Shown here in pieces: positions 1-64,000 of a stretch of 64,000 nucleotides of DNA. Source of the stretch: Bacilli bacterium (GTDB taxonomy: Bacteria > Bacillota_I > Bacilli_A > RFN20 > CAG-826); the NCBI GenBank assembly GCA_045597865.1, contig JAZLKX010000001.1:32001-96000 (forward strand), given 5' to 3'. Position numbers and translations under genes: made by a program. The notes under the pieces were generated by a model. The model had not been told where the DNA came from, did not search any database, and saw only the letters and a list, made by a program, of their open reading frames with translations. How positions within the stretch are numbered: the stretch's first letter is position 1; each line of letters begins with the position of its first letter.

Positions 1-2
1 CA

Positions 3-224
3 ATTAATTCTTACAATTCTAAAGTCGATTCAAAGAATAGAATCACTTTAAGAAAAGCACGTTTTGATTACTATAACGTGCAAGAATTTGAAGATGGCAA
101 GATTGTTTTGGAACCAAGAGTATTAGTTCCGCCTTTTGAAGTTTCAAAGAGAACATTAAAGATGATGGACAAATCTGTAAACAATGTTAAGAAAAACAAA
201 GTTTCAGATCCTATCAAATTTTAA
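3..224 (+). CDS. Partial (5'-truncated) AbrB/MazE-like antitoxin
   Basis: Open frame INSYNSKVDSKNRITLRKARFDYYNVQEFEDGKIVLEP...; KVDSKNRITL and DGKIVLEP resemble an AbrB fold; its TAA (222-224) overlaps the ATG of the next gene. Confidence 0.65.
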   Translation: MNSYNSKVDSKNRITLRKARFDYYNVQEFEDGKIVLEPRVLVPPFEVSKRTLKMMDKSVNNVKKNKVSDPIKF

Positions 225-592
225 TGCAATTTGAAATAAGACTTGGAGTTCCGGAAATGCTGGCATTCTGGAACGATTTATCTTCTAAAGTAGATAAAGG
301 ATTAGCAAATAAGAATGAAGTGCTTCTGCACAGTAAGCTAGTTAAAGTATTTAAGTTCTTACAAGCTAATCCAAGACATCCGTCTCTTGATTCTCATGAA
401 ATTTCACAATTAACTTCTAGATATGGAATAAAAGTATTTGAATCATATTTAGAAAACCATACTCCAGCAGCCGGTAGAATCTTCTGGGTATATGGTCCGA
501 TCAAGAACTCTATTACAGTTATTGCAATTGAACCTCACCCAAATGACAAGTCAAATGGCTACAGCAAAATAAAATTGTCATCAACAAATTAG
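224..592 (+). CDS. RelE/ParE-like toxin, probable type II TA partner
   Basis: 122 aa; NPRHPSLDSHEI...FESYLE...AGRIFW...VIAIEPHP pattern; translationally coupled to the upstream ORF. Confidence 0.6.
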   Translation: MQFEIRLGVPEMLAFWNDLSSKVDKGLANKNEVLLHSKLVKVFKFLQANPRHPSLDSHEISQLTSRYGIKVFESYLENHTPAAGRIFWVYGPIKNSITVIAIEPHPNDKSNGYSKIKLSSTN

Positions 593-595
593 AAT

Positions 596-631
596 GAAAA
601 GCTCACAAAATCATGTGGGCTTTTCATTTTT
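596..631 (+). terminator. Intrinsic terminator
   Basis: GAAAAGCTCAC-N8-GTGGGCTTTTC followed by a T-rich tract, directly after the toxin stop. Confidence 0.65.
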
Positions 632-681
632 AACGACAAATAGTGACACAATTGTAAATTAATATTGTAATAATATGACAT

Positions 682-2025
682 TTGGCGTATTATTTAGGCA
701 TGAATAAATTAGAAAAAACACGTAAAGAACTTGGTTTAAACCAAAAACAATGCGCTGATCACTTAGGCGTATCATTAAGAACATATCAAAGATATGAACT
801 TGATAATTATTTGGAAAGTGGACAAATAGATGACATTGTCGCTAAAATTAGCAATATTTGTCATAGTTTGTCATATAAACACTTTGAAAATAATGGAAAG
901 CTCAAACTTTTGATAATTGTAGGCACAAGACCAGAAATCATTCGTCTTGCAGCAGTCATAAATAAATGTAGAGAATACTTTGATACTCTTCTTGCACATA
1001 CAGGTCAAAACTATGATTACAATCTCAATGGTGTCTTTTTCAAAGACCTCAAGATAAAAGATCCAGATATATATTTAAATGCTGTTGGAAAAGACCTTGG
1101 TGAAACAATGGGCAACATCATTGCAAAATCATATGAATTAATGGTGGAGATTAAACCAGATGCAGTACTAGTACTTGGAGACACTAATTCATGTCTTTCA
1201 GTAATAGGAGCAAAACGTCTTCATATTCCAATCTTCCATATGGAAGCCGGTAATAGATGTAAAGATGAATGTCTCCCAGAAGAAACAAATAGAAGAATTG
1301 TTGATATCATCTCTGATGTTAACTTAGCGTACTCTGAACACGCTAGAAGATATTTAGCAGACTCAGGTCTTCCTAAAGAAAGAACATATGTCACTGGATC
1401 ACCAATGGCAGAAGTCCTCCATCAAAACATTAATGAGATTGAATCCAGTGACATATTGAATAAACTTTCCCTTAAAAAGGGTAAGTATATCCTTCTTTCT
1501 GCACACCGTGAGGAAAACATTGATACAGAGAAGAACTTCAATAGCTTGTTCTCTGCTATTAATAAGATGGCAGAGATATACGATATGCCAATCTTGTATT
1601 CATGCCATCCAAGATCAAGAAAAAGACTTGAAGCTACAGGATTCAAACTTGATCCAAGAGTAGTGATGCATGAACCTTTAGGTTTCCATGACTACAACAA
1701 CCTTCAAATGAATGCTTTCTGTGTTGTATCTGACTCTGGTACTTTACCAGAGGAATCAAGTTTCTATGCTTCTATTGGTAAACCAATCGCAGCAGTCTGT
1801 ATTCGTACATCTACAGAAAGACCAGAAGCATTAGATGATGCATGCTTTGTACTCGCTGGAATAGATGAAAAGAATCTACTCCAAGCAGTGGAAGTTGCAA
1901 TTAATAATAAAGCTGGTTGTCATCCAGTAGATAATTACATTGATACAAATGTATCTGATAAAGTAGTAAAACTAATCCAATCCTATGTTGGAGTAGTAAA
2001 TAAAATGGTTTGGAGAAAGGAATAA
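682..2025 (+). CDS. fnlC: XRE-HTH fused to a non-hydrolysing UDP-HexNAc 2-epimerase of the FnlC/Cap5G/WbjD type (likely start ATG 700)
   Basis: N-terminal RKELGLNQKQCADHLGVSLRTYQRYE (HTH); GTRPEIIRL, HTGQNYD, LGDTNS, HMEAGNR, SDSGTLPEE, STERPEA. Confidence 0.85.
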   Translation: MAYYLGMNKLEKTRKELGLNQKQCADHLGVSLRTYQRYELDNYLESGQIDDIVAKISNICHSLSYKHFENNGKLKLLIIVGTRPEIIRLAAVINKCREYFDTLLAHTGQNYDYNLNGVFFKDLKIKDPDIYLNAVGKDLGETMGNIIAKSYELMVEIKPDAVLVLGDTNSCLSVIGAKRLHIPIFHMEAGNRCKDECLPEETNRRIVDIISDVNLAYSEHARRYLADSGLPKERTYVTGSPMAEVLHQNINEIESSDILNKLSLKKGKYILLSAHREENIDTEKNFNSLFSAINKMAEIYDMPILYSCHPRSRKRLEATGFKLDPRVVMHEPLGFHDYNNLQMNAFCVVSDSGTLPEESSFYASIGKPIAAVCIRTSTERPEALDDACFVLAGIDEKNLLQAVEVAINNKAGCHPVDNYIDTNVSDKVVKLIQSYVGVVNKMVWRKE

Positions 2026-2044
2026 TTCTTCAAACCTTTTCTTT

Positions 2045-2103
2045 CTCTTTTGCATATTCATAAGTGAACGTATTATCTAGTGAACTTTTTTATGTAAAAG
2101 AGC
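2045..2103. repeat. Hairpin element B, copy 1 (others at 5015-5073 and 6981-7040)
   Basis: CTCTTTTGCA...TGTAAAAGAG arms enclosing AGTGAAC-GTA...TA-GTGAACT. Confidence 0.85.
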
Positions 2104-2155
2104 TGCGTTCTATCTAATTGCAAAACACTCTAAAAAAATAAAAGGCCATAATTAA

Positions 2156-2284
2156 ATATTGAAAAATACTGGAAAAACATATTGAAAAATACTGGAAAAT
2201 CCCAAAACTTTGCACTTGAAATTAATAAATAGAGTTGATAAAATATTGAAAAATACTGGAAAAACATATTGAAAAATACTGGAA
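2156..2284. repeat. Four copies of a 23-bp unit ATATTGAAAAATACTGGAAAAAC arranged as two tandem pairs
   Basis: Copies start at 2156, 2179, 2243 and 2266; the second copy of each pair is 3'-truncated. Confidence 0.9.
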
Positions 2285-2340
2285 TTATTTCTTGAATAAA
2301 ACACCGTTTTATAGTATAATATTAACAGGAGCAAGAAACT

Positions 2341-3609
2341 ATGAATTATTATGTAAGATATATTGATCAAATCATTGAACGATATAGAAAGAGCACCGGA
2401 GCAATTGTTGTAGTTGGGCCAAAATTTTGTGGAAAAACAACTTCTTGTAATAATATTGCAAAAAGTATCTATAGAATTAATACAAAAGCAATTGTCGAAA
2501 GAACTACTATTAACCCTAAAATCGCATTAGAAGGTGAAGAACCACACTTAATTGATGAATGGCAAAAAGTTCCAGATATTTGGAATTATATAAAAGAGGA
2601 TTTAGATATCGATTATAAATTCGGTAAATATCTTTTAACAGGATCATCTACACCTGCTGACAAAACTGATATTCAACACAGTGGTGCCGGGAGATTAAAA
2701 ATGGTTAAAATGCGAACTATGTCACTTTTTGAATCAAAAGAATCTCTTGGAATTGTTTCTCTACGATCTCTTTTTGAGAATAAAGAATTTTTTCCTCATC
2801 CAAATCAAGAACAAACATTAGAAAAAACAGCATTTCAAATATGTAGAGGTGGTTGGCCGCTTTCTGTTTTAAGTCAAGAAGAGTCAACTGCGCTTGATGT
2901 TACCAATTCATACTACGATGGTTTATTTCAATTTGCAGATAGCAAAAATGAGAAATTTAGAAACAAAAAAACAGATTACTTCAAAACAATTTTAAAAAGT
3001 TATGCTCGAAATGTTTCGACCTCTGCTTCAATGAATTCTATGATAAATGATGTTAGGCAAAATAATGAACGCATCTTAGATGACTCTACATTTAGAGATT
3101 ATCTTGAAGCATTAAAAGACTTATATATTATTGAAGACTTAGAAGCTTGGTGTCCAAACATAAGATCAAAAACAGCAATTTTATCCTCTCCTACAAGACA
3201 TTTTGTTGATCCATCTATTGCCTGCTCTGTTTTAGGCATCGGACCTAAAAATTTGATGAACGATTTTAATACATTTGGTTTTATGTTTGAAGATTTAGCT
3301 GTTAGGGATTTAAGGATATATAGTGAACTTCTTAATGGAACAATCAAACATTATAAGGATAACGCTGGTTTAGAATGCGATTCAGTTATTCACCTTCAGG
3401 ATGGTAAGTGGGCGGCAGTGGAAATTAAGCTTGGTGGAGAAGAATTAGTAAATTATGGTGCTAAGAAGCTTAATTTGCTTAAAAATAAATTGACCACAAA
3501 AAGTGACACTAATCCTCCGACGTTTATGGCAATCATTACAGCGTTTGGGCCTTGCTATAAAAGGGAAGATGGAATTTATGTTATCCCTTTAAATTGTTTG
3601 AAGGATTAA
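2341..3609 (+). CDS. AAA_14/DUF4143-type ATPase with a C-terminal PD-(D/E)XK-like domain
   Basis: GPKFCGKTT Walker A, LIDEWQ Walker B, LTGS, GGWP, FVDPS, ECD...AAVEIKLG. Confidence 0.85.
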   Translation: MNYYVRYIDQIIERYRKSTGAIVVVGPKFCGKTTSCNNIAKSIYRINTKAIVERTTINPKIALEGEEPHLIDEWQKVPDIWNYIKEDLDIDYKFGKYLLTGSSTPADKTDIQHSGAGRLKMVKMRTMSLFESKESLGIVSLRSLFENKEFFPHPNQEQTLEKTAFQICRGGWPLSVLSQEESTALDVTNSYYDGLFQFADSKNEKFRNKKTDYFKTILKSYARNVSTSASMNSMINDVRQNNERILDDSTFRDYLEALKDLYIIEDLEAWCPNIRSKTAILSSPTRHFVDPSIACSVLGIGPKNLMNDFNTFGFMFEDLAVRDLRIYSELLNGTIKHYKDNAGLECDSVIHLQDGKWAAVEIKLGGEELVNYGAKKLNLLKNKLTTKSDTNPPTFMAIITAFGPCYKREDGIYVIPLNCLKD

Positions 3610-3618
3610 AAAAATACT

Positions 3619-4707
3619 ATGAGTTACAAAAATAGATTTGGCTTTAAGCAATCCGTTGCATTCAAACACATTATTCGTGGATTTGAATATCTTGATAGAA
3701 TTAGAGATTTTCAAATGGATGGCAATATTGTTCATGCAAAGATATATGGTACAAATCCATATGACGTTTGTTTTGCTATTGATTTTATAAATAGAAAAGT
3801 AATGAATGCTAATTGTACTTGCCCATATATGAATGAACATAAAATGTGTAAGCATATTGCAGCGCTTATGCTCTATGTAGATTTACATATAAATGGTGGT
3901 TCAGTAAAAGAACTTTGTGTTTATCATCTCGCAAATTTTATTGTATCAAAATTAAAAGAATTAAATGGAATGCTTCCAATTGTGAAAGAAGATGATTTAA
4001 AAAAACAAATTGTTGGTAAAAACATTAATTTGCAGAGTAACGACTGTAAATACGCAACTGCATATTTTGAATTGCTTGATAAGGTAAGTGAATCTACATA
4101 TAAAGAAGCTCTTGAATTGCTATTTAAAAAACGTGTCGTGACTATCGACAAAGAAAAGACAGTATGGATAGATAAAAGGCTTTCAAAGAATTATTCTGAT
4201 TCATATCATGATTTCTACGCTAAAAATTCTTTACTTAAAGGATATGGCGACTACATTTATGATCCTTTTGAAGATGAAGAATACTATGATGAAGATCAGG
4301 AATATTATTATGCAACTGAAGTTAAAGAAAAATATAAAGGCATTAACTTGGTTTCTCATACTAGCATTTTCAAAAAGGGTAAATATAAAGAAACACTATT
4401 TTATGATTTTCAAACTGATGAGATCTTTTTTGAGGAAGATATCGATAATCATTTTTCAATTGCTCCTATCGATACATTTGATATTTCTAGTAACTTTATA
4501 GAATTCTTCATTTCAAGTGAATATCTTCCTGAAAAAAGAAAAGTGTTATTAGAAAATTATCAAAACGGAACTTTTTCCTTTGAGAATCTTGATAATACCC
4601 AAAAATCACGTTATAGAAAATTAGAAAACAATTACTTTATTGGAAAAGGAATACAATATTGCTTAGAGAATCATTATGATTTCTGCCTACATGATTATTA
4701 TTTCTAA
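3619..4707 (+). CDS. SWIM zinc-finger protein
   Basis: ANCTCPY...KMCKHIAALM (CxC...CxH); acidic C-terminal half. Confidence 0.7.
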   Translation: MSYKNRFGFKQSVAFKHIIRGFEYLDRIRDFQMDGNIVHAKIYGTNPYDVCFAIDFINRKVMNANCTCPYMNEHKMCKHIAALMLYVDLHINGGSVKELCVYHLANFIVSKLKELNGMLPIVKEDDLKKQIVGKNINLQSNDCKYATAYFELLDKVSESTYKEALELLFKKRVVTIDKEKTVWIDKRLSKNYSDSYHDFYAKNSLLKGYGDYIYDPFEDEEYYDEDQEYYYATEVKEKYKGINLVSHTSIFKKGKYKETLFYDFQTDEIFFEEDIDNHFSIAPIDTFDISSNFIEFFISSEYLPEKRKVLLENYQNGTFSFENLDNTQKSRYRKLENNYFIGKGIQYCLENHYDFCLHDYYF

Positions 4708-4716
4708 ATCAATTAG

Positions 4717-4781
4717 AGATAACACCTGATTAAGCATTGAACGTTATTATCAGTAAGTGAAATGCTAAGGTGTTTTCTTTT
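4717..4781. repeat. Hairpin element A, copy 1 (others at 6691-6755, 7842-7881 truncated, 11883-11947)
   Basis: AGATAACACCT..AGCATT-GAAC-N14-GTGA-AATGCT..AGGTGTTTTCT. Confidence 0.9.
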
Positions 4782-4785
4782 GTTG

Positions 4786-5073
4786 CAGAAAGACCAGAAG
4801 CATTAGATGATGTATGCTTCGTACTCGCTGGAATAGATGAAAAGAATCTACTCCAAGCAGTGGAAGTCGCAATTAATAATAAAGCTGGTTGTCATCCAGT
4901 AGATAATTATATTGATACTAATGTATCTGATAAAGTAGTAAAACTAATCCAATCCTATGTTGGAGTAGTAAATAAAATGGTTTGGAGAAAAGAGTAACTC
5001 CAAACCTTTTCTTTCTCTTTTGCATATTCTTAAGTGAACGTACTTAAGTAGTGAACTACATTTGCAAAAGAGC
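4786..5073 (+). repeat. Direct-repeat copy of the epimerase 3' end plus element B (copy of 1814-2103)
   Basis: 4786-4997 is colinear with 1814-2025, 7 substitutions counted by eye. Confidence 0.95.
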
Positions 5074-5074
5074 G

Positions 5075-5158
5075 GATTTTATTTGGTCCTACTACAAAGG
5101 ATTTCTTGGTAGTTGAATTTTCAAGTTCCTTTTCATTTAGAATGCCTAAAACGTGCAT
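5075..5158 (-). pseudogene. RhuM-like gene remnant
   Basis: Minus strand reads MHVLGILNEKELENSTTKKSFVVG, similar to the HIKNIY/HIQNIF...KE segment of the neighbouring RhuM-like proteins. Confidence 0.45.
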
Positions 5159-5160
5159 GC

Positions 5161-5958
5161 TTATTTAATTATCTTTAATAAATCTGATAAAGTAATGCTT
5201 TCAAGGCGAGTTGCAATCGCTAATGAATTTCCTATATCTTTAAGTGAACAACCTATGTGGTAGCCAACCCCATCTGCAAAAATAAATCGATCATGAAATG
5301 CTTTTGTCTTTTTTACATCATAAATAGCATTGCTTTCAATTGGGTTGTTTGGGTCTGTAATAATTGTAGTAGAAACATTAATTTCTTTTAAAACACCATC
5401 AAATGAATGATCAAAATAATCATCAATAATGTAAATAGATTGTTTAGCAGTTTCTAAGAACTTTTTAATTGATAAGTAGCCTTCTAATTGTTCGCCTTTA
5501 CAAAATGTTAGTTCGTGCAGTTGTTTTTCTCTAATCTCGTATATTTGATTTTGCAAGTGATTAATTTTATCTCTGCATTCAAGGCATGTTGCTTCGTTTA
5601 TTGAATAACCTTCAATAGAATATCCTTCAAGTATTTTTTCTGCCCAGTTTCTAAAAGATTTTGCTATGTCACTTTTTATAACCCAACCCAAATAAATTAA
5701 TACTTTCAAATTATAATAGGCGACTTCATACTCTTTACCATCGTTTCCAGTTGTAAACCAAAAGTTGACAACTTGATTTTTATTTAATTCTTCTGAGGCA
5801 AATAATTTATTTATATGCTTAGATATATTTTGTTTTGTTGTTTGAAAAATCGTTGCTAATTGTTGTTGGTTTAACCATACAGTTCTATTAGCTAAATGAA
5901 CATCAAGCTTAAGTTCACCAGTTTCATAAATAATAATATTTTGTTCTAAGTTGTTCAT
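5161..5958 (-). CDS. RhuM-like DNA-binding protein with a C-terminal HDRF (PLD-like) domain
   Basis: Likely start MNNLEQ at 5958 (GGAAG upstream); TVWLNQQQLATIF, YYNL; C-terminal IYIIDDY...FHDRFIFADG...HIGCSLKDIG. Confidence 0.7.
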   Translation of the reverse strand: MNNLEQNIIIYETGELKLDVHLANRTVWLNQQQLATIFQTTKQNISKHINKLFASEELNKNQVVNFWFTTGNDGKEYEVAYYNLKVLIYLGWVIKSDIAKSFRNWAEKILEGYSIEGYSINEATCLECRDKINHLQNQIYEIREKQLHELTFCKGEQLEGYLSIKKFLETAKQSIYIIDDYFDHSFDGVLKEINVSTTIITDPNNPIESNAIYDVKKTKAFHDRFIFADGVGYHIGCSLKDIGNSLAIATRLESITLSDLLKIIK

Positions 5959-6193
5959 AAAATCTTCCTTGCCCATTAATCTGAACAGCATTTTTTGCCG
6001 ATGAGATAATTTCGTTTTGTTCTTTTTCGGCATATATGTTTTTGATGTGTTTTCCAATAACACTTGGATCACGATCAAAAAGTTTGCCCATTTCTTCAAG
6101 AGTTAACCAAACAGTATCTTCCGTTGGAGAAACATTAACTGGTAATGAGAAGTCACCATCTTTAAATGTTAATATTTCAAATTTTTGTTCCAT
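5924..6193 (-). pseudogene. Truncated RhuM-like N-terminal domain
   Basis: AGGAG RBS; DTVWLTLEEMGKLFDRDPSVIGKHIKNIY, then a stop at 89 aa. Confidence 0.6.
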
Positions 6194-6354
6194 TTAATAT
6201 CTCCTTTATACTGAAAATAAATAAAATCAAATAATGCTGTGTTTGCATTTTTAACAATTATAATATGCAGTAAATGTAAAATCAACATAATTAATAATTA
6301 TTTTATTTATTTTCTGCATAATGATATGATAGTAAAGGAAGAGGGAATAATGAT

Positions 6355-6687
6355 ATGGACAAGATAGAGGAAGAAATAGCAGGTAGAATAAAAGAAATGA
6401 TGGATAAACGTAAGGTGAACCAAAGCGAACTTGCTCGTGAGCTTGGAGTTCACCAATATGACATTTCACGTATGTTAAATGGCAAACCATTTCCATCCAT
6501 TTCTCAACTAACCATGATAGCGAACTATCTAGATTGTTCTTTGTATTATCTAATTGGAATACAAGAAGAATCGTATCGTGAGCTATCACCAGAAACTAGA
6601 AAGATTGCAGATGCATATCAATCTGCTAATGAAACAATCAAAGCAGTAGTGGATCTAGTACTCACAAATAAACAAATAACTAAATAA
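6355..6687 (+). CDS. XRE-family HTH regulator (copy 1)
   Basis: VNQSELARELGVHQYDISRMLNG...PSISQL; near-identical to 11546-11878. Confidence 0.85.
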   Translation: MDKIEEEIAGRIKEMMDKRKVNQSELARELGVHQYDISRMLNGKPFPSISQLTMIANYLDCSLYYLIGIQEESYRELSPETRKIADAYQSANETIKAVVDLVLTNKQITK

Positions 6688-6690
6688 TAA

Positions 6691-6755
6691 AGATAACACC
6701 TGATTATGCATTGAACGTAATAATTTATAAGTGAAATGCTAAGGTGTTTTCTTTT
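6691..6755. repeat. Hairpin element A, copy 2
   Basis: Aligns with 4717-4781. Confidence 0.9.
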
Positions 6756-6762
6756 AATATTG

Positions 6763-7040
6763 GAAGCATTAGTTGATGCATGCTTCGCACTCGCTGGAAT
6801 AGACGAAAAGAATCTACTCCAAGCAGTGGAAGTCGCAATCAATAATAAAGCTGGTTGTCATCCAGTAGATAATTACATTGATACTAATGTATCTGATAAA
6901 ATAGTAAAACTAATCCAATCTTATGTTGGAGTAGTAAATAAAATGGTTTGGAGAAAAGAATAACTCCAAACCTTTTCCTTCTCTTTTGCATATTCTTAAG
7001 TGAACGTACTTTTAGTAGTGAACTTCATTTGCAAAAGAGC
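6763..7040 (+). repeat. Third copy of the epimerase 3' end plus element B (copy of 1825-2103)
   Basis: 6763-6963 is colinear with 1825-2025, 10 substitutions counted by eye. Confidence 0.95.
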
Positions 7041-7046
7041 ACGTTT

Positions 7047-7460
7047 TTAGCAATCGTTGTTAATTATCTCAAGCATTTGAGCAGGAGTGACTACAAAATC
7101 TCTCTCAGGAAAATGTTTGATATTTCCGGTTACTAAATAAGTGTCATCAACTAATCTTGAAGACATAACAATTTTAAAGAATTTTGCATCATCTTCATGA
7201 ATGAATTTTTCTTGTATTTCAACTGGATCCATTTCTCTTCCAAAATCTTCAATTAGTGAAAGAGTCATTTTTATTTTTGCTGGTGAAAAACCAAATTTGT
7301 TTCGAATTAGTACTTCTTCATATTCTGCTATTATTTCTTTATTAAAGACAGGTATTATTTTTTCTTCAACTACTAAATCAAGAATTTGCCAAGGTATCGA
7401 TCCTTCCTTTAATAAAGCAGACACAATAACGTTTGTGTCAATAACAGCATAATAATTCAT
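7047..7460 (-). CDS. PIN-domain toxin (VapC-like)
   Basis: AVIDTNVIVSAL, EYEEVL, DDAKF, LVTGNIKHFP. Confidence 0.9.
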   Translation of the reverse strand: MNYYAVIDTNVIVSALLKEGSIPWQILDLVVEEKIIPVFNKEIIAEYEEVLIRNKFGFSPAKIKMTLSLIEDFGREMDPVEIQEKFIHEDDAKFFKIVMSSRLVDDTYLVTGNIKHFPERDFVVTPAQMLEIINNDC

Positions 7461-7475
7461 ATGAAACTCCTTGCG

Positions 7476-7760
7476 CTATTTTTTAGCGTTTCTAGTTTCG
7501 GTGATTATCTCATTAATTTCTTCAAGAGTAATTTCGCTGTTTCCGTTTGCTTTTGAAATATCATTCATTTCTTTGATCGCTGCACGTAATTCAGCTTTCT
7601 TTTGTTCGTTTCTTAATTCAAATGGCATTCCATTAACTGCCACACTTTTTTTAAGAAACATTCTAACGGCAGTGGATAAGTCTATCCCTAGTGAGTTAAA
7701 AATTTCTGTTGCTTGATTTTTGAGATCTTCATCGATCCTAATCTGTAACATTGTCCCCAT
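7476..7760 (-). CDS. RelB/DinJ-family antitoxin
   Basis: MLQIRIDEDLKNQATEIFNSLGIDLSTAVRMFLKKSV...GMPFEL; start placed at ATG 7760 rather than 7823. Confidence 0.85.
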   Translation of the reverse strand: MGTMLQIRIDEDLKNQATEIFNSLGIDLSTAVRMFLKKSVAVNGMPFELRNEQKKAELRAAIKEMNDISKANGNSEITLEEINEIITETRNAKK

Positions 7761-7841
7761 AATATTTCCTATCCATCTTCCTTCTTGTAATAATAGTGTA
7801 ATGACAATGTCGTAATTTGTCAATACTTAAATTAATAAAAT

Positions 7842-7881
7842 GATAATACCTGATTAAGCATTGAGCGTAATAATCTATAAG
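7842..7881. repeat. Hairpin element A, copy 3 (right arm missing)
   Basis: GATAATACCTGATTAAGCATTGAGCGTAATAATCTATAAG, then diverges. Confidence 0.8.
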
Positions 7882-7977
7882 CCATTAAATATTTTTTTGG
7901 CTCTCTTGTATAACTAATTAGTCTAGAATTTGCCAGTACTCTTGTAAATTGATGTCTAAAATGTATAATAATACATT

Positions 7978-10221
7978 ATGATAGATTTTTCCAATATCGA
8001 TGATTACGAATTTGAGCAACTATGTGCTGAAATTTTATCAAAAATTTTAAAGACTCAATTTAGGACATTTGCAAAAGGACCAGATAAGGGAATAGACATT
8101 AGAAAAACTAACGGTGACGATAAAATCATTGGCCAAGCAAAAAACGTTAGGAGTGTCAGTGGTGTTTTTGCTAGTGAACTTAATAAAATTAAAAAAACCG
8201 GCTGTAAAAAATATTATTTATTTATCGGATGTGCTCTAAGCGCAGACCACACAACTAAAATATTTAATGAATTTAAAGATTATATGGATGATGAATCTTT
8301 TATTTTTGATGCTAATACATTAGATAAATTATTATCTACTAGTGAATATAAAGAAATACTTTCTAATCACTTTAAGCTATGGGCGGTTAACAAACAGGCA
8401 ATTGAATTATTAAAATCTAATGATATTTCTATTGATACTGATACATTGAAAAGTAGAATCCAAAAACACAGTTGTTTTTATGTCGACACAAGAGATTACA
8501 AAAACGCTTTACTAGAACTACTAAGTAATAGAATCATATTACTTGAAGGAAATGCTGGAGTTGGAAAATCTACCATATCCGAAATGATTGTGCTTTCTCT
8601 TATGTCAAAATTTGATAAATATAACGTTATTTATTCTTCAAGTTCAGATGTTGATAAGGTCAAAAATGCATTAAGCATGGATCCGGAAATCACAAATATT
8701 ATTTATATTGATGATTTTTTAGGCTCTTTTTATTCTAATTTGACTTTAGGAGGAACGAATTCAATTTGTTCTCTGGTTAATTTTGTATTAAGCCATTGCA
8801 ATAATTTTCTTATATTAAATACAAGAGGAGTTATTTTAAAAGAAGCTAATAGAAAATATATTGATTTTGAAAAGACAATAAATTCGCTAAAAATTAAAAA
8901 GGTAAAAATAGATAATATTTCTAAATTTGATAAAGCAAGAATACTATTTAATCACATAGTTTCTTCTGATTTAACGGATAAAGTTAAAAACGAAATAGTT
9001 ACCAAGAAATTTTATAATCAAATAATAAATCATAAAAACTATAATCCAAGGTCTATTGAATATATTTGTAGTAATAAAAATTTTGAAAATTCTGGCTTTT
9101 TGAATTACACGGATTTCTCAATTAATGCCTTAGACAATCAAGAAAAAACTTGGGAACATGCATATTTGAATAATTTAAGTGATGTTGATAGAGTGTTTTT
9201 GCTGGTTTTATATTCGTTAACTTTTGAAACTGAATCTATAAGCCTATCTATTTTAGAAAAGGCTTTTAATAACGAAATTAAAAATGGATATTCTATTGAT
9301 ACGACAGTAGATAATTTTGAAATTTCTTACAAACGTTTGCTTGAATCATTCATAACAAAAATCATCATTGGCGATGATAATTATATTGCGTTTGCCAATC
9401 CATCTGTTAAGGAATGTATTTCTAAACATGAATTTATAAACAAAAATTCTTTTATCTATGGGGATCAATACTTCGCAAAAAAAGATTTCCTTAAATCTAA
9501 GGAATTCGAAAAATTAATTGAGGATGGAACATTTAGTAAACTTGATTATGTTCGAATGGATTATAGTCTTGTTTTAGCTTTGTATTTAATTGAGAATTCT
9601 CATAACGATCCAAAATATAACACTTTTTTATTAAGCGCCCTTAACAGAGATTATTCAAAAAACAATTCAATTTATGCCGGTCATAGAAATTCTGATATTT
9701 TTAGGGCTCTTTTTTACTTACCTATATTTGATAATTTGGATTTTAATCAAATTGATAATAAGTTTCTTGATTCTTTCGTTCTTTCTTGTATTAAGTTTAT
9801 CGACGACAGATATATTGAGGATATATTTGATAAAATTGAAGATATTAGTTCTCTATTAAACGATAACGATGATGTAAAATCTGAGATAATTAATTTAGTT
9901 GAAGATAGTGTTTATGTTGATGACATAATCGAACGCAACATTGAATATTTTGATGACGAAACTGAATTTAATGAAGATGCTGCTAATGACGAACTGGTTG
10001 ATGCAATAGATGATGAATTAAATCAAAATAATTTATATAGTTTATTACGTAATTCTTATGATTTTGAAATAGATAGCAACGATATTGATAATTTTAAAAA
10101 TACCGATGTATATGATGAGTACAGATTTAGAACTAATGATTGGGTGTCTAGCAGCCACACAGTTATTGATGATAATAATGATGATAAAGAATATGAAACA
10201 ATGTTTTTATCATTAGTGTAA
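7978..10221 (+). CDS. Restriction-endonuclease-like N-terminus plus STAND-type NTPase, acidic C-terminus (probable defence protein)
   Basis: FEQLCAEIL...GPDKGIDIR...IIGQAK; GNAGVGKST; IYIDDFLG; ILNTR; YNPRSIE. Confidence 0.7.
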   Translation: MIDFSNIDDYEFEQLCAEILSKILKTQFRTFAKGPDKGIDIRKTNGDDKIIGQAKNVRSVSGVFASELNKIKKTGCKKYYLFIGCALSADHTTKIFNEFKDYMDDESFIFDANTLDKLLSTSEYKEILSNHFKLWAVNKQAIELLKSNDISIDTDTLKSRIQKHSCFYVDTRDYKNALLELLSNRIILLEGNAGVGKSTISEMIVLSLMSKFDKYNVIYSSSSDVDKVKNALSMDPEITNIIYIDDFLGSFYSNLTLGGTNSICSLVNFVLSHCNNFLILNTRGVILKEANRKYIDFEKTINSLKIKKVKIDNISKFDKARILFNHIVSSDLTDKVKNEIVTKKFYNQIINHKNYNPRSIEYICSNKNFENSGFLNYTDFSINALDNQEKTWEHAYLNNLSDVDRVFLLVLYSLTFETESISLSILEKAFNNEIKNGYSIDTTVDNFEISYKRLLESFITKIIIGDDNYIAFANPSVKECISKHEFINKNSFIYGDQYFAKKDFLKSKEFEKLIEDGTFSKLDYVRMDYSLVLALYLIENSHNDPKYNTFLLSALNRDYSKNNSIYAGHRNSDIFRALFYLPIFDNLDFNQIDNKFLDSFVLSCIKFIDDRYIEDIFDKIEDISSLLNDNDDVKSEIINLVEDSVYVDDIIERNIEYFDDETEFNEDAANDELVDAIDDELNQNNLYSLLRNSYDFEIDSNDIDNFKNTDVYDEYRFRTNDWVSSSHTVIDDNNDDKEYETMFLSLV

Positions 10222-10283
10222 GCAAAATTTATTCGTTAAATAACTGACACTAGAATGATTGATGTTAAGTTATATTGTAAATA

Positions 10284-10571
10284 ATATTGTTCTATGCTAA
10301 AGAAGATTGCTTACCTATTATTAAAAAGAGATAGAAAGATATTAAAGCAATTTAAGTATTAAGTGACTATTTAACAATATGTCATATATGTGTAGTCTAT
10401 AAAATAATATGGCTTCACTTTTAATGTTCTTCAATAATATAAACCAAGTGTATGTAATAACTGAGTTCTAATTAAAGTAAGAGATCAGCAAATATCTTTT
10501 GCTAATCTTTTACCAATCTCTTTTCTTGATAGAGAAGCGTAAGCAAGTTCTCGTATAGCAAGAAAAGCCGG
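10284..10571. repeat. Non-coding direct repeat X, copy 1 (copy 2 at 11950-12236)
   Basis: About 288 bp, near-identical to copy 2; ends in hairpin CTTTTCTTG...CAAGAAAAG followed by CCGG. Confidence 0.95.
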
Positions 10572-10583
10572 TTCAGGGTAATG

Positions 10584-11384
10584 TTATTTAATCAACTTTA
10601 ATAAGTCTGATAAAGTAATGCTTTCAAGGCGAGTTGCAATCGCTAATGAGTTTCCTATATCTTTAAGTGAACAACCTAGGTGGTAGCCAACTCCATCTAC
10701 AAAAATAAATCGATCATGAAATGCTTTGGTCTTTTTTACATCAAAAATTTCGTTACTTTCAATTGGGTTGTTTGGGTCTGTAATAATTGTAGTAGAAACA
10801 TTAATTTCTTTTAAAACATCATCAAATGAATGATCAAAGTAGTCATCAATAATGTAGATAGATTGTTTTGCTGTTTCTAAAAACTTTTTAATTGATAAGT
10901 ATCCTTCAAATTGCTCTCCTTTTTGAAAGCTTATTTCGTGATTCTTTTTTGCTTCAATTTCGTTGATCCTTCTAGTATTTTCTTGGACCATTTGAATAGT
11001 TTGTAATAATGGGGCGCACTCATCACATTTACAAGGTGGGGCATATTTGTTTGCTAATCCAGAATTAATTACTTCTATTGCCCATTTTCTAAATTCAATT
11101 GCAATGATACTGTTAATTTTGAACCCTATCGACATAATCATTTCTTTATTATAATACTTTGTATTATATGATTTGCCATCTTTTGCAGTATGTCGGAAAA
11201 AACGACAAACTGATTTCTCGTCTTGTTCTTTTGTGGAAAATATGTTTTGAATATGCTCTGTTACATTTGAATGAGAACTACCAAATAGATGCTCAATATC
11301 CTTTTGACAAAGCCAAACATTTCCTTCTTCTAGTTTTGCTTCAACACCGAATGCATTTTTTATGATTATGTCATAGTTTCCCAT
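10584..11384 (-). CDS. RhuM-like protein with a C-terminal HDRF (PLD-like) domain
   Basis: VWLCQKDIEHLF, YNTKYYN, FRKWA; C-terminal ~115 aa nearly identical to 5161-5958. Confidence 0.75.
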   Translation of the reverse strand: MGNYDIIIKNAFGVEAKLEEGNVWLCQKDIEHLFGSSHSNVTEHIQNIFSTKEQDEKSVCRFFRHTAKDGKSYNTKYYNKEMIMSIGFKINSIIAIEFRKWAIEVINSGLANKYAPPCKCDECAPLLQTIQMVQENTRRINEIEAKKNHEISFQKGEQFEGYLSIKKFLETAKQSIYIIDDYFDHSFDDVLKEINVSTTIITDPNNPIESNEIFDVKKTKAFHDRFIFVDGVGYHLGCSLKDIGNSLAIATRLESITLSDLLKLIK

Positions 11385-11545
11385 CTCTTGTCTCCTTTAT
11401 GCTGAAAATAAATAAAATCAAATAATGCTGTGCTTGCATTTTTAACAATTATAATATGCATTAAATGTAAAATCAACATAATTAATAATTATTTTATTTA
11501 TTTTCTGCATAATGCTATGATAGTAATGGAAGAGGGAACAAGGAT

Positions 11546-11878
11546 ATGGATAAGATAGAGGAAGAAATAGCAGGTAGAATAAAAGAAATGATGGATAAAC
11601 GTAAGGTGAACCAAAGCGAACTTGCAAGTGAGCTTGGAGTTCACCAATATGACATTTCACGTATGTTAAATGGCAAACCATTTCCATCTATTTCTCAACT
11701 CAATATGATAGCGAACTATTTAGATTGTTCTATGTATTACTTAATTGGAATACAAAAAGAATCATATCGTGAGCTATCACCAGAAACTAGAAAGATCGCA
11801 GATGCATATCAGTCCGCTAATGAAACAATCAAAGCAGTAGTGGATCTAGTACTCACCAATAAACAAATTAATAAATAA
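11546..11878 (+). CDS. XRE-family HTH regulator (copy 2)
   Basis: Near-identical to 6355-6687. Confidence 0.85.
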   Translation: MDKIEEEIAGRIKEMMDKRKVNQSELASELGVHQYDISRMLNGKPFPSISQLNMIANYLDCSMYYLIGIQKESYRELSPETRKIADAYQSANETIKAVVDLVLTNKQINK

Positions 11879-11882
11879 TAAA

Positions 11883-11947
11883 AGATAACACCTGACAAAG
11901 CATTGAACGTAATAATCTATAAGTGAAATGCTCAGGTGTTTTCTTTT
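11883..11947. repeat. Hairpin element A, copy 4
   Basis: AACACCTG/CAGGTGTT outer stem is perfect in this copy. Confidence 0.9.
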
Positions 11948-11949
11948 GT

Positions 11950-12236
11950 ATATTGTCCTATACTAAAGAAGATTGCTTACCTATTATTAAAAGAGATAGA
12001 AAGATATTAAAGCAATTTAAGTATTAAGTGACTATTTAACAATATGTCATATATGTGAAGTCCATAAAATAATATGGCTTCACTTTTAATGTTCTTCAAT
12101 AATATAAACAAAGTGTATGTAATAACTGAGTTCTAATTAAAGTAAGAGATCAGCAAATATGTTTTGCTAATCTTTTACCAGTCTCTTTTCTTGATAGAGA
12201 AGCGTAAGCAAGTTCTCGTATAACAAGAAAAGCCGG
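11950..12236. repeat. Non-coding direct repeat X, copy 2
   Basis: Aligns with 10284-10571; forms the 3' flank of the minus-strand gene ending at 12276. Confidence 0.95.
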
Positions 12237-12275
12237 CCATATAGCCCCACGCAATTAAAGATGTATAGAATAATT

Positions 12276-13553
12276 CTAGTCTTGTTTCTGGAATGGTGAA
12301 GTATAAAGGAATGGTGTAGCTAATAAGAAGTATACATTTATTCCAAGAAGTAAAACTTCACTAAATATACCTATTAATATAATTAAAGAAATAAATAGAA
12401 GGGAGAAAAATAAATGTTCCCCTTTTCTTTTTATTACTTTGTAAATAACAAATGCTATAAAGCCTAAATATAAAGCAAATTTAATAATTCCACCCACAGC
12501 ATAGTTTTTTACATAGATGATATTGCCAGATGAACTATAAGGTAGAATAAGGCTTTGAACTCTTTCTCCGGCTCCAAACATAATACCTAATGGATAATTA
12601 ACTGACTGCATTAAATTTGATGAAGTTGCAAATCTGTCTTTAGTAATGGTGATGCCATCATTAATAAGACTGGTTTTGATATATGAACCTAAAGTTGCAA
12701 ATGGACCAAATGACATTGCAGGAACAAAGATAAGAAGATTTAAAATAAGTAAAATTGCAAAGCCTGCAAATAATGTAATCTCCCATTTCTTTTCATTTCC
12801 TTTGAGGTTATGAATGAGGTGGTGGATAAGTAGTGAAATTAAGATAATAACAATTGCAGTTAATGCAAGCCTGTTTTTGCTTAAGAATGCATTTACTAAG
12901 AAGAAAGCAGGGAATGCATATAACCAATATTTTTTTGTATTTAATCCAAGAATTACAGTAGATATTGTAGAAATTAATAAGATAAAACCATATATTTCGC
13001 TGTTGGTAAATATTGATGTAACAGGTGATGCAATCCCATATTCGCCTCTAAGTGACATTCCTATTTCTTTATATTGAAATATGTATGTGTATAGGCATAA
13101 TGCAACAGCAATACCTAGTAGGATGTATGAAATTAAATTTAACTTTTCATGATCGGTGGATTGATATTTAAAGATATAACAAGCAATAAATACAGAAATA
13201 ATATTTGAGAATATCATTCCAACTCCAATTACAGATTGAAGTGTAGGTATTTCAATATCTTTAATAAGTGGTGAAACAAATATAGTAACCATTTGAGTTA
13301 CCATATAAATAAGACATGGAATTAAAATCTTCTTGTTTGGCAACTTTCTATAACAAGCTAACCCAACTAAGAAAAGTAAAGCAAGAAGCCCAAAGATAAT
13401 TCCTCTATAAATGGTTCCAGCATTAGTAGATGCATCTAGTTTAAATGTAGATACATACGGCAAAAGAGCTAGTAAACCAAAACCAAATAGAAAATAGATT
13501 AAGTTTTTACATATAAATGAGATTAATTTTTGTTGCAAAATCTTTATATTCAT
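12276..13553 (-). CDS. Multi-pass membrane protein, O-antigen ligase/polymerase-like
   Basis: About 11-12 hydrophobic segments; SIFTNSEIYG, SKNR, TKDRF, MFGAG. Confidence 0.55.
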   Translation of the reverse strand: MNIKILQQKLISFICKNLIYFLFGFGLLALLPYVSTFKLDASTNAGTIYRGIIFGLLALLFLVGLACYRKLPNKKILIPCLIYMVTQMVTIFVSPLIKDIEIPTLQSVIGVGMIFSNIISVFIACYIFKYQSTDHEKLNLISYILLGIAVALCLYTYIFQYKEIGMSLRGEYGIASPVTSIFTNSEIYGFILLISTISTVILGLNTKKYWLYAFPAFFLVNAFLSKNRLALTAIVIILISLLIHHLIHNLKGNEKKWEITLFAGFAILLILNLLIFVPAMSFGPFATLGSYIKTSLINDGITITKDRFATSSNLMQSVNYPLGIMFGAGERVQSLILPYSSSGNIIYVKNYAVGGIIKFALYLGFIAFVIYKVIKRKGEHLFFSLLFISLIILIGIFSEVLLLGINVYFLLATPFLYTSPFQKQD

Positions 13554-13595
13554 ATCTTTTTCTATATTATTTTAAATTGCATCATCGATGAAGGC

Positions 13596-14465
13596 CTATA
13601 GTTCCTTCCTTAATAATTCGTAAGTTTTTGGATATTTGGTACATTCATTATCATTAAACATTTTGGTTAAAAAATCAACCTTTCCTGTCGGAAGATTAAG
13701 ATAGAATTCCGTAAAGTAATATAAGTATTCATCAATCGTATTTTCAACATACTTAATATTATTTTTTTGAAAAATTTCTTTTATCTTTTCGTAGTATTTT
13801 TTAGTAAAAATGGATAAAGATTTAAAATTGTTTGTAAAGATTAAGAAATAGAAAAAATCAAATAATGCTGTTCTTAATTTAATAGCGCCAATGTCTATAA
13901 AGGTAATTTTCTTATCATTAATAAATATGTTTGATGGGTTAGGATCGCCGTGTTGAAGGACATAAAGGATGCCGTTCTCAACTTTTTTACAAGTTGAATT
14001 TAAACTTAACTCTAGAAGCTGGTCCACAATTAGATTCATATCAACATCAGTTTTAACGTGACGACCTTGAATTTCTTGGGTTTTATAAATCTTAAATTCA
14101 TCATTAAATTCGTTTAATTTCGAACATGGATAGTTGAAATCTTTAAGAGTTGCATTAGCATTATTTTTCATTCGTGTGTAAAAATTAGGGTGTTTAAAAG
14201 CACTATAAACATAGCCATTATTTATTAAACAAATCTTTTGGGTGCCAAAACAAACTTTTCCATATTCTAATTTTGCATATTTATTTTTTGTTTTTACAAT
14301 AAAAAGAGAAGGTAATAAAAATATTTTATAAAAATTTTTAATAAAAATTTTTGATATTGTATCGTGACGATAATAATATATTCCGTTTGATAAAAGGCAA
14401 CGAAGCGGTGGAAGGAATTTTTTTGCTTGTCTGTAACTTTTTATTTTTGCTATTAAATTACGCAT
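13596..14465 (-). CDS. APH/choline-kinase-like phosphotransferase
   Basis: QHGDPNPSNI and FIDIG motifs. Confidence 0.65.
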   Translation of the reverse strand: MRNLIAKIKSYRQAKKFLPPLRCLLSNGIYYYRHDTISKIFIKNFYKIFLLPSLFIVKTKNKYAKLEYGKVCFGTQKICLINNGYVYSAFKHPNFYTRMKNNANATLKDFNYPCSKLNEFNDEFKIYKTQEIQGRHVKTDVDMNLIVDQLLELSLNSTCKKVENGILYVLQHGDPNPSNIFINDKKITFIDIGAIKLRTALFDFFYFLIFTNNFKSLSIFTKKYYEKIKEIFQKNNIKYVENTIDEYLYYFTEFYLNLPTGKVDFLTKMFNDNECTKYPKTYELLRKEL

Positions 14466-14554
14466 AGTGTGTTGTTATTATAATACTTAAATGTGCAAAA
14501 ATAAACATTATTAAAATGCCTTTTTCAATAACTTATATTTAAATATAATTGATA

Positions 14555-16043
14555 ATTGAGTTTCACGATTTTGCCACTTTATAAGTTCTTTGAACTTCAA
14601 TTTATTGATTAAATATATTAATTTGTTGAAGTTTTTTCTTTCTGCATCTTCCAGGAATGTTTGGTCTTCCTTTGGTATGGCCTAAAATCATTCTTACTCC
14701 TTCCTTTGCTCTATAAAGGTCGATTCCGTGATAGCCATATTTTTTCTCAATCATTTCTTCTTTTTCTAAATCAGTCAATGGTTGGTATACACTTTTGATT
14801 TTTAACCATAAGTTTTTGTTGCACTGAATAATGTGTGTCAAAAACGAAACACAAATATTTATACAAAAGAATAAGTTGTTTGTTGCAGCCAAACTTCTAA
14901 TCATATATTTTTCAAGTTCATATTCTTGTTTTATGAATCTAAAATATTCTTCAATTCGCCATCTTAATCGATAAGCTTTCAGAGCTTGAGTTATTCCTTC
15001 TTTAGATGAGCAATCAATATTGGTTAAGTATGCTCTAGTATCATTTTCGCAAAAAATTGTTTCGACAATAATCCAAAAATTTTCCTTAAAATCTTTATGG
15101 GTTACTTTGATTGCAGAAGCTTTTGCGTGAACGACATTTCCGTGTTTGTTTTTGTAAGTAAATTCATACTTTCCTTTGTAACGATCAAATATTTGAGAAA
15201 TAGTAAAAACGCCATGTTTTGTCGTGTATTTTCGCATTTCTTTAGCTCTAATTACGTAAAATTGCTGTTTTTCTCTTATGTATTCTGCATACAAACTTCC
15301 ATCGTATCCGCGATCAAAACTTAATGTTGCTATTTTTGGATTTTTAACAAATTTAAATATTCTATCAAGGTGTTGTTTCGTTTCTAATCCAACTGATTTG
15401 TAACCAGTTATTTGAGTGGAATAAATGTTTGTAACAAGCGGCAAAACAAAATTATCATCCGTCAATGTAACGATCCCAGTAACAGGAAAACCTTTCTCTC
15501 TTGGTTTGCCTTCTTTACTGGCATCATGAACATAAAATAAACCTTCAAAAACGTTTCCATAAGGTTTTGTTATATCGGTTTCATCAATCAAAATATTTGG
15601 ATTTGTTTTTGCTTCGTTATTTAAAATAAAATCCCAATAATTTTCTTTTACTAATTTTAAATCAATTTCAATAAGGTTTTTAGTTAAACGGTTTTCGGTT
15701 ACGTGAATATTTTCTTCAAATAAATATCTTCCGATTTTTGAAATTTTTGTACTTCCAGAAGATAGAATTCCCCAAACCATATCATAAATAAATTTTGTGG
15801 TCTTTCGATCGATATCTACCAAAATATTACCTAAAAGGTAATTTGATAATTCGACTTTTAAATCACGAACCAGGTTGTTAAAATTAATCATAGCAAAAGC
15901 TCCATTTGGTTTTGATTTCAATGAATCTTGGCGGACTCATAAAAATTATCCCAAAAAGGGGCTTTTTTGAAAGAAAAATCAAACTTTTTTAAATTTTTAC
16001 TTTGTAAAATACCAGACAATTGTCAAAAATCGTGAAACTCAAT
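14555..16043 (-). mobile_element. IS4-family insertion sequence, 1489 bp
   Basis: 18-bp perfect terminal IR ATTGAGTTTCACGATTTT; 13-bp target duplication AATATAATTGATA at 14542-14554 and 16044-16056. Confidence 0.92.
14602..15891 (-). CDS. DDE transposase (IS4 family)
   Basis: IDETD, FDRGYD, YRLRWRIEEYFRFIK (YREK motif); start placed at ATG 15891 behind GGAG. Confidence 0.88.
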   Translation of the reverse strand: MINFNNLVRDLKVELSNYLLGNILVDIDRKTTKFIYDMVWGILSSGSTKISKIGRYLFEENIHVTENRLTKNLIEIDLKLVKENYWDFILNNEAKTNPNILIDETDITKPYGNVFEGLFYVHDASKEGKPREKGFPVTGIVTLTDDNFVLPLVTNIYSTQITGYKSVGLETKQHLDRIFKFVKNPKIATLSFDRGYDGSLYAEYIREKQQFYVIRAKEMRKYTTKHGVFTISQIFDRYKGKYEFTYKNKHGNVVHAKASAIKVTHKDFKENFWIIVETIFCENDTRAYLTNIDCSSKEGITQALKAYRLRWRIEEYFRFIKQEYELEKYMIRSLAATNNLFFCINICVSFLTHIIQCNKNLWLKIKSVYQPLTDLEKEEMIEKKYGYHGIDLYRAKEGVRMILGHTKGRPNIPGRCRKKKLQQINIFNQ

Positions 16044-16086
16044 AATATAATTGATATATTTTTTAAATAACATTAAAATACTAGTT

Positions 16087-17820
16087 ATGCTAAAAAAAGT
16101 TAGGTATTTATTATCAAAAAAGGATAAGAAGAATTTAGTTTTTATTTTTTGCGTGATTCTTATTTCTGCTTTTCTAGATTTAGTTGGTGTATCTGCAATT
16201 TTGCCAATTATAGAATTGTTAGAAAAAGGAAATTCTGTAATTGATAGCAATAAGTATTTATCAATCATTAACAATATTTTTAATTTGAATTACGATTCTA
16301 AAAATCTTTGTTTAGTTTCACTAGCTATAATGAGTGTATTTTTCATTGTAAAGAGTTGCTACGCTTTATTTTCAGTTTATGTTATCAACAGATTTACAAT
16401 GAACTATTCTAGAAAACTTACAAAGAAATTAATGACTGCTTATCTATTATTCCCGTATGAATTTCACTTAGACAACAACTCTTCTGTTTTAATTAGAAAA
16501 TCTACCTATGATGTAACGAATTTTACTGAAGCAGTTACTCAGATTTTGAATTTTATTGTTAAGATTGTTTCGGCGACAGCTATCATTGTATTCTTGTTTG
16601 TAAAAGATTGGAGAGTTACCTCAATTTTAGCTGGTTTATTGGTTATTTTTTCAATTTTTATTCTCACTATTATTAAACCTAAATCTAAAAAGATTGGTAG
16701 ACAGTTGCAACAATTTAATTCACAAAATTATAAATATTTATCTCAAGCTTTTAATGGTATTAAAGAGAGCAAAATTTCGAATTCAGAATCATATTTTATT
16801 AATGAATATGATAGAAATAGAGTTAAAATCAATAACTTATCTTTAAAAAGAATTGTATTAAATAATATCCCATCACAAACCATTGATTTGATCGGAATGG
16901 TTGGAGTTTGCATTGCATTAGGTGTTGTAATTTTACTTGGTGTTGAGGCTTCTGACATTGTTATTACTTTCTCGATGTTTGTTTATGCAGTAATCAAATT
17001 ATTACCTGCAGTTACGACGATAACTTCCACAATTAATCACCTTCAATTTTATGAAGTGTCTATTTCTAGTTTGTATGATGATATCATACAATCTGAAAAT
17101 GAATCTTTTATTGAAAAAAGCGGTGGTGATGTTAAACAATTGCTTTTTAATGATGCAATAGAAGTTCAAAACGTTGACTTCTTTTATAGTTCCATTCCTG
17201 ATAGAAACGTATTAAATAATGTTTCCTTTAAAATTTCCAAAAACACGTCTGTTGCTATTAGTGGTGTTTCGGGTGCCGGCAAGACTACAATGGTAGATTT
17301 AATTTTAGGTTTACTTCCTTGTCGCAAAGGAAAAATTCTATGCGATGGTGTAGACATTTCTTCGAATATGCGAGGATGGAGAAAAAATATTTCATACATT
17401 CCACAAAATATTTACTTATGTGATGACACTATTCGTAGTAATGTTGCTTTCGGAATAAAAAAGAACAACATAGACGACAATATGGTTTGGGATGCTTTAG
17501 AAAAAGCACAACTTAAGGAATATGTTAAAGGACTGCCAAACGGTCTTGATACAGTCATTGGTGAGCGCGGCGTTAGAATGTCAGGCGGACAAAGACAAAG
17601 AATTGGTATTGCCAGAGCATTTTATAGAAATACTAATATTATTGTTTTTGATGAAGCCACATCTGCACTTGATTATGAAACAGAAAAGAGTATTTTAGAA
17701 CACGTTTCACAATATTCAGTTGATCACACTTTAATTATTATTACTCATAGACTTAATACTATTGAAACTTGCGATTCAATTTTTAAAGTTGAAAATGGTG
17801 GCGTTACACAAATTAAATAA
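16087..17820 (+). CDS. ABC transporter, fused permease/ATPase (PglK/WlaB-like glycan flippase)
   Basis: TM N-terminus; GVSGAGKTT, MSGGQRQRIGIARA, FDEATSALD; located in a polysaccharide locus. Confidence 0.85.
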   Translation: MLKKVRYLLSKKDKKNLVFIFCVILISAFLDLVGVSAILPIIELLEKGNSVIDSNKYLSIINNIFNLNYDSKNLCLVSLAIMSVFFIVKSCYALFSVYVINRFTMNYSRKLTKKLMTAYLLFPYEFHLDNNSSVLIRKSTYDVTNFTEAVTQILNFIVKIVSATAIIVFLFVKDWRVTSILAGLLVIFSIFILTIIKPKSKKIGRQLQQFNSQNYKYLSQAFNGIKESKISNSESYFINEYDRNRVKINNLSLKRIVLNNIPSQTIDLIGMVGVCIALGVVILLGVEASDIVITFSMFVYAVIKLLPAVTTITSTINHLQFYEVSISSLYDDIIQSENESFIEKSGGDVKQLLFNDAIEVQNVDFFYSSIPDRNVLNNVSFKISKNTSVAISGVSGAGKTTMVDLILGLLPCRKGKILCDGVDISSNMRGWRKNISYIPQNIYLCDDTIRSNVAFGIKKNNIDDNMVWDALEKAQLKEYVKGLPNGLDTVIGERGVRMSGGQRQRIGIARAFYRNTNIIVFDEATSALDYETEKSILEHVSQYSVDHTLIIITHRLNTIETCDSIFKVENGGVTQIK

Positions 17821-17829
17821 AAGGTTATC

Positions 17830-18612
17830 TTGATGCAAGAATTATCTTTGAATGAAGAAAAATCCATTGTCCTTGAAATACTTGATGAATTTCATAATTT
17901 TTGTAATAAAAATAATTTAAAGTATTCTTTATTTTACGGATCTTTGCTTGGTGCCATAAGGCATGAAGGATTTATCCCATGGGATGATGATATTGATGTT
18001 GTAATGCCAAGAGAAGATTATGATTTTTTTGTTAAAAATTACAAGAATGATAGATTTGAAGTTTTTTATTCAAAAACCAAAAACTTCTTTTTACCAAGTG
18101 CAAAAATGTTCGATAAACAAACTCTTAAAATTGAAAATGTTAAAGTAAGTAAAAAATTCGAAATTGGTTTAGATATAGATATATTTCCAATTGATTATAT
18201 TTCAAATATCGATGAATATGAAAAAATCCAAAAGAAAAAAAGAATTTGGATGAATTTAAAAATTCTTGCTTTTTATCCTCCTAAATCTAATAAAAACATT
18301 TTATTTAAATTGCTAGTGGCTGTAGCTCGTCCTTTTGGAAATTTGGCTGTTAGGAAAATAGATAGAATTGGTCAGAAATATAATAAAAAACAGCACAATT
18401 ATTGCATTGCAAATCCTATGTTTGGAAAAGAGAAGCTTATTTTCCCTATTGATATGTTTTCTGATTTAACTCTTCATAAATTTGCGAATAAAGAATTTTT
18501 AATTTCTAGTAAATATGATGAAATATTAAAAATAAGATATGGCGAGTATATGAAATTGCCACCAAAAGAAAACCAGGTGACCCACCATTCATTTAGTTGC
18601 TACAAAAAATAA
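17830..18612 (+). CDS. licD: LicD-family phosphotransferase
   Basis: YGSLLGAIRHEGFIPWDDDIDV, DIDIFPID, YGEYMKLPP. Confidence 0.92.
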   Translation: MMQELSLNEEKSIVLEILDEFHNFCNKNNLKYSLFYGSLLGAIRHEGFIPWDDDIDVVMPREDYDFFVKNYKNDRFEVFYSKTKNFFLPSAKMFDKQTLKIENVKVSKKFEIGLDIDIFPIDYISNIDEYEKIQKKKRIWMNLKILAFYPPKSNKNILFKLLVAVARPFGNLAVRKIDRIGQKYNKKQHNYCIANPMFGKEKLIFPIDMFSDLTLHKFANKEFLISSKYDEILKIRYGEYMKLPPKENQVTHHSFSCYKK

Positions 18613-18613
18613 T

Positions 18614-19753
18614 TTAATTTCTTTTTAAAATCTTTTTTACAAATCTTTTAATTTTATTTGCCAAAGTATCATTTTTTTGGACAAAATAATTTTTTAAACA
18701 TTTATTTTTATCTTCAAAATAATTATTCCAGAAAGTATCATAGCCAGCGCTTTTCTTAATCGGATACTGAAGCTGCGGTTGTAATACAGATGTTAAATTA
18801 ATTTCCTTTTTAATTCCAAATTCAAGATTGTTCATTAACATATTTGCTTTTTCTGTATGAACCATAAGAAGTGATAATCCATTATTGTCATCCAATTCAG
18901 GAAAAACTTTTTCAATTCCCCAACAATCTGCAATTGTAAAATCACATTCTCTTAATGCGGTGGTGTATGGGCAATGATAACACGATTCCCTCATAATTTT
19001 GTGTGAGTAGAATGCATTTGCCCAATTGTCTAACATTATTTTCTTGTTATTATTGAAAACAAATGATTCTTTGTGGACATGCCATCCAAGGCTTTTGTCT
19101 CTAAAATTAACCTTTATGATTTCTTTATGATATTTATGTTCAATATATTTTATATAATCGCCCCAAAGCTGTTGAGAAGGAACGCCGTGGCATATTATTC
19201 CGGCGGTAATTAAATTATCAATGTTTGTATTAGTAATTTTGAGGTAATTAATTAAAGAATGAACTTGGCACGGAGTTCCTGTGTATAAAACAAGTGAACC
19301 ATTATTGAGTAATTCCTTACATTCTTTAAAAGTGCTTTTCAAATCTGATTGTACGTATTTTGACCCCTTTAACTTGTCAACCTGTTCTTTAGTTTCGCAT
19401 TTAACGTGATTTATTGTTAGTTTATTTAACAAACTAGCACCAAATACGCATCCTTTTTTATTTATAACGTAATCGCTTAAAATTTTAAAAGCGGCACCAG
19501 ACTGACTTGTTTTTACTTCATTTATATCTTTGTGCCTAACAACATATGATTTAATAAAAGATCCAGAAGCGTCGAATTTTCTAAAATCGCAGGCTTTTTC
19601 ACACAGATTACAATGCGTGCATTTTGTTGAATCAACATCAGGATAGTAAAACCCTTTTTTGTCTTTTTTTAAACTTAGTGCATTAACAGGGCAAATTTGT
19701 ACACATGAGCCGCATCCGCAGCATTTATCTTTGTTAAAATTATCTAAAATCAT
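18614..19753 (-). CDS. 4Fe-4S / F420 hydrogenase beta-subunit-family protein
   Basis: CCGCGSCVQICP, CTHCNLCEKAC, GSKYVQS, GTPCQ, CHGVPS, RESCYHC. Confidence 0.85.
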   Translation of the reverse strand: MILDNFNKDKCCGCGSCVQICPVNALSLKKDKKGFYYPDVDSTKCTHCNLCEKACDFRKFDASGSFIKSYVVRHKDINEVKTSQSGAAFKILSDYVINKKGCVFGASLLNKLTINHVKCETKEQVDKLKGSKYVQSDLKSTFKECKELLNNGSLVLYTGTPCQVHSLINYLKITNTNIDNLITAGIICHGVPSQQLWGDYIKYIEHKYHKEIIKVNFRDKSLGWHVHKESFVFNNNKKIMLDNWANAFYSHKIMRESCYHCPYTTALRECDFTIADCWGIEKVFPELDDNNGLSLLMVHTEKANMLMNNLEFGIKKEINLTSVLQPQLQYPIKKSAGYDTFWNNYFEDKNKCLKNYFVQKNDTLANKIKRFVKKILKRN

Positions 19754-19755
19754 AA

Positions 19756-20838
19756 TTATTCAATGTCTTTTTTAAGTATTTTTAATGATGAGTTTTTATA
19801 ATCATTCATTTTCTTATTAATTGAGGCCCAATCTATGTTGCTATAGCCAACATCTTCAAAATTTTTGGATGTAATTTCTCTATTACCTATGTTTAAGTGT
19901 TCAATTAAATTTCTTATTCTTCCATTCATCATCTCATATTTTGGATTCATTTCAAAATAGAATGGTTTGTTATAAATCAAGCTTAATGCTAAACCGTGGA
20001 ATGATGTTGTTATAACTAATTCAGCATTGTTTAATAATGATAGGAATTGAAGAGGACCTGTAGAATTAATATTTTTGTATTTTCCAGGTAAAATTTTAGA
20101 ATTAAATGCATTATAAAAAACAACATCTAAATTGTATTTGCTTGATATTGAATTAATAAAACTAACTGAGTTAATTGGATCAAGTATAAAGTAAACTAAG
20201 ATATATTTTTTTGATTTTTTTCTTAATGGAGTAATTTTTAGCCACTCTTCTTTTGATAGTAAAAATACAGGGTCGCAACAGCAAACACAGTTTTTAAATC
20301 CCATCTTCTCTAGTTGAGGAATTCTTTCTTTTTCTCTGACATTTATCAGATTAAATTTTGATAATTCCTGGGAAATCCTAGGGTTTTTTAAATCATCACT
20401 GCCAAAGCTTGCAGCATATGATCTTCTCTTTTGTGGTTCTACTATGTCTAAATAATAGTGGAAATCATTTTTTGTAATATTTGTGTTCCAAACCTGATCA
20501 CTTCCACAAACAATGGAATCATATTTGCTATTGATTTGATCTATATCGGAATCAAAGTATGTAGGACTTAAATTTAGAAAAGAGTTTCTGAATTTTTTAT
20601 AATTTCTATTTGTTTTTATTCTTCCTGATTCTACTTTTGGATGTAATATGAATTTTACTGTATCCTTTGCAAAACGAATAAGGCCTTTTTTCCTATTGGA
20701 TTTAAAAGCAATACTTCTATAGTCTATGATTTCTGAAGTTTGGTATTTGGAAATAGTATTATGCAAAGCATAAGCTTGCAATAACGCCCCAGTATTTGTT
20801 GCTTGATGAAATGTTAGTATTCCTATTTTCTTATTCAT
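19756..20838 (-). CDS. Polysaccharide pyruvyl transferase family protein
   Basis: NTGALLQAYAL, GSDQVWN, YAASFG, VRE, DPVFLL, TSFHG. Confidence 0.9.
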   Translation of the reverse strand: MNKKIGILTFHQATNTGALLQAYALHNTISKYQTSEIIDYRSIAFKSNRKKGLIRFAKDTVKFILHPKVESGRIKTNRNYKKFRNSFLNLSPTYFDSDIDQINSKYDSIVCGSDQVWNTNITKNDFHYYLDIVEPQKRRSYAASFGSDDLKNPRISQELSKFNLINVREKERIPQLEKMGFKNCVCCCDPVFLLSKEEWLKITPLRKKSKKYILVYFILDPINSVSFINSISSKYNLDVVFYNAFNSKILPGKYKNINSTGPLQFLSLLNNAELVITTSFHGLALSLIYNKPFYFEMNPKYEMMNGRIRNLIEHLNIGNREITSKNFEDVGYSNIDWASINKKMNDYKNSSLKILKKDIE

Positions 20839-20853
20839 ATATTAAACAACCTT

Positions 20854-21543
20854 TCATTTTCTTTTCTTCAAGGATTTGTTTATAAACTTAACATAGTTGA
20901 ATTGATCTAAATATGTTTTTATTCTTGTGCTTGGTGTATGCGAACCAACCTTTATGTTTTCGCTTGGTACTTTAAAAGAAAACACATTTTTATATTTTGA
21001 AACATCTGTGTTTCTTAAGAAAATAACAAATGGATATTTAACATCTTGAAAGTCTTCAATATATTTATCTTGATTGATATGCGGAAATGGCGGAAATGAA
21101 AGATCGAAAATTACAATTGTTTTATCTTTGATAATTCTCTTCTTTCTTCCTTCCCATTTTTTATAAACATATTCGAAAGATGAATCATGAATAAAATGAA
21201 TTGTAAGAATAGGATATTTTTTATTATCCGGAATTAAAAGGCCTATAGGAAAATCAATAGAATTTTCCTTATCATGCACAAGATTCGCTTTTTGGGTATA
21301 CAAATCTAAATTGTGTACAAAACAAACGTAGTCTTCATCCTTTGGAAAATAGAAGTTTATTGTTGGAGAATTAAATTTTAATCCTAGGCGATGGTAAATG
21401 ATGCCTCCAGTACAATTGTTTGTTATTAAAGTAAAATTCTTTTCTTTTAACTTTAATTTTAAAAATGAAGTATATAAAAAACGAACGAATTTAATTTCGT
21501 TTCTATTGAGAAACTTTAAAAATCTAATAAATTTATTTTCCAT
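20854..21543 (-). CDS. DUF1919-family exopolysaccharide protein
   Basis: FTLITNNCTGGIIYHRLGLKFNSPTIN, IHFIHD, KWEGRKKRI. Confidence 0.8.
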   Translation of the reverse strand: MENKFIRFLKFLNRNEIKFVRFLYTSFLKLKLKEKNFTLITNNCTGGIIYHRLGLKFNSPTINFYFPKDEDYVCFVHNLDLYTQKANLVHDKENSIDFPIGLLIPDNKKYPILTIHFIHDSSFEYVYKKWEGRKKRIIKDKTIVIFDLSFPPFPHINQDKYIEDFQDVKYPFVIFLRNTDVSKYKNVFSFKVPSENIKVGSHTPSTRIKTYLDQFNYVKFINKSLKKRK

Positions 21544-22585
21544 TACTTAATAACCAATTATATACATCTTTCGACCATTCATCTAATGAATATTTTTTAA
21601 CAAGATTTTCTTTAAATTTTGTTGATTCGATTCCTTCAGTTAATGCATCATAATTGCACAATAATTTATGCATTTCCATCGCAAGACTTTTTGGATTTTG
21701 CGTTTTAAATTTGAACGAAAATTCATCATTATGTCTTTGCTCAGGAATATCAGAAAAGATAACAGGTGTTCCGCAATAAATTGATTCTACAATTGAATAG
21801 CAGAACGCTTCTTTTCTGCTTGGTGAAATAAAAATTTTATGTTCTTTATAAACTTTTGAAGGATTGCCTGATGAATAGATAACATTTATGTCACAATTTG
21901 GGAATTTTGCAGAAATCCCACGTGAATCCTCAATATTTTTAGAACAATAGATATCTAGTTTAACATTTAAATTAAATTGCTTTCTCAAATAATTAATGGC
22001 TTCACAGGCAATATCGACGCCTTTAATTTTCCAATCATATCCAAACATAGCAACTCCATTTTTTGATGATGCAATATTTTCATTAAATCTAGAAAAATCA
22101 ACTGCGTTTCTTACAACGTGAATGCTTTTGTGTTTAATAAAAGGTCTAAAAAATTTAATTAAAGGTTTTGATGCACAGATAACATGTAGATTAGAAGGCT
22201 TTCTTCTTTTCTTTATATTTAATTTTAGTAGTTGGAAATTAGTGAAATAAAGCTGTCCATGCGCGTGAAAATAAAATAAAGTAGATTTGTGCTTAAACGA
22301 AAGAGAGGTAACTGGCGCAACCGACAAGAAATGGCACCAACAAATATCTGGTTTATTTTCATTTATTGTTTTTTCAAACTCAGATTCAGAAAAATCTATA
22401 AAGATAACTTTTTTGTTTTTTGAAAATTCAGACATCCATTTTTGGTAATCCGGATTAGAAGATTTCGGAAAAACATAAATCATTTCAACTTTTGTATTAT
22501 AAAGTTTATGAAAAGACTCAAGCGAAGCAATAAAAGAACCTGAATACGTGTTTGCAAAGTTAGCTATTACTAGAATTTTCTTCAT
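21533..22585 (-). CDS. Glycosyltransferase family 4
   Basis: NAVD, KGVD, PSRKEAFCYSIVESIYCGTPVIFSD. Confidence 0.85.
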   Translation of the reverse strand: MKKILVIANFANTYSGSFIASLESFHKLYNTKVEMIYVFPKSSNPDYQKWMSEFSKNKKVIFIDFSESEFEKTINENKPDICWCHFLSVAPVTSLSFKHKSTLFYFHAHGQLYFTNFQLLKLNIKKRRKPSNLHVICASKPLIKFFRPFIKHKSIHVVRNAVDFSRFNENIASSKNGVAMFGYDWKIKGVDIACEAINYLRKQFNLNVKLDIYCSKNIEDSRGISAKFPNCDINVIYSSGNPSKVYKEHKIFISPSRKEAFCYSIVESIYCGTPVIFSDIPEQRHNDEFSFKFKTQNPKSLAMEMHKLLCNYDALTEGIESTKFKENLVKKYSLDEWSKDVYNWLLSNGK

Positions 22586-23451
22586 TTGTTTTTCCCAAAA
22601 ACTTTATTAAAACAATATTTTATAAACCATATTAATCTTTTAAATAAATATTTAATATAGTAAAAAATACCAAAAATACGAATACCATATTTCCAATACC
22701 TAATTCTATAATGTAATCTCCTGTCTGGTTTCCATGGTTTAGCAATGCCAGCATAATGAATGATTGATATTTTCTTACTTAAATATGACTTGTCATGAAT
22801 GAGATATAAAAGTGCAAATCTCATGTATTGGTCTGTTTCCCAACATGTTTTTTCTCCGTCAAAGAAAGTGTTCAAGAAATCTTGATCGCTTGCTCTAATT
22901 TCATATTTAACATTTTTTATTTCATTATTAAATGATTCAATGGTAGGAAATTTTTCAAGGAATAATTTAACATTAATCATAATTACTCCAGCGCATAAAT
23001 ATAAATCATCTTTTAGGCCGTATAACTGATTTCGTTCTTTTTGAATATCGAGAACTTCTTTTGTTCCAAGTAATGTGTAGGTTAATAATTTATCCGAATA
23101 ATAAAATTCAGTAATATCATCAACAACAATTGCGTCTCCATCAATATGAAAAATTCTATCAACATAGTCTGGTAAATAATATAAGCCAATAATTTTTAAA
23201 AGAACTTGATCAGACCATTTTCCAGTGATGCTTCCATCAATATGGTGTGGAACAACGATGCATTCGATTTTATCTTGCTTACGAATATATTTCTTTAAAA
23301 AAACAATGTCTTCATTCGGAAGTTTTTTATCATTATATTGAATTAAAAAGAAAACATTTTTTTCATCACTATGAGCATGCTTAGTAATTGAATAAAAAGT
23401 AACTGCAAGTGGTTTTACAAAGTTTCTATCGGTATCAACTATAAAATACAT
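22582..23451 (-). CDS. Glycosyltransferase family 8
   Basis: HIDGD, AGVIMIN, DQDFLN, IIHYAGIAKPW. Confidence 0.88.
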   Translation of the reverse strand: MYFIVDTDRNFVKPLAVTFYSITKHAHSDEKNVFFLIQYNDKKLPNEDIVFLKKYIRKQDKIECIVVPHHIDGSITGKWSDQVLLKIIGLYYLPDYVDRIFHIDGDAIVVDDITEFYYSDKLLTYTLLGTKEVLDIQKERNQLYGLKDDLYLCAGVIMINVKLFLEKFPTIESFNNEIKNVKYEIRASDQDFLNTFFDGEKTCWETDQYMRFALLYLIHDKSYLSKKISIIHYAGIAKPWKPDRRLHYRIRYWKYGIRIFGIFYYIKYLFKRLIWFIKYCFNKVFGKNK

Positions 23452-23526
23452 TATTTTATTATATTACATTATTTTTAATTTTAAAAGATATGTCGACATT
23501 AATAAAAATTAATGTATAATAAGTCT

Positions 23527-24381
23527 ATGCAAAATTCAATTAATTGTTTAATGTGTTTTGATAAGAAATATTCTTTTGGAGCATTGACTGCACTTTATTT
23601 TTTAATAAAAAATACTGATTTTGATGTTTTTAATATTTATTTAGAAACAGATATAAAGTTTAATAAAAAAGATATAAAAAAGATAAAATGCAGAAAGGTT
23701 GAAGTTAATTTAAATTATCTTGATTTAAATCATAATGTTTTTAGTAATTATTATGAATATAATAGAATGTCGTTATCATATTCTAAAATTTCGTCATTAT
23801 TTTTGTTGCCGTTTGATATTAATAAAATATTGTTTATTGATACTGATATGATAGTACAGAAAAATATAAGAACTTTTTATGAAAATGAAAATAACAAAAT
23901 TATTTCTGCTGTTAAGGATTGCGATGTGCTTCAAGAATTTGCAAAGTCATTGCCACTTAAACCTTTTAGCAATGAAACATATTTTAATGCAGGTTTATTT
24001 AAAATTGATTTAAATTTATTGCGTCAAAAATATGATTTGTCATCTATACTTTCAATTTTTGAACCTATAAAAAATAAACTTTTGCATCACGATCAAGACT
24101 TACTTAATATTTTGCTTCGTGATGATAAATTTGTTACAAATAATTATTTATATAATTATTATTTTTTAAATCCTTACAAGAAAGTTAAGAATTTGAAAGA
24201 ACTTTATGACGCTTATATTGTTCATTTTGTCGGTAATCCAAAACCTTGGTTTAAAAATTATACAAATCTATCATTAATGAAAATATTTTGGCTATATGGA
24301 AGACATATTAGTTTTACAAAGTTTGTGAAAGCATATGTTTATTCTTATCTTCATTTGATAAAAAGAAAGGTTTTTGGATAA
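23527..24381 (+). CDS. Glycosyltransferase family 8
   Basis: FIDTD, YFNAG, DQDLLN, VHFVGNPKPW; start moved to ATG 23527 behind TATAAT. Confidence 0.85.
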   Translation: MQNSINCLMCFDKKYSFGALTALYFLIKNTDFDVFNIYLETDIKFNKKDIKKIKCRKVEVNLNYLDLNHNVFSNYYEYNRMSLSYSKISSLFLLPFDINKILFIDTDMIVQKNIRTFYENENNKIISAVKDCDVLQEFAKSLPLKPFSNETYFNAGLFKIDLNLLRQKYDLSSILSIFEPIKNKLLHHDQDLLNILLRDDKFVTNNYLYNYYFLNPYKKVKNLKELYDAYIVHFVGNPKPWFKNYTNLSLMKIFWLYGRHISFTKFVKAYVYSYLHLIKRKVFG

Positions 24382-24468
24382 CGGGTAATAAGATAAAGGC
24401 TTTTTGCTGTATGAAGTGAAAATAATTACTTTTATTGATTATTTTTTATAGTATAATAAAAAAACGTA

Positions 24469-24888
24469 TTGAGTATGAAGAAATCTATTAGAGTTGTAAC
24501 ATTTGGTGTATTTGATTATTTCCATTACGGGCATTTAAAACTTTTTGAACAGTGCAAACAATACGGCAATTATCTAATTGTCGGTGTTCAAGATGATGCT
24601 GAAATATTAAAAAGAAAACCAAATCATCATATTTTTTATAATACGAATCAGAGAGTCGAAATTATTAAGAATTTAAGACTTGTTGACGAGGTTTTTGTAT
24701 CAAAACAAGTTGAATTAGATATTTCAAAGATTGATTTTGATGTACTTGCTTTAGGTGAAGATCAAAATCATGATGGCTTTAAATTTGCAATTGAATGGTG
24801 TAATAAAAACAACAAAAAAATTGTTTATCTAAAACGCACACAAGGAATTAGTTCCACATTAATTAAAGAAAATTTAGGAAAAAAATGA
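24469..24888 (+). CDS. TagD-like cytidylyltransferase
   Basis: TFGVFDYFHYGH, RTQGISSTLIK. Confidence 0.85.
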   Translation: MSMKKSIRVVTFGVFDYFHYGHLKLFEQCKQYGNYLIVGVQDDAEILKRKPNHHIFYNTNQRVEIIKNLRLVDEVFVSKQVELDISKIDFDVLALGEDQNHDGFKFAIEWCNKNNKKIVYLKRTQGISSTLIKENLGKK

Positions 24889-25976
24889 AAATTTTAGTAA
24901 CTGGATCTCAAGGATTCATGGGAAAACACCTTAGAAAAAGACTTGATATTGAAGGTATTGAGTATTTTTCTTTTGATGTTTCAAATACCGAAGAAGAATT
25001 AAAAACATATATTTTTGAATGTGATTTTGTTGTTCATTTAGCTGGAGTTATGAGGCCATTAAGCAATGAGGAATTTTATAATTCTAATTCTAATTTAACT
25101 AAGAAAATTTTGGATATTATCAAATCGACAGGAAAACCTATTCCATTTTTATTAGCAAGTTCGACTCAAGCTACACTGGATAACGATTATGGCAAAACAA
25201 AGAAAATGTGTGAAGATCTTGTTTTTGAATCCGGATTACCTGCATATGTTTATAGATTTACTAATGCATTTGGAAAATGGGGAAAACCAAATTACAACAG
25301 TGTTGCTTCAACATTCTTTTATAACATTGCTCATGATCTCGATATTTTCATAAGAGACCCTAACTTTGTTATACATTTTATTTATGTAGATGATATAGTA
25401 GATACAATTTTAGATTGTATAAAAGGCGCAAACAAACCATCTAGAGATATACTTTATGTTTCACCTGTTTATGATTGTACAATAGGTCACTTAGCTGAAT
25501 TAATTAAGTATTTTAAAAGTTGTATTGTAAGCGAAAAACATTTGCCAATAATTAAAGATGATTTTGAATTAAAGGTTTTTACAACATTTTGCGATTATTT
25601 TAGTGATGAAGGATATACTTTTAATTTTGCTAAAGACAGTCGTGGTTCTTTTGAAGAAATTTTTAAATCAAAAAAATATGGGCAAATTTCAATTAATAGG
25701 TCTTACCCTGGAATATTAAAAGGTGGTCATTACCATACTTTTAAAAATGAAATTTTTCAAACCGTTAAAGGAACATGTTTGACTCGTTTGAGAAAAATAG
25801 AAACCAATGTTATTGATAATTATGAAATGAATACACTTTCCCAAAACCAAGTGTATATTTACCCAAATTATACACACGATATTAGAAATATTGGAAAAGA
25901 GGAATCTGTGACTTTAATGTGGATTTCAGAAATTTATTCTGAAGATACTGCCGATACTTATAAGATGGATGTTTAA
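24885..25976 (+). CDS. fnlB: CapF/FnlB/WbjC-type SDR plus cupin enzyme
   Basis: ILVTGSQGFMGK, YGKTK, FGKWGKPNYNS, DSRGSF, KGGHYH. Confidence 0.8.
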   Translation: MKILVTGSQGFMGKHLRKRLDIEGIEYFSFDVSNTEEELKTYIFECDFVVHLAGVMRPLSNEEFYNSNSNLTKKILDIIKSTGKPIPFLLASSTQATLDNDYGKTKKMCEDLVFESGLPAYVYRFTNAFGKWGKPNYNSVASTFFYNIAHDLDIFIRDPNFVIHFIYVDDIVDTILDCIKGANKPSRDILYVSPVYDCTIGHLAELIKYFKSCIVSEKHLPIIKDDFELKVFTTFCDYFSDEGYTFNFAKDSRGSFEEIFKSKKYGQISINRSYPGILKGGHYHTFKNEIFQTVKGTCLTRLRKIETNVIDNYEMNTLSQNQVYIYPNYTHDIRNIGKEESVTLMWISEIYSEDTADTYKMDV

Positions 25977-25979
25977 TTT

Positions 25980-27143
25980 ATGTCTGATGTTAAGCAATAT
26001 AAACTAGTTTATGTTGGTGGTGCGATTGATCATATTATTTTGCCAATAATTAAAGAATTCTATAAAAATTATGGTGGTGATTTTTTATTTATCTCAACTT
26101 ATGAAAAAGCTGGCCTTAGAACTGATATTGGCTATAGTTTTGCTCCATCAGATTATCCATTTGTCAAAACCGCATATACCTCTAAAAAAGATTTTCGAGA
26201 TTGCAAAAAACTAATTAAAAAAGCTAAGGTTGTCATATATCAAAGAGTAGAACACAAATCCATTATCAGAGGCAGATTATTCACACGAAAAATCACATTC
26301 AAATGTACCGAAAGGTTATATAAGAAGAAAACAACACCAAAAAATTTTTTAAGGAGAGTTTTAGGCACAATTTATCATTATCATTTGTTCAATAAACATA
26401 ATAAATATGTTTTGTGCATGGGTGGATACGCTGCAGCAGACCTTAAAAAAGCTCATCTTTTTAAAGGCAAAATGTTGACTTGGGGTTATTTTACTGATAC
26501 TACTAAAACTCCTTATGAACAGCTTTTAAAATTGAAAGAAAAAGATGATATAAACTCTTTCTGCTGGGTTGGACGTTTTGTCCCGGAAAAACAACCAATG
26601 ATGGTTTTAGAATTAGCTAAATTCTTAAAAAGCAAAAACATAAATTTTAAAATTAAAATGTGTGGTTATGGATCACTTATTGATGATTGTAATTCATATG
26701 TTTCAGACAACAATTTAACTGACTGTGTTGATATTTTAGGACCTCTTCCTTTAAAAGAAAAAGAGGAGCTAATGAATTCATCTAAATATTTTTTATTTAC
26801 ATCAAACAGAGAAGAGGGCTGGGGTGCAGTAGTGAATGAAGCTATGGGTTCTGCATGTGTTTGCTTTGCTCCTAAAGAAGCAGGATCTCCAAAAACATTA
26901 ATTGATGATTTAAATAATGGTTATTTATATTCTTCCGAAAATCAGGATGATTTAAATAATCTTGTAATTTCTGTTTTAAGTAAGAAAGATAATGAAAAAA
27001 TTCAAAAAAATGCATACGAAAGCATTTCCGGTTGTTGGAATACGAAAGTTGCCGTAAAAAGGCTTTGCAAGTTTATAGATAATCTTTTAGATTATAATAA
27101 AATTATTTTCGAAGATTATGGACCGTGCTCTGAAGCTAAATAA
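25980..27143 (+). CDS. Glycosyltransferase family 4
   Basis: WVGRFVPEKQP, EGWGAVVNEAM. Confidence 0.88.
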   Translation: MSDVKQYKLVYVGGAIDHIILPIIKEFYKNYGGDFLFISTYEKAGLRTDIGYSFAPSDYPFVKTAYTSKKDFRDCKKLIKKAKVVIYQRVEHKSIIRGRLFTRKITFKCTERLYKKKTTPKNFLRRVLGTIYHYHLFNKHNKYVLCMGGYAAADLKKAHLFKGKMLTWGYFTDTTKTPYEQLLKLKEKDDINSFCWVGRFVPEKQPMMVLELAKFLKSKNINFKIKMCGYGSLIDDCNSYVSDNNLTDCVDILGPLPLKEKEELMNSSKYFLFTSNREEGWGAVVNEAMGSACVCFAPKEAGSPKTLIDDLNNGYLYSSENQDDLNNLVISVLSKKDNEKIQKNAYESISGCWNTKVAVKRLCKFIDNLLDYNKIIFEDYGPCSEAK

Positions 27144-27236
27144 ATTTTTATTATTAACTATTATATATGGGAATTTATATTTAGTGCTCTAATGTGCTAC
27201 CTATTTTTAATATTATGATATAATATATTAAACGTT

Positions 27237-28340
27237 ATGAAAAAGATATTGGTATGTTTTGGCACTAGACCGGAAGCTATAAAAATGTGTCCGCTAGTAA
27301 TTGCGTTAAGAAAAAAACAATGTTTTGATGTTAAAATTGTGGTTTCGGGACAACATAAAGAAATGCTGCAATCAGTTTTAAAAGTATTTCACATGGTACC
27401 TGATTACAATTTGGATATAATGAAAGAAAATCAAACTCTTTTTGATATTACAAATTCTACTTTAGAAAAATCCAAAGTGGTTTTTGAAAAAGAAAACCCC
27501 GATCTAGTATTGGTTCACGGTGATACTTCTACTTCCTTCGCTTTCTCATTAGCGGCTTTTTATCTTGGCATAAAGGTTGGGCACGTTGAAGCTGGATTAA
27601 GAACTTACGATATTCATTCCCCTTTTCCTGAGGAATTCAATAGATGCGCTATTTCGGTAGTTTCAGAATTAGATTTTGCTCCAACAGATTCAGCAAAATG
27701 TAATTTATTAAGAATGGGTAAAAATGAAAAATTTATTTTTGTAACAGGCAACACCGGTATTGATTCTTTACGATATACAATTGATGAAAATTATTTTGAT
27801 GAAAACATTAAATTTGCAAAAGATAATCCGACTATTTTAGTTACTTGTCATCGAAGAGAAAATATTGGTGCTAACATGGAGAATATCTTCTCTGCTCTTA
27901 AAAGAATAGCTTTGGAATTTAAAACAATTAACATTATTTACCCAGTACATAAAAATCCTAAAGTTAGAGAAATAGCACGCAAACATCTAGATAATGTGAA
28001 AAATATTAAACTTGTAGAACCATTAAACACTATAGAGTTTCACAATCTAATGAATTGTTGTAAATTTGTTGTAACTGATAGTGGAGGAATACAAGAAGAA
28101 GCGCCTTTTTTAGGGAAACCTGTTTTAGTTGTTAGGGATACAACTGAACGACCAGAAGCGGTTAAAGCTGGTACTTGTAAACTTTCTGGGGTAAATGAAG
28201 ATTCAATCTATAATGATATTAAAGAATTAATAACATCAAATAGTTTTTATAATAAAATGGCTAATTCTATAAATCCATATGGTGATGGTTTTGCCTCTGA
28301 GAAAATAGCTGATATTTTGGAGCAAATTTATGATTCCTAA
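27237..28340 (+). CDS. wecB: UDP-N-acetylglucosamine 2-epimerase (non-hydrolysing)
   Basis: GTRPEAIKM, VHGDT, HVEAGLR, PFPEE, DSGGIQEEAP, TERPEA, NPYGDG. Confidence 0.93.
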   Translation: MKKILVCFGTRPEAIKMCPLVIALRKKQCFDVKIVVSGQHKEMLQSVLKVFHMVPDYNLDIMKENQTLFDITNSTLEKSKVVFEKENPDLVLVHGDTSTSFAFSLAAFYLGIKVGHVEAGLRTYDIHSPFPEEFNRCAISVVSELDFAPTDSAKCNLLRMGKNEKFIFVTGNTGIDSLRYTIDENYFDENIKFAKDNPTILVTCHRRENIGANMENIFSALKRIALEFKTINIIYPVHKNPKVREIARKHLDNVKNIKLVEPLNTIEFHNLMNCCKFVVTDSGGIQEEAPFLGKPVLVVRDTTERPEAVKAGTCKLSGVNEDSIYNDIKELITSNSFYNKMANSINPYGDGFASEKIADILEQIYDS

Positions 28341-29043
28341 GATTATTCATTATATTTGGTTTGGTGATAAACCACTCGATAATGTTGCGAAGAAATGCTT
28401 AAAGAGTTGGAAAAAATATTGTCCAGATTATAAGTTAATTCTTTGGAACGAAAAAAATTTTGATGTAAACATGTTTCAATATACTAAAGAAGCATTTTTA
28501 ACAAAATCTTGGGCTTTTTTGAGTGATGTTGTTAGATTGTATGCTCTTGTGAATTACGGTGGAGTTTATATGGACACAGATGTTCAAATTACTAAACCTA
28601 TTGACGATTTTCTTGATAAAAGAGCCTTTTCTGGTTTTGAAGATCAAAAAAATATTCCGACAGGCATTATGGCATGCGAAAAAGGTTTTCCTCTTTTTGA
28701 AAAACTTTTAAATGATTACAAATCAAGATCTTTAATTAGAAAAGATGGCTCAATCGATAGAACCACAAACGTTCAAACTATTACAAAAACTCTTTTACAG
28801 TATGGTTTTGTACCAAATAATCAATATCAGGTTATTGAAGGGTTTGAATTATTTCCTAATGATTATTTTTGTCCTAAAGATCATAATACATTGAAAATAT
28901 GCAAAACACAAAATACCCATACAATACATCATTTTAATGCTTCGTGGTGTACGAAAAAAGAACGTTTTATTAGAAAAATAGGTCCAAAATGGACGAGAAT
29001 ATTAGTTTCTATTAAACATATTTTTAGGCGCAAACATGAATAA
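28330..29043 (+). CDS. Glycosyltransferase family 32 (DXD)
   Basis: MIPKIIHYIWFG, GGVYMDTD, HHFNASW. Confidence 0.9.
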   Translation: MIPKIIHYIWFGDKPLDNVAKKCLKSWKKYCPDYKLILWNEKNFDVNMFQYTKEAFLTKSWAFLSDVVRLYALVNYGGVYMDTDVQITKPIDDFLDKRAFSGFEDQKNIPTGIMACEKGFPLFEKLLNDYKSRSLIRKDGSIDRTTNVQTITKTLLQYGFVPNNQYQVIEGFELFPNDYFCPKDHNTLKICKTQNTHTIHHFNASWCTKKERFIRKIGPKWTRILVSIKHIFRRKHE

Positions 29044-30085
29044 AAAAGTTTCTATTATTGTCCCTGTTTATAATTCTGCCAAGTATTTGTATCAATGTTT
29101 AAATTCTATAAAAAATCAAACATTTAGTGATTTTGAACTGATACTTATTGATGATGGTTCAAATGATGAGTCATACGATATTTGCAAGAATTTTTGTTTA
29201 AATGAAAAAAGAGCAATTTTATATCATAACGAAAACCACGGGGTAAGTTATTCAAGAAATTTTGGTATTTATCATTCCAATTGTGAATTTATTTGTTTTG
29301 TTGATTCTGATGATGTGGTCGACAAAGATTTTATTGGAAAAATGTATTCTAGGATAAAAGGAAAAGACATTGTTTTTTGCAGGTTTTCTATGTTTTCAGA
29401 GTTTAATCTTAAAACAAAATATTTTGAGAATAACTTGTCTAAACTTGTTCGTTCTCCTTCCTCGCTTCAGTATTTGCTGGTTGGGGACAAATATTCTAAC
29501 AAAAATAATTTAATTGAAACAAATAAAGTTTTTGGATCCTGTTGTAGGTCAATGTTTAGAAAAAATATTATTCAAAAACATAATATAAAATTTCCTGAGA
29601 ACGTTGTTCTTGGTGAAGACACTGTTTTTTTAATGAATTACTTGCTTTGTTGCAAAAATGCTTACTTGGTCGATGAATATTTATATTTTTATAGAATAAG
29701 TTGCAATTCTGCAGTAAAGAAATATGCAACAAATTATGTTTCAAACTTTTACGAAACTAGAGTTGAGACGTTGAGAGCAGAAATTGATTCACTTTCTAAA
29801 ATTCAAAACAAAAATTACGCTTGCCTTTTAGAAAATTATGTGAAAATGGATTTTAACTTTAATTTTGTAATAAATGAGATTAAATTAAATCCTTTAACTT
29901 CATATAACAAATTGCTCAAAATAAGCAAAAGCGAATATAAAACATATTTAAATTTTAAAATTAAGTTAATTTCTAAATTGAGTAAAATAACATTTAAAAG
30001 AAAAATTTTATTAATTTTAATTAAATATAGAAATTATAGACTAATTAGTTTTTTCTTAAGGAGGAATAAAAAGTGGATGATCTAA
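29036..30085 (+). CDS. Glycosyltransferase family 2
   Basis: IIVPVYN, DDGS, FVDSDD, GED. Confidence 0.9.
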   Translation: MNKKVSIIVPVYNSAKYLYQCLNSIKNQTFSDFELILIDDGSNDESYDICKNFCLNEKRAILYHNENHGVSYSRNFGIYHSNCEFICFVDSDDVVDKDFIGKMYSRIKGKDIVFCRFSMFSEFNLKTKYFENNLSKLVRSPSSLQYLLVGDKYSNKNNLIETNKVFGSCCRSMFRKNIIQKHNIKFPENVVLGEDTVFLMNYLLCCKNAYLVDEYLYFYRISCNSAVKKYATNYVSNFYETRVETLRAEIDSLSKIQNKNYACLLENYVKMDFNFNFVINEIKLNPLTSYNKLLKISKSEYKTYLNFKIKLISKLSKITFKRKILLILIKYRNYRLISFFLRRNKKWMI

Positions 30086-32082
30086 TTACAATTGTTATTC
30101 CTGTTTACAATGTTGAAAAATACTTAAATAGATGTATATCTTCGGTTATTAAACAAACTTACAATAACCTAGAAATTATACTTTCTGATGATGGTTCGAA
30201 AGATTCAAGCGGTTCTATTTGTGATGAATTTGCAAAAAAAGATAAAAGGATCAAAGTTTTGCATTTTGAAAATAAAGGTTTATCAGAAGCAAGAAATAGG
30301 GGAATTAGAATAGCAAAAGGAAAATATATTTGTTTTGTTGATTCAGATGACTGGGTTGATGAAAATTATGTTTTAAAAATGTATTATGCCTTAAGAAAAA
30401 CAAATTCTGATATTGCGGAATGTAGATTCAAGAGATGTTCAAATGAAAATGAGGTTGGAAATAAAAATGGTAATATTTTAGAATTTGACAATATCTCTGC
30501 TCTTTCATTGCTGAGCAATGTTGATTATGATAAACACATAGTTGCTTGGAATAAATTATATAAAACAGAACTTTTTAATGACGTTTCATTTCCTTTGGGA
30601 AAGTTGCATGAAGATGAATTTACCATTCATAAACTAATTTCTAAAGTTAATAAATTTTGCATAGTAAATGATGAACTTTACTTTTATTTTCAAAATCAAT
30701 CAAGCATAATGACTTCAAAAATTAGTCTAAAAAGATTAGATTCGATTGATGCTTTTTTGGAGAGGATTGAATTTTTCAAAAGCAAAAATCTTAGCAATTT
30801 AGCGAACAAAACATCATACCTCTTATTTAGATTGTTTTGTGATTTTGCAAGTTTTGAACGAGAGAAATTTGCTGATTTCGACAAATTCTTTTTCGAATTA
30901 AATAAAAAATACATTGATTGTAAAAGCGTCATTGATACACAACAGTTAAACAAGGTTGAAAAAAGATACTTAAAAAAGGCAAGCAAAAACGTACTTAATT
31001 TGAAAAAATGCAAGATTTCGGTTTATTATTCACAAAGAATTAAATCTAAAATAAGATCTATCAAATCAAAATTTTCGATTGCTAAAAAACCATCTTTTAT
31101 CGATGAAATAAAAAATTCTAGGAAAACAAATTCAAAAATTGGTTTTATATTATCTGCTGTTGAATACTTAAATTATGGTGATTTAGCAATTGGCGAGGCC
31201 ATGAAACAATATACTTCTAATTATTTTAAAGTCATTGAAATCTCTCAGAATGATACAGTTAAATATTTTGATGAACTGAAGAAAATGATTAAGTTTGATG
31301 ATGTTATATTTCTTCCTGGCGGAGGAAACATGGGAGATGTTTGGAAACATGATGAAAATATCAGAAGAAATATTATTAAAAGTTTCCCAAATAACAAAAT
31401 CGTAATTTTCCCACAATCAATTAATTATTGTGATTTAGAAAGCGAATATTTTTTGGAGTCAGTTAAAATATATAATAACAATCCGTTGTTAACACTTTGT
31501 GTTAGAGATGTCGAATCTTTAAATAAAGCAAGAAGTTATTACAATAATTTGAATTGTGTGTTGATTCCTGATTCAGTATTTTTATTAAATGACGTTGTTG
31601 ATTCAGAAAGTACTAGCAAAGTTGCTTTATGCTTTAGAGACGATAAAGAGCAGTCAGTAAGTTCGATTAGAAAAGAATTAGAAATTATTGATGTTATTGA
31701 AGATTTAAAAATGCCGATTAAGCTTATTTCTACAGTATCTAACGGAAATACTTCTTTATTAAAAAGAAAAGATGATGTAATGGCAAAAATAAAAGAAGTA
31801 GCATCATATAAGATTGTAATTACCGACAGGCTCCATTGCATAATTTTCTGTGTGCTAACCGAAACGCCTTGCATTGCTCTCAATAATGCTAACAACAAAA
31901 TAAAAATGTTTATTGAAACTTGGTTGCCAAATGCAAAATTTGTTTTGTATTTGGATAAAAATGATAAAATAGATGCTAGTATTTTTAATCAATTCAATGA
32001 TTATAAATACAAAGAAAAAATCAATTTAGCTGACAAATTTAATGAATTAGGAAAAATTTTAGATGAGTACTCCAAGATTTAA
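30073..32082 (+). CDS. GT2 fused to a polysaccharide pyruvyl transferase domain
   Basis: GT2 motifs in the N-terminal half; NYGDLAI, GGGNMGD, FPQS, TDRLH in the C-terminal half. Confidence 0.85.
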   Translation: MDDLITIVIPVYNVEKYLNRCISSVIKQTYNNLEIILSDDGSKDSSGSICDEFAKKDKRIKVLHFENKGLSEARNRGIRIAKGKYICFVDSDDWVDENYVLKMYYALRKTNSDIAECRFKRCSNENEVGNKNGNILEFDNISALSLLSNVDYDKHIVAWNKLYKTELFNDVSFPLGKLHEDEFTIHKLISKVNKFCIVNDELYFYFQNQSSIMTSKISLKRLDSIDAFLERIEFFKSKNLSNLANKTSYLLFRLFCDFASFEREKFADFDKFFFELNKKYIDCKSVIDTQQLNKVEKRYLKKASKNVLNLKKCKISVYYSQRIKSKIRSIKSKFSIAKKPSFIDEIKNSRKTNSKIGFILSAVEYLNYGDLAIGEAMKQYTSNYFKVIEISQNDTVKYFDELKKMIKFDDVIFLPGGGNMGDVWKHDENIRRNIIKSFPNNKIVIFPQSINYCDLESEYFLESVKIYNNNPLLTLCVRDVESLNKARSYYNNLNCVLIPDSVFLLNDVVDSESTSKVALCFRDDKEQSVSSIRKELEIIDVIEDLKMPIKLISTVSNGNTSLLKRKDDVMAKIKEVASYKIVITDRLHCIIFCVLTETPCIALNNANNKIKMFIETWLPNAKFVLYLDKNDKIDASIFNQFNDYKYKEKINLADKFNELGKILDEYSKI

Positions 32083-33157
32083 AAGATTGATTGAATGTTA
32101 CGTGCCTATTTATGCATGTAATTTTCGCTGTGATTATTGTTATATAAAACAAAATCCAAATCGTTTTTTTGAATCGCGTGTTGAAAAGTTTAAATACTCA
32201 CCAGAACACATCGCTAAGTGTTTAAGTAAAAAGAGACTTGGCGGTGTATGCTTAATTAATTTATGTGCTGGTGGTGAAACTCTATTATCAGAAGAAGTTG
32301 TTGAACTTACAAGGTATCTATTAGAAGACGGTCACTTTGTAATGATTGTCAACAATGGTACATGCGCTAATAACATTCAAAAACTATGTGATTTCCCGAA
32401 CAATTTAAAAGAAAGATTATGGCTTAGATTCTCACTACATTGGTTAGAATTGAAAAGATTAAATTTGATAGACCGTTTCTTTGATAATGTTAAAAATTGC
32501 AAAAACAATGGCATTTCTATCGGAGTTGAAATGGTTGCAAGTGATGATTATATCCCATTTATTCCTGAGATAATTAAAAAATGTAATGATGAAATAAAAT
32601 CGCTTCCAGAAATAAATATTGCAAGGAAAGATCCTGAATTTACGACATTGACCAATCTTTCTGAGGAAGAATATATTAAAACATGGTCAGTTTTTAATTC
32701 TAAATCTTTTGATTTAAAACTTAAAACTGTTGGGGTTAAAAGAAGAGAATTTTGTTATGCAGGAGATTGGTCTGTTACATTAGATTTGGGAAATGGAAAC
32801 ATGAGCAAATGCTATTCCTGTTTTTTACAAAACATTTTCAAAAATCCTAATTCTAAAATTAAATTTGAAGCTATGGGCAAAAAATGTCCGCTTCCATATT
32901 GCCATAATTCACATCTTTGGATGGCAATCGGAAATATTCCAACTTTAGAATTTCCTACTTTGTTAGAAATTAGATCTAAAGAATGTAGTGATGGGACTCA
33001 TTGGTTATCTAAAACATATCAAGAGTTTATATCTCAAAAAGTTTATGAGAATAATAAACAGTACTCTCTTTTTAAAAGAGCAGTTATCAAAATGTCGCAT
33101 TTTATAAAATTCTTAATTTCAAAGTTAAAGCATTTAATAAGAAAGGTTTTTAAATAA
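32063..33157 (+). CDS. Radical SAM protein
   Basis: CNFRCDYC, GGE; C-terminal cysteines. Confidence 0.85.
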   Translation: MSTPRFKRLIECYVPIYACNFRCDYCYIKQNPNRFFESRVEKFKYSPEHIAKCLSKKRLGGVCLINLCAGGETLLSEEVVELTRYLLEDGHFVMIVNNGTCANNIQKLCDFPNNLKERLWLRFSLHWLELKRLNLIDRFFDNVKNCKNNGISIGVEMVASDDYIPFIPEIIKKCNDEIKSLPEINIARKDPEFTTLTNLSEEEYIKTWSVFNSKSFDLKLKTVGVKRREFCYAGDWSVTLDLGNGNMSKCYSCFLQNIFKNPNSKIKFEAMGKKCPLPYCHNSHLWMAIGNIPTLEFPTLLEIRSKECSDGTHWLSKTYQEFISQKVYENNKQYSLFKRAVIKMSHFIKFLISKLKHLIRKVFK

Positions 33158-33158
33158 T

Positions 33159-34118
33159 ATGGTTTCGGTTATAGTACCTATTTATAACGTTGAAAAGTAT
33201 TTGTTTGAATGCCTTGAATCTTTGAACAATCAATCCTTTGATGATTATGAGGTTTTATTAATTGATGATGGGTCGACTGATTATTCATCAGATATTGCAA
33301 AAAAATATTGTGAAAATTGTAATTTTCAATATTTTCGCAAAGAGAATGGTGGATTATCATCTGCAAGAAATTTTGGAATTAATAGAGCAAAAGGCGAATG
33401 GCTTATGTTTGTTGATTCAGATGACATTGTCGACTCGTATTTTATTGAAAAATTGTATAATTTGGTTAAATCTTCTAATACTCAAATTGGTGTTTGTTCG
33501 TTTAAAAAGTTTCAAGATAAAGAAGAAATTAGTGTAGCAGAGCAAGGAGCAACAAAAGTATATTCAAAAGAGGAATACTTTAATTATTTTTTTGAATCCG
33601 CTTTTATGGCTGCTTGTAACAAAATTTATAAAAAGAGTTTATTTGATGATATTAGATATCCAGAAAAACGAATTCATGAAGATTTTGCAACAACGTATAA
33701 GTTAATTGACAAACTTAATTATATCTCGGTCATTAATGAGGAACTCTACAATTATCGCTTTAATAATAACAGCATTACTTTATCTAAAATTAAACATAAC
33801 AAAATAGATTTACTTGAAGTTTATAAATCAATTATTTTGTTTTACAAAGACAAGAAAGAGAATTATCAAATTGCATTAGTTAAAAAAACATCAAATCAAT
33901 TCTTCTCTTGTTTTGGAACATTATTGACCTACAAAAAAGATAGGTATGAAAATTATAAGGATTTCAAATATCAAGTTTCAGAATCTTATAAAAACAATTA
34001 TAAATTGATTGGGCAATTACCATTGTCGGTTGTTAACAAGATTATTTATCTTTTATCATTTAAGAGGTTGTTTTTATTAATTTTTGTATCAAGAATTAAA
34101 AGGATATTAAAGAGATGA
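33159..34118 (+). CDS. Glycosyltransferase family 2
   Basis: VIVPIYN, DDGS, FVDSDD, HED. Confidence 0.9.
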   Translation: MVSVIVPIYNVEKYLFECLESLNNQSFDDYEVLLIDDGSTDYSSDIAKKYCENCNFQYFRKENGGLSSARNFGINRAKGEWLMFVDSDDIVDSYFIEKLYNLVKSSNTQIGVCSFKKFQDKEEISVAEQGATKVYSKEEYFNYFFESAFMAACNKIYKKSLFDDIRYPEKRIHEDFATTYKLIDKLNYISVINEELYNYRFNNNSITLSKIKHNKIDLLEVYKSIILFYKDKKENYQIALVKKTSNQFFSCFGTLLTYKKDRYENYKDFKYQVSESYKNNYKLIGQLPLSVVNKIIYLLSFKRLFLLIFVSRIKRILKR

Positions 34119-35362
34119 TATTTAAAAAAATAAGTAAGAAAATCGCAATATCCTTATCCGTTATTTTAGTTACAGTAGCGACCGTTTTCACTGTTGCAAT
34201 GTTATTGTCTCAGAAAGTGCCTGATCCTATTTATGTAAATAATGAAGAAGATTTTTATAAAATTAATGATCGCTTGGATGGATATTTTATAATAAATAAA
34301 TCTTTCTCATTTTCATCACCAGTAAAACCAATCGGAGATAAAGACCATCCTTTTAAAGGAAAAATAAATGGTCTTAGTTCGATTTTCTATAATATCGAAT
34401 TTGACTACAATGAACTTGATTTAGATAAATACACCGTTGATGGAACAACCTATATTGGTCTATTTCCTTTTAATGAAGGATCAATACTCAAAACTAATTT
34501 TTATAATGTAAAATATTCGAATTTCTCAAGTGCTTTTGATACCAATTTAAATATTGGTGTTGTGTCAGGTATTAATAAAGGAAGAATTTCTGGCTGTAGA
34601 ATTTCCGGATTAAAAGAGCTTGAATTTAATAGTTCTAAGAATATTAATTTTGGTGGTTATACTGGAGTTAATGAAGGAGAAATTTCAAAAAATGATCTCG
34701 TCGGGCACTTTAATTTAAGATCGTCAGCAAATACATTTTCAATAGGTGAATTTGCTGGTGAATCTCGAAGCAATTCAATTTTAGAACTGTGCAAGAGCGG
34801 TGGCCACATTATGGTTTATAATAGCGAATGTGGTGAGATTCAAAATTTAAATATTGGTATTGGTACTGGTGTATTATCTGGCGGCAAAATCAATAACAAT
34901 ATTTTTGAGAATGCATCAATTTCAATTTATAGCAAAGCAGTTAGTAATTCTTATATTGGCGGAATAGTTGGCTTAACAAACAGCGGGTCTTCGGTTGAAA
35001 TAAAAAACTGTTACTACAAGGGCAACATTTCCTCATTCGCTATTAATGAACAGCATATTTCATTCTCGATTGGTAAAAATTTATCAAGCAAGATTTCTGC
35101 AAAGAATCTATTGTTGGGAGGATCTTTAGCTACTAAAAACAGCAAATCTTTAGAAATAAATTATAGTGATATACCATTAACTTCTGATAACATTGAAAAT
35201 TGTTACATTTTAAATGATTTTGCTGCTCCATCAGCTGCAAAGATTATTTGCAAAAAAATAAGTATTGATGATGTTACGATTAGCAAAATGAAATGGAATG
35301 ATGGAATATGGATCATTTCTAATGGAAAAATATCTTTTAAGGAGTTTACAATTGATGAATAA
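34115..35362 (+). CDS. Membrane-anchored GLUG-like/beta-helical extracellular protein
   Basis: N-terminal TM; PIG...PFKGKING; repeated GG-x-x-G-x-N motifs. Confidence 0.6.
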   Translation: MIFKKISKKIAISLSVILVTVATVFTVAMLLSQKVPDPIYVNNEEDFYKINDRLDGYFIINKSFSFSSPVKPIGDKDHPFKGKINGLSSIFYNIEFDYNELDLDKYTVDGTTYIGLFPFNEGSILKTNFYNVKYSNFSSAFDTNLNIGVVSGINKGRISGCRISGLKELEFNSSKNINFGGYTGVNEGEISKNDLVGHFNLRSSANTFSIGEFAGESRSNSILELCKSGGHIMVYNSECGEIQNLNIGIGTGVLSGGKINNNIFENASISIYSKAVSNSYIGGIVGLTNSGSSVEIKNCYYKGNISSFAINEQHISFSIGKNLSSKISAKNLLLGGSLATKNSKSLEINYSDIPLTSDNIENCYILNDFAAPSAAKIICKKISIDDVTISKMKWNDGIWIISNGKISFKEFTIDE

Positions 35363-37853
35363 AGTTAAAAGTCTCTTTAAAAAGATATTTGCAAATTATG
35401 AAAGCATTTTACTATTCCTTTCAATTCTTTTAGTAAATTTTGATTTAGTTTTTTCTATTGTTAAATTGTCGAGTCTTGCATCGCTTTGTTTTAGATCAAC
35501 ATACGTAATAATAGGCGCATGGATTATTGTAAAATTGGTTTTAAAAATAAAGCAAAAGAAAATATTTAAAAATGTTTTAAAAGATAGTTTTATTAGACAA
35601 CTATTGCTAGTATTAATTGTATCGATAATAACATTCATTCCTATAATAATTCCGTTTTTTACAACCGCAATAAAATCTTTCGATTATTTTACTAAATACA
35701 TATGCTTAGTTTTTACTATGTTATACATAGTGTTGCTTACAAACGGAGAATTTAGTAGAAAAATTCCTCGTTTAAGCATATTTGTTTCTGTTCTTGTCGG
35801 GCTTATGTTTTGCGCAGCTTCTTTTATTGGATCGCTTCGCGGGCAGACTTATACTGGCGCCTACTCGTTCAACTTTTCAAATCCGAATGCTACAGCCTTA
35901 GCTATAGGTTATACAGTTGCTTGTTTAGCTTATGGTGTATTTATTACTCATTCTAAAATATTGAAAGTTTTTGTTTCTTTAGAAACTATGTATCTGCTAT
36001 TTTTGTTGTATAAAACTCAAGCTAGAGCACCGATAATTGGTTTATTTGTGGCACTAGTTTTTGTTCTTATAATAAAACTATTCAAGAAAAAGAATTCTTT
36101 AGTAATTTCATCGTTTATTGTATCTTTTATACTCTTTTCTGCTTGTGTTTATGTAATTATTTTGGTTTCTATTTCTGGAGCTTCAGCTCCACAAGTTTTA
36201 AATTTGCCAGCTATCGGAAAAGGTATAAGTTCTCGTTACAGCATATGGACCGAAGCCTTTAAAAGAATTGCAACGCAACCATTGTTGGGATTTTACGGAA
36301 CATTTAATGGACAGCTTCAATACCACAATGCAATTTTAGATTTGTTTGTTGCATATGGAGCTCCAGTTGCAATTATTTTAACTTTATGTTTTATCGTTTT
36401 ATTAACGAAAGCTTTTGGCAAAATGAAATTTATTGTTAATTCGCAATATGTTGCATTATTTAGTCTGTGCAGTTTCTTCTTTACAGGTTTATTTGAGTCT
36501 TGCATATTTTCTTCAGCTCAAGGGTTGTACATATTGTGCTTTTCATTTATATTAGGAATTAGATTGCCTTTAACTGACGATTGTATTTCTGAAAATAACG
36601 CTATTTATTTTAATGAACAGACAAGCAAAAATTGTAATATTATTCTAATAAATTCTGTTTATAAAAAAGGTAGTACAGGTAAGATTGTTGATACTTTAAA
36701 AAATGGTATTGAAAAAGCTAAGTTTGAAGCCTTTGTACTTTACGGAAGAAAAGAAATCGACACGCCTGTACATAATGCTTCAATTTGCACTAGTAAAATT
36801 GAATCTGTTTTATGCAGATTGTTAAATAAAATTACAAAAGATGGTTCTTTATTCAATTATTTTTCAACTTTTGAATACATCAGAATAATAAAAAAATACA
36901 AACCACAAGTTGTTCATGTTCATTGCTTGAATGATCACTATATAAATCAATATATTTTATTTAGATTTTTAAAAAAACATCATATTAAAACAGTTTTGAC
37001 ATTGCATTCAGAGAATTTATATGTGGGGTGCCAAGAAGGTCATGTGTTTGATTGTGAAAATTGGTGCAGCGGAAATAAATGTCTAAATTGTAATAAATAT
37101 AAGAGTCAAATTAAGAATGAACGTACATGGAAAAGACTTAATAGAATGTTTTTGAACTTTGAAGAATTGCAAATTACAGCCGTTTCTCCTTGGCTTGCAG
37201 AAAGAGCTAAAAAATCAACAATTTGTAAAGATATTCCTATAAAGACAGTATTAAATGGTTTAGATGATGCTTTTAATTTTTCATTAGAAAAGTCTAATAT
37301 GCTCCCTGATAATTTGAATGATAAAAAGAAAATTCTATTTGTATGTGCTAATGCATCAAATCCACACAAAGGATTTAAATATTTTGAACAATTAGCATCT
37401 GAATTCGAATCAGATAGCAATATTCAATTTATTTGTCTTTCCTTAGAACAATATTCAAACAATTTTCATTCAAATGTTACTTTTTTAAATCCTATTAAGG
37501 ATATTGGACTACTAGCAAAAATTTATTCTGAATGTGATGTTTCATTAGTTTTAAGTAAAAAAGAAACATTTTCAATGCCAACAGCCGAGTCACTATGTTG
37601 TGGAACAAAAGTTGCCGGTTTTGAATGCGGTGGTGCTGAGTCGATTGCATCAGGCGAAAATGCTATTTTTGTTGAACAAGGAAATGTTGATTTATTAAAA
37701 AAAGCAATTAATCAAATTCTTTCGGAAAATTATGATAAACAAAAAGTTTCCGCTTTCTCAAGGGAAATTTATCTTTCCGACAATATGATTAATAAATTTT
37801 TGAAGATTTATAATCTTAATGACAATTCAAAGGCCTATAGTATCGAGATTTAA
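35355..37853 (+). CDS. O-antigen ligase/polymerase-like membrane domain fused to a GT4 (WcaC-like) domain
   Basis: ~12 TM with FSNPN, SSRYSIW, YHN; then GSTGKI, VHVHCL, KGF, ETFSMPTAESLCCGT. Confidence 0.75.
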   Translation: MNKVKSLFKKIFANYESILLFLSILLVNFDLVFSIVKLSSLASLCFRSTYVIIGAWIIVKLVLKIKQKKIFKNVLKDSFIRQLLLVLIVSIITFIPIIIPFFTTAIKSFDYFTKYICLVFTMLYIVLLTNGEFSRKIPRLSIFVSVLVGLMFCAASFIGSLRGQTYTGAYSFNFSNPNATALAIGYTVACLAYGVFITHSKILKVFVSLETMYLLFLLYKTQARAPIIGLFVALVFVLIIKLFKKKNSLVISSFIVSFILFSACVYVIILVSISGASAPQVLNLPAIGKGISSRYSIWTEAFKRIATQPLLGFYGTFNGQLQYHNAILDLFVAYGAPVAIILTLCFIVLLTKAFGKMKFIVNSQYVALFSLCSFFFTGLFESCIFSSAQGLYILCFSFILGIRLPLTDDCISENNAIYFNEQTSKNCNIILINSVYKKGSTGKIVDTLKNGIEKAKFEAFVLYGRKEIDTPVHNASICTSKIESVLCRLLNKITKDGSLFNYFSTFEYIRIIKKYKPQVVHVHCLNDHYINQYILFRFLKKHHIKTVLTLHSENLYVGCQEGHVFDCENWCSGNKCLNCNKYKSQIKNERTWKRLNRMFLNFEELQITAVSPWLAERAKKSTICKDIPIKTVLNGLDDAFNFSLEKSNMLPDNLNDKKKILFVCANASNPHKGFKYFEQLASEFESDSNIQFICLSLEQYSNNFHSNVTFLNPIKDIGLLAKIYSECDVSLVLSKKETFSMPTAESLCCGTKVAGFECGGAESIASGENAIFVEQGNVDLLKKAINQILSENYDKQKVSAFSREIYLSDNMINKFLKIYNLNDNSKAYSIEI

Positions 37854-37856
37854 ATT

Positions 37857-39089
37857 ATGAAAATATTAGTGCTTTCAAACAATCCTTTAAGTTTATCCAA
37901 TTCAAATGGTAGAACGCTTTTAAATATGCTTGAATGTTTTAATAATTCTGAAATATTAAACATCTATGTTAATGGTAATGACCCAGCATTAGAAAAAGGG
38001 ACTTTTTATAAAATAAATGAAGCAAGGATTTTGAAAAACAAAAAGCCATATGGTAAATATATTAAAGAAAGTAATGGTAATTCCGATGCACTAATTGCAA
38101 AAAAGAGAAAAACACCTTTAAAATGTTTAATTAGATCGTATCTATGGTCAAAGAAATCTGTTTATAAGGAAATATTAAACATTGCAAAAAGTTTTGAAGC
38201 AGAAAGAATAATAATTCAATGTGGTGATTCTGATTTTTTAATTAGAATTGCATGTTTCTTAAGCAAAAGTTTGAATATCAAGCTAATTGCTTATAATTCC
38301 GAAGACTATATTTTCAAGACATGGAATTACATTGAAAAGAAAAAGAAAAGATCAATATTCTTTAGAATTTTTCTTAGTAGATTAAAAAAATCATATAATT
38401 TTCTTTACAAAACTGCTGATTCTTTTGTGTATTTAACTGACATGCTTTTGAACGAATATCTTGAAATTTTCCCTAATCAGAAAGGATATGTTATATACAA
38501 TTCCTCTAATATAAAACCGATTGGCAATTATGATAAAACAGGCCCAATAGTTTATAGTGGTAACCTTGGTGTAGGAAGAGCAGATGTTTTAATACAATTA
38601 TCACAATATATTCATAAAATTTTTAATAAAAAATTAACAATCTGCTCTCTAACGAAAGATAGTAACATTCTTAGCAAAATATGTAATTGTCATAATATCG
38701 ATTTTATTGGAAAACTTGAATATAAGGATAATATTAATTTACTTAAAAAGTCCTCATTAATCATTCATGTTGAATCTATGGAGGACTACTACGTTAAAGA
38801 TACAAAAAATGCTTTTTCTACAAAAATAGCTGATAGTTTATCTATGGGCGTGCCATTCTTTATTTTTGCTCCATCTACATCAGCGGTGTCTAAGTATATA
38901 AAAGATAATGATTGTGCATTCATTGCGAATGACTTCGTTTATGCTGAATCCACTTTAAGAAGAATATCTAGTGATGAAACCTTTAGAATAAGTAAATTAC
39001 CTAATGCTTTAAAAACCGCAAAGCTAAATCACAATTCAAATAAAAACTCATTATTTTTTTATCAAATTGTTAAGGAGGATAATAAATGA
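37857..39089 (+). CDS. GT-B-fold glycosyltransferase
   Basis: YSGNLGVGR, IHVES, STKIADSL. Confidence 0.7.
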   Translation: MKILVLSNNPLSLSNSNGRTLLNMLECFNNSEILNIYVNGNDPALEKGTFYKINEARILKNKKPYGKYIKESNGNSDALIAKKRKTPLKCLIRSYLWSKKSVYKEILNIAKSFEAERIIIQCGDSDFLIRIACFLSKSLNIKLIAYNSEDYIFKTWNYIEKKKKRSIFFRIFLSRLKKSYNFLYKTADSFVYLTDMLLNEYLEIFPNQKGYVIYNSSNIKPIGNYDKTGPIVYSGNLGVGRADVLIQLSQYIHKIFNKKLTICSLTKDSNILSKICNCHNIDFIGKLEYKDNINLLKKSSLIIHVESMEDYYVKDTKNAFSTKIADSLSMGVPFFIFAPSTSAVSKYIKDNDCAFIANDFVYAESTLRRISSDETFRISKLPNALKTAKLNHNSNKNSLFFYQIVKEDNK

Positions 39090-39880
39090 CCCTACAGGTT
39101 TTGATATCAACAATGTTTGAAAAAGACTATTCTTTGCTTGAAAGAATGAATGTGCAGAGTAATTGTGTTATTGTGAACCAAACATATGATAATTCTGTTA
39201 GTGAGTTTGTTTTTAAAGGTCATAACATCACATGGATTAATTCCAAAGAAAGAGGTCTTTCAAAAAGCAGAAATTTAGCATTAAAGTATGCAAATGCTGA
39301 CATTTTACTGCTTGCTGATAATGATGAAATTTTTCGTGAGGATTATGATAATTTGATATTAAATGATTTTGCAAAAAATAAAAAAGCTGATCTTATTTGT
39401 TTTAACATCGAATCAATTGATAATAAAAGATCTAGATACATTAATAAGAAAAATAAAAAATTGTCATTTCTTAATGTGTTTAAATATGGCAGTGCAAGAA
39501 TAGGATTCAGACGAAATTTTCTAGACAAATTTAAAATTAAATTCAATGAGAATTTCGGTGCAGGTACAGAAAACGGTGGAGGAGAAGACTCTTTGTTTTT
39601 AAATGATTTTTTAAAAAATGGTGGATCATGTTTTTCAAGTCCAGTTTTTATTGCTGATATTGATGATTCCAAATCCACCTGGTTTAATGGTTATAATGAG
39701 AAATATTTTTTTAATCTTGGGAAATTTCTTTATGTATTAACTCCAAAAAATGTTCGTTTAATTTCTTTTTTAGTTCTACTAAAAAGATTTAAACATACGA
39801 GAAAAATAGGTTTTTTTAAAGCTTTAAAATCATTAAATAAAGGTATAAAATTTCAAAAAACATTTAAAAACAAAAACTAA
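39086..39880 (+). CDS. Glycosyltransferase family 2
   Basis: VLISTM, RGLSKSRN, ADND, GED. Confidence 0.85.
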   Translation: MTLQVLISTMFEKDYSLLERMNVQSNCVIVNQTYDNSVSEFVFKGHNITWINSKERGLSKSRNLALKYANADILLLADNDEIFREDYDNLILNDFAKNKKADLICFNIESIDNKRSRYINKKNKKLSFLNVFKYGSARIGFRRNFLDKFKIKFNENFGAGTENGGGEDSLFLNDFLKNGGSCFSSPVFIADIDDSKSTWFNGYNEKYFFNLGKFLYVLTPKNVRLISFLVLLKRFKHTRKIGFFKALKSLNKGIKFQKTFKNKN

Positions 39881-39897
39881 GTTTGTAAAATATTTTT

Positions 39898-41007
39898 ATG
39901 AAAAAAATTTTATTATCAAGTTACTGTGATGGATATAATTTCGGTTCTCTCTTACAATGTTTTGCTCTTAAAAAGTATTTAACATCATGCGGTTATGACG
40001 TTGATGTTTGTTCTAACAAAAAAAGCAAAATTTTTCAATTTTTGTTTAGGGGGTTTTTCCACCCTTTAGTTTTAAAAAAATTTATTAAATCAAGAAAAGC
40101 AAGCAATAATGAATTCTCCGCGTTTCAAATTAAGAAATTTCAAGATTTTATTGATTTTTTAGAGATTAACTATCTTTCCTTTTCAAAACACAGAAAGTTA
40201 GCTTACTCAGACAATGTGCTTGCATCAATTGCTGGAAGTGATCAAGTTTGGAATTCTGAAAGTTTATTCATAAGTCCTTATTATTTCCTTTCTTATTCTC
40301 CGTACAAAAAAAATATTGCATATGCCCCATCTTTTGGTAGAAACTACATTCCAAAATATAATATTAATATTATTGAAAGAAAGATTAAAAAAATTCGTTT
40401 TTTATCAACTAGAGAAATTTTAAATAAATCTTTGTTAGAAAATATTTCCCATAGAAATGATGTAGCGATTTGCTGCGACCCAGTATTTTTAATCTCTGAA
40501 GAAGAATGGAATGAAACAAATAAGCCTTTAATTGAACAAGACTATGTCCTTTGTTACGTTTTAAATACTCCTGATAATATTGTCGTAAATCAAATTGTGT
40601 CAAAGCTTAATTCTATTAAAAAAACTGTCATTTTTGTTGGAAACAGTTTTGAAGGGTTTAAGAATGATTTTAAATTTGACTTTAAATTCATATCAATTGA
40701 TGTGCTTGATTTTCCAAATTTAATTTTTAATAGCAATTTTGTGATTACAGACTCATTCCATGGAATAGCTTTTTCAATAATTGGTAAGAAAAAAATATGG
40801 TTAATCGAGCGTAATTATTCTGGAAAAATGAATCAAAACATAAGGATAGAAAGCCTTTTCTTATCTTGTAATTATCAATTTGATAAAAATAGTAATGATG
40901 TAAAAGAAATTGAATTTTGCAACGATAATTACATGCATCTTAATAAATTTATTAATGAATCAAAGGATTACCTTTTAGGTTCGTTGAGTATATTAGAAAA
41001 TGAATAA
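39898..41007 (+). CDS. Polysaccharide pyruvyl transferase family protein
   Basis: NFGSLLQCFAL, GSDQVWN, YAPSFG, DPVFL, TDSFHG. Confidence 0.9.
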   Translation: MKKILLSSYCDGYNFGSLLQCFALKKYLTSCGYDVDVCSNKKSKIFQFLFRGFFHPLVLKKFIKSRKASNNEFSAFQIKKFQDFIDFLEINYLSFSKHRKLAYSDNVLASIAGSDQVWNSESLFISPYYFLSYSPYKKNIAYAPSFGRNYIPKYNINIIERKIKKIRFLSTREILNKSLLENISHRNDVAICCDPVFLISEEEWNETNKPLIEQDYVLCYVLNTPDNIVVNQIVSKLNSIKKTVIFVGNSFEGFKNDFKFDFKFISIDVLDFPNLIFNSNFVITDSFHGIAFSIIGKKKIWLIERNYSGKMNQNIRIESLFLSCNYQFDKNSNDVKEIEFCNDNYMHLNKFINESKDYLLGSLSILENE

Positions 41008-42178
41008 TATTAGAGATATTAATAATCAAATTTGTTCTGGTTGCGGATCTTGCATTCATATATGCCCTAGAAAAGCAATTGCTTATGTCCAAAAAGACGG
41101 TTTTTTTAGAGCGGAAGTTGATGAAAATAAGTGTATTTCTTGTGGATTATGTAAAAATTATTGCTATAGATTCAAAAAAATTAATGAGTCGTTTTTTGAC
41201 GATTCTAAGATTTTTTGCGTAAAAAATAAAAATAGTGAAATTTTGAAAAAATCATCTTCTGGTGGAGCATCTAACGCTTTGATGAATGCGTTACTTGATG
41301 AAGGTTATATTGTCTACTCATTTGAATATTTAAAGGAAGAAAAACTTTTGATGCTTTCAAAAGCAAAAAATAAGAATGAAGCGTTAAAATTTATCGGTTC
41401 AAAATACATGCAATCAGTTTCATATAGAAAAGAAATATATGATGAATTATTAAAATTTTCTAAGGATACAAAATTAGCTTTTTTTGGCACCCCGTGTTTC
41501 GTGAGTGGCATGAAATTATTTCTTGAAAATAAAGGATTCACAAATTTATTCTTTGTTGATATTTTTTGTCACGGAACGCCGTCTATTTTGCTTTGGCAAA
41601 AATACATTTCATCATTCGGAGAGGTGAAAGAAGAAACTTTTAGAGATAAAAGATATGGTTGGCACAATTATTCTTCTTCTTTTGAAAAACATGGTAAGTC
41701 TTATTGCAAAAAAAATGATAAGTTTTATTCACTATATTTTTCTAATTTGTTAATGAATGAGAGCTGTTATGATTGCAATATAAGAACAAAATTTAATTCT
41801 GATATAAGAATTGGAGATGCTTGGGGATATAGCTATGATACTGATAAACAAGGGGTTTCTCTACTGGTATGCATCTCTGAAAAAGGGAATGATTTATTGC
41901 AAAAAGTCGGTAATGATCTTTCTTTTTTAAAACCAATTCAACTTTCAGAAATTAAGCAATTTCAATCCATTTATCAAAAAAGAAAAACAGATAATAAAAA
42001 AAGAGAAAAATTACTATTTTCATTAAACGAAAGTTTTGATTCTTGTTATAAATCATACATTAATGGGATGTCGTTTAATGAAAAAGCTTCTTATTTTTTC
42101 AAAAAAATATTTAATAAATTCCCATATTCTATAAAAAGGGCAATCACTAAATATTCTCATAAAAAATGCAATAGATAA
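41000..42178 (+). CDS. 4Fe-4S / F420 hydrogenase beta-subunit-family protein
   Basis: CSGCGSCIHICP, CISCGLC, SSSGG, GSKYMQS, GTPC, CHGTPS. Confidence 0.85.
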   Translation: MNNIRDINNQICSGCGSCIHICPRKAIAYVQKDGFFRAEVDENKCISCGLCKNYCYRFKKINESFFDDSKIFCVKNKNSEILKKSSSGGASNALMNALLDEGYIVYSFEYLKEEKLLMLSKAKNKNEALKFIGSKYMQSVSYRKEIYDELLKFSKDTKLAFFGTPCFVSGMKLFLENKGFTNLFFVDIFCHGTPSILLWQKYISSFGEVKEETFRDKRYGWHNYSSSFEKHGKSYCKKNDKFYSLYFSNLLMNESCYDCNIRTKFNSDIRIGDAWGYSYDTDKQGVSLLVCISEKGNDLLQKVGNDLSFLKPIQLSEIKQFQSIYQKRKTDNKKREKLLFSLNESFDSCYKSYINGMSFNEKASYFFKKIFNKFPYSIKRAITKYSHKKCNR

Positions 42179-42393
42179 TAAATTTACACTCCTTGTTTTC
42201 ATTGCAATTTAAGCAATTATTTGAATTTTAAACAGCCATTTAAACCATTAAAGTTTATTTAGTGGTGTTTTATTAATAAATTTTGATAAAATATTAAATA
42301 TCTATATTAAAAAGAATTGCTAAAAAATATTGGGCTCGCAATTGTGATGATATGGACTATATAAACTATTTTAAATTTTTTATGTAAGAAATT

Positions 42394-43641
42394 ATGATGA
42401 AAATTAAAAATAAAAAAAGTTTAATAATATCAATTATTTTAATAATTTTTGGAGCTTCATCATTAGTTGGTTCCATTTTGATATCTAGAAATAATTTCAA
42501 TGTTTTTTATCTGAATTCTGAAGAAGATGTTTATAGAATAAAAGATAATCTTGATGGTTATTATGTGCTAAATTCAAAAATTGAAATTACTAAACCATGG
42601 ATTCCGATTGGCACCGAAGAAAAGCCTTTTACCGGGCATATTGAAGGAAATTATAAATCAATTATTTTAAGTGGCGGTTATGATATAAATTATGCAAATT
42701 CCTTGCATGATGATAACTTTTTGAACTTAGGATTTTTAGGTGTAAATAAGGGAACCGTTATTCATTTAAATATTAAAGACGCAGGTATTGATAATTTTGC
42801 TTGGTCATCTTTAGAGAATAAATTTAATTTAAATTACGGAATCATTTCTGCTGTTAATAAAGGTTATATAACTGGCTGCAAAACAGCAGCAAACCCAATA
42901 AATATCAATTCAAATATTGATTTAGCAAATATTGGCGGAATTTGTGGTGTAAATAATCATCAAATACAAGGATGTTCATGCGTATCAGCATTTAATGTCA
43001 CTACTAATTGCCAATCAAATGTTGCTGCAATTTGTGGTTTGCAAGAAAGCAGTGGTGTAGCTAAATATTGTTACAGAACTGGAAGTTTAGCATTAAATCT
43101 TGGATCAAATAGTAATTCAGCGCTTTGTGTTGGCTTATGTAAAGGTGGAGAAATTAATAATATCGGTTTATCCTCAAATGATGAAAAACTAGTTGAATTG
43201 AATTTAACATCAGAAACTTATTCAGCAGGTGCTTTGATTGGAAAAGCTGATTTGACTGATAATTTAACTGTTTCAAATATAGTTGCTGACATAAGTTTAA
43301 CTTCTGAAAAGTATTTAAATAGTTTCGGTTTTATTTGTGGCGAAATTGTTAATAATGGAAAAACATTAAATTGCAAAAACATTTGTTTGTCTGGTAGCGT
43401 AACTATTCAAAATACAGATTCTAATACATCAGGATTGTTGTTTGGAAATTACTTAGATAAGAATTTAAATAAATTTGATAATGTCTATTATTATTCAGTT
43501 ACTTCTAATATTGGAAAATTTAATTATTTTGGCTTAGCAGAATCTAATTATAATAATTTATCATTAAACAAACTCAATTTTGATGAGGCAGTTTGGGAAA
43601 AAGGAAAATACAATTTTTATTTAACATATGGGCAAAAATAA
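42394..43641 (+). CDS. Membrane-anchored GLUG-like extracellular protein (paralogue of 34115-35362)
   Basis: N-terminal TM; WIPIGTEEKPFTGHIEGN; IGGICGVN. Confidence 0.65.
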   Translation: MMKIKNKKSLIISIILIIFGASSLVGSILISRNNFNVFYLNSEEDVYRIKDNLDGYYVLNSKIEITKPWIPIGTEEKPFTGHIEGNYKSIILSGGYDINYANSLHDDNFLNLGFLGVNKGTVIHLNIKDAGIDNFAWSSLENKFNLNYGIISAVNKGYITGCKTAANPININSNIDLANIGGICGVNNHQIQGCSCVSAFNVTTNCQSNVAAICGLQESSGVAKYCYRTGSLALNLGSNSNSALCVGLCKGGEINNIGLSSNDEKLVELNLTSETYSAGALIGKADLTDNLTVSNIVADISLTSEKYLNSFGFICGEIVNNGKTLNCKNICLSGSVTIQNTDSNTSGLLFGNYLDKNLNKFDNVYYYSVTSNIGKFNYFGLAESNYNNLSLNKLNFDEAVWEKGKYNFYLTYGQK

Positions 43642-44860
43642 AATATTTCAAATTATTAAAAATGAAATTGACTCAATTATATTGATTACCATTTTTTCGT
43701 TATCATTTTTATCTATTTTAACTTTGCATTTTAAGTTAGATACTGTGTCTTCTATTTTCTTTAAATTGATATTTGGATTTATTGGATTATGGCTTGTTAT
43801 CAAGTTGATATTATTTTTAAAGCAAAAGCAAAAAGAAAAACCTACCTTTGATTGCAAAATGTTTTTAGCTTTATCAGGATTATCTATTTTGTTCTTAACG
43901 ATATCAGTATTGGTTTCCTATATTGCTAATGAAACAAATCCTACGTTTAATAGCTTAAGTTATTTTGTTGTACTTATATTTTCAATACTAACCTTGTTGT
44001 TGGTTAAGTTTGGAAAATTTAATCCAATTATTTTTAAGGTTTTAATACTTGAATCGATTTTATTGAGTCTTGTATTTTTAATAACTTTTGCGACTGGTTA
44101 TTCAAGAGAATGGTCTGGAGTTAAAAGCTTTTCGGGTTTAACTTTGAATTTCTCTAATCCTAATTTAACTGGAATTATTTTATCAACATTAACAATCATC
44201 ATTATCTACTCTATATTTGCATTTAAAAACAAAGTCCTTAAATTCTCACTATTGGCTTTTGCAGTAATTGATTTAATTCTACTTGTTTTTACTTCTGCAA
44301 GAACTCCGTTATTGGCATGTGGTTGTGCTGCAGTTGTAACGCTTATTTATTTCTTGCTAAGAAAACACAATCTTAATCTGCCAATTTCAATCGCTATTGT
44401 TTTAGCTCCAATAATATTTGTCGGTTTATATTTGCTAATTTTTAATGGAAATTTAAATAGTTCAATTAGCATTAGTGAAGGAAAAGATGCTACTTCGAGA
44501 TTATTTATCTGGGTTGAACGACTAAAACAATATTCAGCAACCCCAAGAACAGTATTGTTTGGTGATTATCTAAGATTACAAAGTAATTCACATAACTCGA
44601 TTTTGACATTATTAAGCTCATATGGCTTATTCTCTACAATGTCTTGCCTGTCGTTAATGGCATTCGGTTTGTATGATTTAACGAAAGAGACAACATCTTT
44701 TAGCATAAGCAAATTTTACGGATTATTCTTTGTTTTGCTTGTTATTTTACTTGGAATTGGGGAATCAACACCTGTAATTACTTCAAATGGAATGTTTACA
44801 ATCTTTGCCATTAGTATTGTTATGATTAAAATTCCTCAAGCACAACAAATAAATGAATAA
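43628..44860 (+). CDS. O-antigen ligase/polymerase-like membrane protein
   Basis: ~11 TM; FSNPN, TSART, SRLFIW, SHNS. Confidence 0.75.
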   Translation: MGKNKIFQIIKNEIDSIILITIFSLSFLSILTLHFKLDTVSSIFFKLIFGFIGLWLVIKLILFLKQKQKEKPTFDCKMFLALSGLSILFLTISVLVSYIANETNPTFNSLSYFVVLIFSILTLLLVKFGKFNPIIFKVLILESILLSLVFLITFATGYSREWSGVKSFSGLTLNFSNPNLTGIILSTLTIIIIYSIFAFKNKVLKFSLLAFAVIDLILLVFTSARTPLLACGCAAVVTLIYFLLRKHNLNLPISIAIVLAPIIFVGLYLLIFNGNLNSSISISEGKDATSRLFIWVERLKQYSATPRTVLFGDYLRLQSNSHNSILTLLSSYGLFSTMSCLSLMAFGLYDLTKETTSFSISKFYGLFFVLLVILLGIGESTPVITSNGMFTIFAISIVMIKIPQAQQINE

Positions 44861-46226
44861 AGATAAAAGAGCAAAAGCTAAAGAAGAAAAAGAAAATCAT
44901 CCTTTTAAACATAAACTAAAAGTATTATTAACTCTTTTCTTGTGTTTAACAGTGGTTCTATTAACTGCAGTTTATATTACATATCTTGTAACGCATAAAG
45001 ACACTAATAGAAATCCTAATACATATAATGAAAACTCAAATGTATCTTTAATTGAGAAAAACATGATTGATGCATTCTCTAATACAAAGGATACAGGAAA
45101 GTTTTCTTTTTCACTTAGTGATTCCGATATCAATCAAATGATTAAGAATGTATCAGATCATGTTTTAAATGATAAATGTCAAAGTATGTATTATGAATCT
45201 AAAGATGGTCACCATTACTTTTATATTGATTTAAAACCAAAACTTTTTGTGACCACTAGAGTTGTAATTGATACTTCTATAGTGGGTGTTACAAATATTA
45301 ACGAAGTAGTGCTTCAAATAAATAAAGTATCAATGGGTAAACTTCCATATATAAAACAAGCAAATTATTTAAATGAAGATTTTTTCAATAAGTTATCAGA
45401 GTATTCATTACTTCCTATTAAGTATAGTAAGTCCACTAAAACAATAATCACGTATCCATATAAACTAATGGAATATTTTCCAAGTGGAGAATATATGGAT
45501 ATCTTAAAAGAACTAATTGATACTAAACCAGAAGTTCTTAAAGCTACTGGAGATTCATTGTTTGGATTTAATATTGATTTCTCTTCTTTTAGAAGTAATA
45601 ACCATAAATCTCCAGAAAGAAGTGAAGAAGTAATAGATTTAAAAGAAAGAGTAGAATCCTCTATAACTGAAGACTTTTTAGATTCAATACCATCTGGAGA
45701 ATCCAAAGTAGCGTGTTCTTTTACTCTTGGAGAATTAAATAGACTTATCTATACCAGCATCAATGTTTTAGATAAAGAAATACATGAACATAGTTTAACT
45801 GAAAACAAGTGCATATTAGGTATTACTGATGTATTTGGATATGTTGAATCCGGTAACTTTATTTATAGAGTAGTGTTTTCTATTAATGGATATGAGATTG
45901 ATTTTGACATTAAATCCGAAATTTACGAATTTAATAAAGATTTAATGATATCATTCTATACTGGCGCTAGCGTTAAGTGTGGTGGTGTAGAGTTTGGTAT
46001 TAAAAATGAGTTAACAAAACAAATTCGTGGTTCTTTTGAGACAGTATTACAAAATGTTGCAGAAACATCTCCTGGTTTAAAATATTCAAGAGACAATGGA
46101 TCTTTTACAGTTGATTTTACTTATTTAGAAAAGCCTACTGGTATTCTTTACTTTTATGGTACTCAAATAAAAGTTAAATATTTAGAATCTATTACTTTTG
46201 AATTTATTATTACTAATTACTTTTAA
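44853..46226 (+). CDS. Membrane-anchored hypothetical protein
   Basis: 457-aa ORF with a single N-terminal TM. Confidence 0.7.
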   Translation: MNKDKRAKAKEEKENHPFKHKLKVLLTLFLCLTVVLLTAVYITYLVTHKDTNRNPNTYNENSNVSLIEKNMIDAFSNTKDTGKFSFSLSDSDINQMIKNVSDHVLNDKCQSMYYESKDGHHYFYIDLKPKLFVTTRVVIDTSIVGVTNINEVVLQINKVSMGKLPYIKQANYLNEDFFNKLSEYSLLPIKYSKSTKTIITYPYKLMEYFPSGEYMDILKELIDTKPEVLKATGDSLFGFNIDFSSFRSNNHKSPERSEEVIDLKERVESSITEDFLDSIPSGESKVACSFTLGELNRLIYTSINVLDKEIHEHSLTENKCILGITDVFGYVESGNFIYRVVFSINGYEIDFDIKSEIYEFNKDLMISFYTGASVKCGGVEFGIKNELTKQIRGSFETVLQNVAETSPGLKYSRDNGSFTVDFTYLEKPTGILYFYGTQIKVKYLESITFEFIITNYF

Positions 46227-46240
46227 ATACTTAAAGTATT

Positions 46241-46338
46241 CGGGTTTTATTCATTACGATTATTACAATCTATTCATAAAACATTAAGAAGATAAACATC
46301 TTCTTTTGTTTTTGATTTCTCATATGTAATAGAGAAAT
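46241..46338. repeat. Three-hairpin element C, copy 1 (others at 58229-58326 and 61409-61502; first-hairpin-only copies at 58364-58394 and 59171-59212)
   Basis: TCATTACGATTATTACAATCTATTC core, then the AAGAAGAT/ATCTTCTT stem, then the ATTTCTC/GAGAAAT stem. Confidence 0.9.
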
Positions 46339-46643
46339 ATCCATGCTTTATAAACAATAGAGAAATCCTTTATCTTATCCTTATATATCAAAAGAAAAGC
46401 AGGGTGTTTTGTTATTAAGCATTAGAACTTATGTAGAAAAGTATTAACTGGTATTACGATTGTTAGAGTATATAAGCACCCATCTATCATTCATTTTTTA
46501 TTTTTTTATATTTAAGATTCTGTGCTTTTTTATTTTCAAAGGAATTATAACTATTATTAAGAAAAGTAAATTTGAAGTATATGGAACAACACTCCTTGAA
46601 GCAATAGATATTGTTGATATATAATCAATAAGCAACATTTTGT

Positions 46644-48104
46644 TTGTTGCTCCTTAATATGGCAAATAATTTTAATAAAAAAGCTGTTTCCAAAATAGAG
46701 CTATCGGATGATGAAATTATAAAATTAAAAGGCAAAAAAGTTATGATGCCTTTAAAAACCAAATATGGTGATTTTTGGGATGGAAATTTTTCTCGTTATG
46801 AGCACACAATGATTGTAGTTTCTATCAGTGAACGAATTATTAAAACACTAGGTTTAATTAACATTGATAAAGAAATAGTGCGATCGATTGCTAAATTTCA
46901 CGACATTGGTCATTGCCCGTTTGGACATGCTGGTGAAGAATGTTTAAATTCTCTAATTTCTGAAGAATTATTTGAATATCGAGATGAATTCTTTAGTGGA
47001 TATAAGCATAATTTATTATCTTCTAAATTATTATTAGATAAAATTAATCCGTTATCTCCACATTGGAAGATTATTGACGGCATTACTAAACACTGCACAA
47101 CCATGCCTAAAAATTTCAATATTGATCGTGTTCAAAAGAACAATTTATTAAAATTGAATTACATATTTAGAGATGATTTAAAAAACAAAAATTTATTTAT
47201 ACCTAGTGATTCATGGAAACACTATATTTCTAATTTTAATTTTTCTTGTTGTTCGTGTTGTAAAAACAAGATTGTATACTATTCATCAAAATTTAATTAT
47301 AGTTTAAATTCCTTAAATTTATATTTGTGTAGAAAAACTTGTAAAAATGTAGTTTGTTCTAAACTTTTTAATGATGTTGATTTAAATGTAAGTAGATATT
47401 TGCTTGTTCCAGAACCGCTATCATTAGAAGGCTCAATTGTTAAAGCTGCTGATGAAATTGCTTGTTTATCCTATGATTATTTTCTTTATTTTGCATATAT
47501 GAAATATAATAAGATGAATGAAAAAAGTAACATTTGCATTTCAAGAATTGAAAATTCAATTAATCAATTATTCTCATATTCACTTAGTGTTGGCAATTTT
47601 AAAGGAATTAGCGTTCTAAATAGTTTAAATAAACTTGTTTCAGATCCAAACAAAAATAATTGTAACGATTTGATTGAGAATTTAATTTCTTGTTTAGAAT
47701 TATCAAAAAAAGGTAAAAGAGGTTGTGACAGTTTGCTGACATTCGATTCCGATAATCAGCATTTATTCAATAGCATCAAAAATACAATTTATTCTTTAAT
47801 TCATAATGATTTTTATATTTTGAACGACAATCAAATTGGTGCAGAACTAATTCGAAGATATTTTTATTATTTGTGCAAGAAACCCAGTAGGTTTTGCAAA
47901 GCTATCGGAAAGTCTAAATTTAATAAAATTTTCGGAACCTTAAAAACTGGTTGTAATATCAAAACATTTTCAAGATTTAGGAAAACAGATTTTGAGCCTA
48001 AACTTATGAATGTGTATAGAAGGGAAGTTGCTTTTTATATTGCTACATTAACTGAGGACGAACTTGTTAAAAAAAGTAAAAAGTGCTTGTTTTTTCGAAA
48101 GTAA
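46644..48104 (+). CDS. HD-domain dGTPase-like phosphohydrolase
   Basis: SRYEHT, HDIGHCPFGHAGE, YKHN, SLEGSIVKAADEIA, YIATLTE; Cys-rich insert. Confidence 0.8.
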   Translation: MLLLNMANNFNKKAVSKIELSDDEIIKLKGKKVMMPLKTKYGDFWDGNFSRYEHTMIVVSISERIIKTLGLINIDKEIVRSIAKFHDIGHCPFGHAGEECLNSLISEELFEYRDEFFSGYKHNLLSSKLLLDKINPLSPHWKIIDGITKHCTTMPKNFNIDRVQKNNLLKLNYIFRDDLKNKNLFIPSDSWKHYISNFNFSCCSCCKNKIVYYSSKFNYSLNSLNLYLCRKTCKNVVCSKLFNDVDLNVSRYLLVPEPLSLEGSIVKAADEIACLSYDYFLYFAYMKYNKMNEKSNICISRIENSINQLFSYSLSVGNFKGISVLNSLNKLVSDPNKNNCNDLIENLISCLELSKKGKRGCDSLLTFDSDNQHLFNSIKNTIYSLIHNDFYILNDNQIGAELIRRYFYYLCKKPSRFCKAIGKSKFNKIFGTLKTGCNIKTFSRFRKTDFEPKLMNVYRREVAFYIATLTEDELVKKSKKCLFFRK

Positions 48105-48115
48105 ATTGTTATATT
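48087..48115 (+). promoter_or_regulatory. Sigma70-like promoter
   Basis: TTGTTT-17 bp-TATATT with the extended TG. Confidence 0.55.
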
Positions 48116-48120
48116 ATAGA

Positions 48121-48222
48121 TGCTTATCGATGAGATAAGAAGGCAGAGTGCCGAAGATGATGCTGTGAGCATCGACCGTTGAAGTGCATAACTGAGACAA
48201 ATAAGACCTTATGGTCTTTTTT
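48121..48222 (+). ncRNA. Putative ~100-nt structured small RNA
   Basis: GC-rich island with three consecutive hairpins between a promoter and an intrinsic terminator. Confidence 0.55.
48203..48222 (+). terminator. Intrinsic terminator
   Basis: AAGACC-TTAT-GGTCTT followed by a T tract. Confidence 0.75.
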
Positions 48223-48482
48223 ATTTTTGAAGTTTTAATAGTGTTTTATATACATGAAAATAATCGGAATGAAAATAGCACATATAGAACATCACTTAAT
48301 GCGTTCTTTAACATTTGGTTGTTGCCTTAATCTAGAAATCTCAATGAAACTTACTAGCTTCTTCGGAAGCCGTCATGATTTTTTAGAACCCTTAATTAAT
48401 TATAAAAATACTTTTAAATACTTTTTAATTTAATACTATAAAGTTGTATCTTTTATTTTGCAATTTTGCTATCATTTAATAA

Positions 48483-49865
48483 ATGAAAAATTGTCAAATT
48501 TTTACTCCAAGAAAAATAGTTAATAAAATGCTAGACGAAATTGGCTTCAAGGGAGAACATATAATTGGTAAAACAATTTGTGACTTGTCTTGTGGCGATG
48601 GAGCTTTTTTGTCTGAAATTTTAAATAGAATTATTAAAGAATGCAAAAATAAAGAACTGCCAAATGAAGAAATTGCTAAAATTTGCAATGAGTCAATTTA
48701 TGGCTGTGAAATAGATTTCGAAGTATATAAAAAATGCATTAATAAGCTCAATGCTATTGTTGAAAAAAAATTAAATCTTAATATACTTTGGAAAAATATT
48801 ATTACGGATAATGGGCTTCTTTCTTTTGAAGGTAGAAAGTTTGATTTTGTCGTTGGAAATCCTCCTTACATTTCATATGCAGATTTAGAAGATAAGGAAA
48901 GATCTTTTTTAAAAGAAAAATTCAAAACATGTTCATTTAACAAATTTGATTGTTATTTTGGTTTTATTGAAAAGTCTCTCTATCATATAAACGAAAACGG
49001 TTTAGTTGCAATCATTGCCCCAATAAATATGTTCAAAACTAAATCCGGAAAAATTATTAGAGAGTTTATAAAAAATAGTCTTGTTGAGATTATTGATTTA
49101 AGTCAAGAAAAAGTTTTTAAGGGTGTTTTGGTTAATACTGTAATATCGATATACAAAAAAACAAACGATGGTAAGATTAGATTTGTTGTTAATAATAAAA
49201 TAACTACACATTCTTCTGAATTTGTGTTGAATAAACTTTGTAACATTGACAATTCAGGAAAACATAGATTTGGAGATTTTTTTAAAGTTAGCTGTTCTGT
49301 TGCAACATTAAATAACGATGTGTTTGTTGTTGATTCAGAGACTTGTAATAGGAATAATTTTGAAAAAGATTTATTATTTAATGCGACTAGTCCTAGAATT
49401 GTGAAATCTAAATCGGATTTTAAGATACTTTTTCCATATAGGATAGTAAAAGATAGTTATCAAAGACTTTCTGAGGATGAATTTTTGATAAAATATCCCA
49501 ATATTTATAATTATTTAATAATTCATAAGAATAAACTTTTGGATTGTGATAGGGACAGACATTCATCTTGGTTTGAATATGGAAGATCTCAAGGAATAAA
49601 AAACGTTGGAAAGCACCAGGTTCTAATTTCTGCAATTTTTACACATAGTTTGTTTGTATCAACTTTAAAGGAAAAAGATGTTGCTATTGCTGGCTATACC
49701 ATTAAAATATTGGATGAAGAAAGTTTCGGTTTAAAAGAATTAAAACGAATATTAAAAAGCAATGAACTATTTAACTATCTTAAGTCAGTTGGAGTTAAAA
49801 TGTCTGGAGGATCTTATAGATTTTCTAATTTTGACTTAGAAAATTTTATGTTTGATTATGAGTGA
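48483..49865 (+). CDS. N6-adenine DNA methyltransferase (gamma class, TaqI/Eco57I-like)
   Basis: QIFTP, DLSCGDGAFL, FDFVVGNPPY, WFEYGRSQ. Confidence 0.9.
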   Translation: MKNCQIFTPRKIVNKMLDEIGFKGEHIIGKTICDLSCGDGAFLSEILNRIIKECKNKELPNEEIAKICNESIYGCEIDFEVYKKCINKLNAIVEKKLNLNILWKNIITDNGLLSFEGRKFDFVVGNPPYISYADLEDKERSFLKEKFKTCSFNKFDCYFGFIEKSLYHINENGLVAIIAPINMFKTKSGKIIREFIKNSLVEIIDLSQEKVFKGVLVNTVISIYKKTNDGKIRFVVNNKITTHSSEFVLNKLCNIDNSGKHRFGDFFKVSCSVATLNNDVFVVDSETCNRNNFEKDLLFNATSPRIVKSKSDFKILFPYRIVKDSYQRLSEDEFLIKYPNIYNYLIIHKNKLLDCDRDRHSSWFEYGRSQGIKNVGKHQVLISAIFTHSLFVSTLKEKDVAIAGYTIKILDEESFGLKELKRILKSNELFNYLKSVGVKMSGGSYRFSNFDLENFMFDYE

Positions 49866-52035
49866 ACAAGAAAATTTAAATTTTATAATTGATAATACAA
49901 AAATAGCCGAACTTTTTGGTATACAGAATTTTTCTAAATTAGAAAACGCTGTATTAGAACTTGTTAAAAATGCTTATGATGCTGGTTCATCTTCTGTGGA
50001 CATTAATTTTTATGAGGATGAAGTTGTCATAAAAGATAATGGTTGCGGAATGGATCGCGAGGACATACTTGAGTTTTGGATGCATGTTGGTAAAAGCGAT
50101 AAAAAGTATGAGTTTTCCGATTCGCAAAGTAACAAACGAGTTTATGCCGGATCAAAAGGTATTGGGCGTTTTGCTATTGCTCGAATCGGCAAAATAGCCG
50201 AATTAAAGTCTAAAAAAGCAAATTCTCAATGTATTCTTTGGAAAACTGATTGGCAAAACAACACCCTTGAATTAGTTGATGATATTTCGTTTTACGGAAC
50301 AGAAATAAAAATTTATAATTTGCGTGATAGAATCAATCAATCTTTTATCGAAAAGTTAAGCAGATATTTAGGCAGAACAAATTTTGATTCTTTGTTTGAA
50401 ATAAATCTTTTTTATAAAGGTAAAAAATTTGCCTGTAGAAATCCTTTTAAAAGTATTATTGTTGGTGAAACGTGTCTTTCAATGTTTAGGTTACGTTACA
50501 ACAAAATATCCAAAACTTTAAATTTTGATTTATCGTCTGATGAGTTTTCTTCTGAGGCCCAAAAATTTTTGGATGAAATTGGAAGCGACATTAATGTTTC
50601 AAAATTTTCTAGTATTGATCTTTTATCAGCTGCATCGTTTGAGCAAATATTAGATTTTGAAAAAGATGAAATTGATGAGGCACTCAATAAACTTGGAAAT
50701 TTTGACGCCACATTTTGTTTTAATAATAATCCAAATAAACAAGATGTGGACATGTTTCTTTATAAACGCAGTAAAGAAAATTCCATATCATTTTCTAATG
50801 AAGGAATTGCTTTGTTTAGAAATGCGTTTTGCATTGCTGGTTTCGACGGTTCAAATGATTGGTTAAATTTAGGAAAACGTGTTAGAAAATCTCCTGCCGC
50901 TGCATCTCATCAAACCGGCAGTTGGAGGGTAAGGGATAATCAATTAAGCGGTTATGTTTATTTGGATAAAAATGAAAATCATTTAATTAAAGAAATTCAA
51001 AATAGGCAGGGTATCGTTGAAGATGTTTACTATGAAGTTTTCAAGGCAATTGTTATTAAAGGAATTGAGTGTTTTGAAAAATATAGGCAAGCAATAATAA
51101 GAAAAATTAATACCAAGAATAAAATAAATAAAGATAATAATCTGGACCCAAAAATTGATGAATTTATCAAAGATCCAAAGAAAGCAAAAAACTATTCGGA
51201 AAAGGAATTAAATGAATTAGCAAAAAGTGTTGAAAAAGAAAGAAAACAACATTCCGATAACGAACAAATTTATAAACAAAAAGCCGAAAGCCAAGAATAT
51301 AACATTCGTTTATTAAATTCGCTTTCTACTATTGGCTTAAATGCCTCTTGGAAAGCTCACGAACTCGATAATTGTCGCAACAATTTATCTGATTTTACAA
51401 TTAATATTACAAATTCTTTACAAAAATCAGGTTGCTGGAATACTCTTCTTGAATATAGAAAAGGTTTTTCTACTGAGAATGTCCCAACATTATTACAAAA
51501 AAACGATAAAGCAACAAAAAAAGTCTTATTTTTTATCGATTCAATGTTAACTTCTATTGAAAAGAAAAAATTTTCTTTGCAAAATTTGAAACCACATGAA
51601 GTATTACAATCTATTGTTAATAAATGGAAAAATCAATATAGTTGGTTGGTTTTCAATCTTAATGTTCCTGAATTAATTTTTAATAGTAGTGAGGACATAT
51701 TTGAAACAATTTTTGATAATTTAATTTTAAATAGTATTCAGCAAAATTATGATTTTAAGGAATTGGAAATTTCTATTTCTTTGTTTGAACAAGGATCATC
51801 TATATATTTTAAATATTCTGACAATGGAAGAGGCCTTTCAGATAAATATATAAATCATCCTATGGATATTTTAGAGCCACACGAAACAACGCGAAAAAAT
51901 GGCCATGGTTTAGGAATGTGGATTGTTAATAATACCATATTAACTTGTGGTGGTGAAATAGTTGAAATTCAAGGTTCTAATGGTTTTTTAATAAGTTTCA
52001 CGTTAGGAGATATAAGTAATGGAAAAGAAAATTAA
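49852..52035 (+). CDS. GHKL (MORC/HSP90-like) ATPase fused to a histidine kinase
   Basis: ELVKNAYDA, DNGCGM, GSKGIGRF; AHEL; NLILNS, DNGRG, GHGLGMWI. Confidence 0.85.
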   Translation: MIMSEQENLNFIIDNTKIAELFGIQNFSKLENAVLELVKNAYDAGSSSVDINFYEDEVVIKDNGCGMDREDILEFWMHVGKSDKKYEFSDSQSNKRVYAGSKGIGRFAIARIGKIAELKSKKANSQCILWKTDWQNNTLELVDDISFYGTEIKIYNLRDRINQSFIEKLSRYLGRTNFDSLFEINLFYKGKKFACRNPFKSIIVGETCLSMFRLRYNKISKTLNFDLSSDEFSSEAQKFLDEIGSDINVSKFSSIDLLSAASFEQILDFEKDEIDEALNKLGNFDATFCFNNNPNKQDVDMFLYKRSKENSISFSNEGIALFRNAFCIAGFDGSNDWLNLGKRVRKSPAAASHQTGSWRVRDNQLSGYVYLDKNENHLIKEIQNRQGIVEDVYYEVFKAIVIKGIECFEKYRQAIIRKINTKNKINKDNNLDPKIDEFIKDPKKAKNYSEKELNELAKSVEKERKQHSDNEQIYKQKAESQEYNIRLLNSLSTIGLNASWKAHELDNCRNNLSDFTINITNSLQKSGCWNTLLEYRKGFSTENVPTLLQKNDKATKKVLFFIDSMLTSIEKKKFSLQNLKPHEVLQSIVNKWKNQYSWLVFNLNVPELIFNSSEDIFETIFDNLILNSIQQNYDFKELEISISLFEQGSSIYFKYSDNGRGLSDKYINHPMDILEPHETTRKNGHGLGMWIVNNTILTCGGEIVEIQGSNGFLISFTLGDISNGKEN

Positions 52036-52597
52036 AGTTTGTTATCTTGACGATGATCATGATTCCCCATTAACAAATTTTCTTAAATCAAAAGATCATC
52101 TTTTCGCGTATGAAGAAATAGGTATGGATGGTTGTAATTCTATTGAATCAATCATTTCAAAAATTGACGAAAAATCACCCGATATCTTGGTTATTGATTC
52201 TCAACTTTATGATAATGCTGATGCTTCTTTTAAAATAACTGGACAAGAACTCGAATTATTTCTTTTTAATAATAAGCCTTTTATTCAAACTATTATTATT
52301 TCTCAAAACGACGATACTGAGAGTATAAATTACGTTAAAAAATGTAAAACCCGCGAACAGAAAAACGCAAATGAATATTACGAAGACAATTTAATGCCAA
52401 TAATTTCTTTTTTGGTTTTTAAAGTTAATAGAATGATAAAAATTAATGTCAGATTTAGCAAAAATGAAATTTATTCAAAATGGACTCGCGATATGGTTGA
52501 AACAAAGCTTTCTAATAATGATTTTTATAATATTTCTGACAATAAGATAGATGAATTAATCGAATTAATTAAGGGACTAGAAAATTATGTTAGTTAA
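52019..52597 (+). CDS. Receiver-domain protein
   Basis: VCYLDDD, DILVIDSQL, TG, IIISQ, YVKK. Confidence 0.75.
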   Translation: MEKKIKVCYLDDDHDSPLTNFLKSKDHLFAYEEIGMDGCNSIESIISKIDEKSPDILVIDSQLYDNADASFKITGQELELFLFNNKPFIQTIIISQNDDTESINYVKKCKTREQKNANEYYEDNLMPIISFLVFKVNRMIKINVRFSKNEIYSKWTRDMVETKLSNNDFYNISDNKIDELIELIKGLENYVS

Positions 52598-53195
52598 TTC
52601 TGATGACTATAGATTAGGGTCTTGGGAAAGCGAATTAATTGATCTAAAAAAATATGATCAATTGTTCACTAAAATGAAAGATAATTGTATTGTTAATTAT
52701 TATAAAAATCTGAGCAATAATTCTGGCGAATACAAGATGTCTTATTTAGAATGTTTTCATTTTCATTGTGCTTATTGCGGGTTGAGCATGGAATTATTTG
52801 ATAGAACAAAATTTCAAATTGATCACATTTGTTCCAGAAAACCAAAAGATAATAATTACTACAATTTAGCCCCCGCATGTACTGGTTGCAACGGTTCTAA
52901 ATCTGATTCTTTTAATGATATAAAAATTTTGGGAGAATTTTCTCCATTAGGCAATTTGAAAAATGTTTTTGAACGCCTTGATGATTTTTCAATTTGTATT
53001 AAAGATAAATACAAAAATAATGTTTTTGCTTTAAAACTTTATAGTGATTTAAAATTAGGAAATTCTACAAAGCGTATTGATTTTGCTTTGCTTTGTTTGT
53101 CACATTTCTTTGAAATCTGTACAAATGACAAAATGAAATCAGATTTATCAAGAATATTGACGGTTATCAAAAGACTCAGGAGCAATTTATATTAG
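52587..53195 (+). CDS. HNH endonuclease
   Basis: CAYCG...IDHI...NLAPACTGCNGSK. Confidence 0.85.
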   Translation: MLVNSDDYRLGSWESELIDLKKYDQLFTKMKDNCIVNYYKNLSNNSGEYKMSYLECFHFHCAYCGLSMELFDRTKFQIDHICSRKPKDNNYYNLAPACTGCNGSKSDSFNDIKILGEFSPLGNLKNVFERLDDFSICIKDKYKNNVFALKLYSDLKLGNSTKRIDFALLCLSHFFEICTNDKMKSDLSRILTVIKRLRSNLY

Positions 53196-53197
53196 CT

Positions 53198-53944
53198 ATG
53201 AGGTCGGTAAGCATTATTACTCCAGCACACAACTGTAAAAACTATTTTACGGAAACATATAATAGTGTTTTAAACCAAACCTTTAAAGACTTTGAATGGA
53301 TAATTGTAGATGATTGTTCCACTGATGGTTCATATGAATTCATTAAGGAATTAGTTAAAGATAATCCATTCATTAAATTAATTAAAGCTGAAGTAAATGG
53401 TGGAACTGCTAAAGCGAGAAACATTGGATTAAGAAATGCTACTGGTAAATACATTACATTTTTAGATTCAGATGATTTACTTGATCCTAACTATTTAGAG
53501 GAACAAGTTAAGTTTATCAAAGATAATGGCCCAATCATTTCTTGTGGTTATAGAAGAAAAGCTGAAACAACCACGACTGATTTCTATGTTCCTGAAGAGA
53601 ATACATATAAATCAATCTTAAAAGGTTGTCCTCTTTCTTGTTTAACCACAATGTATGATAGAGAAGTAATAGGAGATGTATTTTTCCCTGAAAACATGAA
53701 AAGAGTAGAAGACTATACATTCTGGTTAGATATACTTAAACAAGGATATGTTGCAAAAGGAAATCAAAAGATTCTTGCAACATATGTAATTGGAAAGAAT
53801 TCTAAATCCAGAAATAAGTTTAAACTCATTAAGTATTACTTCTATGTCTATCACAAAACTCAACACATTAATTGGTTTAAGAGCTGGTTCTATGTATTTA
53901 GATGGGCTTGCTATGGTTTAAAGAAATATAAAGGTGTTAAATAA
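53198..53944 (+). CDS. Glycosyltransferase family 2
   Basis: IITPAHN, DDCS, FLDSDD, EDY. Confidence 0.9.
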   Translation: MRSVSIITPAHNCKNYFTETYNSVLNQTFKDFEWIIVDDCSTDGSYEFIKELVKDNPFIKLIKAEVNGGTAKARNIGLRNATGKYITFLDSDDLLDPNYLEEQVKFIKDNGPIISCGYRRKAETTTTDFYVPEENTYKSILKGCPLSCLTTMYDREVIGDVFFPENMKRVEDYTFWLDILKQGYVAKGNQKILATYVIGKNSKSRNKFKLIKYYFYVYHKTQHINWFKSWFYVFRWACYGLKKYKGVK

Positions 53945-53952
53945 ATACATAT

Positions 53953-54750
53953 ATGAAGAAGGTTTTATTAATTGGAAAAAACTCATACATTGGTAAATCA
54001 TTTATCAACGATTTTTCTAGTGAATTCAAAATTGATGAATTTGATTCAATTAATCCATTAACTTTAGATGTATACAAAGGATATGACACTGTTATCCATT
54101 TAGCAGGTATTACACATGTCTCAAACAAGAAGTCAAAGAAGTTAGATGAACTTTATATGAAAGTTAATAGAGACCTTGCTATTACAAGTGCTAATCTTGC
54201 AAAGGAAGCAGGGGTTAAACAATTCATCTTTATGTCATCCATGATCATATATGGAAAAGACAAAAGAATCGGGAAAACATATGATATTTCAAAGGAAACA
54301 AAGCCAAATCCTGAAAATGCATATGGTAGAAGTAAGCTAGAAGCAGACCTATATATTCAAGGTCTTAATTCAGATTCATTTAATACATTAGTTATTAGAA
54401 CTCCAATGGTATATGGAGAAGGATGTAAAGGCAATTATCCAAAGTTACTTAAACTTGCAGAGAAGTTACCAATCCTTCCAAAGATTCATAATAAGAGAAG
54501 TGTTATAGAGATTCATAACCTCACTAAATTCTTTAAGGATTCAATTAACTCTAGTTCAAATGGAGTAGTGTATCCTCAAGATGAAGAATATATGGATACT
54601 ACTAAAGTAATGATCGAACATAGATCATCTTTAGGAAAGAAATCACATCAATCTGTTTTCTTAAGATGGTGTGTTAAATTTGCATCTTTATTTATTGGTT
54701 CATTTAAGAAGATGTATAGCAACAAAATTTATATTAAATTTGTAAAATAA
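53953..54750 (+). CDS. NAD-dependent epimerase/dehydratase
   Basis: GKNSYIG, HLAG, YGRSK, RTPMVYG. Confidence 0.88.
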   Translation: MKKVLLIGKNSYIGKSFINDFSSEFKIDEFDSINPLTLDVYKGYDTVIHLAGITHVSNKKSKKLDELYMKVNRDLAITSANLAKEAGVKQFIFMSSMIIYGKDKRIGKTYDISKETKPNPENAYGRSKLEADLYIQGLNSDSFNTLVIRTPMVYGEGCKGNYPKLLKLAEKLPILPKIHNKRSVIEIHNLTKFFKDSINSSSNGVVYPQDEEYMDTTKVMIEHRSSLGKKSHQSVFLRWCVKFASLFIGSFKKMYSNKIYIKFVK

Positions 54751-54805
54751 TTTTAAAAGGTAAAATTTTCTTGTAAAACGCATTATATTATTTATAATAT
54801 TAAAC

Positions 54806-55585
54806 ATGAATTTATTTAGTCTTATTTTAGGAATTATCGGAACAATAACAGGCATTACAAGTTGTGTCATGGCTTTTACTAGTAATGTAATTGCTGGCTA
54901 TATTGTTGGAGGAGTACTTTTATTACTTTCTTTCTTATATCTTGCAAGTTTATTATTCGAAAGAAAAAAGAAAATTAAATTTTTCAAATACATAAGATGG
55001 AAAACTGGAAAGAATTTCGATGGATACGAAATTATAAAACGTGAAACAATTTACAAAATAAACAGTCAAGAATCAGAATGTTATACAAACATTATTCATG
55101 GAAAAGCAAAAAAAGATTTCCTTGAATCTACATATTGCACATTTACATGGGATCAAGATGAAGACTTTGTATTTGAAAAAGATGAGGGTTGTTCAGATAT
55201 AACATGTACAGCCGATGGTTCTTCCAGGACAGCTTATTATAAGTTCAAGGATGCGCTAAAAAAAGGAGATGTTTTTCAATCAAAATTCGAAATTAATAAT
55301 CTTAAAACCTCAAAACAAAATTTTAAAAATCATTGTTTTCTAGATATTAAGATTAATAAAAAAAGAACCAAAATTCTTGAAATGACTTGTTTAATAAAAA
55401 AAGATCTTAACCCCATTAACTTTAGATTTATGATAAAAGATGGGCAAGGTAATTTATTGGAAAATACTATTATTCCTAATCCTGAGAACATAGATAATGA
55501 AGGTTATCTTGTCATAAAGAAAACTATTAATTATCCTGACCCAAATTATTCATACATGATAAAATGGGATTGCATTAAAGAATAA
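54806..55585 (+). CDS. Hypothetical protein with two N-terminal TM helices
   Basis: 259-aa ORF with its own promoter-like sequence and terminator. Confidence 0.7.
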   Translation: MNLFSLILGIIGTITGITSCVMAFTSNVIAGYIVGGVLLLLSFLYLASLLFERKKKIKFFKYIRWKTGKNFDGYEIIKRETIYKINSQESECYTNIIHGKAKKDFLESTYCTFTWDQDEDFVFEKDEGCSDITCTADGSSRTAYYKFKDALKKGDVFQSKFEINNLKTSKQNFKNHCFLDIKINKKRTKILEMTCLIKKDLNPINFRFMIKDGQGNLLENTIIPNPENIDNEGYLVIKKTINYPDPNYSYMIKWDCIKE

Positions 55586-55641
55586 AATAATTTAGAATAG
55601 AATTGACCAAAGGAAAAAAATATGATTAATGACTAATATAT

Positions 55642-55664
55642 AAGCCTCTTATGAGGCTTTTTTT
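55642..55664 (+). terminator. Intrinsic terminator
   Basis: AAGCCTC-TTAT-GAGGCTT followed by a T tract. Confidence 0.75.
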
Positions 55665-55744
55665 GTATAAAATTTGTATTCAAAAAAATTTATTAACCTT
55701 TTCAGTTTGCTTATTCTCCTATACGCATTTATAATAAATGCTCT

Positions 55745-57601
55745 ATGAGAAAGATACATTGGCGTTCAATTATATATATTCTTGTAGATATAGTGCTTGT
55801 CTTTGGCATAGCACTTTTATCTTTTTTAGGTTCATATAAACTTGAAAGTTTTCAAGAATACCATAACGCTATATTGATATACTCTACTGGACTCACATTA
55901 TTAACTGTGATTGCCTTAGCAATCTTTAAGCAATACAAGACTTTATATACCAACTATGGAATGGCTGATAGCTACAGAACTATTATCGCATCCTTTGTTC
56001 CTGCTTTAGCAGGCTTAATTGTCTTGCTATGCGTAAAGCAAACTGGTTTTAAATCGATTGATATTATTGGATGGGCTCTTGCTACATTTGCAACTGTCTT
56101 CTCTTTAGTTATTGCTCGTTCTCTTCCTAGACTTGTTAACACAACTAGAAAGATACTCACAAATAAAAACAAAACAGTTAGAACAATGGTTATTGGAGCA
56201 GGCGCTGCTGCAAAGATCATTGTTGAAGATTCAGTCAATAACATTGAAAGCAAAAACAAAATCGTTGTCTTAATGGATGATGACAAGATGAAATACGGAA
56301 CATCATTCTCTAATATTCCTGTAGAGGGTCCAATATCAAGAGCAGCTGAAGTTATTGAAGAATACGAAGTTGAAGAAGTCATCATTGCTATTGCATCTTT
56401 AACAGAGCAACGTTTGCATGAGATTGTTGGATTATTATCCAAATCAAACGTTAGAGTCCGTAGAATGCCTCTTTTGACCGAAATGGTTGGCCCTAATGAT
56501 TCAAAGGTCATGGATGTTGACATCAATGACTTACTTTCTAGAAAACCAATTGAACTTGATAACACCGAAGTTACCGAAATGCTAAAAGGCAAAACAGTCC
56601 TTGTTACAGGTGCTGGTGGTTCCATTGGTAGTGAACTCGTTCGTCAAATATATAAGACACACCCATCAACACTTGTGTTGTTTGATATTTATGAGAACTC
56701 AACATATGATATTCAACAAGATTTAGTCCGTAAGATGAAACGTGAAGATATCAAAGATATCAAACTCGTTACTTTGATTGGCTCAACATATGATGAAAAA
56801 CGTGTTGAACAAATCATTCGTAGATATAAGCCAGATTACATCTACCATGCCGCAGCATACAAACATGTTCCATTAATGGAAGATTCTCCAGGAGAAGCTA
56901 TTAGAACCAATGTTATTGGTACATACAATGTTGCAAAACTAGCAGACAAATATGGTGTAAAGAAGATGGTTCTTGTTTCAACAGACAAAGCTGTTAGACC
57001 AACCAATACAATGGGTGCTACAAAACGATTTGCAGAAACAATTATCCAATACTTTGCAGAGAAATCAAAAACTACAGCATATGCTGCAGTTAGATTTGGC
57101 AATGTTCTTGGATCCAATGGCTCAGTTGTTCCACTTTTTAAAGAACAAATTAGAGAAGGTGGACCAATCACAATTACTCATAAGGATATCATTAGATATT
57201 TCATGACCATTCCAGAAGCAGTATCTTTGATACTTCAATGTGGATTATACGCTACTGGTGGCGAAATCTTTATTCTTGATATGGGTGAACCAGTCAAGAT
57301 TTATGATTTAGCAGTCAAACTTATTAGATGTGCAGGTCTTGTTCCAAATAAAGACATTCAAATCGTTGAGACTGGTCTTAGACCAGGAGAGAAGTTATAT
57401 GAAGAACTTCTTCTTGATAAGTCAGTTCAAAAGAAAACTCAAAACGATAGAATCTACGTTGAAGAAAAAGAAGCTACAAAACCAATTGAAGAAGAAATCA
57501 AAACAATTTCCAAAGTATTTGATATGGATGAAAAGAATGATGTTAAATCATTACTTGCATCAATCATTGATACATACACCATAGACAAAGGAAACAAATA
57601 A
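55745..57601 (+). CDS. capD: Membrane-bound UDP-GlcNAc 4,6-dehydratase (CapD/PglF type)
   Basis: 4 TM; GAGAAA; TGAGGSIGSEL, HAAAYKHVP, STDKAV, MGATK, RFGNVLGS, GLRPGEKLYEEL. Confidence 0.9.
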   Translation: MRKIHWRSIIYILVDIVLVFGIALLSFLGSYKLESFQEYHNAILIYSTGLTLLTVIALAIFKQYKTLYTNYGMADSYRTIIASFVPALAGLIVLLCVKQTGFKSIDIIGWALATFATVFSLVIARSLPRLVNTTRKILTNKNKTVRTMVIGAGAAAKIIVEDSVNNIESKNKIVVLMDDDKMKYGTSFSNIPVEGPISRAAEVIEEYEVEEVIIAIASLTEQRLHEIVGLLSKSNVRVRRMPLLTEMVGPNDSKVMDVDINDLLSRKPIELDNTEVTEMLKGKTVLVTGAGGSIGSELVRQIYKTHPSTLVLFDIYENSTYDIQQDLVRKMKREDIKDIKLVTLIGSTYDEKRVEQIIRRYKPDYIYHAAAYKHVPLMEDSPGEAIRTNVIGTYNVAKLADKYGVKKMVLVSTDKAVRPTNTMGATKRFAETIIQYFAEKSKTTAYAAVRFGNVLGSNGSVVPLFKEQIREGGPITITHKDIIRYFMTIPEAVSLILQCGLYATGGEIFILDMGEPVKIYDLAVKLIRCAGLVPNKDIQIVETGLRPGEKLYEELLLDKSVQKKTQNDRIYVEEKEATKPIEEEIKTISKVFDMDEKNDVKSLLASIIDTYTIDKGNK

Positions 57602-57602
57602 G

Positions 57603-58211
57603 ATGAAGTTATCAGTTAGACAGAAGATATATCTTCCATTTAAGCGTTTCTTTGATATTATATGTGCATTACTTGCACTTATTGTCTTTTCATGGCTTTA
57701 TATCATTTTAGGCTTACTTGTCGTGTGTACTTCAAAAGGTGGACTCTTTTTTAAACAAAAACGTATTGGAAAGAATAAGAAGACATTTAATATTCTTAAG
57801 TTTAGAACTATGAGAGCTGATACTCCTCATGACACTCCAACTCATTTACTTGAAAATCCAGAGCAATATATCACTAAAGTTGGTAAGTTCTTAAGAAAGA
57901 CATCATTAGATGAAATTCCTCAAGCAATTAATATTTTAATTGGCCAAATGAGTGTAGTCGGTCCACGTCCTGCATTATGGAACCAAGATGATTTAGTTGC
58001 CGAGCGTGACAAATATGGCGCTAACGACATCAAACCAGGTTTATCTGGATGGGCTCAAGCCAATGGAAGAGATACACTTCCTATTCCAGAGAAAGCTAAG
58101 CTTGATGGTGAATATGTTAAAAGATTCAATATCTGGTTTGATATTAGAATTATATTCAAAACGGTATTCTCAGCCTTTAGAGGCAAAGATGAAGTAGAAG
58201 GCAAGAAATAA
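57603..58211 (+). CDS. Priming undecaprenyl-phosphate sugar transferase (PglC-like)
   Basis: KRFFD, KFRTM, LRKTSLDEIPQ, GQMSVVGPRP, KPGLSGWAQ. Confidence 0.92.
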   Translation: MKLSVRQKIYLPFKRFFDIICALLALIVFSWLYIILGLLVVCTSKGGLFFKQKRIGKNKKTFNILKFRTMRADTPHDTPTHLLENPEQYITKVGKFLRKTSLDEIPQAINILIGQMSVVGPRPALWNQDDLVAERDKYGANDIKPGLSGWAQANGRDTLPIPEKAKLDGEYVKRFNIWFDIRIIFKTVFSAFRGKDEVEGKK

Positions 58212-58228
58212 TTGCCTTTTATTCTTCG

Positions 58229-58440
58229 CCGGTTTTTCTCATTACGATTCTTATTATCTATTCGAAAAACAATCATAGGGACTATGTCCCTATTTTGTTT
58301 TCATTTCTCGTATCTAGTAGAGAAATCTCTTCATTACCTAATTCTTATAGGAATAAAGAAATACATTACGATTATTACAATCTATTCTTAAAACTATCTT
58401 AACTCATCCATAGGCCTCCCTTTATATCGAAAGGAAAGAG
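58229..58440. repeat. Element C (full), partial C and hairpin D cluster
   Basis: C at 58229-58326, partial C at 58364-58394, D (CCTCCCTTT...AAAGGAAAG) at 58415-58440. Confidence 0.8.
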
Positions 58441-58441
58441 A

Positions 58442-59167
58442 TTGATATTAACAAAATTATTGAGCATAATAAATTTAATGAAAGAAAAAACAAAAAGAGT
58501 ATTTTTAGCTGCATTTGATATCCATAGCACAATCGGAAAGGTTATCGATATTTCTTTAATTGCGCTGGTTCTTAGCGCTGTTGTGGTTGGAGCGGTAAAA
58601 TGTTCTGATACTGATCAAGTTCACAAATCAAATCATTTTTTAAATGAAGCTACACTTGTGCACGGTATGTATAATGTTACAGCAAAAAGTGTTTTCAATA
58701 CCGAACAAGTTGAACTTTTAGACGATAGCAAACAAACGAATGTAATCAATAGTTTGTTTATTGGTATTAACCTAGAAATTAATTGTTTAGAGTCTTGCAA
58801 TAAAGACCATAAATTAGATTGCAACGATTTCAAAATAAAGAATCATACAGGGGTTTATGTTCCAATGAGCGATATTATGTCTTGTTTGGGTTGGGATGGC
58901 ATTGATGTTCATCTTACTAAGGAAGGTGAAGAATCTGTTATGAGTTCTTGTGATTTTGACACTGAGAAATGTGAAAAAGATTATTCTTTTTATGATACAG
59001 AACTTATAAAGAATGAAACCTATAATTTTACAATCTACTTCAAAATGGATAGATATATTGATGTTAAAACAAATATCACGGTTTTAGAAATCGATTTCTT
59101 TTCTGGTAAGAGGAAATATAGAGAAGGATCTGATATAGTTCTGCTTCCGAGACCTGAAAATATGTAA
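58442..59167 (+). CDS. Membrane-anchored hypothetical protein
   Basis: 241-aa ORF with one TM; likely start MKEKTK. Confidence 0.65.
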   Translation: MILTKLLSIINLMKEKTKRVFLAAFDIHSTIGKVIDISLIALVLSAVVVGAVKCSDTDQVHKSNHFLNEATLVHGMYNVTAKSVFNTEQVELLDDSKQTNVINSLFIGINLEINCLESCNKDHKLDCNDFKIKNHTGVYVPMSDIMSCLGWDGIDVHLTKEGEESVMSSCDFDTEKCEKDYSFYDTELIKNETYNFTIYFKMDRYIDVKTNITVLEIDFFSGKRKYREGSDIVLLPRPENM

Positions 59168-59170
59168 AAT

Positions 59171-59257
59171 CGGGTTTTTATCATTACGATTATTACAATC
59201 TATTCTAAAAACATACTTACCTTACCCTTAATCCCTTTCCTATAACAAAGGACAGGG
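59171..59257. repeat. Partial element C and hairpin D
   Basis: CGGGTTTTTATCATTACGATTATTACAATCTATTC; CCCTTTCC...GGACAGGG. Confidence 0.8.
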
Positions 59258-59402
59258 AAGAGATACACTTCCTATTATAGAGAAAGCAAAGCTTGATGAT
59301 GAATATGTTAAAAGATTCAATATCTTGTTTGATATTAGAATTATATTCAAAACAGTATTCTCAGCCTTTAGAGGCAAAGAGGAAGTAGAAGGAAAGAAGT
59401 AG
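59256..59402 (+). repeat. Direct-repeat copy of the sugar transferase 3' end (58065-58211)
   Basis: 147 bp, colinear, 10 substitutions; reads GRDTLPIIEKAKLDDEYVKRFNILFDIRIIFKTVFSAFRGKEEVEGKK*. Confidence 0.95.
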
Positions 59403-59584
59403 TCCTTCTATTTTTCTTATTTCATTCCTAGTCCTTCCCTTATCTCAAAAGGAAAGGGAATAAATTTGTATTAAATCTTTTATGCAAAAAATCATTTTCA
59501 TCATTCATATTAAAAAATATTAATATTAAAAAGCGCCCCCTTGTTATCAGGAACGCTTAGTTAGATTGGGTCATAATTTCCTTT

Positions 59585-59962
59585 CTAGTGTTTTGAAGTA
59601 TAATCAATAAACATATAAGTAGATAGATTGACTATACCGTAGCCATATTTGTAAGGACGTTTTCTCACAGAATATGACTTACCGTTGAATGAGTAGTTAA
59701 GATTGTTAGATTTGGCTTCATTTACACAATGATAAGTAAACTCTAGATTTGTCTCATCGTTGCCTCCGCCATATGATTGTGGATAAATGTGGTCGATTTC
59801 CCAGCCACAATCTTCTAGCCTACCGTCTGGAGTAATTCTTTTTGAGCAATTATCTCCATGGTCATCTAGATAAATCCAATAACCATAACAATCTCTAACC
59901 CATTTTGTGTAACCGTATCGTTTATACCACAATGCAGTTAAGTTTTGATCATCAATTGTCAT
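59585..59962 (-). CDS. Small HNH endonuclease
   Basis: GWEIDHIYPQSYGGGNDETNL...NEAKSN; AGGAG RBS. Confidence 0.85.
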   Translation of the reverse strand: MTIDDQNLTALWYKRYGYTKWVRDCYGYWIYLDDHGDNCSKRITPDGRLEDCGWEIDHIYPQSYGGGNDETNLEFTYHCVNEAKSNNLNYSFNGKSYSVRKRPYKYGYGIVNLSTYMFIDYTSKH

Positions 59963-60138
59963 TTTATGGTCTCCTTTCTTTTATAGAGTTTATAGGTGGC
60001 TCTCACCAGATATTCGGAATATCTACCTTAATTATATAAGAAAATATATGTATGTCAATCATTTAAAAGGTAAAAATCGCTCTTTTTACCGTTATCATAT
60101 AAAATTTAATATTAATAAATGTAAAATTCTTTGTATTT

Positions 60139-61404
60139 ATGGAATTTAATTGGTATAATATCATCGGCTGGAGGCACTTTATGGAATTTTTGTCACTATA
60201 TAAATACTTTGTAATGGATAAAACTAATAGTTTTGAGGAATATTACAAAACAAGATTTAATGCAGAATCTTCTTATCATTTTCCTTTAAAAATTGGTGAG
60301 TATGATGCTTTTTTCTATTATCATCCAGCAATTGCTGAACAATTAAATACGATATATAAACTTGATAAGCAAGTATCAGCAAGCTTTAAGGACTTACCTG
60401 GTATTGCTCAAAAACAATATATTAAAAAATCTTTGATAGATGAAATTGAAATGACAAACCAAATTGAAGGTGTTGTTTCAACTCGTAAGGAGATTCATGA
60501 TCTAATCACAGATATTGAAACAAAAGTCGCTAAGAAAAATAGATTCGATGGCATCGTTAAGAAGTATTACTATCTGATTGATAGTAGAAATGAAAAATTT
60601 ACTTCGTCTGCAGATATTAGAAAGCTTTATGATGACATTCTTCATAAAGAAGTTATTGAAGAAAATCCAAAGCATGAACTTGATGGAGCAATTTTCCGTA
60701 AAGACCAAGTTGAAGTTGATAAGTCTGGTATTTTGATTCACAATGGTGTTTTTCCAGAGTCCAAGATTATCGAATATATTGAAAATAGTCTATCTATTTT
60801 AAACCATGAAGATTTAGATCCTATTTTAAGGGCAGTAATTTTCCATTATCTTTTTGGGTATACTCATCCATTTTATGACGGCAATGGTAGGATGGCCCGT
60901 ATTTTAACAAGTTATGTCATTTCTAAAGAGTTGACCCCTATTAATGGATATAGATTATCTATGTCAATTAAGGAAAATCTTTCAAAATATTATGATGCTT
61001 TTAAATATACTAATGATCCAAGAAATCGTGGTGATATTAGCACATTTGTATATGAATTTCTTAACATTTTAATAGAAAGTTTACAAAAAACTATTATTTA
61101 CTCTAATAATAAAAAACAACAAATGGACGAGCTTTGGAAGATTGCATTAAGTAAGAACAAACTCACTCCAAAAGAAGTTAAATCAAACATTGCTTATTAT
61201 TTGTTACAAGCTCAGATGTTTTCGCATCTTGGTATCACAGTTTCTGAAATTTTTAAAGCTGGAAATAATGGCACGGAAAAAACGATTAGAAACAGTCTAA
61301 ACAGTTTAGTTGAAAGAAAAATTGCAATAGTTCAAAGAAGCGGAAGAACAAAATACTATATGTTGAGTTGTGATATGCTTGAAGAAGATGTTGTTAAGTC
61401 ATAA
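60139..61404 (+). CDS. Fic-family protein (likely start 60181)
   Basis: HPFYDGNGRMAR; TNQIEG; GGAGG RBS before 60181. Confidence 0.9.
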   Translation: MEFNWYNIIGWRHFMEFLSLYKYFVMDKTNSFEEYYKTRFNAESSYHFPLKIGEYDAFFYYHPAIAEQLNTIYKLDKQVSASFKDLPGIAQKQYIKKSLIDEIEMTNQIEGVVSTRKEIHDLITDIETKVAKKNRFDGIVKKYYYLIDSRNEKFTSSADIRKLYDDILHKEVIEENPKHELDGAIFRKDQVEVDKSGILIHNGVFPESKIIEYIENSLSILNHEDLDPILRAVIFHYLFGYTHPFYDGNGRMARILTSYVISKELTPINGYRLSMSIKENLSKYYDAFKYTNDPRNRGDISTFVYEFLNILIESLQKTIIYSNNKKQQMDELWKIALSKNKLTPKEVKSNIAYYLLQAQMFSHLGITVSEIFKAGNNGTEKTIRNSLNSLVERKIAIVQRSGRTKYYMLSCDMLEEDVVKS

Positions 61405-61408
61405 ATAA

Positions 61409-61502
61409 GTTTTCTCATTACGATTATTACAATCTATTCATAAAACATTAAGAAGACTTAAGTCTTCTTTTGTTTTTGATTTCTCGTATGAAATAGAGAA
61501 AT
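61409..61502. repeat. Element C, full copy
   Basis: Aligns with 46241-46338. Confidence 0.9.
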
Positions 61503-61576
61503 ACCTATACCTAATATAAATATTAAATATTTTTCTTTCTTATTACTTAATTAGATTATGTAACTAGAAAGAAGAT

Positions 61577-62152
61577 ATGAAAGAATTAATTAAGTTATCT
61601 ACATTATTCGTAATAGGATCACTTCTTGGTTACATTATTGAAGTTATATATAAAAGAGTTATATCTAAGAAGAAGTGGACCAACCCAGGTTTTCTTAAAG
61701 GACCATACTTACCTATCTATGGTTTTGGAACAATTGTGTTATATGAAATATCAAGTGTTCTTATAAGCTTACTTAATGTTCCAAAACCATTAGAGGTAAT
61801 TATTGTTATTTTAACCTTTGGCGTACTTCTAACTCTTTTAGAATTACTCTCTGGAATTATATTCCTTAAAAGATTTAATCTTAGACTCTGGGATTACTCC
61901 AAGAGAAAATTAAATCTTAATGGATTAATATGCCTTCGTTATAGTGTTTACTGGACTATTCTTGGAGTAGGTTATTTTTATCTACTACATCCATTATTTA
62001 TTAGACTTACGAATTTCTCTATTTCAAATCAATTCGTGAGTCTTATAATCGTCATTATTATGATCAGCATTCTTATTGATACATTCATGTCGTTTAATAT
62101 TCCTAAGAAGCTCACCAAAGTTGTAAGCGTTATTAGAAATAACATCTTATAG
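61577..62152 (+). CDS. Putative ABC transporter permease-like membrane protein (DUF1113/CmpB-like)
   Basis: GYIIE, GFLKGPYLPIYGFG, LWDYS...NLNGLICLRYSVYW. Confidence 0.75.
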   Translation: MKELIKLSTLFVIGSLLGYIIEVIYKRVISKKKWTNPGFLKGPYLPIYGFGTIVLYEISSVLISLLNVPKPLEVIIVILTFGVLLTLLELLSGIIFLKRFNLRLWDYSKRKLNLNGLICLRYSVYWTILGVGYFYLLHPLFIRLTNFSISNQFVSLIIVIIMISILIDTFMSFNIPKKLTKVVSVIRNNIL

Positions 62153-62364
62153 TTAAATGACTATTATCTATATAGTTTATTGCTATTTTTATTTCACCTT
62201 AACTTGGTGAATTATATAAGTGTGGATGGATCACTAGTAAATAATAATAATCTAAACGAATGTGAGAGTGATCCATCCACTTGATATATAAGCAGAGAGG
62301 ACAAAACGTGTCCTCACGCTTTTTCTTTATAGTTTATAAAATGATTTCATAAAAAAAGACACCA

Positions 62365-62577
62365 TTAACGAATGATGTCTATTGCAGAAACTTTGAGAGC
62401 TTCTGCGAACGTGTTGATCACCTCAATACTATCTGTACCATCCCTTTCTACGCGTCGAATAGTTCGAATCGAATAGAATGTCATGGCAGCTAACTCTTCT
62501 TGAGTCAGGTGATTCTTGAGCCTCAGCGATTTAATGGTAGCACCAATAGAACGCTGATCGATTAGGATAACGTTCAT
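62365..62577 (-). CDS. Small XRE-family HTH protein
   Basis: IKSLRLKNHLTQEELA...SIRTIRRVE; AGGAGG RBS. Confidence 0.85.
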   Translation of the reverse strand: MNVILIDQRSIGATIKSLRLKNHLTQEELAAMTFYSIRTIRRVERDGTDSIEVINTFAEALKVSAIDIIR

Positions 62578-62689
62578 AATGCATACCTCCTAAATGTTTC
62601 CTTCAATTCATTTAGAGGACTATAGATTATGAACTAATAATATTATATTAATTTTAATATAATAAGTCAAGATATTTAGAGGAAAATTT

Positions 62690-62872
62690 ATGAGTTTAGA
62701 TAAAGCAATTAAATATGGTAAAGAACACAGAAAACCTTATAGAGGGGCAAAGGCAGTTGATGTTTCCTGTAGGAATTACGGAGATTGTCCTTATTGCTTT
62801 GGAAATAGAACTTTTCAATTTCATAAAGAATTAGAAAAAGCTAAGTATTCAGTGAAGGAATTTAATAAATGA
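62690..62872 (+). CDS. Small basic hypothetical protein with Cys motif
   Basis: GAGG RBS; SCRNYGDCPYC; overlaps the start of the next gene. Confidence 0.65.
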   Translation: MSLDKAIKYGKEHRKPYRGAKAVDVSCRNYGDCPYCFGNRTFQFHKELEKAKYSVKEFNK

Positions 62873-63807
62873 AAAAATATTTTGTTATTAGTGACATTCA
62901 TAGCTTCTATACCCCAATGATTGAAGCATTAAATGAACAAGGTTATCAAAAAGACAATCCAAATCACATATTAATCGTTTTAGGAGACTTATTTGATCGT
63001 GGTGACGAAACAATTGAAGTCTATAACTTCTTATCAAGTCTTCCTAAGAATAGACGTATTTTAATATATGGAAATCATGAGCAATTATTCTTAGAACTAT
63101 TAAATAAGAAATTTCCTGATAAGTACGACTTTTCAAATAAGACAGTTAAAACATTTTGTCAGATTGCGAATAATGAGCTTATTAAAAAAGGAATAACCGG
63201 AAAACAATATGATGATAATGAACTTTATTATTCATATTTTGGTTACTATATGGATATTTCTCCTACAGATGTATGGAAAGAAATTCGCGAATTAGTTAAA
63301 CAAAGTGATGTTGCTAAGTTTATTAAAAGTAAATTTAATTGGGTTAATTACTATGAATTTGGTTATTACATTTTCGTGCATAGCTTTATCCCAACAAAAC
63401 TTAAAGCAAAGTGCTTAAAAAAGTTTGGTAAAGATTTTTATTCAGAAGATCCATCATTATATGAATATGATCCGAATTGGAGAGAAAGCGATATATGGAA
63501 GTTTGCGGTGTGGGGATGTCCTTTCACACAGTTTAAAGCAGGTCTATTTGATCCAGAGATAGAAAAAGGAAAAATATTAGTTTGTGGCCATTGGCATACA
63601 TCCGATTTCTTTAAATATTTGTCTAATGATCATTCTTATGCATATAAATGTGCTCCAATATATTACTCACTTCATTTAATCGGAATTGATGGTGGTGTTA
63701 TGTGGAGTAGAAAAGAAGGCTATATCCACAAACAAAATGTTTTAGTTATTGAAGAAACTGACTTAGGAGGAATAAAACAATGTTCAAATGCAATTCAGCA
63801 GGAATAG
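62869..63807 (+). CDS. Calcineurin-like metallophosphoesterase
   Basis: SDIHS, GDLFDRG, GNHE, GHWH, IDGG. Confidence 0.88.
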   Translation: MKKYFVISDIHSFYTPMIEALNEQGYQKDNPNHILIVLGDLFDRGDETIEVYNFLSSLPKNRRILIYGNHEQLFLELLNKKFPDKYDFSNKTVKTFCQIANNELIKKGITGKQYDDNELYYSYFGYYMDISPTDVWKEIRELVKQSDVAKFIKSKFNWVNYYEFGYYIFVHSFIPTKLKAKCLKKFGKDFYSEDPSLYEYDPNWRESDIWKFAVWGCPFTQFKAGLFDPEIEKGKILVCGHWHTSDFFKYLSNDHSYAYKCAPIYYSLHLIGIDGGVMWSRKEGYIHKQNVLVIEETDLGGIKQCSNAIQQE

Positions 63808-64000
63808 CTATCTCTTTTGAGATAAAAAGGCCTGATATGAGCACGTTCTACGATGAAGATGAATGGTGTTTAGTTAGTTTTAAGTTAACTTCTGGAAAAA
63901 TGTTGCGTTATGAGTGTGAAGACGCTTATGTGTTGCGTTTTTCAGAAATTAGAGAACTTCATGAAGCGTTAACAAAGCTTCTAATGAATGAATATAAAGA
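63780..64000 (+). CDS. Hypothetical protein running off the window end
   Basis: AGGAGG RBS then MFKCNSAGIAISFEIKRPD..., open to the end of the window. Confidence 0.6.
   Translation, partial: MFKCNSAGIAISFEIKRPDMSTFYDEDEWCLVSFKLTSGKMLRYECEDAYVLRFSEIRELHEALTKLLMNEYK

Follow-up and report, generated by a model that had tools for sequence, protein, structure and literature searches.

The window analysed here is a 64,000-nucleotide stretch of DNA of an uncultured gut Bacilli bacterium, from a metagenome bin (G000) of 58 contigs with 5.4% contamination. It carries a gene for a capG-like UDP-GlcNAc 2-epimerase with an N-terminal extension of the XRE-type HTH, and an array of five cargo units of defence and toxin-antitoxin genes begins immediately 3' of the stop codon of this gene (Table 1). 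The units measure 0.8-2.7 kb, contain no remnants of transfer or integration genes, and are bounded by three copies of the capG end each followed by a hairpin B, by hairpin A in three complete copies and a truncated one, and by two preX blocks each followed by a hairpin X. The succession of these parts is as the initial annotation had listed it. The same annotation placed the array at the edge of a capsule locus, whereas it sits inside one, preceded by capE/capF-like genes and followed by glycosyltransferases, LicD and an ABC exporter; a DDE_Tnp_1 transposase is found just outside the array, at 14602-15921. Elsewhere in the genus, capG is in most species immediately followed by the next biosynthetic gene. 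The array is inserted right after the stop codon and terminator of the capG-like epimerase gene and splits the polysaccharide operon.

Table 1. Coordinates of the anchor gene, cargo units and boundary elements of the array, counted from the first nucleotide of the window.
Feature	Position	Strand	Support or remark
capG-like non-hydrolysing UDP-GlcNAc 2-epimerase	682..2025	+	Pfam Epimerase_2 8.6e-81; NCBIfam wecB 231 bits, over cut-off
Repeat copy 1: resident capG 3' end (last ~70 codons, ~210 coding bases) and hairpin B1 (2044-2100)	1814..2103	+	
Terminator-like stem spanning the stop codon of capG (GGTTTGGAG...CAAACC) and T tract TTTTCTTTCT	2007..2046	+	terminator scan
Cargo 1: AAA_14/DUF4143 ATPase (2341-3609) and SWIM zinc-finger protein (3619-4707)	2341..4707	+	Pfam; PADLOC PDC-S01 1.8e-53, PDC-S62 2.9e-09
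Hairpin A1	4713..4781	+	5 nt past SWIM stop codon; covariance model R1 84.8 bits
Repeat copy 2: capG 3' end, reading frame intact, and hairpin B2 (5014-5070)	4786..5073	+	B model R2, 90.7 bits
Cargo 2: RhuM-family gene (5161-6099, minus) and XRE repressor (6355-6687, plus)	5161..6687	-/+	Pfam; PADLOC PDC-S05 9.8e-52
Hairpin A2	6687..6755	+	overlaps XRE stop codon; R1 89.3 bits
Repeat copy 3: capG 3' end and hairpin B3 (6980-7037)	6763..7040	+	
Cargo 3: PIN toxin (7047-7460) and RelB antitoxin (7476-7823)	7047..7823	-	Pfam PIN_3 2.8e-15, RelB 1.2e-13
A3, truncated to the 5' half of hairpin A, with the break in the loop following ...TATAAG	7837..7881	+	R1 23.6 bits
Cargo 4: Mrr-type nuclease domain fused to nSTAND3 NTPase	7978..10221	+	Pfam; PADLOC PDC-S73 4.1e-84
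preX block with terminator-like hairpin at its end, then hairpin X1 (10517-10567)	10284..10571	+	present in G017 too
Cargo 5: second RhuM (10584-11384, minus) and XRE (11546-11878, plus)	10584..11878	-/+	PADLOC PDC-S05 (RhuM)
Hairpin A4	11879..11947	+	begins on base after XRE stop codon; R1 88.8 bits
Second preX block and hairpin X2 (12182-12232)	11950..12236	+	last recognisable array junction

Hairpin A, 66 nt in length, is built of outer arms AAAGA-T-AACACCT and AGGTGTT-T-TCTTT around a loop of 20-23 nt that is conserved in sequence, and its 3' end is a T tract. A one-sided bulge of 2-9 variable nucleotides in the 5' arm is kept in all 11 full copies compared, which is not expected of a plain terminator. 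A 33-nt pattern of the element gave four matches versus none in 100 shuffles. Folded as DNA, A1, A2 and A4 reach -8.9, -10.3 and -15.3 kcal/mol (z -1.7, -3.8 and -5.5), while B1, B2 and B3 reach -7.1, -12.0 and -9.4 kcal/mol (z -1.65, -3.4 and -2.1); the folds of A and B are real but modest. No compensatory change was seen in the 20 pairs of the A fold because the copies are too alike. Nine cassette ends carry a full A, namely three in G000 (where both XRE-A ends are related copies) and six in the genome G030 described below; measured from the last stop codon on the plus strand, A starts at -4 to +7 nt in eight of them and at +45 in the ninth. The genes that end there are unrelated (SWIM, XRE, HepT, AbiEii, a cation-efflux protein and an unknown 264-aa protein). 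Whatever the strand of the cargo, the sites are oriented as the anchor gene (11/11 full A and 21/21 aligned B/X/Y sites). Successive A sites are 1.0-2.2 kb apart in G030; in G000, A1 and A2 are separated by 2.0 kb, and A2 and A4 by 5.2 kb with the truncated A3 between them.

Hairpins B and X belong to a wider family, B/X/Y, of the form TCTCTTTT...AAAAG. They have no T tract on either strand, and every B, X or Y is preceded by a terminator-like hairpin with a T tract. The left border of the cargo lies at a varying distance from B/X (13, 88 and ~265 nt before RhuM). The related hairpin Y occurs in a second array of G000, on contig C18, together with the 3' end of another gene; no A is present there. 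A strict scan of 1.74 Mb for B/X-type hairpins returned six matches, four in the array studied here and two in the C18 array, and no A, B or X was found elsewhere in G000, these elements being confined to the array. The 1.5 kb behind capG were inspected at 30 capG loci of the genus, by reading the sequence and scanning it for hairpin motifs; B was missing from 27, and no integrase-bearing partner element came to notice in this reading. Against Rfam, A, B and X had no match at E<=1 (positions 1-16000 of the window, L008 and L009).

The direct repeats were delimited by gapped blastn, which matched the lengths proposed in the initial annotation (290/288, 278 and 288/287 bp): 1814-2103 and 4786-5073 are 93.5% identical over 291 columns, 1825-2103 and 6763-7040 are 91.5% identical over 281 columns, and the two preX+X blocks (10284-10571 and 11950-12236) 96.9% over 288 columns, while the longer segments comprising A, the capG copy and B (4704-5073 and 6680-7040) share 90.6% over 371 columns. 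As also proposed, the repeats begin near an A and end at the base of B or X, more precisely 3-8 nt 3' of an A and either at the 3' foot of B (5073, 7040) or 4 nt beyond X (12236). The left ends of the capG copies lie ~10 nt apart (1814 vs 1825), and those of the copies in the C18 array differ too; a single fixed crossover would not produce such variable ends, which counts against a site-specific reading. G000 and the genome G017 carry three capG 3'-end copies each. Among six copies, 13 of the 17 variable columns are synonymous versus a synonymous-site fraction of 0.217 (rough binomial P 2e-6), and this mostly synonymous divergence indicates that the copies derive from working genes.

So far, arrays of this type have been found in three or four species, all within a single uncultured Bacilli genus, and all the genomes compared are metagenome bins. 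G017 has the order capG-B-cargo 1-A-copy-B-cargo 2-A-copy-B, with 95.6% identity to G000 over 6.4 kb. The homology breaks exactly at the 3' foot of B3 (7040), resumes at preX, and after X stops 3 nt beyond the stem; cargo 3, the PIN+RelB pair, is missing at this position in G017. In G030, assembled in 10 contigs, a 17.7-kb array within a 171-kb contig displays six full A sites behind capG that abut B (one), X (four) or cargo at once (one), followed by three B-only junctions and then by polysaccharide genes again. One of its cassettes (cassette 0) is inserted between capG ACCTTTT and CTTTT-B, with a 4-nt T-tract overlap. The RhuM+XRE pair of cargo 2 recurs in G030 (83% identity) within a different hairpin context. 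RhuM+XRE+A cargo is found in three contexts, following B, following X after preX, and, in G030, following X. A further genome, G008, carries other cargo behind the same T tract AAACCTTTTTCTTTT, and the C-terminal 140 residues of its CapG are 100% identical at the protein level. The initial annotation described the array as built on the 3' end of a polysaccharide gene, which holds for the G000/G017 lineage only: the A-bounded cassettes of G030 come after the stop codon of capG and lack any copy of the gene end, so the gene-end repeat is an accessory of some cassettes and not the basis of the system.

Additional combinations were found in Logan contigs from four gut-metagenome runs (X1, X5, X6 and X7) aligned at 88% likeness. 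In these, the capG end is joined to hairpin X (2040->10518 in run X1, 6976->10518 in run X7), A is joined to B with no capG copy (11947->5031) or followed by the start of X (loose end at 6756), five distinct continuations extend past 7040, and distinct contigs ending before 12184 number 10 in run X1 and four in run X5. Since De Bruijn contigs break at any repeat, part of this diversity of loose ends is expected without mobility. The comparison of relatives called for by the initial annotation revealed gain, loss and re-use of cargo exactly at the predicted junctions. The circles that it anticipated were not encountered, no circle junction being seen in the Logan contigs; two joints that go back along the array (12238->10281 and 7040->5044) each depend on one contig, matched over 31-32 nt at low stringency. 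The anatomy of the array, the conservation of this anatomy, the positions of the junctions and the variation between genomes are direct observations, and the array is a genuine cassette-type array of defence and toxin-antitoxin genes with unit boundaries at the hairpins, as first suggested.

No recombinase is encoded within 1814-12236, in agreement with the initial annotation. Likewise, no integrase gene was found in the G030 array or either of its flanks, nor in G000 from capG to the downstream polysaccharide genes. Genome-wide searches of G000, G017 and G030 for IntI (TIGR02249), a tyrosine recombinase with an extra domain near patch III, gave at best 78 bits versus a cut-off of 265, with matches split around model positions 180-240, the place of the IntI-specific insert. 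Classification among IS200/IS605-type or REP/RAYT hairpin elements was rejected, with no Y1 HUH transposase (PF01797) in the three genomes and hairpins confined to the array rather than dispersed. Serine recombinases are encoded in G000 only, G017 and G030 having none, and the tyrosine recombinases common to all three genomes are Xer-like only. A 301-aa Xer-like enzyme common to G017 and G030 and missing from the G000 assembly looks like a local invertase. The dif-like site recognised by the Xer machinery is 28 bp long with a CATAA-N6-TTATG core; a loose generic version of this pattern occurs at 45 places in G000, none within A, B or X, and the candidate dif of G000 is located away from the array hairpins. 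The search tied no tyrosine or serine recombinase and no Y1 HUH enzyme to the A/B/X sites. Of the trans-acting cassette-accretion system postulated at the outset, the cassette array stands, while the trans-acting enzyme stays putative.

On balance, we lean towards an integron-like, site-specific cassette-accretion locus with non-canonical sites, served in trans by a putative recombinase. Each unit consists of a one- or two-gene cargo closed on the capG-distal side by A and opened on the capG-proximal side by a B/X hairpin. Cassettes may move as circles via site-specific recombination at a conserved junction, the crossover presumably falling in a core of about TTTT|CTTT common to the 3' end of A and to the T tract before B/X, including the T tract after the capG terminator stem. 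The recombinase would be supplied from outside the array, and new units would enter next to capG, much as integron cassettes enter at attI. Two cassettes of the G000/G017 lineage further hold the last ~70 codons of capG together with B, segments that probably stem from functional capG genes in other strains, through capture or exchange. As these copies now form direct repeats of 280-290 bp, RecA-type recombination could also delete, duplicate or re-insert units.

Such recombination might also act on its own. According to this alternative, which we consider unlikely, A, B/X and the capG-end and preX blocks are portable homology patches at which circles or transformed DNA bearing such a patch are integrated Campbell-style by RecA, units being lost by recombination between repeats, with no dedicated recombinase, the hairpins being travelling terminators or insulators. 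The failure to find a recombinase, the sufficient length of the repeats for RecA, their variable left borders, a synonymous-biased divergence that fits exchange with working capG alleles, and the terminator-like hairpin and T tract before every B/X/Y all agree with it. However, it leaves unexplained why the same 66-nt A lies only a few bases from the stop codons of at least six unrelated genes, why A abuts X in G030 without long homology, why all sites share a single orientation and why the G030 insertion occurred at a 4-nt T-tract overlap.

An ordinary defence island, in which A, B and X act on RNA as terminators, insulators or processing sites and the repeats are a few segmental duplications with no cassette mobility, appears distinctly improbable. 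Differing cargo at the same junctions in G000, G008, G017 and G030, the same cargo in different junction contexts, and B/X hairpins devoid of a T tract are hard to reconcile with it, and the elements are missing from the rest of the genome (and B from most capG loci of the genus) though terminators are needed everywhere. In its favour, A follows stop codons and terminates in a T tract, the folding z-scores are modest, covariation is absent, and defence genes form islands anyway.

The relic of a canonical integron (CALIN, an attC cluster devoid of an integrase), with A as a diverged attC and IntI lost or carried by an unassembled or foreign element, is less probable still. The R boxes of attC follow the consensus RYYYAAC/GTTRRRY, whereas those of A read AGATAAC/GTTTTCT; the would-be unpaired central spacer is paired (ACCT/AGGT), the loop of A is conserved in sequence, A invariably comes paired with a second hairpin (B/X) absent from integrons, the C18 array has no A at all, and no IntI is encoded in G000, G017 or G030. 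What recalls an integron is the AAC...GTT triplet pair at the inner end of the outer stem of A, together with co-oriented ORF-plus-site cassettes spaced 1-2 kb apart. The TA/defence cargo resembles that of sedentary chromosomal integrons (10.1101/2024.07.02.601686; PMC13108822), and CALIN have been reported in Firmicutes, where complete integrons are nevertheless nearly unknown (PMC4889954; PMC9024848).

Finally, a chimeric assembly, in which alternative alleles of different strains downstream of capG were joined via their common repeats, is scarcely credible: G000 is indeed a contaminated, fragmented metagenome bin and the runs contain many related strains, but the A-to-capG-copy junctions (4781-4786 and 6755-6763) are unique sequence that an assembly graph cannot invent, the three G000 copies differ mutually, the separate genome G017 has the same first two units in the same order over 6.4 kb, and G030 has a longer array within a single contig.

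A bolder proposal, which we put forward tentatively and with the odds somewhat against it, is that A, B/X and Y are the sites of an undescribed Gram-positive cassette-capture system. It would be a functional integron analogue working with a different recombinase, either of the Xer family or a foreign one provided in trans; its junction would pair two hairpins downstream of an anchor gene's terminator, and it could take up the 3' end of that gene. If true, such a system would stock anti-phage and toxin-antitoxin genes inside surface-polysaccharide loci.

Several known systems share parts of this organization. In staphylococci, SCC and pseudo-SCC elements stack in tandem at the 3' end of rlmH (orfX) with or without a recombinase, those devoid of ccr using Ccr in trans. 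The array likewise stacks behind one conserved gene, and in G000/G017 a gene-end repeat bounds some of its units, as one bounds each SCC element; SCC, however, rely on large serine recombinases, which G017 and G030 do not encode, and on 15-20-bp repeats without hairpins. The pdif modules of Acinetobacter plasmids, and other Xer-dependent elements, are small cargo units, often of TA or resistance genes, moved by the host Xer in trans. The array resembles them in its small site-bounded modules and in the Xer-like nature of all shared tyrosine recombinases, but A, B and X have no 28-bp dif-like site by the loose pattern used. Cis-mobilizable elements (CIMEs) of the ICESt1/ICESt3 type, which sit at the 3' end of fda, are described in PMC5704250 as integrase-less, bounded by direct repeats, arranged in tandem and thought to be moved in trans. 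The G000/G017 units are similarly integrase-less, tandem and bounded by direct repeats holding a gene end; unlike CIMEs, which are decayed ICEs/IMEs of many kb with short att repeats, the units here combine a small size with 280-290-bp repeats and a common hairpin grammar, and G030 has no gene-end repeat.

With respect to integrons, the attC model relies on R-UCS-L boxes, extrahelical bases, a VTS of 20-100 nt and a conserved AAC/GTT, as given in PMC4889954. Inspected by eye, A has AAC/GTT, a loop of 20-23 nt and the one-sided bulge in 11/11 copies, and deviates in its R boxes and paired central spacer. The array also differs from integrons and CALIN by its sequence-conserved loop, the lack of IntI in three genomes, a second hairpin (B/X/Y) normally present at each junction, some units with a 210-bp neighbour-gene end, and its host, a Bacilli lineage of small genome size with almost no known integrons (PMC4889954; PMC9024848). 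Conversely, it shares with them the cassette layout of an ORF directly followed by a site, on one strand and within 4 kb (except for the A2-A4 spacing in G000), the co-oriented 1-2-kb units ending in an imperfect hairpin whose stem bears AAC/GTT and which has extra bases on one side, the high similarity of the sites within one array, the apparent addition of new units beside a fixed proximal site, a cargo rich in toxin-antitoxin and anti-phage genes and, as in CALIN, an organization that needs no recombinase within the array.

The array was recovered by ORF and family scans in the order of parts that the initial annotation had given, and sequence comparison returned both sets of repeats that it had claimed, namely the end of the capG anchor gene with hairpin B and the block ending in the related hairpin X. 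Hairpin A, the 66-nt element closing a cargo unit on the capG-distal side, is present in the window as three full copies and one 5′ half. Against PADLOC, four cargo families gave matches to candidate defence families (PDC-S01, S62, S05 and S73). The source genome (G000) is a metagenome-derived bin of 1.74 Mb in 58 contigs, and the window is G000:C1:32001-96000. The placement of the array at the edge of a capsule locus had to be revised: polysaccharide genes lie on both sides of it (capE-like and capF-like upstream; LicD, glycosyltransferases and an ABC exporter downstream), and the array is therefore inside the locus.

Features of the array and of related loci. G, genomes (G000, source); C, contigs; L, extracted stretches; positions without a handle are those of the window.
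Feature	Position	Remarks	Basis
capG-like UDP-GlcNAc 2-epimerase	682-2025	anchor	ORF and family scans
Cargo, in order after capG		AAA_14/DUF4143 ATPase + SWIM; RhuM + XRE; PIN + RelB; Mrr-nSTAND3 fusion; second RhuM + XRE	ORF and family scans
capG terminator-like stem	2007-2036
capG 3′ end + hairpin B, three occurrences	1814-2103, 4786-5073, 6763-7040	91-93% identity with the resident copy	sequence comparison
288-bp block ending in hairpin X, two occurrences	10284-10571, 11950-12236	96.9% identity	sequence comparison
72-bp direct repeats	2126-2284
22-nt inverted repeats	6206-6321, 11397-11512
Genes directly past the last X	12276-15921	all minus strand
N-terminal XRE-type extensions	682-960; L010 12771-12960; L009 97-330 and 3367-3640
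Two large genes between capF and capG	L010 16264-19875 (G000:C1:28264-31875)
G030 A-unit cargo		MNT-HepT; unknown 264-aa protein; AbiEi/AbiEii; RhuM + XRE; cation-efflux protein; desulfoferrodoxin + 2-hydroxyacid dehydrogenase
Desulfoferrodoxin + 2-hydroxyacid dehydrogenase pair	G030 L009 11562-13189; G000 L010 10766-12269	66-68% identical
IS110-family transposase fragment	G017 L008 4299-4913	minus strand
301-aa Xer-like gene	L047 400-1302 (G017:C34); L048 7970-8872 (G030:C6); L049 9309-10220 (G003:C43)
Second array	G000:C18:57425-62309 (L050 7425-12310)
301-bp direct repeats of G003	L049 2830-3130 and 15439-15739	97% identical

An XRE-type helix-turn-helix of about 70 residues extends the N terminus of the capG-like and the capE-like enzyme alike, and the capG open frame spans 443-469 aa in seven genomes (G000, G008, G017, G030, G016, G028 and G021), 411 aa in G024 and 373-398 aa in most others. 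The two large genes between capF and capG, one of 686 aa weakly matching AAA_16 and one of 510 aa matching no family, are found in G000 and G017 and could likewise have been inserted into the operon; the same gap in G030 measures only 840 bp. Just upstream of the AAA_14/DUF4143 gene, the two 72-bp repeats are 85% identical, each with ATATTGAAAAATACTGGAAAAACATATTGAAAAATACTGGAA, operator- or iteron-like in look and present in a related form in G017. In both RhuM-XRE copies, the divergent intergenic region holds the 22-nt inverted repeats, which are 91-95% complementary, lie 72 nt apart and are probably the XRE operator. Past the last X come three genes that may be further cargo: one of 425 aa matching no family, one of 289 aa whose kinase-like matches are weak, and one for a DDE_Tnp_1 transposase.

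That cargo boundaries fall at the hairpins was borne out by three relatives of the genus CAG-826 (G017, G030 and G008), which differ from the source genome at those junctions. Collinearity between G000 and G017 runs to the final base of the third B stem (7040) and resumes at the X-ended block, the intervening sequence holding PIN-RelB, an A remnant and Mrr-STAND in the former and a 1186-aa protein in the latter; past X, their homology stops 3 nt beyond the stem. G030 has six full A sites behind the same capG, spaced 1.0-2.2 kb from one another, and its first cassette lies between capG ACCTTTT and CTTTT-B. A directly abuts the next hairpin there, B once and X four times, and the RhuM + XRE cargo is 83% identical to that of the window. 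Beyond the A units, the G030 array continues with three B-only junctions (cargo AriAB-like, AbiH and AAA_21/RloB) and ends where polysaccharide genes resume. In G008, the C-terminal 140 residues of capG are 100% identical in protein, and the same T tract leads into cargo of a further kind, after which the contig ends.

Two side observations concern these relatives. The desulfoferrodoxin and dehydrogenase genes form an A/X-bounded cassette in G030 and are ordinary genes upstream of capE in G000; the cassette may be a paralogue, or a chromosomal operon that was captured. About 300 bp past hairpin X, G017 carries a 204-aa fragment of an IS110-family (DEDD_Tnp_IS110) transposase, a family whose members often target palindromic sites, attC included.

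The junctions follow a regular geometry. At eight of the nine cassette ends of G000 and G030, A starts between -4 and +7 nt counted from the stop codon that closes the last plus-strand gene (+45 at the ninth), and the genes ahead of A at these ends are unrelated. The 11 A sites and the 21 aligned B/X/Y hairpins are without exception oriented like the anchor gene, Y being a further member of the B/X family. The T tract of the capG terminator, TTTTCTTTCT, is common to the 3′ end of A (GTGTTTTCTTTT). Since capG and the X-ended block both end in a terminator-like hairpin, the junction grammar reads as such a hairpin with its T tract, followed by a B or X hairpin. Behind capG, B is missing from the other 26 of the 30 capG loci that were read across the genus, most of which run from capG directly into the next biosynthetic gene; B is thus a component of the system and not a native terminator.

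The six capG copies (three each in G000 and G017) show 17 variable columns; 13 of them are synonymous, against a synonymous share of only 21.7% among all sites (rough binomial P 2e-6). The reading frame is preserved in every copy; the three of G017 encode one identical peptide, and four replacements are confined to copies 2 and 3 of G000. This synonymous excess, together with the kept frames, shows that the copies did not decay in place following local duplication. Functional capG alleles were their source or their partners in exchange, and import of a unit along with the donor's gene end would fit this pattern. On balance, we lean towards a locus that accretes units site-specifically in the manner of an integron and is served in trans, with homologous recombination between the long repeats as an added or alternative route. 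Such recombination as the sole mechanism, which could draw on the gene-end and X-ended repeats, we consider unlikely. An assembly chimera, one of the conditions under which the initial annotation was to be abandoned, is very unlikely given that a separate genome, G017, has the same order (capG-B-cargo1-A-copy-B-cargo2-A-copy-B, 95.6% identity over 6.4 kb), that each A-to-copy junction is a unique sequence and that the three capG copies differ among themselves. The array is real and supported across genomes; in a whole-genome scan of G000, A, B, X and the X-ended block had no further occurrence outside it.

Logan contigs from four gut or faecal metagenome runs of four studies were compared with the window at 88% likeness, window parts with little cover (e.g. 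8011-10146) being left out of the interpretation. The capG end was joined to X in two runs (2040 to 10518 in run X1; 6976 to 10518 in run X7), and other contigs joined A to B without a capG copy or had A followed by the first bases of X. Past 7040, the contigs continued in five different ways, and 10 (run X1) and four (run X5) different contigs stopped just before X. As these contigs come from mixed strains and break at any repeat, we take them only as evidence of junction combinations beyond those of the three genomes. Two backward joints in run X1 (12238 to 10281 and 7040 to 5044) were rejected as circle junctions, each resting on 31-32 nt of a single contig at 88% likeness.

A strict B/X scan of the whole source genome (TCTYTTT, 8-bp perfect stem, CGTA in the loop) gave six matches, four in the window array and two on contig C18. 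There, the repeat consists of the final ~35 codons of a NUMOD1/I-HmuI-like gene (133 aa), the terminator of that gene and hairpin Y (TCTCTTTTCAA...CCGTAGGTTGAAAAG), in three copies ~2 kb apart, the contig stopping inside the third; DUF3990 + HTH and HipA lie between the copies, and A is not present in this array. One further Y unit occurs in G017, 750 bp downstream of an Xer-like recombinase gene. Taken together, the C18 and capG arrays indicate that an anchor-gene end, terminator and hairpin repeated between TA/defence cargo is a design used at least twice. Contig C43 of G003 holds another island bounded by gene-end repeats: its 301-bp repeats, each an ORF 3′ end, flank 12.6 kb with the 301-aa Xer-like recombinase, ThsA-Macro, TIR, DUF4365 and AAA_14, with AAA_21 just outside the first repeat.

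The known range of the system is narrow, with A sites in three of 37 genus genomes and G008 as a probable further case. Model R1, a covariance model of A, gave full-length matches only in G000 (3), G017 (2) and G030 (6) of these 37, and partial ones of 32-42 nt and at most 31 bits in G016, G028 and G036. Model R2, built on hairpin B, matched only G000 in 151 genomes of the order, a set holding neither G017 nor G030, and none of the other 150. Scanning named GTDB records for A returned five stretches, three of them in two Bacilli bacterium MAG records; the single matches in Anaerolineales and Verrucomicrobiales records, like one in a JGI metagenome, were not confirmed by model R1. IMG/VR gave 0 matches to A, and phage and plasmid collections none to the A-X junction.

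The proposed search for recombinases or HUH enzymes yielded one weak candidate. Neither an integron integrase, a Y1 HUH transposase nor Rep_trans was found in G000, G017 or G030, among which serine recombinases occur only in G000; two Xer-type recombinases are present in every genome of the genus. A 315-aa tyrosine recombinase on contig C57 of G000 was discarded, being common to neither G017 nor G030. A third, 301-aa Xer-like tyrosine recombinase occurs in three of the 37 genus genomes, G017 and G030 (94% identity) and G003 (71%), and was not found in G000 or the other 33. The gene and ~320 bp downstream share 94% DNA identity between G017 and G030, whose capG genes share only ~80%. In G003 and G030, it adjoins 44-bp inverted repeats (holding AGGAATTATG, and including a ribosome-binding site and ATG) around a 2.5-kb defence-island segment with pentapeptide and ATP-grasp genes. 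The arrangement looks like a phase-variable switch and the enzyme like a local invertase, which makes it only a weak candidate.

This compact array, supported across genomes in a small-genome gut Bacilli lineage, displays the behaviour of a cassette platform with other sites and without IntI. Should it be mobile, the stockpiling of defence genes in cassettes would have evolved more than once, and there would be a new pair of recombination site and enzyme to look for; if only homologous recombination is at work, the locus is still a clear case of defence-gene exchange at a hotspot fixed within a capsule locus. The origin of integron cassettes has yet to be settled, and cassettes with a recognisable, selection-shaped piece of a neighbouring gene offer a rare view of DNA pick-up.

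The array hairpins have no Rfam match and no dispersed copies in G000; a dif-pattern scan found no dif-like site in the array, which rejects a reading of A as one. Our full-text literature search found no description of hairpin-bounded arrays of this type in Bacilli, though an earlier one may be in print. Pseudo-SCC elements resemble the present array in gene-end repeats and, probably, in trans-dependence, but each unit here is a cassette with a single function and holds no decayed mobility genes, and gene-end repeats are missing from the G030 form. The same differences separate the array from CIME accretion as portrayed in sections of PMC5704250, with which it has gene-end repeats and inferred trans-dependence in common. 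Integrons are almost unknown in Firmicutes/Bacilli according to passages of PMC4889954 and PMC9024848, and A, compared by eye with the attC features set out there, seems to depart from them in the R-box and the unpaired spacer. In its architecture, the array works as integrons and CALINs do, but an integron integrase is missing from G000, G017 and G030.

Follow-up and report, generated by a model that had tools for sequence, protein, structure and literature searches.

A dGTPase-like gene and its product

The window analysed here, a stretch of 64,000 nucleotides from a contig of a Bacilli bacterium, carries on its forward strand a dGTPase-like HD-domain gene at 46659..48104, which encodes 481 amino acids from an ATG at 46659 (in the list of open reading frames it starts at a TTG at 46644) and is followed by a promoter-like site, a series of hairpins and an intrinsic terminator. 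The setting of the gene is defence-island-like, with an R-M pair adjoining it.

An earlier note, made from the letters alone, had called this gene dGTPase-like, and the assignment is borne out by the dGTPase fold recovered with AF2 and Foldseek. Among profile models, the protein matches the PADLOC anti-phage dGTPase model (PDLC02374, 5.7e-20, residues 50-476) and Pfam HD (2.2e-10) and lies far below the NCBIfam cut-offs (46 bits vs 400 for NF041026, 53 vs 152 for TIGR01353). Its AF2 model (pLDDT 75, pTM 0.82) matches 7lwz, 9p8w, 2dqb and 9p8s with a Foldseek probability of 1.00 and a TM of about 0.5; the structural matches take in the anti-phage Sp-dGTPase (9p8w) and CloA, and a structure of the E. 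coli dGTPase bound to two DNA effector molecules (4x9e) is also among them. As modelled, the gene product has the dGTPase fold with an H..HD..D metal site, whose residues H49, H81, D82 and D265 are invariant across 14 homologues (alignment A1), together with a Cys-rich insert that is predicted with low confidence. One homologue, P0002, is 83% identical. Viral contigs searched with the HD alignment yielded no match, and with the alignment of paralogues three matches, limited to the N-terminal HD domain and with uninformative flanks, while tblastn searches of plasmid and phage collections gave none.

The element behind the gene

The promoter, the three hairpins and the terminator described in the earlier note are all present where it had placed them, and the observation itself is confirmed. 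The promoter-like site (48087..48115, plus strand) overlaps the end of the HD gene: the −35-like TTGTTT lies at 48087-48092, the stop codon TAA (48102-48104) falls inside the 17-nt spacer, and the extended −10 (TG-n-TATATT) is formed by TG at 48107-48108 and TATATT at 48110-48115. Its −35 matches the consensus at only three of six positions, which is why a consensus promoter scanner missed the site; it passes the looser regular expression used for the genome control and relies on the TGn of its −10. From the promoter geometry, transcription would start at the G at 48122, 7 nt past the −10. The three hairpins follow in series, read directly and in agreement with RNAfold: P1 (48123..48139, CTTATC-GATGA-GATAAG), P2 (48142..48152, GGCA-GAG-TGCC, with AA and GAA on its flanks) and P3 (48159..48173, GATGCT-GTG-AGCATC). 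Between 48178 and 48198 RNAfold places a weak fourth stem and then the single-stranded GAGACAAAT directly ahead of the terminator. The latter (48203..48228), common to the HD mRNA and the RNA unit, consists of a 6-bp stem with a TTAT loop (AAGACC-TTAT-GGTCTT, 48203-48218) and a T tract; a terminator scanner finds it too, with a T tail on the plus strand only.

Folding of the plus strand from 48115 to 48225 returns exactly P1-P3 and the weak stem at 48178-48198, with a minimum free energy of −29.5 kcal/mol and a z-score of −2.89, equalled by one of 200 shuffles. Since the minus strand folds with a still better z (−4.23), it is the promoter and the T tract, and not the fold, that decide the strand call. 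The "GC-rich" character claimed for these roughly 100 nt holds in relative terms only, the GC content of 48116-48202 being 44% vs 23-31% in neighbouring 400-nt segments and 31% in the contig. Among the 15 intergenic GC islands of the 121-kb contig the element ranks third in peak GC, and one of the two higher ones is a tRNA; the same control over the whole bin is blurred, as the bin has 35% GC overall (C1, 31%) and 5.4% contamination, and 20% of its intergenic 70-nt segments reach 42% GC. The element is single-copy within its genome, and TRF finds in it just a trivial 10-nt unit in 1.9 copies (48114-48132). Upstream of the gene no leader RNA was found, the fold of 46380-46515 being no better than that of shuffles (z +0.95).

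The earlier note had considered that the element might belong to a known, unrelated RNA family, and none was found in Rfam. The Rfam 15 covariance models gave no match at gathering score over the whole window; at E≤10 there were three matches in 47900-48600, all outside 48087-48228, and seven related loci gave none at E≤0.5.

Recurrence beside related genes

The layout was searched for with one fixed script, which asks for a terminator 80-160 nt past the stop codon and a TTGNNN-16..18-TANNNT match near the stop; its criteria were set after the first cases had been seen, and homologous loci are not independent. The script is passed by six dGTPase-like genes of this bacterial family (the window gene, L041, L206, L205, L033 and L268), with units of 85-129 nt. 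Identity to the window protein is 38% for L041 and about 33% for L206 and L205. All three dGTPase-like genes of the genome under study pass, vs a background of 15 out of 448 open reading frames (3.3%) in the same genome, three of the 15 being those same genes; this background comprises frames of at least 150 aa with a terminator within 300 nt, for which the median distance from stop to terminator is 32 nt. The other two units of this genome (G000) are placed on the minus strand of C1 at about 115130-115227 and on C25 downstream of 113487-114719. In a class-wide sample, one of 27 evaluable dGTPase homologues passes, namely this genome's own L268, and among those from other families of Bacilli none does (0/26). 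Judged from these sequences, the unit is no general property of the enzyme family, and the housekeeping-type dGTPases of other Bacilli appear to be without it.

Three further loci (L035, L036 and L037) carry short variants, with a canonical TTGACA-16/17-TATAAT promoter (TAAAAT in L037) spanning the stop codon and a terminator some 55 nt further on. All these proteins match the PADLOC dGTPase model (1e-19 to 1e-36), and the neighbouring genes are different at every locus. The next gene is convergent at L041, L205 and L206, three of the four loci checked, so the unit is no 5′ leader; a riboswitch or attenuator leader is out on the same ground, and also because the strain X1, considered below, diverges right past the terminator.

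Two open reading frames overlap the hairpins, of 20 aa on the plus strand (48120-48182) and of 45 hydrophobic residues on the minus strand (48172-48035), and the product of the second would resemble a membrane peptide. That the element serves to encode such a small protein is nevertheless barely credible: on neither strand do L041, L205 or L206 hold a comparable one, be it in sequence, length or reading frame, and the spacing of the motifs common to the window and L041 shifts the frame.

Conservation in sister clades and in a close strain

Conservation was followed in two sister clades. In L035-L037 the three-way identity of the RNA block is 0.82, vs 0.22-0.60 for coding windows and 0.24 beyond the terminator. 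A different arrangement is found in L042, L043 and L121, where a promoter-to-terminator leader of about 110 nt precedes the gene and a block of about 95 nt follows it, both far better conserved than the gene when the alignments are judged by eye. Read on the minus strand, the downstream block repeats the leader RNA gene, and each of the six copies adopts the same fold of three hairpins in series, in which the sequences of P2 and P4 are unlike between the two copies and the pairing is kept (alignment A3 is mis-registered at P4 because the loops are of unequal length). These comparisons point to purifying selection on equivalent RNA blocks in both clades. Linkage of an ncRNA-type unit to the effector gene across relatives, a trait of type III toxin-antitoxin systems in the broad sense (AvcID included), is seen at six loci that pass the script, three with short units and three with two RNA copies each.

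The strain X1, 97.7% identical, keeps gene, RNA and terminator. It shows 31 differences over 1354 nt of the gene, and 48120-48200 is unchanged; with X1 as the sole close relative, the absence of changes in these 81 nt of the RNA core, where about 1.9 would be expected, is not significant. The terminator of X1 is altered only by a loop substitution (48211 A>T) and an additional T. The X1 contig of 3016 nt aligns to 47997-48248, its remaining 2763 nt not being on the window, and the end of homology at 48248..48249 marks the right border of the gene-plus-RNA unit.

This border, 30 nt past the terminator, would suit an element acting at the DNA level, be it a site of recombination or the boundary of a mobile cassette with the HD gene as cargo. 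Such an origin would also fit the patchy occurrence of the gene (found in 4 of the order's 401 genomes at E≤1e-30), the tyrosine recombinase downstream of L041 and the inverted repeats that flank the gene on both sides in the sister clade with the double RNA. However, these repeats are not terminal, because on either side conservation reaches some 55-60 nt beyond the inverted core and takes in promoters; direct repeats and tRNA fragments were searched for around the element and not found; and promoter, purine start and U-tract terminator are signals of transcription. We regard this explanation as very improbable.

A second alternative is that the hairpins form a cis-acting 3′-UTR element of the HD mRNA, stabilising the message or offering an autoregulatory binding site, with no role in trans and with a "promoter" that is incidental AT-rich sequence. 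They do lie within the HD transcript, no terminator intervening; the −35 is weak and was passed over by the consensus scanner, and promoter-like matches are common in this genome, occurring in 15 of the 69 genes whose spacing is 80-160 nt. Nevertheless, a promoter-like site stands at the stop in all six units that pass the script and is canonical in the three short ones, and a pyrimidine-purine start (a pyrimidine-G step) is found 6-7 nt past the −10 in the seven units compared (7/7). Moreover, the sister clade has a unit of this kind ahead of the gene, complete with promoter and terminator, and another behind it on the opposite strand, an arrangement incompatible with a 3′ UTR. On balance, we hold a purely cis-acting element to be unlikely.

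Sequence relationships among the RNAs

The earlier note had proposed looking for a conserved RNA downstream of the homologues. What recurs is the layout, since promoter-RNA-terminator units stand beside the gene in unrelated contexts and the sister-clade blocks are conserved, but no significant sequence homology is detectable between the RNAs of different clades. Local alignment of the window RNA to that of L041 is not significant (z 0.8), and among all pairs only L206 vs L205 is (z 3.1); 6-mers are not shared among the RNAs above the level of shuffles (P 0.21). The hexamer AGACAA precedes the terminator stem by 8 nt in the window, by 13 nt in L206 and by 11 nt in L205, which alone is not significant. 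At the position of P2, L041 has AAGGC-GATGTA-GCCGAA, and MAFFT puts P2 out of register when the two loci are aligned. The pattern GATGAG..AAGGC..GCCGAA was searched in 401 genomes of the family, where no third HD-linked site was found beyond G000 and G078; it has 36 matches in 34 genomes, those not linked to HD genes being coding-looking and in GC-richer genera, while a reversed control pattern has four. The covariance model R1, built on the sister-clade RNA, matches only its own six training copies and gives no match to the window element at E≤10. Likewise, blastn of the element against 201 genomes of the family returned terminator-sized or short chance matches only. Sequence comparison gives no demonstrable homology between the RNAs of one clade and those of another.

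This lack of common sequence is what one would expect if the hairpins were chance structures, devoid of function, in the spacer before the terminator, and so are stems of only 4-6 bp and a fold that is equalled among the shuffles. But chance does not account easily for a layout found beside at least six related genes vs the 3.3% background, for equivalent blocks strongly conserved in two sister clades, or for an element that stands so high among the GC islands of its contig. We therefore see functionless hairpins as a decidedly improbable account.

The unit has the architecture of a stand-alone sRNA gene, and it could encode an independent base-pairing sRNA, or another regulatory RNA, that travels with the gene and has other targets, or one that is antisense to the HD mRNA as in type I toxin-antitoxin systems. 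In the sister clade with the double RNA, the downstream block is complementary over 30 nt to the HD leader, with duplex energies of −65 and −59 kcal/mol vs −26 and −29 for shuffles (sd about 3.4), although a better interpretation is that the RNA gene, its −10 box included, is present here as a second, inverted copy. In the window and L041 the longest exact complement to their own HD gene or leader is 8-9 nt, as in shuffles, and the duplex energies are −31 and −34 vs −29 and −28 (sd 3.3 and 3.6). The type I form was rejected for the clade of the window gene on this complementarity, not above that of shuffles, and on the lack of a conserved small open reading frame, and an independent sRNA in general seems to us quite unlikely.

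Comparison with known systems

[quoted passage not shown] Both loci join the gene of a nucleotide-pool-depleting, anti-phage-type enzyme to a small non-coding RNA, here a predicted one. The window enzyme, in contrast, has the HD/dGTPase fold and is no deaminase, and its predicted RNA is about 90-105 nt long and encoded downstream, on the strand of the gene, whereas a legend of PMC10511110 gives about 280 nt for the avcI transcript. With ToxIN, CptIN and TenpIN the locus shares a protein effector that has a structured RNA next to it and an intrinsic terminator by which the ratio of RNA to protein is set, and the sister-clade loci even show the ToxIN order of promoter, RNA, terminator and gene. 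It differs from them in an effector of HD-domain dGTPase fold instead of a ToxN/AbiQ-type endoribonuclease, in an RNA without tandem direct repeats (TRF) and, unlike ToxI and ToxN, in the position of this RNA downstream of the effector gene. A further likeness is to AbiF-RCd22 of Clostridioides difficile, also a Bacillota defence protein with an associated structured ncRNA, which is reported to neutralise the protein in cis and in trans (10.1101/2025.04.15.648962); that protein, however, belongs to the Abi_2 family, and the window element has no match to the Rfam abiF motif.

On the protein side, the window product shares its fold and its PADLOC model with Sp-dGTPase and its relatives and with CloA of the Clover system (CloA-CloB). 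Published dGTPase systems are either single genes or, in Clover, come with a protein partner that makes p3diT, and CloA is described as requiring a restraining partner. Nucleic-acid binding alters the assembly state of SAMHD1. Single-stranded nucleic acids are bound by dNTPases of this fold, according to what is reported for E. coli Dgt with its DNA effectors (4x9e) and for SAMHD1 (PMC4513882, PMC7854603), but these ligands are not dedicated, genetically linked RNAs. Mutations in modifiers of the host RNA polymerase have also been described to let phage T7 evade dGTPase defence, and a "monitoring of RNAP integrity" was noted for dGTPases in 2021. To the earlier note, the pairing of a dGTPase with an RNA was not known to be described, and none is mentioned in the literature searched. 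A sister nucleotide-depletion enzyme, AvcD, is already known with a restraining sRNA (PMC10511110).

A possible RNA partner of the enzyme

The earlier note had inferred an RNA antitoxin or sensor for the dNTPase. This is partly supported, in that the comparative evidence speaks for a link between element and gene, while the role as antitoxin or sensor is a proposal. We propose that a small RNA gene of some 85-105 nt, belonging to the dGTPase-like gene upstream, occupies 48122 to about 48228; its product would run from three short hairpins in series through a single-stranded, purine-rich tail to the intrinsic terminator. The RNA would have two sources, its own extended −10 promoter over the stop codon and the 3′ end of every HD mRNA, which it forms because no terminator separates gene and RNA; with both, its level would never be expected to fall below that of the enzyme's message. 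By analogy with AvcI on AvcD or ToxI on ToxN, this RNA may bind the enzyme and hold it inactive; once a phage had stopped transcription in the host or broken down its RNA, this labile regulator would be lost, and the freed dNTPase could then deplete the dNTPs. That the RNA is such a restraining partner of the dNTPase is a reading we advance tentatively, as one with a little less than an even claim to being right. A wider proposal, which we consider possible though rather doubtful, is that accessory anti-phage-type dGTPases are two-part protein-RNA modules, in which each paralogue has its own fast-evolving cognate restraining RNA and the decay of this RNA upon phage transcription shut-off is the long-sought trigger behind the "monitoring of RNAP integrity", so that a single gut Bacilli genome would hold three pairs that do not cross-react.

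Silencing and release of nucleotide-depleting enzymes are known for the dC deaminase (the AvcI sRNA) and for Clover (the p3diT signal), and not for most dGTPases. If the proposal is true, control by RNA antitoxins would extend to a second class of dNTP-depleting effectors, with the loss of a labile RNA as a concrete and testable trigger, and when such genes are cloned, the regulator may be lost with the 3′ (or 5′) flank. The same loci would also represent new protein-binding RNA folds from uncultured gut Bacilli.

Signals and fold of the candidate RNA element

An earlier note had claimed a hairpin-rich small RNA with its own promoter and terminator beside a dGTPase-like gene, and reading the sequence again located every one of these signals, promoter, three hairpins and terminator, at the positions claimed. 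On the plus strand, a −35 box TTGTTT (48087-48092), a 17-nt spacer containing the stop codon of the HD gene (48102-48104) and an extended −10 TG-T-TATATT (48107-48115) precede hairpins at 48123-48139, 48142-48152 and 48159-48173 and an intrinsic terminator (48203-48218) with its T tract, also seen in a terminator scan. The −35 box matches at only three of six positions, and the promoter is absent from the list of a consensus scanner. RNAfold predicts these hairpins together with a weak fourth (MFE −29.5 kcal/mol, z −2.89; a fold as good was reached by 1 of 200 shuffles). As the opposite strand scores z −4.23, the plus strand was chosen because of its promoter and T tract, the terminator having a T tail on that strand only. 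The core has 44% GC, against 23-31% nearby and 31% for the contig, and the element occurs once in its genome.

Elsewhere on the contig, the highest peak GC (0.53) among non-tRNA intergenic GC islands lies outside the window (C1:3782-3901). The spacer that separates the RNA terminator from the methylase gene contains a GCTTC-TTCG-GAAGC hairpin with a UUCG loop (48357-48384) and, 8 nt further on, a T run; the hairpin falls within an unsupported 59-aa ORF (48254-48433).

No Rfam family, unrelated or otherwise, is matched by the window element or by the related loci described below, and ToxI-like tandem repeats are missing from the window element. A peptide-coding reading was rejected, as the 20-aa plus-strand and 45-aa minus-strand ORFs have no counterpart in the homologous loci L041, L205 and L206, and so was a leader reading, the following gene being convergent in these same three loci. 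Antisense action on the HD mRNA was likewise discarded for the window and L041, where the longest complement is 8-9 nt, the same as in shuffles, and the duplexes reach −31 and −34 kcal/mol vs −29 and −28 for shuffles (sd 3.3 and 3.6).

The dGTPase-like gene and its strain variant

The upstream gene (46659-48104, plus strand) encodes a dGTPase-like protein with an HD domain, as found by domain search. It is matched by the PADLOC anti-phage dGTPase model at 5.7e-20, and by NCBIfam dGTPase models far under their cut-offs. Its AlphaFold2 model (pLDDT 75, pTM 0.82) resembles experimentally determined dGTPase structures (TM ~0.5), among them CloA and the anti-phage enzyme 9p8w from Shewanella; a DNA-bound E. 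coli dGTPase also appears among its structural matches. The metal-site residues are conserved in 14 homologues. These homologues, and the RNA-linked HD proteins, also have in common a Cys-rich insert (residues ~190-240), disordered in the model (pLDDT <50) and with C197, C200, C224 and others nearly invariant, which may bind zinc or nucleic acid. The subfamily is rare, with 14 proteins in a search of 5.8 billion, from records such as “Bacilli bacterium” MAGs of rumen and gut; among 401 genomes of the order, 4 contain it at E<=1e-30, and the viral, plasmid and phage collections searched yielded no member.

On one side the gene is bordered by a Wzy-like polysaccharide cluster and on the other by a restriction-like pair (48483-52035), in which an Eco57I/N6-type DNA methyltransferase is followed by a 727-aa protein; the latter has two HATPase domains and is matched by type II restriction-enzyme models of PADLOC. 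A 97.7%-identical strain in the gut-metagenome run X1 differs from the window gene at 31 of 1354 nt and from 48120-48200 at none (0 changes in 81 nt vs ~1.9 expected, alone not significant), its terminator showing only a loop change at 48211 and one extra T. The 3016-nt X1 contig departs from the window at 48248; therefore gene, RNA and terminator travel together, and the downstream restriction-modification genes lie outside the unit. Because X1 has no window homology past that point, the methyltransferase/HATPase pair appears strain-variable.

Recurrence of the layout

The closest homologue with DNA at hand, L041 (38% identity), has TTGCAT-16-TGcTATTAT after its stop and then a hairpin; AAGGC-GATGTA-GCCGAA occupies the place of the window's AAGGCA-GAG-TGCCGAA, and a third hairpin and a terminator close the unit. 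In each of two paralogues at ~33% identity, L205 and L206, the stop is followed by a promoter, 85-100 nt of structured sequence and a terminator. L206 (C1:115465-116760, minus strand) belongs to the genome of the window gene, outside the window, as does L268 (C25:113487-114719), its third dGTPase-like gene, on a different contig; both have their own promoter, serial hairpins and terminator, with RNA units that differ in sequence in each case. Homing-endonuclease-like genes (NUMOD, GIY-YIG) surround L206, and L205 (G078:C3) lies in a defence-island context, with an SF1 helicase gene on one side and, on the other, an Abi_2 (AbiD/F-like) gene that is convergent.

A fixed script, requiring the first terminator 80-160 nt past the stop and TTGNNN-16..18-TANNNT near it, is passed by six loci (the window, L041, L206, L205, L033 and L268; distances 85-129 nt), a count that leaves out L032/L269 and L204, at contig edges, as well as L034 and a G098 match. 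Three further homologues, L035, L036 and L037, have TTGACA-16/17-TATAAT (TAAAAT in L037) spanning the stop, ~55 nt and a terminator, and fail through too few G-C pairs in its stem. All of these proteins are matched by the PADLOC dGTPase model, and the flanking genes change from one RNA-linked locus to the next.

The genome bin is heterogeneous (35.3% GC overall vs 31% for contig C1, 63 tRNA/tmRNA calls, 5.4% contamination, 1.74 Mb vs ~1.1 Mb in relatives), so its genome-wide statistics are to be read with care: for the 448 ORFs that reach 150 aa or more and are followed by a terminator within 300 nt, the median distance from stop to terminator is 32 nt; 69 of them fall at 80-160 nt and 15 of these also have the promoter pattern (3.3% of 448), three of the 15 being the dGTPase-like genes themselves. 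In a class-wide sample of 301 genomes, one of 27 evaluable homologues passes, this genome's own L268, and none of the 26 from other families does, several having a promoter at the stop without a nearby terminator. These controls indicate a layout specific to this lineage's accessory dGTPase-like genes, as judged by criteria chosen after the first examples were seen and on related loci that are not independent.

Conservation within clades and relatedness between them

In L035-L037, which encode homologues of 411-452 aa in three genera, the ~55-nt RNA block has a three-way identity of 0.82, vs 0.22-0.60 in coding windows and 0.24 just past the terminator. A second clade, L042, L043 and L121 (to which L122 is identical), carries conserved non-coding blocks on both sides of the HD gene: upstream a promoter, a ~110-nt RNA and a terminator, and downstream a ~95-nt block. 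Judged by eye, conservation of this downstream block far exceeds that of the coding sequence, and its minus strand duplicates the upstream RNA gene. The inverted copies lie at 260-384 (upstream leader) and 1948-2092 (downstream, opposite strand) in L042, at 2827-2951 and 4513-4657 in L043, and at 2843-2967 and 4530-4674 in L121. The second copy keeps a CATAAT-ATATAT box and lacks the first hairpin; GCGG-hairpin-TGTCGGAT is the core present in both. All six copies are predicted to fold into one common set of three serial hairpins, pairing in P2 and P4 is kept though the sequence differs between the two, and the intervening terminator stems vary from locus to locus. A 30-nt complementarity between the copies would allow an antisense reading too.

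Collecting homologues, as the earlier note proposed, showed that the promoter-RNA-terminator layout recurs. Relatedness between the RNAs of different clades is not demonstrable. Local alignment of the window and L041 RNAs gives z 0.8, 6-mers common to different clades P 0.21, and a covariance model of the sister-clade RNA no match at 48120-48200; in 401 genomes the motif common to window and L041 has no HD-linked occurrence beyond these two. AGACAA precedes the terminator by 8-13 nt in three RNAs, which is only a hint of a common feature.

A possible RNA restraint on a dNTPase

No dGTPase-RNA pairing was found in the published literature searched, in agreement with the earlier note, and the terms non-coding, ncRNA, small RNA and antitoxin are absent from a 2026 survey of dGTPase homologues. 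The comparative evidence behind this assessment of novelty comes from about a dozen loci. That a nucleotide-depleting enzyme can have an RNA as its antitoxin is already established for AvcID, where the dC deaminase AvcD is inhibited by the sRNA AvcI, which disappears upon transcription shut-off (PMC10511110).

By analogy with AvcID, we infer transcription, RNA-enzyme binding, inhibition and trigger alike. The element would be transcribed from its own promoter and also form the end of every HD transcript, so that the RNA would never be scarcer than the enzyme's message; it would bind the dNTPase and restrain it until phage-induced transcription shut-off led to RNA decay and release of the enzyme. 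Such a release would fit the observation that mutations in modifiers of host RNA polymerase let T7 escape dGTPase defence (10.1101/2021.04.26.441389), and the requirement of CloA for a restraining partner would fit an RNA that restrains the dNTPase.
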